A stretch of 64,000 bases of DNA from positions 95,234,001-95,298,000 of the forward strand of contig CM059432.1 in the NCBI GenBank assembly GCA_030390025.1, read 5' to 3'. Positions 1-64,000 of the stretch are shown piece by piece. The notes under the pieces are model-generated. The model did not search any database. It was not told the origin of the DNA and saw nothing but the letters and a program-made list of their open reading frames with translations. How positions within the stretch are numbered: the first letter of the stretch is position 1; each line of letters opens with the position of its first letter. Source of the DNA: Squalus acanthias. Its lineage: Eukaryota. The position numbers and the translations under genes are program-made.

Positions 1-214
1 GATTCCGCCTACAGTAACAGTCTGAATATGAATGGCAGAGATCAGTACACTAGCCCTTTGGCCAGGCCTCTTAATGGATCTTACCCCAGCCCTTACACTT
101 CTTACGTTGGACCACAGTTGACTTCGGCTTGGACTGCAGGGTCTTTTGAAAACTCAATGCTGCATAGCTTGCAGAGCAGACCTACAACTATGCCTGTCCG
201 GGGACCCAATGGAG
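1..214 (+). CDS. GATA6: GATA6 coding exon (3' part of the N-terminal activation-domain exon; 5' end outside window)
   Basis: Frame 1 reads DSAYSNSLNMNGRDQYTSPLARPLNGSYPSPYTSYVGPQLTSAWTAGSFENSMLHSLQSR..RGPNG, matching GATA6 (GREQY..ARPLNG.Y..PSPY.PYVG..LT.AW.AG.FE...LHSLQSR); donor G|GTAAGT at 214/215, phase 1. Confidence 0.93.
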
Positions 215-1969
215 GTAAGTCAACCCTCTCAGTGTGTTACTTTTGCATTGTAACCGGCAGTCATTTACGTATCAACTCATATTTGTTCCACCCTCGTGGG
301 CCTGTTTACAGCCTGAAATTGTGTTCTTGTTCTTTGACTTTAAAAATCTTGCAAACTTTGTAGTTTAGCATGTTTCTCTTGCCTGTGAAGCCGATCAGTT
401 CCTATTGCGAATACCTGGCCTCTCATTACATTCTTTGATTTCTCAGGAGCGTTCATAGCTAAGGAATTTCTGCCTCGCGTTTAATAACAATGGAACTAAA
501 GTCTTTCGTTCTGTTATTACTTTAACTCTTGGTGTAGTCTAGTAGAAAAGGTAGGAGTCAGGTGTTCATAATATGTGACTGTAATTTAGCCAGTGTTCTT
601 GGGCAACATATATCATGTAATCAACAGTAAACAGTGGTAGGAACTTACAGGTAAAAGCCACGAAGTCAGCAAGAATCAATGCAGCGGATATAATCAGAAC
701 AAAATGGGAGCTTTATAATTTAAGATTAGTTCACTTATTGTGTATTCGTTCAGTGAAGATGACCTTATTAGCATCTAAAAGCACAAACTATTAAAAGTAT
801 CGAACAATTATAAATTATTAAATATGTCAAACTTTGCTAACATACAAGTATATTCAAGAACAATGTAGAAGATAAAACATTGTTATTAAGGTTGCGGGTA
901 AATCTAAATCATAGACTATCAAAGGTGATGGAACATAAGAAGAAACATCATCAGGTTACATATCCGTAGACATCCAACAATACTGAAATACAGAATTGGG
1001 AAACGTACAGAAACTACAGCAACAGAATTAGTATATTAAACTGAAATGGCGAAGCCACCTGTCAAGCACTTACCACCCAATTGTATGAATTTAGCAGGAT
1101 TGTTTCCTCTTTGATAAATTCACAATGACACATTCTGTCTCACAGCTCTCATTCGAATATATTTGTAACGGAAGATTTTTGCTGATTAACTCTGCAGTAA
1201 CTGTATTTTGTTGGATAAAATGCTGAAATAATAAATCATGCAAAGCTGTATAAAAATGTAACAGTTTGCGAACGCCGTAAATGCATATTCTGGTAAGCAA
1301 AATAAAATAATAATTATAAGAACTTTAGATTTTTACTCAGCGAGGAGCTATATTCTTGTATCAGGTCACCATTGAATTGCCTGTGCAATGACACTTGAGT
1401 CTTCAATCATCCTCAGTGTATCATATCCTGGAATTAATACTGAATTAGACTGCAGTGTCTTTTATATTATTAAACGATTACTTATATTTTGGAAATGTAC
1501 ATGTATTGATCGCCCAGAAACTCAACAGATGCCTACATGGGGTGAAGTAGATTGTATCTGAAACAGTTGCTGACACACACATCTCTATAATACACACACA
1601 TATAACATGTAATTCTGTTTTCTAGTCCACCAAATAGTAGCGAAATAATCCGAAAATTATATTGTAGTTCTGGTTGTGATGTTTTTGGCTTTTAAAAACA
1701 TTTCATTTCTTTACATGATCATGTGAGCTCCTAAAATCAAACGAGGTGGACCTGCAGATCCCCTGTTTTAATTTGCCAAATAATTGTAAAGTGATAATAA
1801 CATCGTACAGTCTCGCTAAACGAAATCCAAAATGCTGTATAATTTATTAGTCATATCCTGGTAAGATCCATCCGCCTTTGACAATGGGAAACAATAAGAT
1901 TTGAAAGGGAAAATGAACTCTCAAGGGGGACACAATTATATTTTATAAAGTAAAAACGTCAGCGGTGTC

Positions 1970-2230
1970 TAACATCGATAATCTTAAAGCAATCGCCAAC
2001 TTATCGGGAATGGCCCTAAAATTCCTCTCTTATTTATTAGTAAAATAACAATGACATTATGTTAAAACGAATAAAAATGCCACCCTTTGCCAAAGATAAC
2101 AGCCAGTAGATAAAGGTACATAAACGTAAGAACTTTGACGTGAGTCAGATAACAATATTCGTCTCATCATTGCCTTTACCTTCATTTGTGCTTTGCTGGG
2201 TTAATGCAATGACCTGGGTGATAATTTCAT
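1970..2230. promoter_or_regulatory. Candidate intronic enhancer with clustered GATA sites
   Basis: GATAA cores at 1976, 2000 (reverse), 2094, 2108, 2147, 2219; overlapping TGACGT/TGAGTCA (2136-2147) and AACAAT (2151). Confidence 0.45.
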
Positions 2231-2610
2231 TGAATTCGTAATTTCCTCATATCTAAATATTAAAGAGCAAGACCAAAGGGATTACATGTTGTCTTTTTTT
2301 TCCTGAGGATAATTTACTAAAAGTAGCAATTTCCTTTTCCTGACCCCTTCATTGGCCAACATTGAAAACTGATCTACTACGACAACTAACCTCTCGAGTT
2401 TGTGTAACCCTTTCTCCCCGAACATATTTTGTTCACGTGTTATTACTTTAATATGAATAGTGATAGTTCCACAACATAAATCGAGGTAAGATAGAAAACT
2501 CAAAATCGTCGGTGTCGTAATTTGCCAAATTGAGAAAGTGACGTTTAGGGTTGGGAATGCCACCGTTTGAAGTAACTTACTTGAAATCAATTTTTTTTTT
2601 CTGATGACGC

Positions 2611-2675
2611 TCCTGTGAAGCGCCTTGGGCATTTGATTAAGTTAAAGGCGCTATTTAAATATAAGTTGTTGTTGT
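2611..2675 (+). mobile_element. L2/DeuSINE-type 3' tail remnant
   Basis: ctgtgaagcgccttggg...aaaggcgctatttaaatataagttgttgttg; same tail as the L2 copy at 25.8 kb. Confidence 0.6.
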
Positions 2676-4654
2676 AATAAGCACGCTTTAGTGGTCAAAG
2701 GAACATATTTCAGCTTTGAATCCTGTTGCCAATTTTTAAAATCATTTTCGTTGAGCTCATAATGATTTTGCATTTAAGATGCGGTACTTTTTAAAATCAA
2801 AAGTCCACCGATCCGATGTCAAAAATCAAGTAACCTGCGCTCAATAAGGTCCTGGATAACATGTCGCTGTAAGAAAATATAAATAATTCTTCAAAAAATG
2901 ACAATGGGTAGAACGAAATTATGTCAGAATCCTGGCCAGTGATCAATTGTACATTTTTGGCATTGTAATATCGACCTCCGAGGCCAAGGGAATGGCATGA
3001 TGAAGATTGTGAGTGATGCAAAGGGTTGAGGTGCTTTTATGGAAGGCCTGTTATTATTTTACGCCATTTAGCGAAAACTTGGAGAGTACGGACCTGTAAC
3101 GATTTTAAAACAGGCCTGCTGCTCAGGTCAAACCGCAAATCCGAGAATAAAGTTTAATTTCTTCCACACGCCCCTTTTAGTGGCATTAGTCATTCTTATC
3201 TTGTCTGACCAGATTTTAATGGGTAAAATGACTTCAATAAGGCAATGACATAGCGGTTTGCAGTAAAGACAAATCTTTATCATCAATCGCAGTGATTAAA
3301 TATGAACTCAGAAGTGATAGGTTTAAACATTTGCAAAGATCTAGCGCTTTTGTTGATCAGATAGATACTCTTTTGATATTCTGCAGTGGATTTCCAAGTG
3401 CGCAGGCTTGTCCCTGTGGTCGGTATTTTGGAAACACACTGCATTCACTGTACAGATTATTGTTTAGGCCCCGTTTCTGATTATGTTAATAGCTTTGGCC
3501 ACGGCCCCCTTCTGTTTGAACAGAGTCATAGGAGAAAACTAGCTGATGCCGGATATATATATATATATATATAAACCAAAAATCTGTTCGGGACACAAAT
3601 CGGACTCTCAGCTGAATCCGAATCAAGCAAAATAAATATCATTCTCTACTTGTTCAAACAGTCCACAATTGAAAATGTTCAATAGAATAGTAATTAGGTT
3701 GGCAATCTTACTTTCAGAAGTTACCTGTTGCCATTCATTTTAAAGTTCAAACTTCTTATTTAAACGAATCTTAATTTTTTTCGCAGACCAAACGAAACTT
3801 CGCGAAAATCCAGTTTAATCTGTGACTGGCCGTGGTTAGATCAGCTAAATGAACAAAAATGACAGCTCTTTTCTGAAGTTTCAATCTGTAAAGTGTTGTA
3901 CAGTAGCGGTAACATCCCGCGATAGTCTTTGGCCATTTTTACATCATACCACATTGTATGATTACATGATTGATTCTAAACGGAATCCTTCGGGGCTAAC
4001 TGTTTACAAGTTCCTATTATAGATCGAGGAGCACGTTATGTTACAAAAAGTGATGAACACTGTATTCAATCATACTTTTAAAGCATGCGAACACAATATG
4101 TCTCAAATTAGCAAAATTCTCTCCAATGCAGTATTTTTGGATGAATTGTGTGTAATTTCAAGAGATGGAGGTACAAGATGTGACCTAGTTTACTCCCATT
4201 CGAAATTAACTAATTATGAACACCATCAATATAGTAATAATTGAACACTTTGGAATGACAATGATTTTTCACCGTGGGCTGCGGGTCTTTGTGTAGCGAC
4301 ATGGAAAGTGGCTTCATAAAGGTTTCGTCCGGTTGGGTTTTTTTTTAGCGAAAGCGGAAACATCTTTCTTCCCAGGCTTTCCTAGAGTTGTGACTTGCTG
4401 GATGGAGCCAGTTTAAAAAAAAAATCGGAGAAACTGCAACCAATCATACTCTACAAAATGTGATCCAAAATGTGTTTATGCCACATATTTTGCCGTTGGA
4501 ACATGAATTCCGTCGAAAAGTCAAATAACACTAACAGCTCTCTAAAATCACTATTACAACACAAGTGACAAACTCTCCATTTTCTGGTCGCGTATTTGAA
4601 TATTGAATTAATAATGCATTCTAAAAACAATATTTCATCGTTTGATTGGAATAA

Positions 4655-4760
4655 TGTGGCTTTTCTGTGCAGTGTGGCAGGCTGATGCTGCCTGGCCTGC
4701 TGAGTATTTCAAGCATTTTCCGTCTTTATTTCAGTTTTTCGGCATCCGCAGTGTTTCGCC
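4655..4760 (+). mobile_element. Penelope terminal-repeat remnant
   Basis: gatgctgcctggcctgctgagtatttc..gcattttc..tttatttcag..gcatccgcagt; same repeat as the tail of the GIY-YIG fragment at 57.1 kb. Confidence 0.65.
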
Positions 4761-5967
4761 GGTTGTATTTAGCAGACTGTCGCTTTTAATTGCAACAATC
4801 TTCACTATTTTGTCACATACAGCCGAGACGGCTCGAATAACCGCTTCAATGTAAACTCGCACCATTTGCCAATGCATCGAGACGTTAATTTACTAGTTCA
4901 CTTTGGAGATACATTTTCGTCGTTACATCTCTTGTTAGTTACAGGAGCAGGGTAAATGTAGGAACGATGGTGCTAAATCAATTAACTTTTAAAACAACCC
5001 GCAAAGTAAGCCGTTCTGCTGTGGAAACACCGGAACTTGTTTGCAGACAGCGTTTATGCAGCAACTGCTGCGATATATATATATATATAAAAAGGGTTAA
5101 TTCCCTCCTTTCGCTGCTTTGATGTTTGTTGTTGCAGTGATCAATCCGGGAGACATGTCTGAAGTAATTCTTTGTAGTGTAGACTTGCAGGTTACATCTA
5201 AATCCTCCCAACATTTTTGCAGCGCCGACTTTCCACACACAGCAAGATTGACGCCTCTCCCCGTGTCTCGATCGGTCAACCTCGAGAGAAAAAAGTTAAG
5301 AATTTGAAGGAAGCAAAAAAGGCGAAATATTTTATCACAATTTTGAAATGTACGGATAATTAGCAAGTGACTATAAAGGCACAGTATTATTAGGAACCAC
5401 ACTCTCGTTTTAAAAAAGGTTACTTGGTTTATGAATCCCAGGAGGATTCCCTGTTGCATTCATCATTATTAACTAGGACAATTATAGGAAGGTGCAGCCG
5501 TCTTATTTGATGGCATTATGGCGCGATTGATTTATAGCCCGAGGCTGTGGGTCGTGCGCGGAAAAACGCGCGTATTCCTTCATTTGAAAACCAGACAAGA
5601 GTAAACAACCAGACAAGAGGCGACCCAGGTGTGGTTTTCCAACAGAATTGGACGGAACAGGAGGGTGTGAAATGAAGGGGGCGCCGCTAATGCTTTATCT
5701 CATTTCCTACAGAGCGGGATTTTATTAAATTGGTATATAAGATACTGACCATCTGAAGGATTGCAATTCTCTTACATTTACAACATGTTAGAAATCCAGG
5801 GCAGGCCCGCCAGCATCTGAGAAGGGAACAGACAGGTTAACGGCTCAGATGTAACCCTTGGTCAGAATCCATATATTTACACCGTATATACAAAGAGGAA
5901 ACAGTGAAACTCATTTCTGCAAATGTAGCGATCTCTGTTACCTCAAAAGGCTGCACAGAATATATTT

Positions 5968-6075
5968 TAGAAACATAGAAACTAGGAGCAGGAGTAGGCC
6001 ATTCGGCCCGTCGAGCCTGCTCCACCATTCAATACGATCATGGCTGATCATCCAAACTCAGTACCCTGTCCCTGC
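5968..6075 (-). mobile_element. CR1 LINE 3' tail fragment
   Basis: tagaaacatagaaa..aggagcaggagtaggccattcggccc..gagcctgctccaccattcaat, the reverse complement of the CR1 3' end at 51.97-52.05 kb. Confidence 0.8.
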
Positions 6076-6089
6076 TTTCTCACACAGAA

Positions 6090-6438
6090 TCCCCACAGTA
6101 CAGATAGAGGCCATCTCGGCCCATCGAGCCTGCACCGACACATATCCCACCCTATCCCCGTAACCCCACATATTTAATTCCCCCCTAACATATCCCATCC
6201 TATCCCCGTAACCCCACGTATTTAATTCCCCCCTAACACTAAGGGTCAATTTATCATAGCCAAATCAACCTAACCCGCACATTTTTTTTGGACTGTGGGA
6301 GGAAACCGGAGCACCCGGAGGAAACCCACGCAGACACAGGGAGAATGTGCAAACTCCACACAGACAGTTACCCGAGGCCAGATTCGAACCCTGGTCCCTG
6401 GCGCTGTGAGGCACCAGTGCTAACCACTATGCCACCGT
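6090..6438 (-). mobile_element. tRNA-derived V-SINE (HE1-like)
   Basis: Minus strand: tRNA head with A box (tggcatagtgg) and B box (ggttcgaatc), V-domain gtggagtttgcacattctcc..gtgggtttcctccgggtgctccggtttcctcccac; ~49-bp internal tandem duplication at ~6140-6238. Confidence 0.88.
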
Positions 6439-6573
6439 GTTGAAAATAGAAACCTTGCAACGAGTGCGAACGATGCTCTGCTACTGAACAAAATGGTTAC
6501 GCTATAGGTTTGTAACAGAACAATCTGTGGTGTCCAGTCCTCGCTCTTTGATGTTTCCAACTGGTAGTCTATG

Positions 6574-6683
6574 AAATAAAGACAGACAATGCTGGAAACA
6601 CTCAGCAGGTCAGGCAGCATCCGTGCAGAGGGAAAATCTATTCTTTTATTTCAGATTCCCAGCATCCACAGTATTTTGCTTTT
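6574..6683. mobile_element. Old Penelope inverted terminal-repeat mini-insertion
   Basis: Two oppositely oriented pieces of the Penelope terminal repeat, flanked by the imperfect direct repeat ctggtagtctatg / ctagtagtctgtg. Confidence 0.7.
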
Positions 6684-8440
6684 CTAGTAGTCTGTGTATA
6701 TAGATGTACATTATGGGACTTCATTATTGGATCATTTTCCATTCTTAACTTTTCTTTTCGTCCCTAATTATTTATGCAAATATATTTTCTCGAATATATG
6801 TTATATATTTAAAAAACTAGCGAGGAAACGAACCACTAATTTGCAACGGACAAAAAGTTAAAAATAAGCAACATGTTTTATGCTCTCTTGGGATACTTTT
6901 TTGGTACTGGATTTTTTTTATTTTACAAAAAATTATGGGCGCATATGTTTTCCACAAAAAGGGACAAATACCTCAACAAGAATGAGATGAATTTTAGGTT
7001 TACAAAGGAGAGGTATTCTTCAGTCTAGCCACTATCCTTAACCACCTTATTTGGGGCTGGGTGTTTATCCAACTTCGAAAGCTTCACTGTAGTATACATT
7101 TAGCGAAACACTTAACTTTGTGTATCCGTCTAATATATCAGACATAGCTCACAGCCCATCACACTGATTCTAGTGACTGCATTGATGAACATAAAGGAAG
7201 TTTTTAGTCAGGATTGAACCGCTGGTTTTCACTACAATCCATGGGGTAATACCGGAAGAACAAATTGATAACGAATTATGAGTAGCCACTAAAATAACAA
7301 GAAATTGGCCTATTTGCTTAAAATGATTCGGGTAAACCGAGGACAATAAACAGCAGAATGGGTCAATCAGGTAGAGAGAGCATGTAATATGTATCTATTT
7401 GGCGTTATTTATTCTAAACATGCGTATATTTTGCGAGCTGCTCAGTAGATCTGTCTGCAGTTATATCTCGCCTAGATGTCAAGCGTTTTCTTAGAGTGGG
7501 CAGGGTGGCAAAAATAGCAGCATAAGAGTGGAGTGGGATATTCCTCAGCTCACCAGAGCAGGAGTTGAGAGATCACCGCCAGTATGCAGCCTCAAACTGT
7601 TTGGACTTGGCACTCACTAGGTGCGGTATAACTCCAGGCAGGTGGGAGGCCACGTTTTAAAGCAATGTCCAAGCGGTCTTTTTCAGTAAGCATGGCATTC
7701 ATTAGGGAAATCTAAGATATCAATCCCCCTGCAATCATGCTATCGGATACTTACAGTGGTTTCCTCAGCTATTTTACTGGAGAAAAGAATCCATTCATTT
7801 TAAGGGAGCTATCACCGCCACTAGAACAGTGGAGTGAGGAACTTCAGGCGAATGTGTTCAGTATCTATTATGTGTTTGTGAATGAACATAACTTTAACCC
7901 TAGAACAAGATTATTTCTGTTCCCCTAAACAGGGAATCGTTTTCGGTAACCGCTACGGCAAATCCACCCTTCATTCTTCAGTGACCAGGTCACTTCCTTA
8001 AAAAAAAACACATTTTCACCTAAGTTCCTCTGACTTCTTGGGAAGGATCCTGATACATTGAGATAACTAACAAATATACTAAAAATAAAATTAGTGTTGA
8101 ACGTATTAGACATCAAAATATCAATTCTATTTTTCTTTAAACGGAGAGCAAATATAAACCAGCTAGTTTTCACTTTTTAAATATTTTAAATTTAAATCTT
8201 ATACAAAATATATACGAGACAAATAACAAGAAATACAAATACAGCACAGCTTTCAATTTATTGTAATAACCTTTTTACCGATCATTCAAAACGCTACCTT
8301 CACAAGATCTAGTAAACTGTGAGGAGGGCATGGATATTGATTCATTAGAGCCTTACTGTACAATTTTTGGTAGAATATTTGTGTGTGGTTAATTATTTCA
8401 ATAACTTGGATTTATTTCTTTTTGTGTGTGTGGATGGCAG

Positions 8441-8607
8441 AGCTGTTGGACGAGCTGTCCGAAGCCCGGGAGTGTGTCAACTGTGGCTCCATGTCCACTC
8501 CCCTGTGGCGGCGTGACGGCACCGGCCATTACCTATGCAACGCCTGCGGTTTATACCATAAGATGAACGGACTCAGCCGACCTCTTATCAAACCTCAGAA
8601 GAGAATG
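8441..8607 (+). CDS. GATA6: GATA6 exon, N-terminal zinc finger
   Basis: Acceptor CAG at 8438-8440; (E)[55 protein letters not shown]; donor GTAAGC at 8608; phase fits the previous exon. Confidence 0.97.
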
Positions 8608-10683
8608 GTAAGCGGCTTATGTAACCCCGCCAGTCCAATCCAGATACAGCAGGTACTACTGATAAGTATGCATGATAACTTGATTCTGCAAGGCAACAAT
8701 ACTTCCAAGATTATGGTGGAAGGGTTAAGTAACTGTTAATCAGAAAAAAATGCATGTTTCCCCTCCAGCCTTTGGGATTTGTCCTCTAATTGCACATTAG
8801 ACTGTCTAATGATCCACCCAGTAATTTCACCCGATTATTTAAAAGGCTGTTGTGATTGTAAAGCATTTACTATTATTACTCAACCTCATAAACACAACCC
8901 AGCCTAGACATTTATTTATCAATTAGGGCTTCTTCTATAACATAGGTTTTTCCCGTGAATATGTAGTTATAAGCCCAGTATTTATTACTAAATCCATCAT
9001 TATTAGTATTAAAACATGCTTTAGTAATACTAATAAGTAAGCCGAAATGTATGAACTGTATTAACCCAATTCTATGTTTTCTATTGCTTGCTTTTTTCAT
9101 GTTGATGTTTTCTAAAATTCCAGTTTGTTCACATAAAGGCGCAGGAATATCGTTTTAGGGTCTAGATTATTCCCTATGTGGATAAAAGGGGAAAACTGCA
9201 AAAGCTGTAAATCTAAAATAAAAACAAAACTTGCTGGAAATACACAACAGGGCTGTCAGTATTTGTGAAACTTATCTTGTTAATCAGAACAGAATTGAAT
9301 GTAGGTCCTCGCTCTCCAATCAGCTAGTCCAACCAGCCTTCGACAACCCAAATACTCTTTTTACTTGAAATCGAATTAATTTCTTTTAAACCAGAAAGAA
9401 CCAAAGGTAGAGAGATGTGATTTGCACAGTAGGAGTCCTGAATGCGTTTATGCAGATTTTTCTGCTGCTATTAAGTGTGTCTACCACATGTGACATAAAT
9501 TTGTTAACATTCGCGTGCGAGGTACTGTACAGAGCGAGTGTAGTGTTAAATATATCAACGGGCAGAAGATAAAACAATACTATTGTGGATCTGGCAAGTA
9601 CAAACAAAGACGCCAAGTTTTTATCTGATCATCACCTTTATTGCATCTATTCTCCAACCTCGTTAACAGCGTTAAACTTTTTAAAGAGTGTTGATTAGTT
9701 TCTCTAATCACTGGTCTTTCCTCGACTGATGGTCCCCTTTTTAAAGGGGGACTCATTCAACTGTTGTGTTAAAAAAGCAACGTTAAAGTCTTTTTTTTAA
9801 TCTGTGGGAGGACTATTAGCACCCTCAGCCACTTAATTTAATGAGGCAAATGGACACGGTGGGGTTGAGGTAAAGCGACAGGGAATACTCTTGTGCTTGA
9901 ATTAATAAGGGACGACAACCTCTGTTAAGACCAAAAAAGGGGCAAGAAACAACAGGGAGTGAGTGGGCACTGGTCACTTTCCATGATTAGGGTCAGGGTC
10001 TGCAATGGGAGTCCGGGGTGCCTTTCGCTCCCATATACTACCACAACACGATGGCATTTTAATTCACAGTCTGGATCTAAAGGGCAACGCGTCAATAATT
10101 AAAACAAAGTAATAACAATTTAAAATGTTGAAACTTTACCTACAATTAAGACCCACCCCATTCTTCGTAAGTGAACTTTGAACTTCCACCGAGACTCTGT
10201 TAAACTATGGATTTTCCAGGTAATGATGCACTTGATATGACGCAATTCAGAAGGGGGGGGGGGGGGGAACGAAGGCGTGACCCTGGAACTCAGGAGTTTA
10301 ATAATTTACTACAATCTACTGCCAGCAAATCGAAATAAAAGATACCTGGGCTCCAATTGCAAACTGTAAATGTATGAAATATTCCAGCCTCCCTGGCTGC
10401 TAAAGGGTGAGATTATTGGTCCACTTGGGCACTAATCTTTTAATCTGCTCTCATTAGATTGAATGATATCCAAATTGATATTTGTAAGGTTTCAAAAACC
10501 ACCGTTAACCATGACCGTTAATGCTCCGCACCAGTCATCTGGCCTCTCATTACATTTATTTACTTACATTTCCCCATCAGATGGAGTCACTGGGCGGGGA
10601 GATTTATGGCAGTTGGGTATTTTAACAAGAAGGCCACTAAAAACAGGAAATAACAAGCAAGGTATCCAAGTAAAAGGAATAAA

Positions 10684-11085
10684 AGAAAAAAGAAAGACTT
10701 GCATTTATATAGCGCCTTTCACAACCTCGTTCCAAAGTGCTTTACAGCCAATGAAGTACTTTTTGAAGTGTAGTCACTGTTGTAATGTAGGAAACGCGGC
10801 AGCTAATTTGTGCACAGCAAGCTCCCACAAACGGCAATGTGATAATGATCAGATAATCTATTTTAGTGATGTGGATTGAGGGATAAATATTGGCCAGGAC
10901 AACGGGGATAACTCCTCTGCTCTTCTTTGAAATAATGCCATGGGATCTTTTACGTCCAGCTGAGAGAGCAGACAAAGCCTCAGTTTAATGTCTCATCCAA
11001 AAGACGGCACCTCTGACAGTGCAGCACTCCCTCAGCACTGCACTGGAGTGTCAGCCTAGATTTTTGTGCTCAAATCTCTGGAGTG
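10684..11085 (-). mobile_element. DeuSINE (SacSINE1-like)
   Basis: aagacttgcatttatatagcgcc tail, gcacagcaagctcccacaaac and tttaatgtctcatccaaaagacggcacc core; a second copy lies at 55.5-56.4 kb. Confidence 0.8.
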
Positions 11086-13009
11086 GGATACTTACACCAT
11101 CTATTTAATGTCGCTTAATCTGCTGAAATGTATATTGTATTGTTCTTTCTAACTCCTGCAAATATTGCTCAGTAAGATTAAACTATACCTGGATGCCTTT
11201 GTTGTATATACCCTACATAGGCTATTCTGATGTTGTATAAAGTAACCTGCATGTTCTTTACCCTCACCTCTAAATATTTCATCCTTTCTACAGCATATAC
11301 TGTGGAATTAATTTTTATTTACATAGGCTTTACTTTTCCAGTGCCAGTACTATCTGTAGGTACTCATCTTATACTGTCGGCTGCAGTTCTATAGCAGTAC
11401 CTTTAGAGCAGTATGAGCTGGCAGCACTAAATTAGGGTATTGTTATGCAGTACCACGGAAAATTATCTCGGGCCAGCATCTGTAGTGTGCAATGTGAGTT
11501 TGTCACATTCAATTTACACTCCGGCCATGCCTCAAATTGAGGTCAGCGATAAAGGGACATGGTTTACAAGCAGACGTGCAGTGATCTGCTCTCGGATAAG
11601 ATGTGTACCTGCATATAGTCTTGCTACAGGAAAATATGACCATTGTGAACAAAACCTAATTGCAGGGCATGGGCTTTTTTTCACATTGGTTTTGCGCTGG
11701 ACTGCTCCCAAATCCAAGATGTGTGAGGCTATCGAGATGGTCTCATGCCTCTTTGCTGAGCGAGCTTGGGAGTCAGATTGAAAATACTTCATATTGTTTT
11801 TGCAGTGGTAGTATAATAGCATCGCTCTACCGCTGACTTCAAACCACCCTCAAATCGGGGGAAACACGAAATTCAGCATGTGTTCTGAAACACATTGAAA
11901 GTGTTCGACTAACAGCTATCTGAATGTCAATTACATTTTTAATGTTAGTGGACAGCTTTCTGTCCTGTTGATGGTTTATTAACTTTAAAAGGCTCAGAAA
12001 TTGCTGGAGTGATGCATCTTGGGTCAAGCGCCATGAATTGGATTTTTACCTCACCCTTCAGATCGTATTATTTTTGCGCCACAAATTGTTGGAAATGCAA
12101 ATTGATAAAAGTGCGGCGACATCAACAGGGCACCTTGAGAACGTCGGGTCCAATGGTCTATCTCCTTAACCAATGAAATTTAAGGATAGAGAAAGAAACA
12201 GAGCGAATGACAGACAAGGAATAGGGTAAATTAGAGTCAAATTAGATACAGAAAGAGAAATAAAGAAAGGGAAAGAAAGATTAGATTAAGAGAGAGAGAG
12301 TAAAAAGAGACAGAAAGGAAAAGTAAGATAAAAAATATAAAATTGACATTTAAAAATCTAGGAACAAACTTGTGGGAGTGATACAATTTCATTGTTCCCT
12401 TTCTGGGCCTCCAAGGTGGAGTGGCATGTCAAGACCATAAATCATGTAATTAACAGGATCCTTATGACATGAATTACCAGCCCTAAATGTCTGTGGCGAG
12501 ATTCATTCATATTTACGGCGCAAATCTAGCAATTTCATGACACACTATGGGGAGGCTCACAGCGAGATGGTCATTTTTTTGGTTTTGGCAAGGCTAATGG
12601 CAGAATGGTGCAAATTGTCCAGTAATTTGTAGTGAATCAGAACTCATGGCTTATCTCTTCTTCACCACTAATTGCTGGGTTATTTTCCGCACAAATAAAT
12701 GCATGTGCTGTGAACGTGCCATAATTTTTTCATCAATTTCTGGGTCATTAAAACATAAATGTGGTCTATTCAGCCACCTGGAAGCTATTTAAACTTACAC
12801 TTTAAAGTATAATATGCTTGTATGCCTGTTGGTTGGGTTTTACTGTAGCCGGTGTGATGGTGAAATGGGGTGAGACTGCTTGTTGGAGGGGGCCTCACAC
12901 CTGCAGCCAAAGCCTGAACTCAAACCAACTTGGCTATGTTGGACATTCTATATTGCTGCAATGCCAAAACAGTACAACTGCTCTATAATACAAATTACAA
13001 TTACTAAAA

Positions 13010-13427
13010 AACTTTTAAAAATTGTAATTTTTATCATAATGGAGAAATTTTGACAGTCTACAATATCAAAATTAGCTTTTCAGGGCCAGAACATTTGTTT
13101 ACCAGTCAATACGCTGTTAAAACCCAGTTACACCTATTCCAACAAGGCTTAACCTTTAATGGGGTATTTAACAGCGATATTACCACAGAAAAGCCCAAGT
13201 TTTCATCAGTTTCCCTGACTTCACAGATTACACTGATTGCCGGCTATGTGTGGGGGTGGGGGGTCTACAGCATAGCCAGTATAGGAGCAGTGAATGACTG
13301 ACCACAACTTCAGGATTTCCGCGATTAGATACGCATGCGCTAAATCCTGAAGTTGCGGTCACTTTCAGAGGTTAATGACGGTGAATGCTGGTAGTTCATC
13401 GTGATTACCCACCGCAAATTCCGGGCC
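13010..13427. mobile_element. Right half of a Harbinger-type MITE (same family as 27417-34120)
   Basis: Colinear similarity to 33740-34120, ending in the same TIR ccgcaaattccgggcc. Confidence 0.8.
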
Positions 13428-13792
13428 AGTGGAGGGAATAGAAACAAACCCTGTGTGTAACTTGTCTATGGTTTGTTGTCAACCTCAGTAGTGGAATAAA
13501 AAACTTATAAAATATTTCCACATGTAGCGTTTATTAAGTTAGTGTTGCACAATGTATAAATAACATTTAGAAATGGTTGCATCAGCTTGATTATTACCCC
13601 GCCCCCTTATTCTGGAGGTACATAAACTGTCTAAATATGAAATAATTTCTAAGTTTTGGCCCTGCTTCACCAGATTAAATTTTGCAGCCAATTTCTGAGC
13701 AATTTTGAAGTCCAATGTGATGGTATTAACTATAAGCAATTATAACTATATTGTGATTATAACCTTCAATTATTTGTGCATCATGATTATAA

Positions 13793-14047
<255 letters not shown>

Positions 14048-14481
14048 TAAGATTTTGCTGTTCATCAGTGGATGTGTAAACTGTATAATGATTGAGTCTC
14101 ATCAGTTGAAAACACAAATAAACTGATTTGTTTTGAAATTGGTAACTGTATACCTCACATACTAATAGCATCAAGAGAAAAAGAAAATCTTTTACACTGA
14201 CTTGTTTGGCTCCTGTTAAGACATGCATGCTTTAGATTCTATTATTTTGTATCTATTGCACCTAATTGTTGAAAAAACACAGGTAATATTCCATTATATG
14301 TAACAATGAAATGTAGTTATTTTATTAACATAAAACTATATAATCATTTAAACATTATACATTTCACAGTCTGCTAAAATGAAAAATTTTCAGTTTAAAA
14401 TGGTTGATTATGTTATTTCTTAGTTGGTCATTACATAATCAGTTGCAGTTTTTAAAAACATATTTTCATTCATACCAATAG

Positions 14482-14569
14482 GTACCACGGCCTCTGGCAA
14501 TGAAGAAAGAAGGAATCCAGACTAGAAAAAGAAAACCTAAGAATTTAAACAAGTCCAAGAGCACTTCAA
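14482..14569 (+). CDS. GATA6: GATA6 exon, basic region/NLS
   Basis: Acceptor TAG ending 14481; [29 protein letters not shown]; donor GTGAGT at 14570. Not in the ORF track (too short). Confidence 0.96.
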
Positions 14570-14664
14570 GTGAGTCTGAGATTACTAGTTGAAAGGACCT
14601 TGAAAATAAGTATAAAATACCACCTTCAACAAGATGACTGACTGGCTGACAAAATATTTTGCAG

Positions 14665-14786
14665 GCACAAGCAATACAGTCACAATGACTCCAACTTCCT
14701 CATCGTCTTCTACATCTAATCAAGAGGAGATACCCAGAGTGAAAAGCGGCTCACCCTCTGGCCAGACCACAGGTGCAGCTTCAGGG
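14665..14786 (+). CDS. GATA6: GATA6 exon, Ser/Thr-rich C-terminal region
   Basis: After a 95-bp intron, acceptor TTGCAG; (S)TSNTVTMTPTSSSSSTSNQEEIPRVKSGSPSGQTTGAASG (MTPTS..S and ASG as in GATA6); donor GTAAGT at 14787. Confidence 0.9.
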
Positions 14787-15079
14787 GTAAGTTTTGCACA
14801 GTAAACCTTTCCTGTTTCTATGCTGCACCATAAAAACTGAATACCTTTTCAGAAGTTATCCGTACTGCCAGAAATTCTTGGTCATAGAAACAAAAAGGTG
14901 GATTTCTGAGATCGGAATAATACTCGCAAGCAAAAGAAAATGATTTTGGAACGGTGTTTTTATGGGTGGAAGGCTTTGTGGCAGAGTTATGCAAAAGATC
15001 CTTGGGGTTGTTTCGATAACTTTTTTGGGGGGGTAACCATTTCAAATTTACAGCAATGACTTTGATTCAGAGAGCCACT

Positions 15080-15718
15080 GCAAACTGCTCAAATTTGGAG
15101 AGTGTATTAAGTTGATGAGGCAGTCAAAGGCCTACAAAATGGGAGAGATAAAAATCTATAAGTGGGCAGGAAGTGACAGATTAAGTTTAATATAATAAAT
15201 GTAAGGTACAGCACGTTGTTAAAAAAAGGCACGGAATATGAATGGTGTCAAAGGACCTAAGTTAAATTTGAAAAAGTGGTGTTTGCAGAATCGGGTTTAG
15301 CAGTACATAGAATTTACAGCACAGAAACAGGACATTCTGCCCAACAGGTCTATGCCCATGTTTATCCTCCATGCGAGCCTCCTCCCATCTTACTTCATCT
15401 CACCCTATCAAGAAATCTCACCCTATAACCAACATTCCCTCTAAGCTGCATGGCCGTGCAGCCCGGGACCAGCATTTCCAATGTTAAATTTTGCGCATGC
15501 ATGAAACTGTGAATTAGGGGAACATTGCCTATAACATGTCCAGTCAATGCGAAGCAGCAATCAGAAAAATAATAGAATGCTCAACTATATTGCTAAATCG
15601 CTGGAGTATAAATTGAAGGATGTCACGTTGGAACTGTAGACTATCCTCATCCAAAGGCACCGTGTGTATTGTGTTCGGTTTTGGTCACCGAAGTGTAAAG
15701 AGAGTAAAGGCAAAAGTC
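15080..15718 (+). mobile_element. Decayed CR1 RT-region fragments with younger insertions
   Basis: Degenerate matches to the CR1 RT C-terminal coding region; interrupted by a reverse CR1-type tail (~15305-15410) and a hAT MITE. Confidence 0.5.
15430..15527. mobile_element. 98-bp hAT-type MITE
   Basis: Imperfect TIRs caacattccctctaa / ttaggggaacattg and a perfect 8-bp TSD cctataac (15422-15429, 15528-15535). Confidence 0.8.
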
Positions 15719-15721
15719 TTA

Positions 15722-16322
15722 GGGCTAGAAATTCGGTGCATTTGCGCCTCTCGTTAGCGCCGGGCCACAAATGACTTTTCGTCCGGGCGCGGCGCCGCTA
15801 ACGACTCCCACTAAATTCAGCGGGAGTTTAGCGGCGGTGGTAACCGGTAGCACCCCACTCCACTGTGCAGGCGATGACGATGTCATCACTGTGTGCAGCA
15901 CCCCGTTTTTGTCCTGCCTGCAAAATTGGCCTGCGCCCGCATAATCTGCGCCGGGCGATGATAGCGACCGATTCAGGGGGTGGGAATGGAGTGGCAAGAA
16001 GCTCGCGGGCGCTAACTAAAGGAGAGGTGGCGGGCAGGGAAAAAAAATCGTCCGACTTACTTGTTGCAGCCCGTTGCATCTTTGAACGCGGGGTCCGTGC
16101 CGCGATCTGGCAGCCCGGCACTCCTCTTGTGTGCCGGGCTGCTGGCACAGCACCTCGCTCCCCAGTCGTCCAGCTAGGGCCCCGCAGAGTTGTGGGCTTG
16201 GGCCCTCGCCTTTAACGAGGGGAAGAGCCCTTCCATGCGGCAGCGCTACGTGGCCCAGTGCGTAGCGCTGCAGAACGCACCTGCCTCGATAGTCGGGGTT
16301 AGTGCTTTAACAAATTTTTCCC
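15722..16322. mobile_element. Harbinger-type non-autonomous element (TTAGCGCC group; right end unclear)
   Basis: TTA|gggctagaaattc terminus, GC-rich body with ttagcgcc/gcgctaa motifs like 28567-32713. Confidence 0.7.
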
Positions 16323-17091
16323 TGCTTGGAATCATTTAAGAGACAGTTGGATGTTGTGATTGGCAGATAATAGTTTTTTCCAGATGCTTTGGCTGATGGC
16401 CTCCCTCATCTGTATTTATCTTGTGATCTTTTGATCTTCTGATTCCTTACAGTAGCAAGGATAAGAAATCATTTTTTCAGGATACCACATGGTTTTATAA
16501 TGTGGTTAACTAGTTTATCACAGCTTTGGGACATGTTTGATCTGTAGGAATATGTATAGAAAGATATCAGATTAATTGTTCAACTCTTTAGCTAATTTCT
16601 ATATTCCATCAGTTCACATGGTCAGAACAGTTAATCAGCAGCTTTAGAAAGGGCAAGGTTCAGATCGTCTCTCTCCTGCACACTTGCAAGATTTTTCTTT
16701 GGGTGAATGAGAAAGGAAGAGACTCTATTTTAAGGACCTCTTCTTCTTCTTACCCAATTTCATATACAACTAAATTTGTGACTTGTAAGAAAGTTTGCTG
16801 CTACTCAGGTGATTTTTCACCTGAGGAGTACTGATGAAAATCTCTGTGATAATTTTTCCATCAAATACTAGGTAAGTGACGTAACTGTTTAATCTTTAGG
16901 TGTACTCACATACCCTGCTCATTAAAGAAAAAATGTTGAAGCTTTGACTGAACAGTGTAAGTCCTTCCCCTCACTAAATGATTTTGTATTTTTATTTGAA
17001 GCCAAGCACATTTGTTTGGTTATGTGCTATGGTACGACAAGCCACTCAGCTTTGATGTAATCTAATGCTTTCTCTAATCTTTGTTGACTAG

Positions 17092-17169
17092 TCTGTCTTA
17101 GCAATGTCAGGCCAAGGAGAAAGCAGCAGCCCAGAAAGCAGTGCACTTAAGTTTGCAGATCAAGAGTAG
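17092..17169 (+). CDS. GATA6: GATA6 last coding exon, ending at an early TAG
   Basis: Acceptor CTAG ending 17091; SVLAMSGQGESSSPESSALKFADQE* aligns with GATA6 [22 protein letters not shown]; TAG at 17167-17169. Confidence 0.85.
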   Translation, partial: SVLAMSGQGESSSPESSALKFADQE

Positions 17170-18540
17170 GGCTACGCAAAAGTAAATCTAAGCTCTGTAT
17201 CTGAGATTTGTGTTTCTGCCAGATAGGATTGGTGGGGCACTATGATATTGATAGACTTGACACCCCTTCTTTATATATATCTTTTTAAATCATCATGCCC
17301 TCACCTTTTTCAAATTTTCAGATGTTTTGCCAATTAAAGAAAAAAAAAAAATCACAAGCAGTAAAAATAGCAGAGTGGACAAAATATTCCTAGTTTTTAC
17401 AAGCTTTGATTGAAGAGGCAATTTGCCAAACTTTCTCTTACTCCTTTCTCTCTACTGACTCCAACTTTGCAGGACTATCAACCCTTCCAGCAGCCAATGT
17501 GGACTGATGATGAACAGCTCCATGGAGTCAGATAACAGCACATCTCTGAACATAATTTCTTCCCTATCTCCAAGGAAAGGCACGTCCTCCAGCAGCCAGT
17601 AAAGCTGCCTGTTTATTTTGGATCGTTTAGTTTTATTTAACAAAAAGCTGTAATGAGTACTTTCAGAATACAGATGATCCAGATGCCAAAATGGATGCAA
17701 AGAAACAGCTGAGGCGTGTTCCATACTGTAGTCAAGAGTAATATGACATTACCTAAGTTTTGCCAGCGTGACTGATGGAAACAAGCCTCCCACATTACTG
17801 TTCCAGTTTGTTCCTACAACGACCTGTAAGGAAACAAATTATGTTTGAAATGACACACTGACAATGAAGGTTAGTTGATGCAATGTGAATTCTGAAGGTT
17901 CCCATTGCAGTCATTGACTTGATACTGGTCAATGTTTTTGAAACAGGGTAACAAGCGGATGTATTCTTCCACATATTAACAACTTCATTGTATAAAATGA
18001 AATGCAATTAGCATTGCAACAATCAGTGTTAAATCAAAATGGTTCAAAATTAAACAACCTTCTTCTAGCAATGAATGTAAACCTTCTAAGTTAATGGTAC
18101 TTATGTAATTTAAAGACGATAGCTAAGTCAGTATCTGCAACAGGATACTTTATTCATTTTCTGTGTTTTAAGAATCATCCGTATAGTCTTTTTGGTAGTT
18201 TGGGAAAAGAAACATTATGTTAAGAACAAATTTCCTCTCAGGTAAATTCGTTGTTGCATTACCTTTTGTAAGTTTTGTAAAGAAAAACACAAAAATATCG
18301 CCTGGCTATAGGTTAAATATATGCAAGACGAAATGAAATGCAAACTTTACTACCTATGTGATGAAATGTAAATACTTTTCTGAAACAATTGTCTGAGGAT
18401 TGTTTGGCTTTGATAATACAAAGTGTATAAAAAGACAAGCTGGTGTTTAGGCCGGTCCATGCATTTTTAAAGGTGTATGTCATTGCTTGTATTGTTATTT
18501 GTTCCTTGAAAACAGATTAAAAGGTGTCCTTTTTCGAAAA
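17170..18540 (+). other. GATA6: GATA6 3'UTR (inferred extent)
   Basis: AT-rich stretch with no recognisable TE after the stop; 8-mer miRNA sites ACAGGGTA (17943), TGAATGTA (18072), ACTACCTA (18349); ATTAAA polyA signal at 18516-18521. Confidence 0.6.
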
Positions 18541-18999
18541 TATTATTGGTGCTTTACCTTATACTTCATTGTTCTATTACTAGTTATAAACAGTAGTTAG
18601 TAAAATATGAAATGATCCTATCAGATTTCTGACGAAGGCATATAAGAACAAAGATACAATATTTTGTGTTTGTGAACTAGTAAGGGTTAAGTCTCACTAG
18701 AACAATGGTCTTTTATGTTTGTATGTCTTTATGCGATAGCGAACAGATTTTTTTGTTTGGATTTATGTTGGAATACCACTCAAATTCAAAGGAGTCAGAA
18801 TTATCTGTTTAACAATAAGGATTTCTGTATTATGGTTTCATCGTGCTTAGTAACCATAACTGACACTATCCAGCTTGTTGGGTATTATATTTAACATTTG
18901 AATGTTATGTTTTATGTGACCTTAGTATAATGGCCATTTATTTTGTGTGGGTTGAATGTATTTAAACAGATAACCTTAAAGAAAATACAGAAATATCAC

Positions 19000-19400
19000 A
19001 GGTAGATGAACTAGAGGATTGCTCTACAGAGAGCCGGCATGGACTCGATGGGCCGAATGGCCTCCTTCTGTGCTGTAATGACTCCAATCTCTATGACTCT
19101 AGTTGTGCTATAATCAAATGCATGTGTTTTCTTGGCAACCACAGTTCATCAACTCTAATTAATGGTATTATTTAAATATGATACAGGTTGGCACAAAGAG
19201 GTGACATCTTATCATTACATAACATAAGAACATAAGAAATAGGAGCAGGAGTAGGCCAATCGGCCCCTCGAGCCTGCTCCGCCATTCAATAAGATCATGG
19301 CTGATCTGATCCTAACCGCCAATCTACTATCTATCACAGAACCATCTCCTGCATCCAACAGAATTGCACACACGAAATAGGAGCAGAATCAGGCTACACG
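19000..19400. mobile_element. Cluster of CR1-type 3' tail fragments
   Basis: gatgggccgaatggcctccttctgtgctgt (+) and acataagaacataagaaataggagcaggagtaggcc (-). Confidence 0.7.
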
Positions 19401-19439
19401 GTCCCTGGGCCTCACAATTCTGCTGCCAGTAAATGAGGG

Positions 19440-19676
19440 CAAAAATGAGAAGTCGCACAACACCAGGTTATAGTCCAACAGTTTTATTTGAAATCACAAG
19501 CTTTCGGAGCTTACACCCCTTCCTCAGGTGAAGTGAGGTGAAGTGACTTCACCTGAGGAAGGGGTGTAAGCTCCGAAAGCTTGTGATTTCAAATAAAACT
19601 GTTGGACTATAACCTGGTGTTGTGCGACTTCTCATTTTTGTCCACCCCAGTCCAACACCGGCATCTCCGCATCATG
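19440..19676. mobile_element. Penelope-type mini-insertion: perfect 95-bp inverted repeat plus tail, 12-bp TSD
   Basis: 19440-19534 is the exact reverse complement of 19546-19640; agtaaatgaggg is duplicated at 19428-19439 and 19677-19688. Confidence 0.88.
19549..19586 (+). ncRNA. Minimal type I hammerhead ribozyme motif (mirror copy on - strand at 19494-19531)
   Basis: TCAC-CTGAGGA-A-GGGGT(gtaa)GCTCC-GAAA-GC-TT-GTGA: helix I TCAC/GTGA, CUGANGA and GAAA cores, palindromic AGCT helix III. Confidence 0.7.
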
Positions 19677-21177
19677 AGTAAATGAGGGGATACTGCTGTT
19701 TACAGGGCATTGGAGAAACATTCCAAGAGTTAGTTTTACACTAAGGTCTTGGAGCTAGTGTGGCAATGCAAACAGCTGCCACCATTTTTTTGGGTTATGA
19801 ATGCATACATTCCAGCAATGCACACTTCACATTACTAGCATATTCAGACCTGCCCCCAGCCATGAATGAAAGACCAGTGGGCAGAAATTTCTTTCACGTT
19901 TGAAAATTGTACATGCACTTTTTTTCTGTATTGCCAGCAGTGCTGTCGAATACATTGTCCAATATTCAAGACAAATAGAACTGATTCTATTCAATTCCGT
20001 ATTTGATTCTTTATATGCTTGTTATTAAAGAATAAGAGAATATCTTGGAAGTGTTATACATCAAGATGTCCCTATGTGCAAGCAATGCAATGATACTTTA
20101 GTGATGTGATGATATTTACAAAACAAATGACATAATCGCATTATATGTTTCTTGAAAGAAGCAAAAAACCTTCTGAATAACTTTAGAGGGAGGAGTGATA
20201 GCATAAGCTAGTGATATTAAAACTGAATCTCCCAGAGAAATATGAAGAACAAACTTCAGACTTGTAGGGGGTACATTTCCCTAATGTGCAATGAAATCAT
20301 AAAAATATCCTTTATAAACATGTCTACAGTTTTGCTAAGCATTACTAAGAAATCTTCACCATATTGTCCTAGTCTGCTGATGAAGTCATTTTATTAGAAA
20401 TTAATATTTGACCACAAAGATTTTGGACAGGATATTTTTTGTATTGTTTTTTAATTCATATTTTTTGTCCACAAAGAATTAAAAAATTCAAAATATGATT
20501 AGAATATAGTAGCTAAAAGAAGCTGAGTTTCTAATTTTCAAATGTAGTGAAAACTAATATCATGCTTTACAAAATGCACAATATGATGTGCAGTAACAAA
20601 ACTTGTGCAAGAAATTTACAAAGATTACCTACAATATAAAGCAATTAACTAAAAATGACATTATAGTGGTAACTGTAGTTGATTTGACATCATGCTTTCA
20701 GAACAGCCACAACGACTATATTCTGGTGTACTAAAGAAATATTGCAGTTATGGATTTGTCACATTTACATAAGATTTACAGGTAGTGTAAATGCATTTCT
20801 AAAATTCCAACTATGGTTCAAAATCTACAATAGCCGCACAGTATAATGCCAGAACTAGAATTATAAGGGTGCTGATGCTGTTAATTTAAGTTAAAAAGAT
20901 GTTTAGAAAGCTTTAGTTTCACCTTCATTGGTTTGTGGTAAATGTACAGATAGAGCTCCCAATGCTTCGTGGGGCGAAAGCTAGGTAGCATAGGATGGGA
21001 TTTAATAGAGCCTGTGGTAAATTGAGATGCAATCCTTGAAGAAGTTTATAAAGCAAGTTACATAATTAAGGGGTTTAGACAATGCCATAAACCATATTTA
21101 TATTCATAAAAGAGCAACAAAGGACAACTGAACAAGTAATAGAAGGTACAAATCAAATGTGAGAAAAATGGTTTTCA

Positions 21178-23283
21178 ATAAGAACATAAGAATTAGGAGC
21201 AGGAGTAGGCCATATGGCCCCTTGAGCCTGCTCCGCCATTCAATAAGATCATGGCTGATCTTTGACCTCAACTCCACTTTTCTGCCCGATCCCCATATCC
21301 CTTGATTCCCCTAGAGTCCAAAAATCTACCTATCTCAGCCTTGAATATACTCAATGACTGAGCATCCACAGCCTTTTGGGGCAGAGAATTCCAAAGATTC
21401 ACAACCCTCCTAATCTCAATCTTAAAAGGCCGACCCCTTATCCTGAGACTATGCCCCCAAGTTCTAGACTCTCAAGCCAGGGGAAACAATCTCTCAGCAT
21501 CTATCCTATCAATCCCCCTCAGAATCTTATATGTTTCAATGAAATCACCTTTCATTCTTCTACATTCCAGAGAGTATAGACCCAATCTACTCAATTTCTC
21601 CTCATAGAACAACCCTCTCATCCCAGGGATCAATCTAGTGAACCTTTGTTGCACTGCCTCTAAGGCAAGTAAATCCTTCCTCAGAAAAGAAGACCAAAAC
21701 TGTGCATAGTACTCCAGGTGTGGTCTCCCCAAAGCCCTCTACAATTGTAGCAAGACTTCCTTACTCATGTACTCCAACCCCCTTGCAATAAAGGCCAACA
21801 TGGCATTTGCCTTCCTAATTGCTTGCTGTACCTGCATGCTAACTTTCTGTGTTTCCTGTACAAGGACACCTAAATCTCTCTGAACACCAACATTTAATAG
21901 TTCTCACCATTTAAAAAATATTCTGTTTTTCTATTCTTCCTACCAAAGTGAATAACCTCACATTTCCTCACATTATACTCCATCTGCCAACTTATTGCCA
22001 GTCACTTAACCTGTTGATATCCCTTTGCAGGTTCTTTGTGTCCTCCTCACAGCTTACTTTCCCATCTAGTTTTGTATCCTCAGCAAACTTGGATACATTG
22101 CACTCGGTCCCTTCATCTAAGTCATTAATACAGATTGAAAATAGCTGAGGCCCAAGCACTGAACCTTGCGGCACCCCACTAGTTACAGCCTGCCAACCTG
22201 AAAATGACCGTTTATCCCTACTCTCTGTTTTCTGTCCATTAACCAATTCTCCATCCATGCTAATACATTACCCGTAACCCCATGAGCCCTTATCTTGTGT
22301 AACAACCTTTTATGTGGTACCTTATCGAATGCCTTTTGGAAATCCAAATATACTATATCTACTGGTTCCCCTTTATCTACCCTGCTAGTTACAGCCTCAA
22401 AAAACGCAATAAATTTGTCAAACACGATTTCCCTTTCATAAAACCATGTTGACTCTGCCTAACTATATTTTGATTTTCTAAGTGCCCTGTTACCACTTCC
22501 TTAATAATGGATTCTAGCATTTTCCTGACAACTGATGTCAGGCTAACTGGCCTGTAGTTCCCTGTTTTCTCTCTCCCTCCTTTCTTGAATAGCAGGGTTA
22601 CATTTGCTACCTTCCAATCCACTGGGACCGTTCTAGAATCCAGGGAATTTTGGAGGATCACAACCAATGCATCCATTATCTCTACAGCCACCTCTTTTAG
22701 AACCCTAAGATGTAGGCCATCAGGTCCATGGGATTTGTTGGTTTTTAGTCCCATTATTTTCTCAAGTACTTTTTCTCTACTGATATTAATTACTTTAAGT
22801 TTCTCACTCTCATTAGCCCCTTGGTTCCCCACTATTTTTGGTATGCTTTTTGTGTCTCCACTGTGAAGATGGATGCAAAATATTAGTTTAAAGTCTCTGT
22901 CATTTCCTTATTCCCCATTGTAATTTCACCTGTCTCAGCCTCTAAGGGACCAATGCTTATTTTTGCTACTCTCTTCTTTTTTACATATTTATAGAAGCTC
23001 TTACAATCTGTTTTTATATTTCTTGCTAATTTTCTCATATATTCTATTTTCTCCCTTTTTATCAATTTTTTGGTTGTCCTTTGCTGGTTTCTAAAGCTCT
23101 CCCAATCCTCAGGCTTACTGCTATTCTTTGCAACATTATAAACCTCATCTTTTAATCTAATACTATTCTCAACTTCCTTAGTTAGCTACGGATGGATCAC
23201 TTTTCCCATGAATTTTTTATTTCTCAATTGAATGTATATTTGTTGAGAATTTTGGAATATTTCTTTAAATGTTTGCCAATGCA
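21178..23283 (-). mobile_element. 5'-truncated CR1 LINE, decayed ORF2 (RT)
   Basis: Frameshifted pieces [50 protein letters not shown]; (cttatgtt)-type 3' tail at 21178-21195. Confidence 0.95.
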
Positions 23284-23377
23284 AGACTGAAAAGGATATG
23301 TGAATATGGCACATCAAGCATGAGTGTCCAGCAACCTTTGTGAATAAAAGGAAGTTTAACCAATGGAATCACTCCAT

Positions 23378-23630
23378 AACAAAAGCAAAATACTGTGAAT
23401 GCCGGAAATAAAAAACAGAATATGCTGGAAATATTCAGCAGGTCAGGCAGCATCTGTGGACAGATAAATAGGGCTGAATTTTTACCTTGGTGTTGCGATG
23501 GGTGCGGGGGCGGGGGGGTGAGGGGGTGTGTGGGGGGAGGCGTGGATCGCGTCGGGAACCCGAGAGACGCGTTTTGCAGTGACTTTTTATCGAAGCCACT
23601 GCAACTGAATCAGATTTTCTGACCAATTAA
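23378..23630. mobile_element. Penelope terminal repeat (-) interrupted at 23471 by a Harbinger-type MITE end
   Basis: aaaagcaaaatactg..aatattcagcaggtcaggcagcatctgtgg followed directly by gggctgaattttt and GC-rich sequence. Confidence 0.6.
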
Positions 23631-24541
23631 CTGGAGTGGGTTCCAGTGGGATAAATCATATATTTTCACTAGAGTACAGATACTGAACTTCCATACACAA
23701 TGTTAGTTCAAATATTACAACTGTTCTGAGCTGGGATGACATACATTTTATTTGGTTATGAAAGGAAGTCAGACAGAAGATATAGGATATGCCATTGCGC
23801 ACAATATGTAACACACAGCTTAACAATGAGACTGATGAAATAATTCATAAACCATGAAATTACAGGTGATTTATGTCATTATTCATGAGTGGAGCAACTT
23901 TTTTTGAATGTTTTCATTTCCATAGAAAGTGTTATGTGGGGCTATTATGTCATGAGAGGTGCTTTTCACCTCTAACCTGAGCTGAGAAGTACCATACATT
24001 ATTCTTTGTCACAATGAAGTTGCACACAAGTGTTGCATTAATGTGTTCTGACATGATTTACGTCATTGCCACTTTTATTTGCCAACAAACTGAAGGGTTG
24101 TCAAATGCCTTTCATGAAGAAAGAAAATATTAAAAAATAGTTTGTCAAATTTTAAATTAGAGTTAAAAAAATGTAACGTTTATAGATTGACAGCCCCTGC
24201 AAGCTGATGACATTGTAACAAGCTGCAATGGATCAGAAGCACTAGGGAAGCAGCGAGTGGGGAGGTGGAGGGAGAATCATATCAATAGTACTTAAAACGC
24301 TATTGAATTCATTTACTTTACAGCTCATTAAAGATGGAAAGTAACTCAGGCCAGCCAGGAAGTGGAATTTTACAGTGCTGGACAGAACATTTACTCTGAG
24401 TGACATACTAGGCTTTGTTCAATGGACTTTCATTACAAACATAGGAAGTAATAAGTGAAGCATTACACCTGTATCATTACTCTGATGTTTGATAACACCA
24501 TTTATTGAACATTCCATATGTTGCTGGTAAGAACACAAGAA

Positions 24542-24988
24542 GGGGAATTTTAACCCCTGGCCGGGAAGTCTGGTTAAGTCCACCGGAGAACCACCCAATC
24601 TTCGCCTGTCAGCAGCCAGCCAGCTACCTCTTTACGCCCATTTTGGCCAGGCAGGCAAATAGACAACCCCTGGCAGTTAATATTGGGCAGGCCTCCCATG
24701 GAGACTCCTGCCCAATATTAACTGGGTCAGCTTCCTTTCCAGGAGTTAAAATTCTTCCTACAGTAGGGCAGCCACAGCTGGCATCCACTCAGTTGGCAGA
24801 TAAAATGCCATTTGATTTGCCTAAATGCCCAAGGCTCCGGCCTGATTCAGGCAGGTGCCTTGACAGCCTGAAAAAGCAGCCGTGTTGATATTGCTGCAGG
24901 GTGGGAATGGAACAGGAAATAGACCCACTCAATTTTAACTCCTGTCTCAGCGGGTTTCCGCCAGTCAGGGGGAAGTTAAAATTCCCCC
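24542..24988. mobile_element. Harbinger-type MITE(s) with an internal palindrome
   Basis: TIRs ggggaattttaac / gttaaaattcccc; further internal TIR-like copies (~24743, ~24930); 18-bp perfect stem at 24674-24724. Confidence 0.65.
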
Positions 24989-25761
24989 TAATTCTGTTTG
25001 GATTTAGAGAATAAGGATAACTCAATCAGAAGTGTGCCCAGAGAAATATGCCACTGTGGCCTGCCCCTGAAAGCCCGCTGACCAAAGAGTTAGCAATGAT
25101 TCTGGGGCAGGCTGAGAGTAAAAGGTGAAAATTAAAAAAAATATTTAAACCTTCCCTTTTCTCCACCCCAAGGATGTTCAGGTGTAATCAGGGCCTTCTT
25201 GTTGCTGATCTCCATCTGCAATCTCTAAGACCCAACATACAGCCACAGGCCTGAGATGCCTTCAACAGTGCTTCAATTTTCCGCCCCCTTTGCCAGTGAT
25301 AAGCTCTGCCAGGGTAGCAAGTCTGTGTTGAGAGTGACCCTGGGATATATTAATGCCTTGGGCAAGAAATCATGGTCCTCCTGGCCTGGTTAACAGTAGT
25401 GCACTTTGGGTTTGCTCCTCTTCAACTCCATGGTTGGAGAAGTAGGAAAATTTCCCATCTTGTGTTCTCACCAGCATCATTATCCGTCTGGTTCAAATTC
25501 GAATCCAGGATCCAGAGCTGAAAATTCAGTGCACTAACCTATTGTACCACCTCGCCTACCCCTTCAGCTCATCTTCTTGATTTACTTACTCAAGAGTCCT
25601 TCATCAAATAAACACTATAGACAGAAGAAGTGTATCATCAATAAAGACGTGTTGGGCTTAACTGCTAATGTAATTGTCTAGGTGCATTGTCACCTTGCTG
25701 ACTCATTTGTTATACTTCCACATCATGCTAAGAGTCACTGTACACACCTAGATATCTTGCA

Positions 25762-26212
25762 ACAACAACAAATTGCACTTATATAGTGCCTCTAACGTAG
25801 TAAAACGTCCCAAGGCACTTCGCAGGATCGTAATCAGACAAAAGTTGACACCGAGCCAAAGAAGGAGGTAAGTTTAGTCAAATAGGTAGGTTTTAAATGG
25901 CGTCTTAAAGGAGGAGAAGTGGAGAGGATGAGAGGTTTAGGGAGGGAATTCCAGAGTTTAGGGCCTAGATGGCTGTAGGCACGGCCGCCAATGGGGGGGC
26001 GAAGGAAGTCATTGATGGTCAAGGTGCTAGAGTTGGAGGAATGCAGAGTTTTTATAGGGTTATAAGGCTGCAAGAGGTTACAGAGATAGGGTGGGCCGAG
26101 GCCATGAGGGGATTTGAAAACAAGGATGAGAATTTTAAAATCAAGGTGTTGGTGCATTGGGAATCAATGTAGGTCAGCGAGTACAGGGGTGATGGGTAAA
26201 TGGGACTTGGTC
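25762..26212 (-). mobile_element. L2 LINE 3' fragment
   Basis: LDFKILILVFKS.HGLGPPYL.NLL.PY.P...L.SS..GGRAYS...PKLWNSLP is the L2 ORF2 C-terminus; (TTG)n tail. Confidence 0.88.
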
Positions 26213-27661
26213 ACCACTACTTTTGTCCTAGCTTTCCAATTGTTCATCAGCACTCAACATGAAATCATTCACATTGCAAAACTATCATAGCATAGTCTGT
26301 GGGTAATATATTTTTCCTTCCAAGCAAGTTCCTTCACTCTGAGAATGTTAACATGTCTTATGAGCAGATATCCTGAGATATTCCTTTTTATAGATAAGGA
26401 AATAAAACAAGCAGCAAACCTCATGGTCACATCTGATGCAGTTTTTTTTCAGTTGAAGCAAACTGGTCATAAATTGTGCAACTGTGAATGATTTGTCGAG
26501 GAGCAAAGGGCACGAGTGTAGACGTGTTTACCACACTGCAGTAATGATAAAAATGAACTTTGGCCTGTACACAGTTCTAACATGAGGCATACATAAACAG
26601 GCACATAGGAGTAAGAAATCAATTTTTCAGAGCTTTATTATAGTCTGTGCTCAGCAAACATCATAGATATCTGTTGTAAACTTAATTCTACTAAACGTTT
26701 GTCTTTGTTAATTGCTTTTTTTTAAAAAAGAAAGAAGGTGGAGTGAAAAATCAATTAAGTACTATTGTTGTAAACCAAAAGCTGATAGTATGCATTGAGT
26801 TCTGGATCTGCCCTTGACCATTTGTCACTATGCAAATCTGCATCAGTCATCATTGTTGCAAAATGACTGCTCGTTTAATGTCAGTGCTTGCATATCAATT
26901 TTGTCTCCACGCAAAATCTTAATGAAAGGTACTATTCTTAGGTGCATAAATAAAAATCAGAATCTTCAAAGTATCCTGTTTGCCTTTTGTTCACATTTCC
27001 ACTTGTATCTGATTGGACTCTGATGGCTTTGCTTCTATTTGCGGTCTGTTACACATTTCCAATGCTGGAGACATGCGACACTTCAGATTTTTAGCAATTT
27101 TCACAGTTTACAAAACAGTACAAAGATAGATAAAGAATGACAAAAGAGTAACATCAGTCCCCTACAGAGGCAACTCTTACACACTCCTGGAGATGTGCAG
27201 GTATATGAATGCTTAAATCTAGAATAGGGTTGACATCTCTGGTTGGGCATATTCCTCGAGGTTTCATCACATGCCTGGATTTTGCAGTCGAGGCACAAGG
27301 CGCCAGTTGTATTAAGCGGCCTAATATCAATTTTCAACAAACATCACCTGGAAGCAAGAAGTGAGGCATCAATATGAAAATAAATACTGGAAAGGAATCC
27401 ATATAATTAAGTTATTGGCCCGGAATTTGCGGTCAGCGGCGAAGCGAAGGCATTCGCGCACTGGCCCTGAAGTACACTTCACACAAAGATCTCGTGATCC
27501 CTGTGTCGTGAACTTTGGGTTTTCCGACATTTTATTCAAATCAATGGAGCTTAGTGGGGATCCCCTTGTGCGAACTGCTGTGATGTCAGCAAGCTGTCAA
27601 AGCAGCCAATCAAAATGCAGAATTCTTACAGACAGCAAACAAGGAAGTGAGTAAACTCTTA

Positions 27662-28554
27662 GGGGTAAAAATTCACTTGGTTGCGCCTCCCGTTAGCGCC
27701 TTAAGAGGGCGCTAATGGGGCACAAAGCCGCTAACGCCCGGGTGCAGCGATGTTTGCGCCGCTCGAGAACTTAACTTGAGATTGTGCGGCGGCGCTAAAA
27801 CTTACCGCTGCGACCACCTGCGCGCGCAGATTGTGACGTCATTCCATGGTGCAACGCCCTTGTGGCGCCCCGTAGCGGAAATTGAGTGGCGCCCCCTGCC
27901 TTACCGCCTGGCGCTTCCAACGACCAGAAGACTGGAACGCTATCAATCGCTGTGGGGCTGGGGGGGGCGCTATTTAAAGGGGGCCTCTTCCTGTCTTTTA
28001 TTGTTGGTGGCATTTTTGAACTACGCATTCTGAGAGAGAGAGGGAGAGACTTCTGGAGAGATTCAACGTTGTGTGAAGGAGTTTTGGGTACTGAGCAGCA
28101 CTTTGCAGGTTCATTTTGATTTGCCATTCCTTGTATCGATTTAGCAGAGACTGTGGGAGCTGCACTCTGAGCTCTTTGCATGGTACTCTCCATTGTTCTT
28201 TCCAGCACATTTGATGTGCAAGTCTCTCCAGGCCGAGATTCAAGGCTGCAATGAACAGGATGTGGATGGAAAGCAAGATTAACCATCCCCTTTAAGAACT
28301 GGCCCGTGCCATTGTGTGTGTGTACCATTGCTGACTGACATTACATGAGCTTCGCCAGCGCTCTGAGGTAGCGCCTCACTGCTCGGCCTTTGCGCCTTAA
28401 GAGAGGTGTGCAGCGCCTGCTTTAGCGCTCCACTCACCTCCCGGGGCGGTAAAAGTGAAGTTTCCTGTCAGTGCCGATAATTAGCGCCAGGCGCTAATAT
28501 TTGCGTCCGGACGATATTTGCGCCCCAAATGGGGCGCAACCTAATTTCTACCCC
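27662..28554 (+). mobile_element. Non-autonomous Harbinger, 893 bp
   Basis: TIR ggggtaaaaatt / aatttctacccc; TTA TSD (27659-61, 28555-57); ends nearly identical to 28567-32713. Confidence 0.93.
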
Positions 28555-28875
28555 TTAAAATTCTTAGGGGTAAAAATTCACTTGGTTGCGCCTCCCGTTA
28601 GCGCCTTAAGAGGGCGCTAATGGGGCGTTAAGCCGCTAACGCCCGGGCGCAGCGCTGTTTGCGCCGCTCGAGAACTTAACTTGAGATTGTGCGGCGGCGC
28701 TAAAACTTACCGCTGCGACCACCTGCGCGCGCAGATTGTGACGTCATTCCATGGTGCAACGCCCTTGGGGCGCCCCGGAGCGTAAATTGAGTGGCGCCCC
28801 CTGCCTTACCGCCTGGCGCTTCCAACGACTGGAAGACTGGAACGTTATCAATCGGTGTGGGGCTGGGGGGGGCGC

Positions 28876-28883
28876 TATTTAAA
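28876..28883 (+). promoter_or_regulatory. Putative TATA box of the transposase gene
   Basis: TATTTAAA in a GC-rich context ~200 bp upstream of the ATG; kept at the same position in both non-autonomous relatives. Confidence 0.5.
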
Positions 28884-29078
28884 GGGGGCCTCTTCCTGTC
28901 TTTTTCTGTGGTCGACATTTATGCACCACTCATTCTGAGAGAGAGAGAGAGATTCGGAGAGAGAGAGAGAGAGACTTCTACATTGACTCAACGCTTTGTG
29001 AGGTAGTTTTGCCTAGTTCATCCTAACTTTGCTGCTACTTTCGTTGCTGTACCTCATTACTTTTCTGGCAAAGAGAAT

Positions 29079-30239
29079 ATGGGGGCTGCAATGATTGGGG
29101 GCGTCGTCCTGCTCCAGCTCAATCGGAGGATAGTGAGACGCAGACAGAGAGTGGCAATGATGGCCAGACGGAGGAGGGCCATCAGGCGCATGTACAGGAG
29201 AGCTTACCCTCCCAGGGTATATCGTGAACAGCTCTCCTACATCCATATGTCCGAGGAGCTGTGTTTGCGAAGGCTGCGATTCAGCAAGGAGGTGGTCACT
29301 GAGCTCTGCCACCTGCTGCAGCCAGATCTGCAGCCTCAGCTGAGGTCCAGGACGTCTCTGTCGGTGGCAGTGAAGGTCACAGTGGCTTTGAACTTCTACG
29401 CCACTGGCTCATTCCAAGCTGCTGTTGGGGACCTCGCCAATATCTCCCAGTTTGCGGTGCATCGCTGCATCCGGCAGGTCACCAATGCCCTCTTCAGAAG
29501 GAGACGAGACTTCATCTCTTTCCCTATGACCCCAGACAAGCAGCGTGACCGTGCTCTGGGCTTTGCGAGGGTAGCGGGCTTCCCCATGGTGCAGGGCGCC
29601 ATTGACTGCACGCATGTGGCTTTGCGTGCTCCGCGAGAGAATGCAGAGGAATTCAGGAACAGAAAGGGGTTCCATTCCTTGAATGTGCAGTTGGTCTGTG
29701 ACCACAGACAGGTGATACTCGCTGTCAATGCCCACTATCCGGGCAGCTGCCACGATGCTTTCATCCTGCGCCAGACTACTGTGGCAGAAGTTTTCGAGGC
29801 ACCGCATCAGCCAGTTGGTTGGCTTCTGGGGGACAAGGGGTACGCATTGAGCACCTGGCTGATGACACCGCTCCGTACGCCAAACACCCCTGCTGAGCTG
29901 CGGTACAATGAAAGCCATCAAGCAACCAGGAACATTATTGAGCGCACAATCGGCGTGCTGAAACAACGGTTCCGCTGTCTGGACCATTCCGGAGGAGCCC
30001 TGCAGTACTCGCCTGAGCAAGTTTCGAACTTCGTAGTCGTGTGCTGCATGTTGCACAACATGGCAATCCTCAGGACTCAGCCAATGCCACCAGGCCTTGT
30101 AGCACCACCAGAGGAGGAGGAGGAAGAGGAGGAAGAGGACGAGGACGATGATCATCAGCAGCACCAAGGCAGGAGGGCGGCCCACAATGGTCAAACTGCA
30201 AGGGCCGTCCGTCAACGACTAATAGCAAGCCGCTTCTAG
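29079..30239 (+). CDS. Harbinger DDE transposase (HARBI1-like family), 386 aa, uninterrupted
   Basis: Motifs LRRLRFSK, ALNFYATGSFQ..GD...ISQ (HTH), [68 protein letters not shown], acidic tail. Confidence 0.96.
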   Translation: MGAAMIGGVVLLQLNRRIVRRRQRVAMMARRRRAIRRMYRRAYPPRVYREQLSYIHMSEELCLRRLRFSKEVVTELCHLLQPDLQPQLRSRTSLSVAVKVTVALNFYATGSFQAAVGDLANISQFAVHRCIRQVTNALFRRRRDFISFPMTPDKQRDRALGFARVAGFPMVQGAIDCTHVALRAPRENAEEFRNRKGFHSLNVQLVCDHRQVILAVNAHYPGSCHDAFILRQTTVAEVFEAPHQPVGWLLGDKGYALSTWLMTPLRTPNTPAELRYNESHQATRNIIERTIGVLKQRFRCLDHSGGALQYSPEQVSNFVVVCCMLHNMAILRTQPMPPGLVAPPEEEEEEEEEDEDDDHQQHQGRRAAHNGQTARAVRQRLIASRF

Positions 30240-30533
30240 GGCCCCTGCCATTGCTACAAACACTAATCAACCCAGCACGCAACCCCTAAGCCGGCCAAGG
30301 CACCAATAATTCCAACCACCAGCCATGTATATTTTGAATACAGAAACTTATTTATTTTACAAACTCTGTGTGTGTCAATTCCTCATGACAAACTCATAGA
30401 AATAAACACAAAAAAACAGTCAATAACATAACTGGTTCTCACAACCTGGAGATAATGTCCAAAACACTAAACAAAAGTTGGACCATGAACCTCGGCCTTT
30501 AATAAAAAAATGACCAGCATTTTGGCACACCTC

Positions 30534-31513
30534 CTACTTTTTGCCCTTCGAGGGTGATCTCCTTCCCTTGCGCACTTCCCCCCTTCTAACCCTACTGCTC
30601 CTCCGTAATGGGACCTCAGTGGCTGCAGCAAGGCTGGTGGAAGGCTGCTGCTCGTCAGACCCTGACACTGCAGATGCCCCTGAAGGACGGCCTCGACCAC
30701 TTCTGGGCCTGGAGGGCCCGGCTGCAGACTGCACCAACTCTGCATGGGCGGCAGCAGTCTGTCCTACAGGCGGTGGCAAGTGCAGTGGAGAAGTGACAGT
30801 GTTGGCAGCAGGAATGCTGTCATCGTGAGAGAGGCCAGCAACTCCCTGCTCGCCCGACACACTGGCACTCCCACGGGGCAGCACTTCAGCATCCGGAGCA
30901 ATTTGCCGGAGAACAGATTGCTGGCCTGCTGCGGCGCGGTGACAGCCCCGGGGACATGTGCACGAACCATCGAGGTTGGCAGCAGTCTGTGCTCGCGTGG
31001 CCTCCATCTGAGTCTGTATGAGAGCAGTCAGAGGTGGGATCACGGCAGCCAGTGACTGAATTGCAGCACTAAGCGTTAGTGTGGCATCCGCCTGTGCTAC
31101 AGCGAAGTGCTCCACACTCCTTGCCAGTGACTCAATGCAATCGGGCACCCTTCCCACTGCACCCATGAGCTCAGTGTGCATGCCCACCGCCTGGGTGTTC
31201 ATTTCTGCAATCAGCCGCTCCTCCTCTGCGTCCATTGCAGTAGGAGTGTCTGGCATACTCTCCCTCTGGGGAGAAGGCCCCCGTTCTTCCCTACCACCCC
31301 CATGGCGTTGCTGCAGCCCGCTGGGTCCTGGAGCTTCACCATCATCAGCCCCTTCCCCCCTGCTCCCCTCCGGGGAAGGCGTGTTCCCAGTGTGGGCATG
31401 GGCTTCCTCGGGAGAGGGTGGCACTGATGCTCCGGCTTCCTCTTCCTCCTCAGCTGCAGCATCACTCCCAGTGGCAGCTTCAGGGCCCGTCTCCTCAGCT
31501 GGTGAATCACCAT
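30534..31513 (-). CDS. Harbinger Myb/SANT-like protein, exon 3 (acidic, coiled-coil-like, basic tail)
   Basis: Acceptor CTTTCAG; phase 1 puts it in frame with the 30534..31424 ORF; spliced CDS 237+163+980=1380 nt = 459 aa + stop. Confidence 0.85.
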
Positions 31514-31672
31514 CTGAAAGCAGGGAGGTACAAGAGTGGCTTTAGCGTGAGGACAGGGTGGCAGTAAGGGAGGAATAAGTGCAGCGAGTTAGCAAGTTGG
31601 ATTGAAAGTGTCAAAGGCTGGTATTGTGAGGGACAAGTGGAAGGACAGAGGACAAAAAGGTGATGACCTTAC

Positions 31673-31835
31673 CATTGCTGTCCACAACGGGGTCGGCATC
31701 TCCAGTGGCGACGGGACCGATCACCCGGCTTGCCACAATCCTGTGGACGCGCTCCTCCAGATCGCTGAGGGGTTGCAGCTGAAGCCGCCCTCCACCCGTC
31801 CGTTGCTGCTGTTTCCGATTATGAGCCAGCTTAGC
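31673..31835 (-). CDS. Harbinger Myb/SANT-like protein, exon 2
   Basis: Acceptor TTCTTGCAG; AKLAHNRKQQQRTGGG..LSDLEERV..; donor G|GTAAGG; 163 bp. Confidence 0.88.
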
Positions 31836-31863
31836 CTGCAAGAAAAAGGACAGCATCTGAGTA

Positions 31864-31971
31864 AATATACAGCCATGGTCTTGCCTGATGTGCCTCCCAT
31901 AGGTGAATAGCCCTTACAATATACAGCCATGGTCTTGCCTGATGTGCCTCCCATAGGTGAATAGCCCTTAC
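31864..31971. repeat. Perfect 54-bp tandem duplication in Myb gene intron 1
   Basis: aatatacagccatggtcttgcctgatgtgcctcccataggtgaatagcccttac x2. Confidence 0.95.
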
Positions 31972-32119
31972 TGTATGCAAAGTGTGGAATGTGTGTGTGT
32001 GTTTGATGAAAGGGCCATAGGTGTTGGATGAGTGTTGTGCATTGGGGTTTTAAGACCCTCTGGCCATAGAGTGAGGTTGAGATGGAGGGATGGAGAGGTA
32101 TTGAGAAAAAGCCACTCAC

Positions 32120-32356
32120 CCTGACGACCCGAGTGAGGTCGTTGAACTTTTTGCGGCATTGAGTATGGGTCCTGGGCACCATGCTCCTGGAGGAGACGCT
32201 CTGAGCCACCTCCCTCCACACTCTTCTGAACTCGCGTGGCAAAGGCCTCCTGCCACTCTCCGGGAACAGCATGCATCGTCTGCGCTCCACTGCGTCAACC
32301 AGAGCATCCAAGGCCCGCTCGGTGAAGCGATGAGCGCGTTCTCTCACCCTCTCCAT
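32120..32356 (-). CDS. Harbinger Myb/SANT-like DNA-binding protein, exon 1
   Basis: MERVRERAHRFTERALDALV..LFP..VWREVAQSVSS..PRTHTQCRKKFNDLTRVVR (79 codons); donor GTGAGT at 32119. Confidence 0.92.
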
Positions 32357-32843
32357 GCTTGGCAGCAAAATGGATTACAGGTCTCTCCAGGCTGAGATTC
32401 AAGGCTGCAATGAGCAGGGTGTGGCTGGGGAGCAAGTGGCCCCCCCCGCTTTAAGAAGTGTCCGGCGCCATTGTGTCTGTGTTCCCTCGCTAACTGGCAG
32501 CAGCTGCGCTGTGCTCGTGCGCTGAGTTAGCGCCTCACTCCTTGGCCTTTGCGCCTTAAGAGAGGTGTGCAGCGCCTACTTTAGCGCTCCACTCACCTCC
32601 CGGGGCGGTAAAAGTGAAGTTTCCTGTCAGTGCCGATAATTAGCGCCAGGCGCTAATATTTGCGTCCGGACGATATTTGCGCCCCAAATGGGGCGCGACC
32701 TAATTTCTACCCCTTAACTTTTTAAAAATGTTAGAGAGAACAAAACAAAGATTGGGGCTCGCACATGGGGACAAGGCAAATCTGAAATAAAGATGAACAA
32801 ACTGTAAAAAAAAATAGATTTTTAAAAAGCTATAAAAAAATTA

Positions 32844-33736
32844 GGGGGAAAAATTCAGTTGGTTGCGCCTTCCGTTAGCGCCTTAAGAGGGCGCTAATGG
32901 GGCGCAAAGCAGCTAGCGCCCGGGCGCAGCGATGTTTGCGCCGCTCGCGAACTTAACTAGACATTTTGCGGCGGCGCTAAACTTTATCGCCGCGATCTCC
33001 TGCGCCGGCAGATCATGACGTCACTCGAGTGCGCAACGCCCCGGTATCGCCCCGGAGCGGATATTGAGTGGCGCCCCCTGCCTTACCGCCTGACGCTAGC
33101 AACGACAGGTTGAGGGGAGTGTTCTGCAGTCATGAAGGGAAAGGGGGAGCGCTATTTAAAGGTGACCGCTTCCTGCCTTTTATTGTTGGTGTCATTTTTG
33201 AACTACGCATTCTGAGAGAGAGAGGGAGAAACTTCTGGAGAGATTCAACGTTGTGTGAAGGAGTTTTGGGTACTGAGCAGCACTTTGCAGGTTCATTTTG
33301 ATTTGCTATTCCTTGTATCGATTTAGCAGAGACTGTGGGGGCTGCACTCTGAGCTCCTTGCCTGGCACTCTCCATTGTTCTTTCCAGCACATTTGATGTG
33401 CAGGTCTCTCCAGGCCGAGATTCAAGGCTGCAATGAGCAGGATGTGGATGGAAAGCAAGATTAACCATCCCCTTTAAGAACTGGCCCGTGCCATTGTGTG
33501 TGTGTTCCATTGCTGACTGACATTACATGAGCTTCGCCAGCGCTCTGAGGTAGCGCCTCGCTCCTCGGCCTTTGCGCCTTAAGACAGGTGTGAAGCGCCT
33601 GATTTAGCGCTGCAATCACCTCCAGGGGCGATAAAAGTCAAGTTTGCAGTCGGTGGCGATAATTAGCGGCAGGCGCTAATCTTTGCGCCCGGCCGATATT
33701 TGCGCCCCAAACGGGGCGCGACTGAATTTTTCCCCC
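32844..33736 (+). mobile_element. Non-autonomous Harbinger, 893 bp (sister subfamily)
   Basis: Perfect 16-bp TIR gggggaaaaattcagt / actgaatttttccccc; TTA TSD (32841-43, 33737-39). Confidence 0.93.
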
Positions 33737-34724
33737 TTAATGTTTTATTAAAATGGACAAATTTCACACTGCACAAAATTAAAATTAGTTTTTCAGGCCC
33801 GTAACCTTTTTTTAAGCAGACAATACACTGTTAAAACCCCAGTTACACCTAATCTCCTTGGGTCTAACTTTTAGCGGGGAATTTAACAACGTAATTACTG
33901 CAGAAGAGCCGAAGTTTTCGTCAGTTTCCCTGATTTGGATGATTACACAGATTGCCGGCTCTGTGGGGGGCACAGCGCAGCCTGTTTCGGAGCTGTCAAT
34001 GACAGACCACAACTTCAGGATTTACACATGTGCCAAATCTTGAAGCTGCGGTCAGTTTCAAAGGTGGAATGACGGCGAACGCTGCCAGTTCGCCGTTATC
34101 CTGTCCGCAAATTCCGGGCCATTATGACTTTTAAAAAGGGAGAGGAACAAAGTGCTCCATGTGGCACACAGGCCCCAAAACTCCTTCACAAGGTGAGGGG
34201 AGGGGCCTGCCATGGTAAAGTCCTGTGGGGGGAATGCCAGCCACAAATAGGCCTTTGGCGGCGGGAGGAATGTGGAAAAGCTCCTTCAGCGGAATTGGGT
34301 GCGCCAGTCCCGGAAAATCCTTCATCAGTGGTGGGGGGGGGGGGGGGCGGGGAGGTGGCGGTCCCAACAAAGGGTAAAAGGGGCCCCAGCAGAGGGTAAA
34401 GGGGGCAATAAGTCCTTCAGTGGGAGGTGAGGATTTCCAGGTTTGAATGAGCAGTCAGCTCAGGGGAAGTGAGCAGGCATAAGCGGCTGATATAAGGCGC
34501 AAATGGCCCAGTGGATGAGAAAGCAAGAGAGCAGAATAAATGGCAAGCGACCGAGGTGGCTGGCTGGCTGGCAGGTGCATGTGGGGAAGGGGAAGGCGTG
34601 AATGGTGAAGGTGTTGAGCAGCTGACGCCGATAGCGGGTGGAGGGAGCAACAGAGGTGTGTAGCGGGAGAGCAGCCGACACCAATTGCAGGTCTGGAGAG
34701 TGCCTGAGCCATTCAATGCTCATT

Positions 34725-34821
34725 TCCAGAATTCCCTATGATTTATCACCCACCCCAGATTGCTGGATTAATTTTTCATTCCCGGAGACTCCAGGACAAT
34801 CCAGGAGAGTTGGTAACCCTA
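34725..34821. mobile_element. hAT-type MITE end
   Basis: Ends in ggagagttggtaacccta, the reverse complement of a TAGGGTT(G/A)CCAAC-type hAT terminus. Confidence 0.45.
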
Positions 34822-37800
34822 CTGTAATGTCATACAATGACACACTTATACTGTGAAACTGACAGGCATGGGAGAAGTAGGGAGAAGTGGAGGGGCGGGG
34901 GTTAGTTTTTAGACTTACACCTCAACATTCACTATGGACTCAACTCCACCCCATTCCAGTTTGAACTTTGTAATGTAAAAGAAATACCTGCTGAAAACAT
35001 TTAGGGTTCAGGTATTTTAGTTTGTTTCAGTCCAATTTTAAATGCATTCCTTTTGCCATTTGTGTGAGCTTGAGTTGATATATTTGAACTATGTGAGGTA
35101 AATAGACTAATTTAAAAAAATACAGGGAAAAACATTTCTTGTCATTATCATCACAGCCCCCGTAATTTGTTTCAAATCAAGATGGTATGAATTCAGTGCG
35201 GTCTCTTTGGGCTTGTACTCATGCCTGTCTTGATTCAGTCAGTATAGGATTCAATTTTCTGACCGACATGGTCACTGCAATAAGTTTTCTTTCCTACAGG
35301 TCAGAGAAGGAAATTCATATCAGATATTGTCCCAGCCTGACGTGACTCTCCTATTTCGCAGCCTGGGCTGACTCTGAGGTCAAGAGGTGGGAGTTTTAAT
35401 TCTGAAAATAGTCTAAATAACTCTGTGCCATTTACCCTTGGCCAGCTTCTCCAATTCAGTATCACCTCACAATGAATATGAATTTTCAGCTCCACTATTA
35501 TCTGGGGTCTTTAGAGTAAAATTGGAAATGCTTATTTTATTTGGTAAGTTCAAGCTTCTTATGATTTTGTTGCAGACTCCGAATGTTCAAATGGTGCGAT
35601 GATATCAATCATAGTTGAAAGTAAAAATTTCCAGCTCTGGGAAACAGATTTATGCTGAGCTGCAAAGCAAAAGGTTTGCATGAGACGGGTATAAATATCT
35701 AAAATGTAAATTTGCAACTTTTGTACTTACTACAGATGGAATGGTGCCATCTTGTCTGGTAATTGGGGTGCAGGTAATTAAGACCTGTAATTAAGACCTC
35801 ACTCAGTTCAGGTTAGGACAGCTCAGAGCTGACTATATTCCCCTGGGGTTCATACTGAGGACTAGCCTGAGTCAGTTCATATCAATGCAGCAGGAGGTAT
35901 CACCTGTCTGATGTTTGATTGACTGGAATCTGCAAGAGGTTCGCACCAGCTTTTACACTTGCCAAATGCAAATCTCTCACATTGCAGCCACAGTAAAACA
36001 AAATCAGTCAATGCAGGTTAAGGGTTGTTGCTGCAGGACAGAATGTCACGGGTTTATATTTGCAGACTTGCAGTCATGATTTCAGTGCAGGTATGTCAAA
36101 TCTCTCGGATTTGAGGCAGTTCTCAGAATTTCAGTGAAAAACCTAATTTTTGTTGCAATCCATGTGCTTTTTTTGTTTTGGAAGTTGAATTCTTGTCTAA
36201 ATATAAAAAAGAATGATTACATTACTCTGAAAATAACTCAATTAATGATGTAAACACTAGTTTCAGCGCTCAACATCTCAATGTTTTGAGCAGTAACGAG
36301 TTTAATATGATTTTGACTAAAACTGGTAACTCTGGTATGTGGAGTATAAGCATAACTGGGAAACGCATTCAGTTCACATCTTTATGAGGACCCAAACCTA
36401 ATGTATAAATTTAATTTAACCTTTAACAACACCTAAAGTTCATTTTAATGAGTGTGAAACAGCTGGGTACATACTGCAATCTGTTTCTGGAGTAATATTT
36501 GTTCCATGTATCGTATGCATATGATGAGCCATTAATTCATTTAAAGTGTATTGTTCAGAAAATGTTTCTTTCTTCTAATCTATTAACTAGCCTGTTTAAC
36601 CCCTGTTTATATTTAAAGACAAGAAACCTGGGTATGCAGTCTATGTCTGATGCGTTTTCCATAATAGGATTATATACTTTTAACTGTCTCACCAACCAGT
36701 TTAGCAGTATTGAGTTTTTAAAATCCGATACTATTGATAAATGTGTAAGTAGCTGAGTTTATCTGTGTAGTAGTAAGCAGAGGGTGAAAACAAATCTGGT
36801 GCAGACATTTAACCATTTCCTAGCTGATCAGTGCCATTGTTAATTTATTGGAAGAGGGTAACTTTGTTAATGTGAGGTGGACACTCATAGCCCAAGTAAG
36901 CCTGTTCATGTTCCAAACATATGAAATTGGCACGATAGCAAATTGGCAGGCAGGAAAAGACCAGCTGGACCATCAAGCCTGCCCCACATCTCACGATGGC
37001 TGGAGCATCATGGCTAAACACTCCCCCGCTCCCCCCCGCAGCCACATAATCTCCTGGGAGAGGCGTGTACTGAAGTGAAATAAAAACAGAAAATGCTGGA
37101 GATACTCAGCAGGTCAGGCAGCATCTGTGAAGAGCGAAACAGAGTTTGTGGGCTCGATTTTGCCAGGCCCGAGGAGGCGGGATTGGAGGCATGTGAGTTG
37201 TTAAAATCGCCAAAAATGGCGGGCGGGCCCGATCCTGCCTCCATCCCACCTCCGAGCAATTTTCCCAAAAGCGTGTTTTCTGACCCCCTTTCCATCCCGC
37301 CTCCAAGAGGTGGGATAGGCCCTTAGGGCCCTTAACAACCACTTAATAGCCTCTATAATCCCATTTTGAGAGGCCTTTCCGATTTTTAGTCATTCCCCCC
37401 ATCCCTCACACCTCCTCTGGAACATGCCAGGTAATGCTGGCGGCCTCACAAGTGGATTGCTTACGAACAGCTGCAGCTCCACCATTACAAAGGGGTTTTC
37501 ACCAATGATCATTTGCAGGTGGCAGAACTTTGTTGTTTCAGGTCTGGGGAACTTTTAGCAGGCATACTCAGTGTTGTGGAAGTTTGGAGCCTGACACCCA
37601 TCTCCAGTGTGACCTCCTGGGAAACCCCTCTCCCCACCTTGACTAAGCGCTTCCTCAACTGAGGCATATACCAGAAGCATGGCGACCATTTAATTCCTTT
37701 CCTCCTGGACATCAGATTCGGATGAAGACCAGCCGCAGGCAGCAGCAGAACCATGAGCAACAGCAGCACCAACAGCAGAAGCATCAACAGGAGCGCCAAG

Positions 37801-38165
37801 CTGCTGCTCACCCACCTGAAGATGCATAGGCCAGAAGTCACCAGAGCGCGACCATATTGCTGCCTGGGATGCAAGGGACGCACTCATGTTGGTTACATTT
37901 GCTTAGCCTGTACAATCAAACACTTTTGCCTCGCATCTTCTTACCAGAGCATCGACAATGGACAAGAACCTGCGGATTCCTATCACTCTGACCACCATAC
38001 TGACAATTGCAAGTCGCTCTAAGCCCTCAATGTGGAAGTCCCATTTGCGAAATGACACAGGCCACAAGTTCAACAGTTTGCCATCAGAATATTTTTATCA
38101 CAACAAGCAACTGGTGGCATTTCAAAAATAAACACAACATAACACCCAAGTGTCTACCCTTGTGA

Positions 38166-40246
38166 CTACTTGTGCATTATCTTCCTCTTACGCGTGCTCC
38201 TACGTGGTGCTTCCCCTGTGGCTTCAGCAGTTGTGGAGGCCCCTTGCTCACTTTCTTGCTGCTCCTGTCTCGACACCTTTGGCGGCCGTCCTCTGGGGTT
38301 GCGAACCTGTGAGGGCTCGGCAACAGTCTGCTGCTCCTGTGGCTGTGCAGGGGATGAGACGCCCATCTCCGTTGGGTGAGGACTCTGGTGGGGCTCTGAC
38401 CGAGGGCTTTGCAATGGCATGGTTGTTTGAGTGCTTGGAGAGGAGCCCCCACTTCCGTGCTGTCTGCCACCAACATCCCTCTCATGGGTCAGCCCCACTT
38501 CAGAGCTAGCAAGTGGCTTGACAGTACCTTGCTACACTTCAGGGGGGCCATGAGGACCCGTTTCTGCACTGGAAGTCCTACTCCAGAGGACTTCCATGAA
38601 GGTCTGGTTTCTATGCTCAGTAGCTGACCATCGTTCCTTAAGAGATGCCAGTCTATTCTGAACAATGACCATGTTTTCTACACTCTGGCGACTTAGCTCC
38701 TCCATGGCCGTAGCCATCCTCTCTTCTACTGTAGCCATCCTTTCCACGGAGGTTGCCATCCTTTCCGTGGTGATGTGTTCATGCGCCAATGCCTCCACAA
38801 AGGCTCTGCTCATGTTCGCGATGGACTCCTCCATTCGCTCGACACTCGCAGTGACCCTGGAGACAAAACCTGCCAGAGACTCCTGCACCTGTTCCTGGAG
38901 TTCCAGCACCGCTCTCGTTCTGGATGGACCCGGAGGCACAGGGTTGACATGCAGCTGAGCCGAGCTGGCAGAGTCCTGCGCCCTCCGACGAGGACTCTCC
39001 ACTGCTGTCCCTGTCTCCACCATCTGCTGATGCTCACTTGTGAGCTGTGATACACCAGGTGCCAACACTACTTTATCTCGTGAAGGTCCCACCGAGGTGT
39101 CAGTGTCTGCGCTGGTGCTGGGTGCACTGAATTCTGCTGAGGCTGCGCCCTCAGAGGTTACAGCTTCCTCTGAGGAGTCTGGAAGCTCAGGCTCTTCCTC
39201 CTGGACAGTGGGGACGTGGGCTTTCGATGGTCCTGTGGGGGAGTAAAGGAAAGAGTTAGAGATGTTGGATAAGCACATGGAGCACACCAGAATGATAGGG
39301 AGTAGGATAGCTTGATCTTGGTTTCGGACAATGCTCGGCACAACATCGAGGGCCGAAGGGCCTGTACTGTGCTGTACTGTTCTATGTTCTATGTTCTATG
39401 TGAGGTCAAGGTTACATGAACATTGAATAGTGCAGATGATCATAAGTCAATCTGTTAGAGCATCAGATTCATTATCAGTGACTCATGCAATGTCAATGAG
39501 AGAGATGCCAAACTATTCTGTCACCAGCTTGCTGCGATGCGCCCATCTGTCCGTCCCCCACTTGGGAATCCTCCTCGATTCCGGCAATTTCCAGGGCCGC
39601 CTCCTCTCAGGCGGTGAGCTGGGCTACTGAGGGTGGCCCTCCTCCTGTCATGGCTCTTTCCCTCTTATTGTGGGCTCTCTTTTCCTGCAATGAGGGACAC
39701 AAGTGGAGTTTGAGTGAGAATGAAGGAATGAGTGTAGATAATCCATAGCATAGATGCTTAGAAAGATACAAAGGACCATCCCTGTGTGTTGAAAGTTGTT
39801 GTTGTCATGGCATCACAGTGATAGGGAGTGTGAGGGGTGCATGGTCGAATAGTTAAGTGAATGTGACCTTCGAGAGAGAGGGAATGGGTAAGGGTGCAAG
39901 CATGTAAGTGTCAAGTGGGATGTAGAGGAAGAGGTTGGCAAAGCAGAGTGCTGGTGAGGAGAGGCGATGGGGATCAGCTTGAGGGAGATGGGAAAGTCAT
40001 ACTCACTTTTCCTGTGCGGAGAAGCTCATGAAACCTCTTCCTGCATTGCAGCCAGGTTCTGCGGCTCAGCAAAATGGAGTTGACCTCCTGGGCCACTTGC
40101 AGCCACACAGCTTTTGTCTGCTGGGGTGGCTTTTTTCTCCCTGAGGAAGGGAACAGCACCTCCTTATTACATCTGGCTCCGTGCACCAGAGCTTGGAGGG
40201 AGGGCTCATCAAACCGAGGTGCACACTTTTGCTTGATCGTGGACAT
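38166..40246 (-). pseudogene. Harbinger Myb/SANT gene, 3 exons (40246-40007, 39684-39525, 39232-38166), disrupted
   Basis: Exon 1 APRFDEPSLQALV..WLQVAQEVNS..RRTWLQCRKRFHELLR; exon 2 EKRAHNKRERAMTGGG with an in-frame TGA at 39609-39607; frameshift near 38.5-38.6 kb. Confidence 0.85.
39290..39400 (+). mobile_element. CR1-type 3' tail inserted in Myb intron 2
   Basis: gagggccgaagggcctgtactgtgctgtactg(ttctatg)3. Confidence 0.75.
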
Positions 40247-40550
40247 TGTCGGGAAATCAACACCTTCATACAATTTGCAGAGCCTTTGCAGTCTCCAGAG
40301 GAAGCAAGGCTGCTTGCAGGTCTTAAATCCAGCAGCATTGATGACGTCATTGGAGGCGACTTTCTGTATGAAAAGACTCATTGGGCCAGGTGTTCCCACA
40401 CAATTAGGGGAAATCCCACTTTTTCAACACATCACTTAGGAGTCGGGGTCCTGACACGATTTCCACCTGACATGCCCCAGCCCGCCCACACTGACAAAAT
40501 CCAGCCCAACCTTTCAGGTCGATGATCTTTCGTCATCGACTTGAAACAAT

Positions 40551-41314
40551 GGCCCAGAAATTGGACTTCGATGGTTGCCGCGGGGGTAAGGATCCCCCGC
40601 GATATCGCACTCCGCGCCTGCCTTTATGGTTTTGGCCCACACGAACTTCAGTTCCTGGGCCTCTCCCTGGTGCTGGCGCGCAGTGTGTGCGTGTCCCAGA
40701 GGCGCAGTTAGTGCGATGTGACCTCTGGGATCATGTGGGCCAGTTAGAGCCAATGGCAGCACACCATCTTTCATTCATAGTTTTGACAGGAAGAGCTGTC
40801 AAAACTATGAATACAACAAGCCCCCAAAAGAACAGCTAAACCTCAATTAAATTTTAAAAAAGCCATCACATTAATAAAATAACTATAGTTAAATAAATTA
40901 ACCACTTTAAACAAAAATTTAAATTTTTGAAAAAATTTAAATTCTTTTTAAAAGTTATAAAAATAAACTTACCTTTCTTTAAAGTCTCTAAAAAAGATAA
41001 ACCTGTTGAAAAAAAATTAAAATAATACTTAATTAACTACTTACCTTGTTAAAAGGGGGTCTGACGCCTGCTTTCTTCATGTGTAAAATCTTCAACACTT
41101 ACCTGCGCGTTCAAACCTGAAAAAAAAACTAAGTGTGCTGCGTGCACGCAACCTGTAGTGCGCACGCGGTTCACTTAGGAACCGCCCCCTTCGCAATACC
41201 CGAAGTGCCGGTTTCCCGCGCATGCGCAGTGCATGCAGGAAACCGGCACTTCGGGACCTAATACGCGAGAGTACACAGTGCGTAATCTCCCGTATTAGGT
41301 CTAATTTTCAGGCT
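40551..41314. mobile_element. Harbinger-type MITE, 764 bp
   Basis: Imperfect TIR ggcccagaaattggac / gtctaattttcaggct; GC-rich ends, AT-rich centre, internal hairpins; removing it restores the Penelope arm. Confidence 0.78.
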
Positions 41315-42019
41315 GTTAACTCTGTTTCTCTCTTCACAGATGCTGCTTGACCTGCTGAGTATCTCCAAAATTTTCTGTTTTTATTTCAGATTTCCAGCAT
41401 CTGCAGTATTTTCTTTTTGTATGTACTGAAGTGACTCCACTTTGCTTTACTTGAGTTCAGGTTTCAGTTCTGAAATGGTTTGACGTAGCACAGCTCGAAG
41501 CATTGAACTGCATAATCACCGAGCTACCATGGGGAAATATTCCTCAGTCACTATACATAACAACATTGTAAATATATTTGAGCTTGTTTATTAATATGCT
41601 AGAAATAATGAGCAAGAAAACTTTAGAAACATATTTACACGTATTTACATGGATTCTTACCCATTGTCAGCATGATGACATTACCACATATTACCATGAT
41701 TATTTAGTGCTTAAACAGACGCAGCCTGGTACAAAGATAGCTAGTGCATTTTGAATACTTTGCTGACATGATGCTGACTCCTGAATTAAATTACCTCCAG
41801 AAGAAGTGTGTGTTCACAAAGCTTCCAGCTCTGTTGTTGAATCCACACGAAATTTACTTCAGAATAAAAAGGTTTCTTGTAAACAGCTTTATCTACAGTC
41901 AGAATTAAATTTCCATTCATGTCCTACTCTGATGTGTCTTACACCATTGACATGAGCCTTGGGTTAGAGGGAAAAGACAGTGTAAACAGTAAGTGGATTC
42001 CAAGTATTAACAGGATATA

Positions 42020-42304
42020 CAGTAAACTCCTGTTTGAACGGCACTTTATCATCTGGAATACTTTAATAACTGGCAAAATAGAAATATCTCAATACAAAAC
42101 AGCATCTCAATAACCGGTAATCTTGCCGAATCCATCCAGCACTCATTTTGCCGAGTCCGAGTCTCCCGCGGTGGCCGAGTTAGTCAGTGGTGATGGTGAG
42201 TGGAAAAGCAGCACCGTGGTAGGTATACCTCTCTGTTATCCAGAATTTTTCATCAACCGGCACCATCCTGGTCCCATAGGTGCCGGATAAGAAAGAGTTT
42301 ACTG
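42020..42304. mobile_element. Tc1/mariner (Tigger/pogo-like) MITE
   Basis: TA|cagtaaactc ... gagtttactg|TA. Confidence 0.8.
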
Positions 42305-42997
42305 TATATACATTGTTAGTTTACTGTTAACCTGGATTTCTTTACTGCAGCAATGAACTTCTAGCTGATTATGATATCCAAAAGATGTATGCAATGAAAT
42401 TACACACTCACAACAAATTGTAATGGAATTTTCAGTGCTACATTACTGTATTTTCAAAGCCACCAAACTAGGTATGGGAAGTACTCACCTCTTTCATTGC
42501 TCATACACCTGTACCTGATGACTGTTAAGATTCTGAAATTGTTCTGAAAGTGTAACCACTCGTTAAACTCTGCATTAGTGTGCAATGAGAAACTGCGGCT
42601 ACACAAACTAAAATACGTCCAAATCTATGGCTACCATATACTGTACTGCCTTGAAAGTTAAGTTTTACTGTTCACTAATTTTATATTGCTAAAATGCGAC
42701 AGAATTACGTGATAGAAAGTTGCACCAAATATTGAAAGTCGCGCTCACATTGTGAGTGAACCCCATGGGAGCGAAATTTGGCCTTGTTGTGCCTGTTTTC
42801 TAGGTGGAAAATGGGGAAAAAGTCATCCAGTTTAGGGGTCAACCTCCCATGCCCAAACCACGTTGGAAACACGTCTGACGCCGTATTGGTTTGGGCACTG
42901 CAGGAGCATTCATGGCGGCTGCCTAAAACAGACCCTTGGGTATGCTAGAGGCTTAGCGCCTGATTTATGACCCAAACTGAAAATTGGTTTGCCCTGA

Positions 42998-43790
42998 AAG
43001 CTGCTCCTAGGAGGCCATACCCAGCACACAGGGTGTACAGGCCAAGAGTCACTTTCTTGGATCTATCAGAAACACATTGCATCAGGAGGCTGTGCTTCTC
43101 CAGGCAGGCTGTTGTAAACCTCTGCAGCCGACTGCAACAGGAACTGCTGCCTGCTGGACCAGGGTGTCACTGATGCCCTGTTCGCCAGGGCTGAACAGTA
43201 AATCACCTTCCCTATTGACCTCAACAGTCAACAGGAGTGAGCTCAGGGATTTGCAGCAATGGCTGGCTTCCCCCACGTGCAGGGCATCATTGACTGCACA
43301 CGTGTTGCCATCAACCAGATACCAGCCAGCAACATTCGTTAATTGATAAGGCTGCCACTCCATTAATATGCAGCTAGTGGCTGATCACACAAACAGGATC
43401 ATGCGAGTTTCTGCAAGGTACCCAGGTAACTGTCACGATGCATTTATCCTGTGCCAGTCTGCCAAGTAGTTGACACTCCCAGGGGGACCACCAGGATCAT
43501 TATTGAGCGCACCATTGGGATGTTGAAGCAGAGGTTCAGGTGTCTCGACAGATCTGGGGGCTCCCTACAATATACCCCACGAAGAGTCACTCGCGTTAAA
43601 GTAGTGTGCTGCATACTTCACAACTTCAGCATACAGAGGCCTGCATTTGGAGGTGGCGCAGCAGCAGCAGTCCTCATTGGATGAGGAAGACTAGGGGAAA
43701 GGCAAGGAAGCAGCAGAGGAAGGACATCCACCTCAACATCGTGCGGCAAGAGGTATGAGGGATCAGCTAGTTGCTGAGTGCTTCCACTAA
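42998..43790 (+). pseudogene. Decayed Harbinger transposase (third element)
   Basis: [88 protein letters not shown]; deletions, stops and frameshifts. Confidence 0.9.
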
Positions 43791-44059
43791 CATGCTCAAT
43801 CCCCTGCCCTGAGAACTTACACAGAGTACCTCTGATTAACAGTCCTCGATACCTTCTTCATCACTCTATTCTTTCTGCATTAAAGAACATTCAAACCATT
43901 CAGACAACTCCGATATCAATGACATACTGACAATGGAGACTCAGAAGCTGCTATGAAACCACTGTGCAGACCAAATTGCCAAATGTGATTAAATTAATGG
44001 TAAATATAATAATTGCCCTCCATTCATTTCTCACCCAAATGATCAAACCAGAGTGCTTT

Positions 44060-44230
44060 TCTTTAAAGAAGGAGGGGAGAGGGTCTTAGGGACTCTAGGG
44101 GAATCAAGGATATGGAGATCGGGCGGGAAAGTGGAGTTGATGTCGATGATCAGCCATAATCTTATTGAATGGCAGAGCAGGCTCGAGGGGCCATATGGCC
44201 TACTCCTGCTCTTAATTCTTATGTTCTTAT
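44060..44230 (+). mobile_element. CR1 3' end fragment
   Basis: ctaggggaatcaaggatatgg..gagcaggctcgaggggccatatggcctactcctgctc..ttcttatgttcttatg. Confidence 0.85.
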
Positions 44231-45170
44231 GGACCAGCTCCCATCGTGCCACTGCCAGTCCCATGGGGCTGGGGCTCATCACTTCCATCGATCTCTCAGG
44301 AGAGCAGACTGCAGGAGATGAGTAACACATTGAAAGCCCCTATCTATGCAGTCCACCAATCTGTTGAAGGTGGACATCTGTCTCTCCAAGCTGGAGCCCA
44401 GATCCTGCATGGCAGCTGTTTGAGCTTCCACCAAAACTGCAAAGCATGCAAACGTGGACTCCTGTTTTGAGGACCCGGCTGCAGTGTCCCTGGAGGTGAC
44501 CACACTCTCCAGGGTAAACTGCAGAGTGCGAGATGACACCACACAGGCCGGAAGCGGACTCTTCCACACTTTCAGCCATAGTTGTGAATCTCCTTGGCAG
44601 GTCTTTCAATACCTCATACAGCTGTTTGTGTGATGTAAGAAGTTTTATTTTCAAGGCAGGGCCCTTGAGGTCCTCATGTCTGTCCTCCTCAGCAGAGCTG
44701 AGAGAACATTGTCCTCTGACGAGCTGTCTCCTTTACTGTCCCTGCCACCAGTATCTGTTGCTACTCACTAGTTCTGGGTATTTCACCATGTGCACACCCC
44801 TCTGGTTCACTATCTAACCCGAGTGGAGTGCCACTGACTGAGATGGTGCTTGGGAGGCTGGAGTGCATGATTGGGCCTCTGCAGGAGGACTGACCTCCTC
44901 CAAGGTGTCTTCTTGTGCAGGAGCCTCTTGCTGCCGAGAAAGACCTAGAAGAATGAGCAAAGGCACAAGAGTTAGGATGGCAGATAGATAGGCTGTGGGT
45001 AATGCTGCTGACACTGATCCCATCAGCCACCTCTGTCCAGCCTGCGAGCTGGTGGCCTTGAGGATGCTCCTGCGGCTGCTGGTGAAGAGTATTTTTCTCC
45101 GTGCCCTGACTTCGTCCACTAAGACCTTCAGGGAGGCATCAGGAAAGCAGGGTCCAGACCTTCTATTCAT
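44230..45170 (-). pseudogene. Decayed Harbinger Myb/SANT gene (third element)
   Basis: MNRRSGPCFPDASLKVLVDEVRARRKILF start; coiled-coil-like pieces MAESVEES; convergent to the transposase; probable element terminus aaaatccaccc at ~45740. Confidence 0.7.
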
Positions 45171-45419
45171 CTCAGTAACCAGCATATCATCCAGTGTTCT
45201 TGTAAAAAATCCAAGCAGGTGATGCAACCTCATTTTGAAGATGCATCCCCGTTTTAAATAAGCCTCGAGATTCGCGCCAGAAATGACATGCAGCAGGTGG
45301 ACGGAATGCCCGATTCCCCACACAATCGGGAGAGCAACCAGTCAGTCAAAATAAAAATTAGAGCTAGGCCGTTCAGGGGGTGATGTCATGAAGCACTTTT
45401 CCCCCACAAAGGGGACTGG

Positions 45420-45631
45420 AAATCTGGAACTCTCTCTCCCAAAAAGCTGTTGAGGATAGGTCAATTGATAATTTCAAAACTGAGATTGATAGATTTTTGT
45501 TAGTTAAGGGTATTAAGGGATATGGAACGGAGGTGGGTAAATGGAGTTGAAATTTGGATCAGCCATGATCTAACTGAATGGTGGAACAGGCTCGAGGAGC
45601 TGAATGGTCTACTCCTGTTCCTATGTTCCTA
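45420..45631 (+). mobile_element. CR1 3' end fragment
   Basis: tggaactctctcccc..gatagatttttgttag..gatcagccatgatct..ctactcctgttcctatgttcct. Confidence 0.8.
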
Positions 45632-48600
45632 GATGAGGCCCAGCCATTAAAATCACACGGGCCCCACACCAATGATGTCATAGGAGCTTCCTGCACACCA
45701 CCCTGGCTGCCCGATTCACACCCCGTGTTAAAATCCACCCTTTAATGCCTACCGATTAAATTATTTTGTCCATTAGCTTAAAAGAAGTGTCAACAAAATT
45801 CCCTTTTTAAAATAACAGACAAAAGATTTTCAGACCAACACCGTAAACATTTCCATGCAAATACTCGCACAATATAATTTCATCATTGGCTTCATTCTTT
45901 GAACATTTTTAATGTTAGCACAGAGCTTAGCACAGAGCCGATTGTGCTGTTGGTTGTCAACTTTGAAATTTAGCTGCCACTGTGACACTGTTAAGCGTAG
46001 CTCTGTCTGCGCTCAGTTGCCTTGGCCAGACAGCAATGTGTAGCTGACAGTGTAATTTGGGTTTACCAGCTCAGTATTACTCTAAGCAGGTACAGTTCTC
46101 AAACTGCTACCTGTATAAAGTCCTGTGGCAGCACTTTTGCACAAATCCAAACGCTAGCAAAATAACAGTTATATCATCATGTTTATTCGCAAAGAACTAC
46201 AATGATAAATGCCGTCAGTTATTCTTCTTGAAAATTTTATTTTACATTCATGATATGACAGATAGTATACTTTCCATGTGCTGAAAATCATCAAGAATAT
46301 TTAATTCCAAAATAGTCACTGTAATACACTTTTTGTTGTAGAAGTCAGTTATTATTTGTCATAATGTTTCAAGCCAATCAATGTTTCACATGTTTGAATG
46401 TACAACAGAGCAGAATAAATGGACATTTCATTTTTAAAGCTTGCAGCACTTAATGAACAGCAGTAACAACAGTTATTAAAAGGATCTTTTTTAGGACCTC
46501 TTGAAAAAAAATTCTGTGCTTATTTTACAAAAAGAAAAAAGTTTATGAAAGAGTCCATCGACAGCAAGAGTGATATGCTGCAGATTCCAAATAATGTGTA
46601 GGAGAGAGTCAGTCTGCACAGAGCATGCAGTAAAGCATTTTTACTGCTCTAAGGGTGTAAATCATGGAAGGCAGCAAGGAGCCAGGTCTAACTTTGTTCT
46701 GAAGTTTAGAACACAAGCTGTCACGTTTATTAGGACTCATTTCAGGACACTTTAAATACTTATTTGCTTCAAACCTTATTAATTCACTTAGACTTTAGAG
46801 AGTGGTCTAATTTTGTACTGTAGTATATGTTTGTGATAATATCATACATTATCATTTAGAGCATATTAGATGCATTGAGACAGAGGCTGTACTTCAGGTC
46901 AGTATAACTTCTTGAGGTGGAATTACTCATGTTAAAGCACATAAATAATGACTGTATACATGAGTAATGGTAATGTAATAATGTGTCCTCGCCTCCACAT
47001 TTCCTTGAAAACAGTGCATCAGATTGGAATGTATAGAAATAGTAATTCAGGAGCAAATTCATCGGAACTTGGTAACAGCACCAACAAATCGATTAAACAT
47101 AATTAGCCAACAGGTTAGCACATGTGTCAGTAAATAAACAAGTTGGCTTGTTGGAAGTACTGCAGAAGATAAAAGCATGTGATCTATGGAGGATATGTTA
47201 TGTTGGTGAAATAACTCGTGAGTTTTGTTGGTGTGAGTTATTATGGTAGCCTGGAACTCCCAGCCTCTGAGGAGATATACAGCCTGTATTGTGAAAGTGC
47301 AGCTCCTGGAGCCTTTCAATTAATTCTGAGACAATGCACCCTGCTCTTGACCATTAGGTGCTATTTTATTATTTGTAAACACCTTTCTACTTAGCATTTA
47401 TCATACTAAATAAAAAGAACTAAACAAAAGATAAGGGAAAATGTAAGCACGCAGAGCTAAGACTAAAAACAGTAACAGGGACTGAGAGCCAGCAAGTATG
47501 CATCAGCTGATTTGTAAATTTAGTGCCTGGTTTGGAGTCACATCTTTTCAAATGGAAGTGTATGAATTGTGAGCTTTAGGTTTAGTTTATTGATTACAAA
47601 GGCTATTACAATTCATGATTGGGATTCAACTTGATTCATATCTGAAACAAGGGGGTACATTTTTGTCATCACCGCCTGGGCAGTAATCTGGTGGAGCAGA
47701 TTGCCCGTCAATTGTAGATGGTCTTTTCCTGCCCGTTATTTTCATATGCTCATATAGCTACAGACACAACTGCCCAGGTAGATGACGATGCTGTAGATCT
47801 TCATGTAGTCACTGGCACAGCTCCCCTGTTGGTTCATTGGTGAAACACACTCTTCTAATGCACATCTCACTAAGGTCTTCATAGGACCTGCGTTACCTGT
47901 ATATTTTTTTGGGGGGGAGGTAATATTTTGTGGGGTGCAGCCTCCTCAGATGATACCTCAGTCTCCTCCATCCTCTCCTCCATTGCAACGGCAGACAAAG
48001 GCATACCCATGAGGACCCCGTACCTCTGCTGAGACTGTTTTCACTATGTGGGAGAGGGGACAAAATATCCCAGTGGTCTTACAGTCCCACAGGCAGTCAG
48101 AAACAAGTCCAACGATATCTAGGCCCACAGCAACAAAACAAATTGCTGATAAACCTTGTTCTAAGCTGCAGTAGTTGTTGCTCAAACTTTCAGGAGTCTT
48201 CAGGCTCAAAGGCTCCTCACTTCTACCATTCTCAGATGATCTAGATAATCCTGGCAACAGGTATACCTTATGTTTCCAGTTCTAACTTACCCCATAGTAC
48301 ATTGCGAGCATCATTTCTGGAAATTCACGGTTCCAGCGCCACTGGTCCTCATTAACATATATTAAAATCAGGTGCATGGGGCCTCAGTGGGCACATCATG
48401 TGAAGGGTTACGTCACAGTTGCTCATTTGGCTGCATTGTTTTTGGGGTGGAAAATCAGTGGAAATGGTTTCTGCCCTAGTTTTCTGAACCCACCTGAATG
48501 CCCAAAAAACACTGAAAATGTTGTGAAATTTTATACGGTGAATTTGACATGTAGCTCAAGAAATTTTATCCAAAACTGAATATTCTGCGTTGACCCTGGC

Positions 48601-49284
48601 TTATTAAAACATGCCACTTCTGTAGGCAATATTAATTGTTTTAATGCAGGAAATATTTCCATAATTTTACTACTGTAATCATAGATAGACAGATGGCAAG
48701 CTAGATACATAGATAAGATAGATAAATAGACTTATTTTTTCCAGCTGCTATACCTCATTACTCAAAACTTTTAAAGATAACTGTTGAATAGCAAATCACA
48801 TGTTGGAATTTAATATTTCTTCTATGTACAGTAATTTCCATAATGGATAAAATAAAAAGCAATTTGTGAGCATTTGTATCTTTTCCATTATTAGAGTGAA
48901 ATTTTATATTTTTCTTGTTTTGACAAAGCAGTTAAAGTGAAAACCGCGATACTTAAACCTAACAAACCCTTAAGATCACAAATTTTCCATGTATGAAACT
49001 ATTTCCAATCACTGTAGGGTCAAATATCATTCTGGATGAAAATATTCAAAGCAATCAGTTTTAGTCCATACTTTAAGTCCATGGCGTGATTAGCTCCACA
49101 GAAGGTGGCAGAGAACTGAATGAAAGTAAACTTGGCAGCATTCGAATCTGAAACTAACTAGGGGTGGTTTAACCTGAAGTGCACAGCGGGCGGATGGCTG
49201 GTAGAGTGCGCTGCCCACTCGCCCATTGTTACCGCTGGGTGGCTTGAGTCATTTTGAGGCCCGGGCCTCAGTTACATGCAGTCG

Positions 49285-52048
49285 GTGAGCTGAATATCCA
49301 AGGATATTCGATATTTAGGAAGGACAGGCAAAAAGGAAAAGGAGGTGGGGTGGCATTGTTAGTAAAGGATGAAATCAGAGCACTAGTGAGAAAGGATATT
49401 GGCTCAGAAAATCAAGATGAAGAATCAGTCTGGGTGGAGCTAAGAAGCACCAAGGGGTAGAAAACATTGGTGGGAGTTGTCTATAGGCCTCCAAACAGTA
49501 GTGGTAATGTAGGGGACAGCATCAAACAGGAAATTAGAGACGCATGTAACAAGGGTACTACAGTAATCATGGGTGACTTTAATCTACATATAGACTGGCC
49601 AAACAAATTAGCAATAATACTGTGGAGGATGAATTCCTGGAGTGTGTACGAGATGGTTTTTTAGACCAGTACGTTGAGGAGCCAACTAGGGAACAGGCTA
49701 TCCTAGTTTGGGTATTGTGCAATGAGAAGGAGTTAATTAATAATCTTGTTGTGTGGGGTCCTTTAAGGAAGAGTGACCATAACAGGATAGAATTCTTCAT
49801 TAAGATGGAAAGTGAAGTAGTCCAATCTGAAACTAGGGTCCTAAATCTAAACAAAGGAAACTAGGAAGGTATGAGGAGTGAGTGGGCTATGATAGATTGG
49901 GGAGCTTCATTAAAAGGCGTGATGGTGGATAGGCAATGGCTAACATTTAAGGAACGACTGCATGAATTGCAAAAGTTATACATTCCTTTCTGGCGCAAAA
50001 ACACAAAAGGAAAAGCGGCCCAACCATGGCTAACAAAAGAAATTAAGGATAGTATTAGATCCAAAGAGGAGTCCTATAAAGTTGCCAGAAAAAGTAGCAA
50101 GCCTGAGGATTGGGAGCAGTTTAGAGTTCAGCAAAAAAGGACCAAGAGATTGATTAAGAGGGGAAAAATAGAGTATGAGAGTAAACTTGCAAGGAACATA
50201 AAGGCGGACTGTAAAAGCTTCTACAAGTATGTAAAAAGAAAAAGATTAGTGAAGACAAATGTAGGTCCCTTACAGTCAGAAACGGGAGAATTTATAATGG
50301 GGAACAAGGAAATGGCGGAGCAATTAAACAAATACTTTGGTTCTGTCTTCACGGAAGAGAACACAATTAACTTCCCAGAAATGCTAAGGAACCAAGGGTC
50401 TAGTGAGAAGGAGGAATTAAAGAAATTAGTATTAGTAAAAAAATAGTGCTGGAGAAATTAATGGGACTGAAGGCCGATAAATCCCCAGGGCCTGATAATC
50501 TGCATCCCAGAGTACTAAAAGAGGTAGCCATGGAAATAGTGGATGCATTGGTTGTCATCTTCCAAAATTCTATAGATTATGGAACAGTTCCTGCAGATTG
50601 GAGGGTGGTAAATGTAACCTCACTATTTAAAAAAGGAGGGAGAGAGAAAACAGGGAACTACAGACCGGTTAGCCTAACATCAGTAGTAGGGAAAATGCTA
50701 GAGTCTATTATAAAGGATGTGATAACAGGACACTTAGAAAATATCAACGGGATTGGACAAAGTCAACATGGATTTATGAAAGGGAAATCGTGTTTTACAA
50801 ACCTACTGGAGTTTTTTGAGGATGTAACTGGTAGAATAGATAAGGGAGAACCAGTGGATGTGGTGTATTTGGATTTTCAGAAGGCTTTTGATAAAGTCCC
50901 ACATAAGAGGTTAGTGTGCAAAATTAAAGCACATGGGATTGGGGGTAATATATTGGCATGGATTGGAAATTGGTTAACAGACAGGAAACAGAGAGTAGGA
51001 ATAAATGGGGTGGCAGGCGGTGACTAGTGGGGTACTGCAGGGATCAATGCTTGGGCCCCAGCTATTCACAATATATATCAATGATTTGGATGAGGGAACC
51101 AAATGTAATATTTCCAAGTTTGCTGACGACATGAAACTAGGTGAGATTGTGAGTTGTGAGGAGGATGCAAAGAGGCTTCAAGGCAATTTAGACAGTTGAG
51201 TGAGTGGGTATATACGTGGCAGATGCAGTATAACGTGGATAAATGTGAAGTTATCCACTTCAGTAGGAAAAACAGAAAGGCAGAGTATTATTTAAATGGT
51301 GACAGATTGGGAAATGTTGATGTACAAAGGGACCTGGGTGTCCTTGTACACCAGTCACTGAAAGCAAACATGTAGGTGCAGCAAGCAGTTCGGAAGGCAA
51401 ATGTTTTGTTGGCCTTCATTACAAAGGATTTGAGTACAGGAGCAAGGATGTCTTACTACAGTTATACAGGGCCTTGGTGAGACCACACCTGGAGTACTGT
51501 GTGCAGTTTTGGTCTCCTTACCTAAGAAAGGATATACTTGCCATAGAGGGAGCGCAGCGAAGGTTCACCAGACTGATTCCTGGGATGGCAGGACTGTCGT
51601 ATGAGGAGAGATTGGGTCGACTAGGCCTGTATTCACTAGGGTTTAGAAGAATGAGAGGGGATCTCATTGAAATGTATAAAATTCTGACAGGGCTAGACAG
51701 ACTGGGTGCAGGGAGGATGTTTCCCCTGGCTGGGGGCTCTAGAACGAGGGGTCACAGTCTCAGGATACGGGGTAGGACATTTAGGACTGAGATGAGGAGA
51801 AATTTCTTCACTCAGAGGATGGTGAACCTGTGGAATTCTCTACCACAGAAGGCTGTGGAGGCCAAGTCACTGAATATATTTAAGAAGGAGATAGATAGAT
51901 ATCTGGACGCAAAAGGCATCAAGGGATATGGGGAGAGAGCGGGAATATGGTATTGCGATGGAGGATCAGCCATGATCATATTGAATGGTGGAGCAGGCTC
52001 GAAGGGCCGAATGGCCTACTCCTGTTCCTATTTTTCTATGTTTCTATG
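49285..52048 (+). mobile_element. 5'-truncated CR1 LINE with APE endonuclease and RT remnants
   Basis: GYSIFRKDR..GGGVALLVK, GVVYRPP, MGDFN, SDHN; YRPVSLTSVVGKMLESII, QHGF, LDFQKAFDKVPH, FADD, RPHLEYCVQFWSP; tail tttctatgtttctatg; several stops/frameshifts. Confidence 0.96.
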
Positions 52049-52224
52049 ACTAGCCACCCCTCACATGCACCCTCATCCGAATGCAATCATACCAACTTAC
52101 AACACACAAGGACGCCACTTGACACCCCACTCCATCATAGTCACCCTCTAAAGATCTAACCCATCCATTCCTTACACTCATTCCATTACTCTCACTCAAC
52201 CTTCTCTTCTTTCGCTCCTTGCAG

Positions 52225-53496
52225 GAAAAGAGAGCCCAAATAAGAGGGAGAGGGAGAGAACCAGAGGTGGCACTCCATCATTGGCCACTCTAACATCAGC
52301 AGAAGAGGCTGCCTTGAAGTGTCTGGAGTCGCCGAGCAGCTGGAGGTGGGAGGCAGAGAGAGGGGACATCTCAGCAACCTGGTGACAGAATTACATATCA
52401 TACAGCTACATGGCATATCGCAGTCACTCACATGGGATTGATGTCAGCAGCCAGTGAATGTTCATCATGTGCATAATGGTATCTGTACCCATTCTTCATA
52501 TAACATATCTAACTCATCTCTTTACTCTCTCACAGGTCCATCAAGAGTCCCCCGCACTGTTCAGGAGGAAGAGGAAGATGACTCATCAGAGGAGCCTCCA
52601 GCCTCTGAGTTCGCACCGTCACCAGACATAAGTGCACTTAGCACCAGCGCAGATACTTACACGTGGGTGGGTGTCATGCGAGATAGAGTAGTGCTGTCAC
52701 CTGGTGTCTCACAAGTCACAAGTGAGCAAGAGCAGATGGTGGAGACAGGGACAGCAGTGGAGACACCTCGCCGGAGGGCACAGGACACTCCGAGCTCTGC
52801 TCAGCCGCATGCAGACGCTGAGCTTCAGGGGCCATCCAGAAAGAGGGCGTTCCTGGAGGTGCAACAAGAAGTGCAGGAGGCTTTGATAGGTTTTGCGACC
52901 ATGATGTCTGCAAATGTCCAGAGAATGGAAGAGTCCATCTCCAACATGAGCACCACCGTGTCGCAGGCAATGGCGACTGTAGGCTCTTCCATGGTTAGGA
53001 TGGCCACCTGCATGGAGCAGCTAATGAGCCACTTACAGGAGCACATGGTCTCTATGGAGAATAGATGGCAGAGGCTCATAGACCTCCTCTCTAGAGGGAT
53101 GTCAACGTAGAAGTGCGTCCTCATGTGCAGCAAGGTGCTCTCCAGCTCCTGGCTAGCAGGGAAGTGCAGGTGGCCCATGAGAGGGATGATGGTGAGAGAG
53201 GACATGGAAGTGGGGGCTCCTCTCAAAGCGCTCACACTTCTCCCCCGTAGCCCCCCTCCCCCCCAGTCAGAGCCCCAGATGCTGCCTCAGATCGTGATGG
53301 CGAAGTCTGCCCCTGCACATTCACAGGGAGAGCAGACTTTGGTGGGGCCATCACAGGCTCCAAAACCCAAAGGATGTCTGCCAAAGTGTCTATGCAGTCA
53401 CAGCAGAGAAGTGAGCAGGCTGCCTCTACCTCTGCTGAAGCCACAGGGGTAGCACCTCGTAGAAGCACGCGCAAGAGAAAGATGAAACACAAGTAG
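52225..53496 (+). pseudogene. Harbinger Myb/SANT gene exons 2 (52225-52381) and 3 (52536-53496)
   Basis: EKRA.., GPSRVPRTVQEEEE..STSADT..QMVETGTAVE..RMEESISNMS, ending APRRSTRKRKMKHK*; frameshifts and an internal TAG at 53108. Confidence 0.85.
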
Positions 53497-53734
53497 ATTC
53501 ATAAGGGTAGCCACTTGGGTGTTTTATTAAATGTTTGTGTAAAGTTTCTGTTACTGTGATGTCACAGATAAAAATCTTTATTTTCACCTTGGACAAATTT
53601 GTATACACCTTTGGAAGTGGCTCAGTGAGTTGGAGTGAATGATGAGACATTATGTTACCTCCAGCAATGGTGGTCAGTGTGAAAGGAATGGCTTGGTCAT
53701 TGTTGGGATACTTTATGGTGTGGCTGTGGGATGG

Positions 53735-54985
53735 TGCCAACCTGGCGCAGCATGTGGCAGCCATATGGGTGTAATGCATAAAGTTAAGTAAATCTGGCCA
53801 TGATGAGCCCATCCCTGGCCTCCTGGACAGAAATGCGCTCGGGTGCTGGTGGGATCTGGACTACAGGTTCCTCCTGCTCTCCTCATCTTCCAGGTCTGAA
53901 GAGGCTGTGCATTCAGTGCCTTGCTCCTCATGCAGTGCTAATCCTTGCTGCTGCGTTATGTTGTGCAGGGTGCAGCAGACCATGACGATTATGGAGACCC
54001 TGGCTGGTGCGTACTGAAGGACTCCTCCAGATCTGTCAAGGCATCTGTAGCGCATTTTGAGCATGCCTACTGTCTGCTCTATGACACATCTGGTGGAAAT
54101 GTGGGTTTCATTGTATCTCTCCTCGGCCTCAGTACTTGGCCTCCTCAAGAGTGTCATGAGCCATGTCTTCAGTGGATAGCCCTTGTCTCCAAGCAGCCAG
54201 CTGGAAAGTCTGTTTGGAGGAGCGAAGAGCTGAGGGAGGGTGGACTGGTGCAGGACGAAAGAGTCATGGCAGCTGCCAGGGAAATTTGCGCACACATGCA
54301 TGATGATCTTCCTATGGTTGTAGATGAGCTGCACATTGAGGGAGTGGAAGCCCTTGTGGTTGACAAAGACTTCTGGGTGATGATGGGGCGCCCTGATGGC
54401 CACATGTGTGCAGTCGATGACGCCCTGCACCCATGGGAAGCCAGCCAGAGCAGTAAAGCCGAGCCCCCGCTCTGTAACACTGACTTCATCAGTGGCAAAG
54501 TTGATATAATTGACTGAAACAGGGCATCGGTGACCTGTGTAATGCATCTGTGGGCGGCCGACTGCGAGATGCCACAAATGTCTGCTGCAGATCCCTGGAA
54601 GGAGCCTGAGGCAAAGAAGTTGAGGGCGTTGGTGACTTTGACAGCCACTGGTAAGGTGTGCCCACCCACTGCTCTGGGCTGCAGGTCTTGCTCCAGCAAT
54701 GTGCAAATGTCTGCGACGATCTGGCGCAATAGCTGGAGCCTCCTTTGACACTGCTGCTCAGTCATGTTGAGGAAGCTCATCATCTGCCAGTATACCCTAT
54801 GTTGGGGGTATCGCCTTGGCGCGGTACAGCCCTGCACTGATGCCCTCTGTCCTGTGCAGCATCAGTTAGTTGAGGAGAAGGTTGGTGGTGTTGTTGGTGC
54901 TGCTGGTGTGCCTGGTGCTGCTGGTGTTGGGGCTCATCGTGGTCCGACTCTGAGGACCAAGGTGAGAAAGTATAAATGGCACCAA
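53735..54985 (-). pseudogene. Decayed Harbinger transposase
   Basis: [87 protein letters not shown] across two frames. Confidence 0.92.
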
Positions 54986-55535
54986 TGCTGATGGACTAGA
55001 TGGCGGGTCAAGTAGAGATGACAGAAGCAATCTGTCAATGGTGTGATAGGTTCTACCAATGAGGTGACAGTGGATGCTGACTTTGCTGGAAACACTTGCA
55101 ACCTCTAGAAAGCTAAACCTGTGCTGACAATGCAGCCAGCAATAACATCTGCCTTAGCAAAGTGATCAGCTGTGAAGTGGGAGTTTTTATTGTACTTTTC
55201 AAGCTGTGCACTAATGAGGTGGATCAATGGCCACTCAACTTCCGCCTCAGGTTCACAGACGTGGTTCCCGAGCTGCGTGATTCCGGTGCTCATCAAGGGA
55301 AAATTTGAAAGGTAGGGTTAAAAAGGCACTTAAGGGTCTGACAAGTACCTAATAATTATTTAAATTAGCTCACCTGCCTCTACCATTTGGATCGCTGCCG
55401 CATGGCAAACATATCCGAGGGAAAGGCGCTTGGGGGTGGGATGACGGTGGGTTCCCGACCTGCTGCAAGATATTTCAAATTTCCCACCCGACCCGCCTCC
55501 AATCGCGCCCGCACGGACCCCAGAAAATTCCGGCC

Positions 55536-56445
55536 TACAGTACGGAGGGAGTGCTGCACTGTTGGAGGTGCCGTCTTTCGGATGAGATGTTAAACCGAAG
55601 CCCTGTCTGCCCTCTCAGGTGTACGTAAATGCCTCCGACCTATAAAAAATTTACCTAGTGGTCCGGAAGATACGGAGACTCACGCTCCTGGGCCTCTCTG
55701 AGTACCCGCGGGTAGAGGCCCACGTGGGCCAGTCTAACAAATGAAAGAAGGAATCCCCATTCATACTTATGGGAGTTCCGTACAAACGGAATCCCCATAG
55801 GTATGAATAGGGATCACTTGGAAAAATACACAAACACATGAAATACATTTTTTTTAAATTACATATTTAAAATTAATTAAAATGCCATTTAATTTTAAAT
55901 TTTAAACTAAAATTTAACGGGGCTAAAAATAAACTTATCTTATTGGACAGGGATTTTAAAGTATAAATGAGTGATAACATTTTATTTATCTATTTTTTAA
56001 AACTCTTATGGTGGTAAAAGCAGGCCTTACCAGGCATAAGAATTTCACGGGCATTCAGCAGGCGGAAGTTGGACAAACAGCACAACTCTCCGCCCGCGGA
56101 GGCCCTTCTCCCGGGGGTGCAGATCATTTGTCAAGAGAATTCTTGATAGATCGTAAGTTCTGGGTTTTCGCGCATGCGCTTCGCATGCCTAAACCCGGAA
56201 CCTGCGTGGCTCCTTACGGGTGTGTATACAACTTGTACGCACTCGTGGGGGTCGCAAATTACGGCCCAATATCTGGTCCTTATCACTATGCTGTTTGTGG
56301 GAGCTTGCTGTGCGTAAATCGGCTGCCGCGTTTCCTACATTACAACAATGGCTACACTTCAAAAAGTACTTTATTGGCTGTAAGCCGCTTTGGGATGTCC
56401 AGTAGGCGTGAAAGGGGCTATATAAATGCAAGTCTTTCTTTCTTT
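55536..56445 (+). mobile_element. DeuSINE interrupted by a Harbinger-type MITE (~55630-56267)
   Basis: SINE core gatgagatgttaaaccga and tail ctatataaatgcaagtctttc; the insert ends in TIR gcaaattacggccc. Confidence 0.78.
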
Positions 56446-56446
56446 C

Positions 56447-57171
56447 AACCATCCAGGGCCACAAACACTCCTTCCAGGTGAAACACCGATTTACTTGTAT
56501 TTCTTGCAATTTAGTATACTGTATTCCCTGCTCACGATGCGGTTTCCTCTACATTGGGGAGACCAAACGCAGATTGGGTGACTGCTTTGTTGGACACCTC
56601 TGCTCAGTCTGCAAACGTGACCGCGAGCTTCTCTGCCCCACCCACAATCTGACCGCTCTGTCCTTACCTCCTACACTGTTCCAATAAAGCTCAACGTAAG
56701 CGTGAGGAACAGCACCCTCATCTTTCGATGAGGCACTTTACAGCCTTCCGGACTCAACATTGAGTTCAACAATTTCAGATCATAACCTCTGCCCCCATTA
56801 TTTCGGACGGCAGCTATTGGTGATTCTGCCATTCCCATTTACACCTCCTCTAGACCCATCTTTTGTTTCTTTACTGGTCCCAATACCATCTCCTTATGCC
56901 TTGCACCATTATCCCTTTCGTCATTTAATCTCTCCTGCCTTCCACCTTAGCACAGATTCTTTCATTCTTTCCTCCCCTCCCCGCTTTCCCTGCCTCTGTA
57001 TTTGCATAAAACCTGTTACATCTCTAACTTTTTCCAGTTCTGACGAAAGGTGATTGACATGAAACGTTAACTCTGTTTCTCTCTCCACAGATGCTACCTG
57101 ACCTGCTGAGTATTTCCAGCATTTTCTGTTTTTATTTCAGATTTCCAGCATCCGCAGTATTTTGCTTTGTG
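56447..57171 (+). mobile_element. Penelope-like element 3' fragment: GIY-YIG endonuclease remnant plus terminal repeat
   Basis: FTCISCNLVYCIPCSRCGFLYIGETKRRLGDCFVGHLCSV is the PLE GIY-YIG signature; hammerhead-like agtt-CTGACGA..GAAACGTT-aact at 57036-57072. Confidence 0.9.
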
Positions 57172-58099
57172 TAAGTGCCCCTCTGAAGTTTGCCGGATGT
57201 GTGAGAGCAGGAAATTGGCTGGCTCCTCTGCTGAGCCGACCAACAGTTGCAGTCTGGAAGCGGGAAGAGGAGGCAATCCCGGGGTAGGCGTCGCATAGGG
57301 CTGGACTTTGTTTCGTAGGCCCAGGAGGAGCACTTCTGCTCCTCCTGGCCCAATCAAAAAGAATTAATCATTTCTCTTTAAGGCCCGCTGGTTAAGCAAA
57401 CTCATTGCCTGCTACAAATGGGTGGAGTGTGAACAGCTCCACCCATTTGTAGCTAAATATTACAATCATAGTCCTATGTACATTATAGGACCCCGATTTT
57501 CATATTACAAGTGGTCTCCCACCTGAAACAGGAGAATGCACTGGCTGCTCGTTTCAGGATCAGATCCAAGATGGTGATGACTAGAGCGCCAGTGTAAACA
57601 AGGCGATGAGTGACTCTATGCCATTTTCAGGCTGCTACGACCCCGTTTATGCTAGGCAAGTCCCCTTAAAATTGGTCTACTATTCCTTTGATGGCTCAGG
57701 TGGTTAAGACTGAGTAGTTAAACCAGCAAGGGAGGCCCCAAGTCTAATCACTGATCCATTCTGAATTTGCTGAGATTAACTGGTGAAAGTTGTCTTCAAT
57801 TTCAGTGAGTCTAGCTCAAAAATAGGCATTAACGAGTTTGCATTGATGGAAAGTAGAATGGCAACAGCGATTCCTATCTTACAGAGCTGTACTGCAAGAC
57901 AAACAAAGAAGTTTATTTCAGCAAAATGTGAAGTGATGTCATTCAGTTTTTTTTAAATGCAGTTAAAAAAGTAGAAATTAGTAGAATAGTTGAGTTAGAA
58001 GTTTAAGACAGGAGTACATGTTTTCAGAATTTGTAAGAATTAGTTAATGTATGAGAGGGGCAACTTAGAAAAGTAGGGGCCATCTTTTACTTGAAAATG

Positions 58100-59212
58100 A
58101 GAGAATGCCAGAGATACTTAATAAGTACTTTGTTTTAGTTTTTACAAAGGAAGGCTAAAATGGGCTTCTAGAGGTATCCTAGGATGATATGATAGAAACT
58201 ATTGGAGAGAAATATTTATACTTTTAGTCCCAGTAACTATTTTTAAACTGTATTTTTAAAAAGCTAGCTAATGAGGCTAAAAGTGGAAACTCAGCCTAGA
58301 TGGTATGCCTCCCAGAATACTGAAGGAAGTTGGGAAGGAGATACAGAGGCATTAACTATAAATTTCCAAAGTCTTTGGAAACAAGAAATTTACCAAAGGA
58401 CTGAACAAATATTGCACCCCTGCTCAAGAAAGTGGAAAGGGAAATCATAGTCCAGCTCGGCTTACCTCAGTTGTGAGTAAACTTTCAGGGATAAATTTCA
58501 TAAGTTAGCGATCCCAGCCTGGAGCCTTACTAGATGGGAGGACAGATTAGACAATTGTGCATAGAAGTCAGTGAACCTGATTCATGGTCTTCCAAATTTG
58601 CAGTCACCAAAATTAATATTGGAAAATTGAAAGCCGTGAGTTTTTCAAGGGGGCATAACCGTAACATTATAGTTAGGTTGTTCAGGGCTGTTCACTTCTT
58701 CACACAAAGTAGTGGAAATTTGAAAGCTGTTGAGGCTAGGTCAGTTGAAAATTTCAAAACTGATAGATTTTTGTTAGGTAAGGGTATTAAGGGATATGGA
58801 ACCAAGATGGGTAAATGGAGTTATGATACAGATCAACCATGATCTAATTGAATGGCAGAACAGGCTCGAGGGGCTGAATGGCTTACTCTATGTTCTTATG
58901 AGTCGCGTGTCCTGGCCTCTGCACCTGACTGCCCTCCCATCAGCAATGCTCCATGCTGAGAGCACTAAATCATAAAATTACCCCTTGAGTCCTAAATATA
59001 TGATGAAATTAATCAACACTTAGAAAGGCATGGACTAATGAGAGATAATCAGCATGGATTTGTAAAGGGAAAGCTTTGCTTGGCTAAGTCTTTGAGGAAA
59101 TAACACAATGTAAGGATGAATGGCATGCAATGGATGCTGTTAATATAAATTTTTAAGGTGGCATTTGATAAAGTACCACATAAGAAACTTGTTATAAAAA
59201 TTAAAACACATG
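58100..59212 (+). mobile_element. Old CR1 fragments
   Basis: cccagaatactgaaggaagt, cagcatggatttgtaaaggg, gcatttgataaagtaccacata and a 3' tail at ~58690-58900. Confidence 0.75.
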
Positions 59213-62200
59213 GGGGCAATTTTTGTCCTCTTTCTATCCCATTTACACCCCAAAAGGGGCAGTAATGGTCATAAAATGATAGGGGATATGGTCTCATCCA
59301 GTTAGCACTTATTCCAGATATTGCCCTATTTCCCAAGAGCGAGGCGTGGCTCCTGACAGCCAGAGCTCCCTCTGAAACAGCCGGGAGCTTCATGAATACA
59401 TGGAAATCAAGGCCATGTGATGTCATTAAGATGTCAATAAGATTTCACGACCTTACCTCTCCACTAACGCCACTTCTTGGTCCCATCCATAAACTAGGAG
59501 CATTAGAAACTCTCAGGCAGTTATTTAAAATGCAATTTAATGGGATCCTCAGCTGCTCTCGGTTAATGATTTATGAACTTATGGATACATTCTCTTGCAG
59601 GAGCTTGTGAATAAATGATCTTGCACTAGCTTGTGGGGAACTTACCCTTACAGTTTGTACAAGTTTACTTTTTACTGTTATAGGCACTGGATTGTGAAGG
59701 GGGCTTCAGGTTGCCAAACTTTTAAATTCATGGGGATACTTCTGTGAATCCCAATCTGAAAGTAGGAGGAGGAAAAAGGAGTAAATAGAGCTGTACCTGG
59801 ACACCTCTTTTTCTGCCTTTACCAATATGGCAGGCGGCACCTTTCCGGCGTGTAATGTGCACACGTGCACTGACCGTCATGTTAGATGCTTAGGCGTCCA
59901 TTTTGCACCTGAAAAATGGGCATGGCACTGTTGAATTTTGAGACCATAGTTTTTAATGTTTTCATTGAAGTCTTGTATATTTTTATCTGATTTATGCATA
60001 GCCATGGCATTAAAAAAAAAACCCTTTCACTAACAATATGTTGTAACTAGAAATAAATCGTACTAGTCTGACATTTCCCAGTAGGTTTTTGAAATTGGGG
60101 CCTATTGGTGCAGTTCTGGCTATTGTAAAACTAAGAAACAATGTAGAAACTCTTGTATGTCAAGTCTACTTTAATGTTATAGAGTACTTCAATCTGCATT
60201 GGCCTGTGGAATATCTATACTGGTGGATGTCTGGTATTTGTATCTTTGTCTCATTTTCACCAAAATGCAGCTGCCCATGTCAAAATAACAATGCGTGGCA
60301 CAGCTTGAAAGGTACATGTGCTTTTACTTCAGATATAAATGTTTCAAAATTTTACTGTAAAACATTAATACTTAAATCTGATTCTTCATTTAGAAAATAG
60401 TCTTGATAAAGAAATAGAATTATTTGGTAAACTCACTTCAGCACCTAATATATTATCCATCCTTTGACTTATTCATCTTTTGTCTATCAAATGAAATTAA
60501 ATAAGTAGTCATTAGTAGTAAAACTACTAAAATGTTTTTCCAAAGGCCTCAGGAATCTATGATCTGCCATATGTTTTATATTAGTGCTGATGCCAATCAA
60601 TAAATATTATTTCAGTCTGTAGACTGCTAAATTTGTGAAGCATCTATCTTTCAGTTAGAAACTGTCCCAAAGCCAAATATTAGAAACACATATAAGGGTA
60701 AGATGAACCATTTAATAGATTAATCAATCTAAGGCTTTGCTGTCTGGGAAGCTTTTATGTATGGCATTCTTGAGCATTCCTGTGACCTCCATTTTCCTGA
60801 GATGCAGAGGAGTGTTTTAAAATTTCCTTACATTAAAATAGCTGCACAAAACGTTCTGCTCCCTACATGAGCAGCTGTTGATTGATTGTATTCCTTGTAG
60901 TAAAGAGCATTAAAGTGCCTCACTGAATCTGTTTTGCAGAAGCACTTCCCACAATTTTTAGTCTGCATGTTCCTGACTACTGAATTTGCTGTGTAGTCTG
61001 TCACTTTTTAATTATATTATAGCTGCAATTCAAATACATCCTAGTTGCAAATTGAAAGGGGTTTAAAGTGCTCTCTGTCATGATCATACCCCCATAAGCC
61101 TCTTTTTCCTCCTTATAATGTCTAGTACATTAGATGCTTCTTGACTAGATCATCCATTGAAAGGAGACCTTTCCTCGGGAATCAATTTATTCCCCATACA
61201 GTCTATGGAGCATTTGAATAAAGGAACATTTTACTCACTACTGGAGTATTGCTATTAAGGGGCTTTAATTGTACCGTTAATCATGTTGCTTTATATGACA
61301 TTGTGCTACAGCAATGTTTCTGCTGACAAAGTATGTGCCAATACAGGATGTCAAAGAACCTTCAGTGTACAATAACTCTGGGGCAAGGAGTGGATAATCT
61401 GGGAAAATTGAGACAGACTTTGATATGTACTTTGACAGAAGGGAACTACTGGTAGGGTTTATCTGTTGTGGATGTCTACTGAACAATCCTAAAGGAGGAA
61501 CTCTTCTAACCTTATCGATTCCAACAGTGTGTTCTTTGACGTTAATAAATAAACTTCACCAATGCCATGTTAAAGATTTTAATGTCAACTTATCTGTCAT
61601 CCTTTATTTAAACAGTTTAGGGTGGCAAATTTTTAGATAATCTGAATTTTTAAACTTATTTTGAACTTATTTTATTAACAGATACAACTGGAGGAAAAGG
61701 CAAAGAATCCTGATATGTCAAATATTCAAATGCCATAAACAGTGTATATGTCCCACTATGCACCTACATACAAAAATATGAAAAGAAGGGCGAGAAAAGA
61801 CCATCAGACCCATTAAGCCCACCCCGTTCAGTCAATACTGCAACATTGTACACTGTTTACTCACCCCCTAAAACAACAATCTTCTGGAGAGGCAAAAATA
61901 CTGAGAAATAAACCAGTGGCCAATTCAGGAAAAACTCTGAGAAATTTCTCTCCAGCTCCCTAAGGCAATCAGGCACACTCCATGAGACCACGGTTGACCA
62001 TGACTCATCGCAATCACAAGTAACTACCAACTTCCCTTAAACTGGAACTGTCCTCTTCTTTCAGGAAAGAAAGTGTTTCTGTTGATATAGTGGCCAGAAT
62101 TTTCCTTACCTTAGCGGGTCCCGACCCCGCTGCTGGCTCCATCCCACTGTATAGAATGAACTTACCTTAAATGGGGCCTATTAAGCCCACCCAGCGTGTT

Positions 62201-62450
62201 ACCTGGCCCAATTGGATGGAGCGGGTCTGGTGACATCATTCATGACGCGTTTTAAGCCGGGAGCCTTAAAGGGACCATGGCCACATTAAATTTTAAGTTC
62301 AATCTAACATAGTGAGTGTTGAATCTTTACTGTACAATCAAATAATAAAAGTTATATATGAGTGACAAAGAAATATTTAAGTAAAATCATTAAGTAATAT
62401 GACTCCATCTACAAATACGATCAGGAACATAATTAAAAATGTACATTAAT

Positions 62451-63179
62451 CTGGGTGGCGCTAACGGGGCGCAAAGGACTTATCGCCCGGACGGGGCGCT
62501 AATAGCGCTTGCCGAGAAATTTGGCGGGGCGCTACTGAGGCGCTAGCCGAGCGTCATCGGCGAGCGACGCGACCCGTAGTGCCCTGCCATGGCCCCTTAG
62601 CGCCCCGCAGCTGAAATTTGGCTGTGTCCTGCGAGGCTGCCACGAGCAATGTCAGCAACAGCCTCACGGGTCGCGAGCCAGGCTGCACACTGCTGGCGGG
62701 GCGCTAATTAAAGGGGCGGTCTGGCTGCGCGCCACCAGCCGACATTTTTTATTTTGGCCGACCTCCAGGTCGGCCCCACTTGATGGCCATTGGCGTGGTC
62801 CGTGGCCGTCATCGCGCCATCCAGCACCACGTCTCGGTGCCGGGCTGCAGCCACGGCACCACGCGGATCTGGTGGGATAGTGGAGGCTGTCAAACGACCT
62901 GCAGAGCTAGCAGTGGCCCTCCTCTTCAATGGAAGGGGAGGGGCGCTGAAATGCGTCAGCGCTACGTGGAGCGTCCCGCGTTGTGCTCTGGCGCTACCGC
63001 GCTTTGTGCCCCACGCACTGCCCCGAGAAGAAGTGGAGCGCCCGAGATAGTGCTCTGCTTCCTCGCTGGGGCGGTAAGCCCAGTTTAGCAGCTGGGGCTG
63101 TACTCCCGCCCCGGGTGCTAAATGTGAGCCGCTAATTCAGTTACCGCCCGCAAATGGGGCGTAAACAAATTTAACCCCC
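62451..63179. mobile_element. Harbinger-type non-autonomous element (TTAGCGCC group; left end missing)
   Basis: ggcgctaacggggcgcaaag start and caaatggggcg..aatttaaccccc end resemble the termini of 28567-32713. Confidence 0.78.
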
Positions 63180-63270
63180 ATAGACTTTCGTATCAGTAAC
63201 TGGCACAAATAAAAGATGTGTGTGTATAGGTAATACATAAAATTAAGCAGATTTTAAATGTAATTGTAAT

Positions 63271-63427
63271 GGGGTGGATTTACAATCTTATGCAAGTTCA
63301 GCAGAACAGCTGCGGAATCCCTGACAAACAGTGTAAGTGGTGCTTACAATGTGTTTCTGGGATTTCTGCAGCTCTTCCATTGAAGTTAACAATGGACAAA
63401 TGAGAGAACCTCTGCAGAAATTCACCC
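63271..63427. mobile_element. Short Harbinger-type MITE
   Basis: ggggtggattt / aaattcaccc termini. Confidence 0.5.
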
Positions 63428-63769
63428 TAAAGTCTTAGACTGAAAAATTAAATTGGTTATATTCAGGGACTGAAAGCAAATTGAACCAGTGGAATGAGTG
63501 ATGAGAATGAAATTGTTATAGTTGATGACTTGATTTAATGTGTAACTGGACAATCACAATATACTCTGAGAAAAACCTGACCAAAAACAACACAAACATT
63601 TATTCAAATGGTATATGTCTTTTTTTATATAGTGCAGATCAATTCACTGCAATTACTGTTCAGTTGGAAGGCAACAGCCGAGAATGGCCAGTGAAAAATT
63701 AACATTTACTTTCAAGTAGTACAGAATCTCCATCAATCTGTTAGCTGATATAATCAACATGTTTTTATT

Positions 63770-64000
63770 TTGGTTTGTTTTCCAAGCTGTCAAGTAATCA
63801 GCTGAAGCAATGGCCACTGAACTCCCGCCTCAGGTTGACAGACATGGTTCCTGAGCTGCGTGAATCCCGTGGCCATGCAGGAAAATTTAAAAAGTAGGGG
63901 GAAAAAAGCTCTTAAGTGCCTGTAAAGTACTTCATAATGATTTCAATTGGGTCCCCTGCCACTGCAGGTCGGGTCAGCTTCATGCTGACAGATGCGCCTG
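63770..64000. mobile_element. Harbinger (second family) subterminal fragment
   Basis: Colinear similarity to 55195-55400. Confidence 0.75.

Follow-up and report, generated by a model that had tools for sequence, protein, structure and literature searches.

Why should three Harbinger elements lie within about 140 bp of a single older MITE, each with a TTA target-site duplication (TSD) of its own? The initial annotation had proposed this three-in-one arrangement, and its coordinates, TSDs and spacing all proved exact in the 64-kb window, that is, the whole stretch of DNA analysed here. Read along the plus strand, on which host and insertions all lie, the host MITE begins after its own ATT target duplication (27414-27416 on the left, 34121-34123 on the right) with a TIR-bearing left arm (27417-27661) that ends in the TTA of site 1 (27659-27661). 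Next comes E1 (27662-28554; 893 bp), a mosaic non-autonomous Harbinger, and a linker at 28555-28566 that consists of E1's duplicated TTA, six host bases common to sites 1 and 2, and the TTA of site 2. E2 (28567-32713; 4,147 bp), a two-gene Harbinger that is probably autonomous, is succeeded by its duplicated TTA and the AT-rich centre of the host (32714-32843), a segment closed by the TTA of site 3 (32841-32843). E3 (32844-33736; 893 bp), a non-autonomous Harbinger whose ends are of a separate type, is in turn followed by its duplicated TTA and the TIR-bearing right arm of the host (33737-34120). All three insertions are thus flanked by TTA on both sides; their TIRs begin GGGG, with 3, 3 and 0 mismatches over 14 bp in E1, E2 and E3, respectively. 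The target centres are spaced by 9 bp (sites 1 and 2) and 127 bp (sites 2 and 3), and the 9-bp stretches that immediately precede E1 and E2 are identical but for one base. The shared orientation of the three elements was rejected as evidence, having a chance of 1 in 4.

Excision of E1, E2 and E3 with one TTA each restores the host (27417-34120) to a 762-bp element with a perfect 14-bp TIR match and ATT on both sides. The right half of such an element, anticipated at ~760 bp, had been matched to 13010-13427, and this too was borne out: the restored host is 74.7% identical over 427 columns (E 2e-76) to a partial, uninterrupted relative comprising the centre and right arm at 13005-13427 (plus strand). 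This relative spans only host positions ~320-762, so it offers an empty paralogous homologue for site 3, at 75% identity, and none for sites 1 and 2. For host positions 1-360, no significant match was found in 12000-13004 (score 23, shuffle maximum 30), and no homologue of the left arm was found elsewhere in the 64-kb window. As no empty host copy spanning sites 1 and 2 was seen, the 9-bp near-repeat may not predate the insertions. The centre of a further element, at 40551-41314, bears a weak likeness to the host (score 57, shuffle maximum 44); this element has 5 mismatches in a TIR of 16 and no matching TSD, and is treated here as a MITE-like control rather than as a member of the host family. 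The host itself is non-coding, and no partner element with its ends was found in the 64-kb window.

By their sequences, E1, E2 and E3 are three different variants of one family, none of them a copy of another. E1 resembles E2 in positions 1-338 and 711-893 (96.4% and 97.8%) and E3 in positions 339-710 (97.3%), and the two ends of E3 are 82% and 87% identical to the corresponding E1/E2-type ends. Between E1 and E2, the 521 bp of shared ends hold 16 differences, only 4 of which are CpG-type and 7 of which are common to E1 and E3, while E1 and E3 differ at 95 of 893 bp; the left/right TIR mismatches of E1 and E2 are identical. E2 encodes a transposase on the plus strand (29079-30239; 386 aa, no internal stop) with a DDE_Tnp_4 domain (PF13359, E 2.6e-39), whose closest relatives among the matches listed are shark and ray models automatically annotated as "putative nuclease HARBI1" (best 66%). 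On the minus strand, a Myb/SANT-like gene (30534-32356; 459 aa open) is predicted to be spliced from three exons (32356-32120, 31835-31673 and 31513-30534), with PF13873 recognized in exon 1 (E 1.6e-9); one of its two in-frame GT-AG solutions is open. E1 and E3 lack both genes and are hence non-autonomous. Each of the three elements carries 5-7 GCGCTAA repeats, mostly near its ends, and the host has none.

The explanation that we favour, and regard as probable, is that an extended target motif directed three separate insertions into a motif-rich MITE centre. In a genome like that of a cartilaginous fish, a PIF/Harbinger family of very high copy number would pick its targets by a roughly palindromic 15-bp sequence, approximately AAA-N-N-Y-[TWA]-R-N-N-TTT, and an older Harbinger-type MITE would by happenstance carry three such targets within a 136-bp stretch of its AT-rich centre. 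Three separate events would then have brought in the two-gene element and two non-autonomous ones, one with E2-type ends and one with the other end type. The six bases between sites 1 and 2 would do double duty, as the right flank of one target and the left flank of its neighbour; because the two sites, 9 bp apart, share this one hexamer, an insertion at either keeps the other 15-mer intact, whichever came first. An extended target preference of 9-15 bp is reported for the superfamily in the available text of two studies (PMC2836001; PMC3016246), and here, likewise, the element's own proteins would read the motif. E2-like proteins may have moved E1 and E3 in trans, as the shared subterminal GCGCTAA repeats suggest, and the filling of all three sites would reflect motif quality, copy number, some luck and the selection of a striking case.

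The evidence for the motif lies in counts of TTA and TAA loci, scored by the outer triplets of the 15-bp target published for Harbinger3_DR (AAA-N3-TWA-N3-TTT), a score adopted once the sites were already known. The restored sites match 5, 6 and 6 of the 6 outer positions (n=3, score post hoc), and of the 30 TTA/TAA loci in the host no others score at least 5 (1/C(30,3) = 2.5e-4); window-wide, 44 of 2,086 loci score at least 5/6. Adding Y at -1 and R at +1 leaves 15 of 2,086 loci that reach 7 of 8, with all three sites among them. When all 12 flank positions of Harbinger3_DR are counted, the three sites agree at only 7, 7 and 9, and 85 of the 2,086 loci do as well. The earlier proposal that the AT-rich MITE centre acts as a landing pad stands insofar as the centre holds three good target motifs, and the 196 bp that surround the restored sites have an AT content of 72%, which places them in the top 2.2% of 200-bp windows. 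AT-richness alone was, however, rejected as the cause, because only 35 of 1,124 AT-matched TTA/TAA centres (>=65% AT), or 3.1%, score at least 5/6; the probability that three insertions at >=65% AT sites would all do so is ~3e-5 (35/1,124 cubed, score post hoc). The half-site AAAGTC stands beside TTA or TAT at two more Harbinger-like ends of the window (15722 and 63178-63179), and a counter-example is seen in organism C, where one flank ends TGACTC-TAT without the outer A triplet. When the window was screened for additional TIR pairs bounded by matching 3-bp duplications, 18 rows resulted, of which only the host and the E1-E3 combinations were convincing; this left no basis for an independent target matrix.

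The motif alone does not predict that all three sites should be filled, since the 41 loci scoring at least 5/6 outside the host are all empty, two triples within 150 bp included: one in the partial host copy (13015, 13025 and 13149) and the other at 40919-40998, in the MITE-like element. Were three of the 44 loci chosen at random, the probability that all would fall in one triple is 2.3e-4. The contrast between 3/3 filled here and 0/41 elsewhere is what speaks for an unlikely but tenable alternative, in which the motif fixes the base and a first insertion promotes the next one nearby, through open chromatin or through Myb-like tethering at the subterminal repeats. Such feedback also draws on the restriction of the GCGCTAA repeats to E1, E2 and E3, on an occupancy of ~15% per site that one full triple among 200 host copies would need at even odds, on a report, in the text available, that some rice MITE families prefer self-insertion (PMC5172404), and on the existence of a chromatin-feedback model (PMC12709442, likewise in its available part). 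However, this is a single locus, chosen as striking among at least 185 windows of the genome, and the excess falls ~30-fold with the two added motif positions, from 7.6e-5 to the 2.2e-3 with which a random choice among the 15 best loci would fall entirely in the host's three; the binding of the Myb-like protein to the repeats is, moreover, a supposition. A stronger version, which we hold to be quite unlikely, is that a resident-bound Myb-like protein recruits the complexes of sister subfamilies, filling every usable 15-bp site within ~150 bp, such that motif-rich MITEs become nucleation points and the stack could move as a 6-kb composite; the left end of E1 and the right end of E3 differ by 1 mismatch in 14 bp, with TTA on both sides. 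That the family recognizes the host MITE family itself, by structure or by a bound protein, beyond the 15-bp motif, might be read from the presence in the host of all three young-family copies found in the 64-kb window, and rice Ditto MITEs are described as targets of many other families in the accessible text of PMC5172404. We nonetheless judge such transposon-into-transposon targeting very unlikely: the partial host copy has three motif loci and no insertion, and, together with the second MITE-like element, it provides two empty controls (only two) that argue against strong homing. Furthermore, the young family exceeds the host arm 12-34-fold by summed contig depth (E3, 29-34x; E2 interior, 12.5-14x; two runs, a measure that is not copy number), so most young copies cannot sit in the host family, and a copy in organism C lies in an unrelated flank. 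The host arm itself has 2,250-5,550x the depth of unique flank in two runs, which again is not copy number.

Two further readings question the independence or the reality of the insertions. In the former, local hopping, or a tandem duplication of the unit made up of 6-bp flank, TTA, element and TTA followed by replacement of the interior, would have made E1 and E2; the near-identical 9-mers to their left would be a product of the duplication, and the two elements do share an end type and the same TIR mismatches. Yet no two of the elements are copies of each other, and the suggestion of local hopping in the initial annotation is not supported: the divergence of the shared ends of E1 and E2 is mostly not of CpG type and is partly common to E1 and E3, and E3 differs from both. 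Public reads add to this. Four runs were aligned to 28530-34320, a region that excludes the host left arm and nearly all of E1, and from totals of 294 joints, 4,571 loose ends, 1,097 variant rows and 159,458 pieces the read tables list 15, 24, 40 and 32, respectively. At 8 listed places, the left-end alleles of E1 make up 22-100% of the depth, which marks them as a common haplotype genome-wide; its mosaic border recurs in run X1 as the joints 28904->33184 (depth 1,015) and 28904->33196 (depth 144), and a contig of organism C, one of the organisms B-L, from whose runs only X6 and X8 were aligned, carries all eight E1 alleles with a different flank. The duplication reading is accordingly highly improbable, and the earlier claim of independent insertions rather than tandem duplication is upheld by the separate TSDs, by the three distinct variants and by the occurrence of the E1 end alleles and mosaic joint in other copies. 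As for a mis-assembly of repeats, none of the contigs listed spans the stretch and the E1-E2 junction is not among the rows listed; among the 15 of 294 joints listed, none skips E2 or E3 and none is an empty-site joint, which is uninformative on absence. Set against this are the three clean TSD pairs, a restored host whose TIR is perfect and which has a TSD of its own, the intact frames of E2, copies that are 3-18% apart, a host right junction (34069-34320) identical in one contig each of samples S1 and S2, and a share of 0.82-0.84 of the sampled words of 26000-35900 in two samples. In the runs of organisms B-L, this share is 0.26-0.40. The stack is thus almost certainly not an artefact of assembly. 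In metagenome contigs, the family end sequences had 0 matches.

Returning to the extended motif with three separate insertions, the locus most likely exemplifies a familiar form of nesting and not a novel targeting system: a tidy case of the rule that an extended target preference turns older repeats into hot spots. MITE multimers have been described before, as have the hotspots that motifs create within older elements. The small geometric addition made here is that targets 9 bp apart can share a hexamer and be usable in either order. The family merits cataloguing as an apparently intact, very abundant cartilaginous-fish Harbinger with end-swapped non-autonomous partners; one survey, in its available text, lists no Harbingers in the elephant shark and calls for checks of other species (PMC9179366). 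The literature on vertebrate Harbinger stacks in MITEs, on shark and elasmobranch Harbingers and on end-swapped non-autonomous Harbingers yielded no title on this family, within a coverage that excludes Repbase and most subscription papers. Should occupancy beside resident copies exceed what the motif predicts, self-guided clustering by a two-protein transposon would be indicated, and this, if true, would matter both to transposon biology and to efforts at directing insertion.

Comparison with known systems places the elements and their arrangement in context. In the definition given in the available text of Han et al. 2015 (PMC4482050), PIF/Harbinger elements have a 5'-TWA-3' TSD, DDE transposase and Myb/SANT ORFs and a short TIR starting with A or G; correspondingly, TTA flanks E1, E2 and E3, E2 carries both ORFs and the TIRs begin GGGG. 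The 5'-CWG-3' TSD of the NuwaI or Harbinger3_DR type is absent, the TSD being TTA at all three sites, and so is the NuwaII target 5'-C|TNA|G-3', as A follows TTA at each. The ATT duplication of the host fits the 5'-ANT-3' of the Pangu group of the PHIS superfamily, in one copy only, and its TIR likewise starts with GG, going by the available text of the same paper (PMC4482050); with no transposase tied to the host, we do not claim membership. Zebrafish Harbinger3_DR and Harbinger3N_DR, as far as the accessible parts of PMC3016246 and PMC2836001 describe them, similarly pair a transposase with a Myb-like gene, have non-autonomous partners and produce a 3-bp TSD within a 15-bp palindromic target with outer AAA/TTT; however, their TSD is CWG and the inner flanks match only in part (7-9 of 12); the likeness drawn here is one of features. 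In maize and rice, MITE multimers arise by independent insertions and some families are frequent targets (Jiang and Wessler 2001, as relayed in the available text of PMC5172404). There too, PIF/Harbinger-type (Tourist) MITEs lie adjacent to or nested in MITEs, and here too the nested elements carry separate TSDs and are not copies of one another; the plant cases, though, involve thousands of elements, whereas ours is one vertebrate locus that includes a full two-gene element. The hotspots in older human TEs described by Levy et al. 2010 (PMC2836564, available text) also have young elements at fixed positions, often on an integration motif, and AT-rich flanks beyond the TSD matter there for hAT; they concern other superfamilies and a hotspot across many copies, in contrast to three sites of one copy. 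Finally, the double insertions of McGurk and Barbash 2018 (PMC5932611, available text) are head-to-tail neighbours that result from separate insertions, favoured nearest the preferred motif. Their junction holds a single TSD. At the E1-E2 junction (28555-28566), by contrast, two TSDs enclose six host bases, so two overlapping sites were used.

The nested structure at 27417-34120 is real and arose by three independent insertions, most likely guided by an extended target motif present three times in the MITE centre. Direct inspection of the sequence bore out the coordinates assigned to the nested Harbinger elements by the initial annotation, with E1 (27662-28554, 893 bp), E2 (28567-32713, 4,147 bp), and E3 (32844-33736, 893 bp) each having TTA on both sides. 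As had also been claimed, their excision restores a TIR element of about 760 bp, precisely 762 bp, with a perfect 14-bp TIR and ATT on each side, and the target centres lie 9 and 127 bp apart. This host MITE is, by nesting, older than its three inserts. Its TIR is of the general GG..GAATTT type, like further Harbinger-like ends in the window, and no transposase attributable to it was found. Host copies in public contigs diverge from it by about 10-17% (longest pieces among those listed). The uninterrupted relative earlier placed at about 13010-13427 is confirmed as a match of 74.7% identity to 13005-13427; it begins only at about host position 320, and of the three sites only site 3 therefore has an empty homologue in the window.

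The restored target sites of E1, E2, and E3 (sites 1, 2, and 3) read AAACTC-TTA-AAATTC, AAATTC-TTA-ACTTTT, and AAAAAA-TTA-ATGTTT. According to the available sections of two sources, zebrafish Harbinger3_DR integrates into the palindrome AAACACCWGGTCTTT (PMC3016246), and the superfamily prefers targets of 9 bp in plants and 15 bp in vertebrates (PMC2836001). On a six-position score comprising the outer triplets of the Harbinger3_DR palindrome, which was picked after the sites had been seen, they reach 5, 6, and 6 of 6. Within the host, 3 of 30 TTA/TAA loci score at least 5, and these are exactly the filled sites; in the emptied window 44 of 2,086 do so. With Y at -1 and R at +1 included, the score has eight positions, on which 15 of 2,086 loci, all three sites among them, reach at least 7. 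Where the DNA is at least 65% AT, just 35 of 1,124 centres score at least 5, and therefore the spots are set by sequence rather than AT-richness. The AT-rich centre thus survives as a landing pad in that it holds three motif sites, but not by virtue of AT-richness alone. Read directly, the hexamer between sites 1 and 2 does double duty, closing one target on its right and opening the other on its left; because the spacing is 9 bp, insertion at either keeps the other 15-mer whole. The extended motif, offered three times by the MITE centre, would steer three separate insertions. The half-site AAAGTC precedes the duplication at two further Harbinger-like ends, the single intact ends of truncated elements with GCGCTAA repeats at 15722-16330 and 62440-63179.

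The E2 transposase frame is open, 386 aa long, and of the DDE type (PF13359, E = 2.6e-39); its relatives (best 120 of 260) are mostly from sharks and rays, bear the automatic label "putative nuclease HARBI1", and reach 66% identity at most, which makes a cartilaginous fish the most likely source of the DNA. Convergent to it on the opposite strand is a Myb/SANT-like gene (exon 1, PF13873, E = 1.6e-9), predicted to have three exons that join into an open frame of 459 aa (one of two in-frame GT-AG solutions is open). A perfect 54-bp tandem duplication (31864-31971) lies within its first predicted intron. E2 has features of the PIF/Harbinger group, namely TTA duplications, short G-initial TIRs, and two genes. 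E1 and E3 align colinearly and gap-free, and 95 of 893 positions differ, unevenly distributed. E1 positions 1-338 are 96.4% identical to the E2 end and 82.0% to E3, positions 711-893 are 97.8% and 86.9% identical, respectively, and over positions 339-710 the identity to E3 is 97.3%. Because its ends resemble E2 whereas its core resembles E3, E1 is a mosaic, a point absent from the initial annotation. The same end-swapped type recurs among other copies. In the left end of E3, the commonest letter in public contigs matches neither E1 nor E3 at several places, so there is at least one further, third end type.

The mosaic structure invites the reading that E1 arose by local duplication of E2 and then had its interior swapped out, and the 9-mers to the left of E1 and E2 differ by a single base. 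The comparison with public contigs, made with four runs on 28530-34320 (a stretch that takes in only the tail of E1 and none of the host left arm), argues against it. At the left end of E2, the alternative letter is the E1 letter at 8 of the 8 variant places listed, and there it contributes 22-100% of the summed depth for the two runs from organism A, one of the coded public data sets. The letter of E2 itself is likewise common at six of the eight, so both end types are widespread haplotypes. In run X1, the joints 28904->33184 (depth 1,015) and 28904->33196 (depth 144), compared with 10-18 for unique flank, connect an E2-type left end to an E3-type core at the border seen in E1, and a contig from organism C, another coded data set, carries all eight E1 letters and ends at 28904 with a different flank. 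Of the 16 differences between E1 and E2, seven are common to E1 and E3 and just four are of the CpG type. The widespread E1 haplotype, the recurring mosaic border, and these 16 differences argue against the local hopping entertained initially, whereas independent insertion holds, with the E1 alleles and mosaic joint present in other copies. Three distinct source elements therefore arrived at the host MITE centre. Neither the E1-E2 junction nor an empty allele was seen among the 15 of 294 joints and 24 of 4,571 loose ends listed.

Outside the host, 41 loci scoring at least 5 of 6 are empty. Three times in the window, three such loci lie within 150 bp of one another, always in MITE-like DNA, and only one of these triples, that of the host, is filled; the empty ones lie in the partial host copy (13015-13149) and in a MITE-like element at 40551-41314. 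The latter spans about 764 bp, with degenerate TIRs and a palindromic, very AT-rich centre weakly resembling that of the host. Under uniform choice, three copies would share one triple among 44 loci with p = 2.3e-4, and would occupy the host's three among the 15 best loci with p = 2.2e-3. Chance filling of all three is plausible, because the locus was singled out as striking among at least 185 windows of the same genome and the score used is probably blunter than the true matrix; however, one full triple at even odds needs about 15% occupancy per site given 200 host copies, or 4% given 10,000. Feedback, in which an earlier insertion favours later ones, is unlikely but stays a candidate because the motif does not account for all observations: 41 equal loci and two triples are left empty, the score was chosen post hoc, the full Harbinger3_DR flank fits the sites at only 7, 7, and 9 of 12 (level 7 is reached by 85 of 2,086 loci), and the sole outside flank observed, in organism C, lacks the A triplet. 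Self-guided clustering via the Myb-like protein is quite improbable. That the family homes to the host MITE family is very doubtful, given that no insertion lies in the partial host copy and that the host is far outnumbered by the young family.

The E2/E3 family reaches very high abundance. Its summed contig depth, which is not a copy number, is 29-34x that of the host right arm for E3 and 12.5-14x for the E2 interior, and the host right arm itself exceeds the unique flank by a factor of thousands. Of 14 positions compared between the E1 left end and the E3 right end, 1 differs, with TTA outside both. Since the outer ends thus nearly match and are TTA-flanked, the 6,075-bp stack of all three elements (27662-33736) has the outline of a composite element. 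In runs of 11 further organism codes (X6-X24), 0.26-0.40 of sampled words were present. The E2 interior in organism C differs at 11 of 2,015 letters (five pieces among those listed, the sum excluding two end pieces and a further piece that differs at 14 of 204 letters), while the host arm is almost uncovered and the unique flank has no cover, a hint of horizontal transfer or a lineage-specific burst.

Elsewhere, the window, which is vertebrate DNA, contains three exons of a GATA-type zinc-finger gene (8374-14560; at about 8.4-8.6, 13.9, and 14.5 kb; PF00320), presumably of the GATA4/5/6 subfamily, and the partial host copy sits between its two zinc-finger exons. Also present are fragments of LINEs and several additional Harbinger-like elements, including decayed two-gene or partial ones at 37150-40507 (Myb_DNA-bind_5 at 39977-40423), 43200-45340, and 52150-54860 (DDE_Tnp_4 at 53864-54757). 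A near-perfect hairpin at 19437-19643 (98-nt arms at 99%, 11-nt loop) adjoins a LINE 3' fragment. Relative to its copy at 10686-11040, the repeat at 55538-56444 has about 550 extra bases, and because these carry a Harbinger-like end (at 56266), it is probably another nesting. GGCC-starting ends adjoin an A-N-T triplet at 2012 (AAT), 13427 (ACT), 27417 (ATT), 40551 (AAT), and 62092 (AGT), and other GGCC-type matches in the window do not; the former could represent a group of their own whose duplications are ANT. The ATT duplication of the host conforms to 5'-ANT-3', the Pangu group rule given in the available part of PMC4482050.

Several features of the locus can be set beside known systems, as far as the available portions of the respective sources describe them. 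MITE multimers form by independent insertions, some rice families insert into themselves, and Ditto is frequently targeted (PMC5172404); human transposable elements have hotspots inside older elements, often at integration motifs (PMC2836564). A model of clustering by chromatin feedback has been published (PMC12709442). The portion of PMC9179366 at hand reports that the elephant shark yielded no Harbingers, and it proposes that teleost sublineages have occasionally recombined; for Medicago, nested as well as mosaic PIF/Harbinger elements are reported (PMC2213677). P-elements yield head-to-tail neighbours via double insertion, with the best motifs favoured (PMC5932611); the E1-E2 junction differs from this arrangement in that it contains two TSDs.

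Follow-up and report, generated by a model that had tools for sequence, protein, structure and literature searches.

The question raised by this locus is whether the two-gene PIF/Harbinger transposon in the window, a 64,000-nucleotide stretch of Squalus acanthias DNA, is a recent insertion from a family that still jumps or an old copy that has stayed intact. Structurally, it is an intact two-gene PIF/Harbinger copy in native form, composed of the following features:

28567..32713, + strand, full-length two-gene PIF/Harbinger element, 4,147 bp
28564..28566, + strand, TTA target-site duplication, left copy
32714..32716, + strand, TTA target-site duplication, right copy
28567..28578, + strand, left terminal inverted repeat, 11 of 12 bases equal to the right repeat
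32702..32713, − strand, right terminal inverted repeat
28567..28904, + strand, left end segment, CpG-rich, 96.4% identical to the non-autonomous element NA1
29079..30239, + strand, transposase open reading frame, 386 aa, PF13359
32120..32356, − strand, Myb-like gene exon 1, with the Myb/SANT domain, PF13873
31836..32119, − strand, intron 1, 284 bp, GT-AG
31673..31835, − strand, Myb-like gene exon 2
31514..31672, − strand, intron 2, 159 bp, GT-AG
30534..31513, − strand, Myb-like gene exon 3, low-complexity, with a basic C-terminus

The hallmarks of PIF/Harbinger elements are present, namely a DDE_Tnp_4-type transposase, a Myb/SANT-like gene, terminal inverted repeats, a 3-bp duplication and an extended target preference. 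As the initial annotation claimed, TTA stands on each side and both ends carry terminal inverted repeats, which agree at 11 of the first 12 bases and decay beyond; these imperfect 12-bp repeats are shorter than the 25–50 bp usual for PIF/Harbinger at large (available text of PMC9179366). The left end segment contains the GGCGCTAA motif three times and a TATA-like word at 28876, and the three GGCGCTAA copies are likely candidates for Myb binding sites. CpG retention, also claimed, is confined to the ends: the two ends of the element have observed/expected ratios of 1.09 and 0.78, compared with 0.50 over the genes and 0.44 in the remaining window. Because the genes are near background, we dropped CpG retention as a marker of age.

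The 386-aa transposase frame is uninterrupted, in agreement with the initial reading, and matches Pfam PF13359 with an E value of 2.6e-39. Residues D176, D252 and E288, which we take to be the catalytic acidic triad, are the commonest residues at their positions (in 49, 48 and 32 of 60 relatives, respectively), and the transposase carries the majority residue at every one of the 68 columns with a conservation of 85% or more across the 60 relatives. The structural model (pLDDT 90.5) predicts a DDE/RNase H-like fold, and its top fold matches are the DDE transposases piggyBac (Z 9.7, rmsd 5.3, 229 aligned) and Tn5 (Z 9.0). A Foldseek search with the model returned 0 matches at E ≤0.001, and a sequence search for a relative of solved structure gave none that was convincing (best E 0.037). 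The exact transposase sequence was not found in a 15-billion collection.

Among the 120 homologues listed, 112 are named and come from 11 shark and ray species, a spread that fits long residence; the closest among the matches listed is 66% identical. The best two, Pristiophorus japonicus P0001 and P0002 (61–66% identical, 'putative nuclease HARBI1'), fall into the same transposase clade and belong to other families than the shark element. Since nearly all named relatives bear the label 'putative nuclease HARBI1', the two genes could be read as domesticated host genes of the HARBI1/NAIF1 kind. That reading is barely credible, because the element has terminal repeats, a target duplication, paralogous empty sites, very high depth, and flanks that differ in other runs; the multiple flanks and empty sites refute single-copy genes without repeats or duplication.

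The Myb-like gene had been claimed to splice into an open 459-aa Myb/SANT frame, and canonical GT-AG introns reproduce the 459 aa. Specifically, among 8 GT-AG donor/acceptor pairings near these junctions, the long frame is obtained only from 32120/31835 together with 31673/31513. Exon 1 matches Pfam PF13873 (E 1.6e-9), a Pfam search of exon 3 gave no match, and intron 1 contains a perfect 54-bp tandem duplication (31864-31971). An upstream ATG at 32471 was set aside as the Myb start, as it lies outside the TATA-like word at 32455.

A check of the two junctions in sequencing runs, which the initial annotation proposed, succeeded for one. The intron-2 join (31673/31513) shows up in a single contig of X17, a run guessed to be RNA, as a loose end of 11 letters, and the intron-1 join (32120/31835) was not among the contig rows listed. 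The intron-1 splice is backed by homology, in that the predicted protein aligns to P0007 without a gap across 112 aa and is also colinear with P0121; when longer Myb relatives were sought, 1 of 148 candidates matched. Unspliced contigs extend over the intron-1 donor (X17 and X19) and over the intron-2 acceptor (X19). The long exon-1 contigs of X17 and X19 differ from the window copy at 8 bases each and hence derive from other copies. The differences listed for the X17 exon-1 contig do not include the unusual His at Myb position 64, which is therefore likely family-wide. None of the runs listed is recorded as RNA; the RNA-like runs number four, their RNA nature being a guess, and all runs were compared as contigs, with NA1 and the left flank left out of the comparison.

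Two shorter elements and an older host element accompany the large element:

27662..28554, + strand, NA1, non-autonomous, 893 bp, mosaic, with its own TTA duplication
32844..33736, + strand, NA2, non-autonomous, 893 bp, with its own TTA duplication and perfect 16-bp terminal repeats
27417..34120, strand not assigned, older host element, 762 bp without the three inserts, with perfect 16-bp terminal repeats and an ATT duplication

The near-identical ends ascribed earlier to a neighbouring non-autonomous copy were verified for NA1, whose ends are 96.4% identical to the large element over the left 338 bp (12 differences) and 98.8% over the right 170 bp (168 of 170 bases). The ends of NA1 are 96–99% like the large element but 83–87% like NA2, and the ends of NA2 are 83–87% similar to the large element. 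The interior of NA1 is 96.9% like NA2, yet 78–80% like the large element, indicating that NA1 is not a simple deletion product of the latter. NA1 is thus a mosaic of large-element ends and an NA2-type interior. The NA1-type left breakpoint at 28904 is recovered in two runs, in X2 as a joint and in X19 as a loose end. The initial annotation had overlooked NA2, the mosaicism of NA1 (also present in other runs), and the shared site pattern inside the older 762-bp element.

A gap of 12 bp separates NA1 from the large element, the orientation is common to all three elements, and NA1 combines the two types that flank it, as if local hopping or double-strand-break repair had made it from the adjacent large element and NA2. 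However, NA1 is ~3% diverged from both neighbours in the shared parts, other runs contain its breakpoint and diagnostic bases (among them an X8 contig whose flank differs), and every one of the three elements occupies a preferred target with a separate TTA duplication, so that we consider a local origin very unlikely. NA1 more likely arose by recombination or template switching that joined a sister-subfamily non-autonomous interior to the ends of this subfamily, and the mosaic, once formed, likely spread as a family of its own.

The large element, NA1 and NA2 are all nested within the older 762-bp element, which is likely a Harbinger-type MITE of a different family. A TTA duplication flanks all three, and the pattern AAA-nnn-TTA-nnn-TT fits 3 of 3 insertion sites versus 16 of 2,483 TWA sites elsewhere in the window, although it was picked after viewing this small sample of three sites; it agrees with the published Harbinger3_DR flanks. 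The clustering of the three elements is likely due to the A/T-rich central part of the older MITE, where three good targets lie within ~140 bp. A paralogue at 12983-13427 runs across the NA2 site and represents a paralogous empty site. Further empty sites are indicated by a loose end of X17 at 32715, which crosses the site of the large element, and by joints in X2, X17 and X19 that skip NA2.

Family words (at least half of those sampled) are present in runs under eight organism labels. In run X2, at least 81,646 contig pieces match, and the median summed depth is 6.7e5 in 17 inner bins versus 16 in the last flank bin; this depth, in itself no copy number, suggests ~1,300 to 42,000 copies if overcounting is at most 31-fold, a family of roughly thousands of copies. 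Loose ends at the element termini lead into differing flanks in X17, X8 and X19, and no contig among those listed spans the whole element (the rows examined comprise 40 of the 283 for variants, 15 of the 120 for joints, and 24 of the 1,237 for loose ends). In X8, five clean contigs differ at 11 of 2,018 bases. We do not claim horizontal transfer to organism C, because X8 depth is low over all element types and absent from the last two flank bins, a pattern expected equally of a low-copy relative and of trace DNA.

The window base is in the minority in 22 of the 33 rows listed inside the element. Most of these 22 bases are common to 15–45% of the depth and hence mark subfamilies, not age. In 4 rows the window base accounts for at most 5%, so that among the 33 rows listed the window copy departs from at least 95% of the depth at a minimum of four sites; two of these four near-private substitutions alter the Myb protein (G360 and D258). 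At the epaulette shark mutation rate of 7e-10 per generation (PMC10587355), four private changes correspond to about a million generations, a value with a tenfold interval and a rate borrowed from another species. At least four near-private changes in a slowly mutating lineage would likely denote an old insertion.

Both frames, both ends, and all checked cis signals are intact in the window copy, which is more easily explained if it is young; a small active subfamily could have given rise to it recently. According to this alternative, the insertion came recently from a still-active minority subfamily, and Harbinger transposition is ongoing with NA1-type elements as current substrates. Open frames without loss at the 68 conserved columns, the intron-2 join in a probable RNA run, the match of the NA1 right end at 168 of 170 bases, and the many variants at intermediate frequency, as expected of subfamilies, speak for it. 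Nevertheless, it is rather unlikely in view of the near-private substitutions, two of them in the Myb protein, the 12 positions of the left 338 bp at which the window copy departs from NA1, a family and an NA1 breakpoint common to organisms A and B, and exon-1 contigs in X17 and X19 that come from other copies. The natural, possibly active system proposed initially thus retains its intact two-gene copy, its end-sharing partners and one junction, but its recency is undercut by the weak CpG signal, the eight labels, and the near-private bases. We favour, with good though not full confidence, the reading that the 4.1-kb element is an intact two-protein PIF/Harbinger copy, likely of a very large family, and probably an old survivor of its expansion rather than a fresh insertion.

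Harbinger3_DR and Ping/Pong suggest, by analogy, what the two proteins may do. The product of the spliced Myb-like gene would attach to the termini, likely at the repeated GGCGCTAA words, and would direct the transposase to the nucleus and on to the element ends. The DDE transposase would then excise the element and insert it at TWA within a loose AAA-nnn-TWA-nnn-TTT palindrome, producing the 3-bp duplication, while the 893-bp partners would be mobilised in trans by both proteins. A bolder and rather improbable reading is that the family still jumps and that its native proteins function unreconstructed in vertebrate cells, which would make them a natural Harbinger tool preferring 15-bp A/T-rich targets; on this reading, non-autonomous lineages also outlive subfamily turnover by acquiring the ends of the autonomous subfamily dominant at the time, as recorded in the NA1 mosaic.

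The native protein pair and two natural donor types would serve as a ready test system, and the end-swapped NA1 is probably a clean natural example of recombination between subfamilies; the known workings of Harbingers are unchanged by the shark element. The available text of PMC9179366 reports that no Harbinger was found in the elephant shark and that other cartilaginous fish need checking. The window copy and 112 relatives from 11 species fill this small gap by showing that sharks and rays commonly carry the superfamily. A literature search that covered few subscription papers turned up neither a description of this shark family nor an assay of any native vertebrate Harbinger.

The vertebrate Harbinger that the consulted papers describe as assayed is a reconstruction, zebrafish Harbinger3_DR/Harbinger3N_DR (Sinzelle et al. 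2008, as cited in the text available of PMC3016246 and PMC2836001), and both proteins are required for transposition of Harbinger3N_DR and mPing (PMC2836001). Harbinger3_DR resembles the shark element, by features and not by sequence identity, in its transposase and Myb-like gene, non-autonomous partner, 3-bp duplication, and a palindromic target whose outer positions are AAA and TTT. The published Harbinger3_DR target is AAACACCWGGTCTTT, with a CWG core, whereas the core of the shark element is TTA, and the shark frames are open in the native copy.

Intact, transcribed vertebrate Harbingers are already published, contrary to the rarity implied initially, and the shark copy adds another member: in the accessible text of PMC8437027, Harbinger-Snek has 269 potentially intact copies in Laticauda colubrina and RNA reads on both genes in L. 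laticaudata. Harbinger-Snek shares with the shark family a very large expansion, two-gene copies that are intact, and short non-autonomous derivatives, and both have RNA evidence, in the shark a splice join from a probable RNA run. Harbinger-Snek arrived by horizontal transfer, whereas the shark relatives are spread across 11 species, and end-swapped partners, present in the shark family, are not described for Harbinger-Snek in that text. LatiHarb1 of the coelacanth, at 9.3% of the genome and with reported expression (Smith et al. 2012, as cited in the available text of PMC3787270 and PMC9179366), is likewise a high-copy Harbinger in a slowly evolving vertebrate, but sits in a different host lineage and is likened by description, not by sequence. 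Ping/Pong/mPing of rice, a plant system with demonstrated activity, shares with the shark family the two-protein system, short non-autonomous substrates and a target preference extending past the 3-bp duplication (available text of PMC2836001 and PMC9921582). The mPing-type MITEs of rice are 100–500 bp long, whereas the shark partners are 893 bp, one of them being a mosaic.

The large element is a real, intact copy in an ordinary high-copy PIF/Harbinger family, and it lies with two non-autonomous partners, NA1 (893 bp, 27662–28554) and NA2, in an older host element. Both the host-element nest and NA2 are absent from the initial annotation.

Features of the Harbinger nest
27417–34120: host element, 762 bp without its three inserts; perfect 16-bp terminal repeats, ATT duplication
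28567–32713: large element, two-gene PIF/Harbinger, 4,147 bp; TTA at each side
29079–30239, plus strand: transposase ORF, 386 aa; Pfam DDE_Tnp_4, E 2.6e-39
Minus strand of the large element: Myb/SANT gene, 459 aa after splicing; exon 1 PF13873, E 1.6e-9
32844–33736: NA2, 893-bp partner; own TTA duplication, perfect 16-bp terminal repeats

The TTA duplication, the terminal repeats (11 of the 12 first bases agree) and the open transposase frame that had been proposed are all present in the large element. The two genes are convergent; either end of the element has a TATA-like word, and the stretch separating the genes has polyA words on both strands. Among eight GT-AG combinations near the junctions proposed for the Myb-like gene, the original pair is the only one to give a long frame, and the spliced protein aligns gap-free across the intron-1 junction with a database relative, P0007 (50/112 identical); exon 3 has no match in a Pfam search. 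Intron 1 contains a perfect 54-bp tandem duplication (31864–31971). The motif GGCGCTAA occurs six times in the two ends and not at all in the genes, with at most two occurrences in any of 500 base shuffles, and its copies are likely to be binding sites of the Myb-like protein. The CpG observed/expected ratio is 1.09 and 0.78 in the two ends, 0.50 in the genes and 0.44 in the rest of the window, so that CpG retention, previously ascribed to the element at large, holds for its ends but not for its genes.

In a comparison with 60 relatives 330 aa or longer, drawn from the 120 homologues listed, the transposase carries the majority residue at 68/68 columns with conservation of 85% or more, and likewise at D176, D252 and E288, which we take to be the catalytic triad. 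The best fold matches of a structural model built from a 56-row alignment (pLDDT 90.5) are DDE transposases, including piggyBac (Z 9.7, rmsd 5.3, 229 aligned), Tn5 (Z 9.0) and ISCth4 (Z 8.6); no solved structure is related to it by sequence. Eleven shark and ray species account for 112 of the 120 listed homologues, the closest of which is 66% identical, indicating that a cartilaginous fish is the likely host and that the family is distinct from annotated ones; the exact protein is absent from the protein collection searched.

Other repeats occur elsewhere in the window. Another Harbinger family has left a decayed, frameshifted transposase at 42991–43639 (plus strand, its pieces 42–69% identical) and the remains of a Myb exon 1 at 40016–40246 (minus strand, 42% identity), with no terminal repeat pair of at least 10 bases found around them. 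Two further transposase remnants, at 53870–54816 and 47791–47913 (both minus strand), are one frameshifted (49–51% identity) and the other short, with stops. A near-perfect palindrome (19437–19643) has two 98-bp arms, 99% complementary, and an 11-base spacer, and two pairs of long dispersed inverted copies (21175–23282 / 49933–52033 and 38166–39762 / 52147–53496, 72–83% identity) are presumably retrotransposon fragments.

The large element is present in 20 of 24 listed sequencing runs (12 studies, eight organism labels plus one unlabelled), 19 of which have at least half of its sampled words. In DNA run X2, 81,646 contig pieces matched, and median summed depth was 6.7e5 in 17 inner bins versus 16 in the last flank bin; allowing for up to 31-fold overcounting from short overlapping contigs, this ratio gives roughly 1,300 to 42,000 copies, an order of magnitude only, as contig depth is no true copy number. 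Loose ends in three runs show flanks differing from the window's. Among the 40 of 283 variant rows listed, 33 lie within the large element; the window base is the minority in 22 of these and reaches at most 5% in four (28783, 28830, 30835 and 31140), with the rare bases at 30835 and 31140 altering the Myb protein, while the two rows in the transposase are silent or Val for Leu. Five contigs of run X8 show 11 differences from this copy in 2,018 bases, leaving out one contig (14 differences in 205 bases) taken as another subfamily. Four private changes in 4.1 kb would already imply an age of about a million generations at a rate borrowed from another species, the epaulette shark (7e-10 per site per generation, interval 1.4–14.1e-10; PMC10587355), and, given subfamily structure, the copy could be younger than it appears.

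The three insertion targets in the host element, AAACTC-TTA-AAATTC, AAATTC-TTA-ACTTTT and AAAAAA-TTA-ATGTTT, are the top-scoring among its 40 TWA sites; in the rest of the window, 16 of 2,483 TWA sites have their AAA...TT pattern. Their outer triplets agree with the target published for Harbinger3_DR, AAACACCWGGTCTTT (PMC3016246). Such a preference, in a family this abundant, would account for the cluster with no need of local hopping. A loose end in X17, a probable RNA run, crosses the site of the large element, and joints in X2, X17 and X19 (also probably RNA) skip NA2, whose site is spanned without insert by a 74% identical host-element paralogue at 12983–13427. This paralogue is a right half with the same 16-bp terminal repeat; no left half was found near it.

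NA1 is a sharp mosaic, a point missed in the initial annotation, whose description of a neighbour with near-identical ends is borne out. Specifically, its left 338 bp are 96.4% identical to the large element versus 83.1% to NA2, and its right 170 bp 98.8% versus 87.1%, while its interior is 96.9% identical to NA2 versus 78–80% to the large element. Three sequences cannot settle the direction of exchange, but NA1 is most simply read as the recombinant, since the two pure types diverge to a similar extent (13–22%) in their ends and in their interiors. The left switch point, 28904, is the deepest joint listed in X2 and recurs in X19 (organism B) as a loose end; the seven NA1-type bases listed are also found in an X8 contig whose flank is different. 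NA1 therefore likely represents a dispersed recombinant family.

One X17 contig (organism A) departs from the large element at 31514 and ends in 11 letters whose single occurrence in the window is at 31674, on the exon 2 edge; this is the intron-2 join. Of the two proposed junctions, 31673/31513 is thus seen in one contig of a run guessed to be RNA, while 32120/31835, intron 1, was not found among the joints (15 of 120) and loose ends (24 of 1,237) listed. Both runs have unspliced contigs that span the intron-1 donor, and X19 also has one or more across the intron-2 acceptor. In each run the long exon-1 contigs have eight base differences from this copy and therefore derive from other copies. 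Transcription and splicing are likely for the family and possible for this copy. Within a 35-base part of exon 1 (32261–32295), these contigs have seven listed differences in common, of which three to four are rare in X2; this hints at dominance of both runs by a single minority subfamily or copy.

PMC2836001 and PMC9179366 describe a Myb-like protein that binds both the element's ends and the transposase and carries the latter into the nucleus, both proteins being required. By analogy, the Myb-like protein of the large element would bind ends and transposase and mediate nuclear import, both proteins being needed; NA1 would be the better-matched substrate of this pair, and NA2 that of a sister subfamily. 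The large element is a fair assay candidate, although present-day activity of the family, with native function in cells, is improbable.

None of the papers listed in literature searches describes this family or assays a native vertebrate Harbinger. Intact vertebrate Harbingers are already published. No Harbinger was found in elephant shark and a check of other cartilaginous fish was called for (PMC9179366); teleost Harbingers are transcribed, with recombination between sublineages judged rare (PMC9179366); LatiHarb1 makes up 9.3% of the coelacanth genome (PMC3787270); and for Harbinger-Snek, Laticauda colubrina carries 269 potentially intact copies, while in L. laticaudata both genes are covered by RNA reads (PMC8437027).
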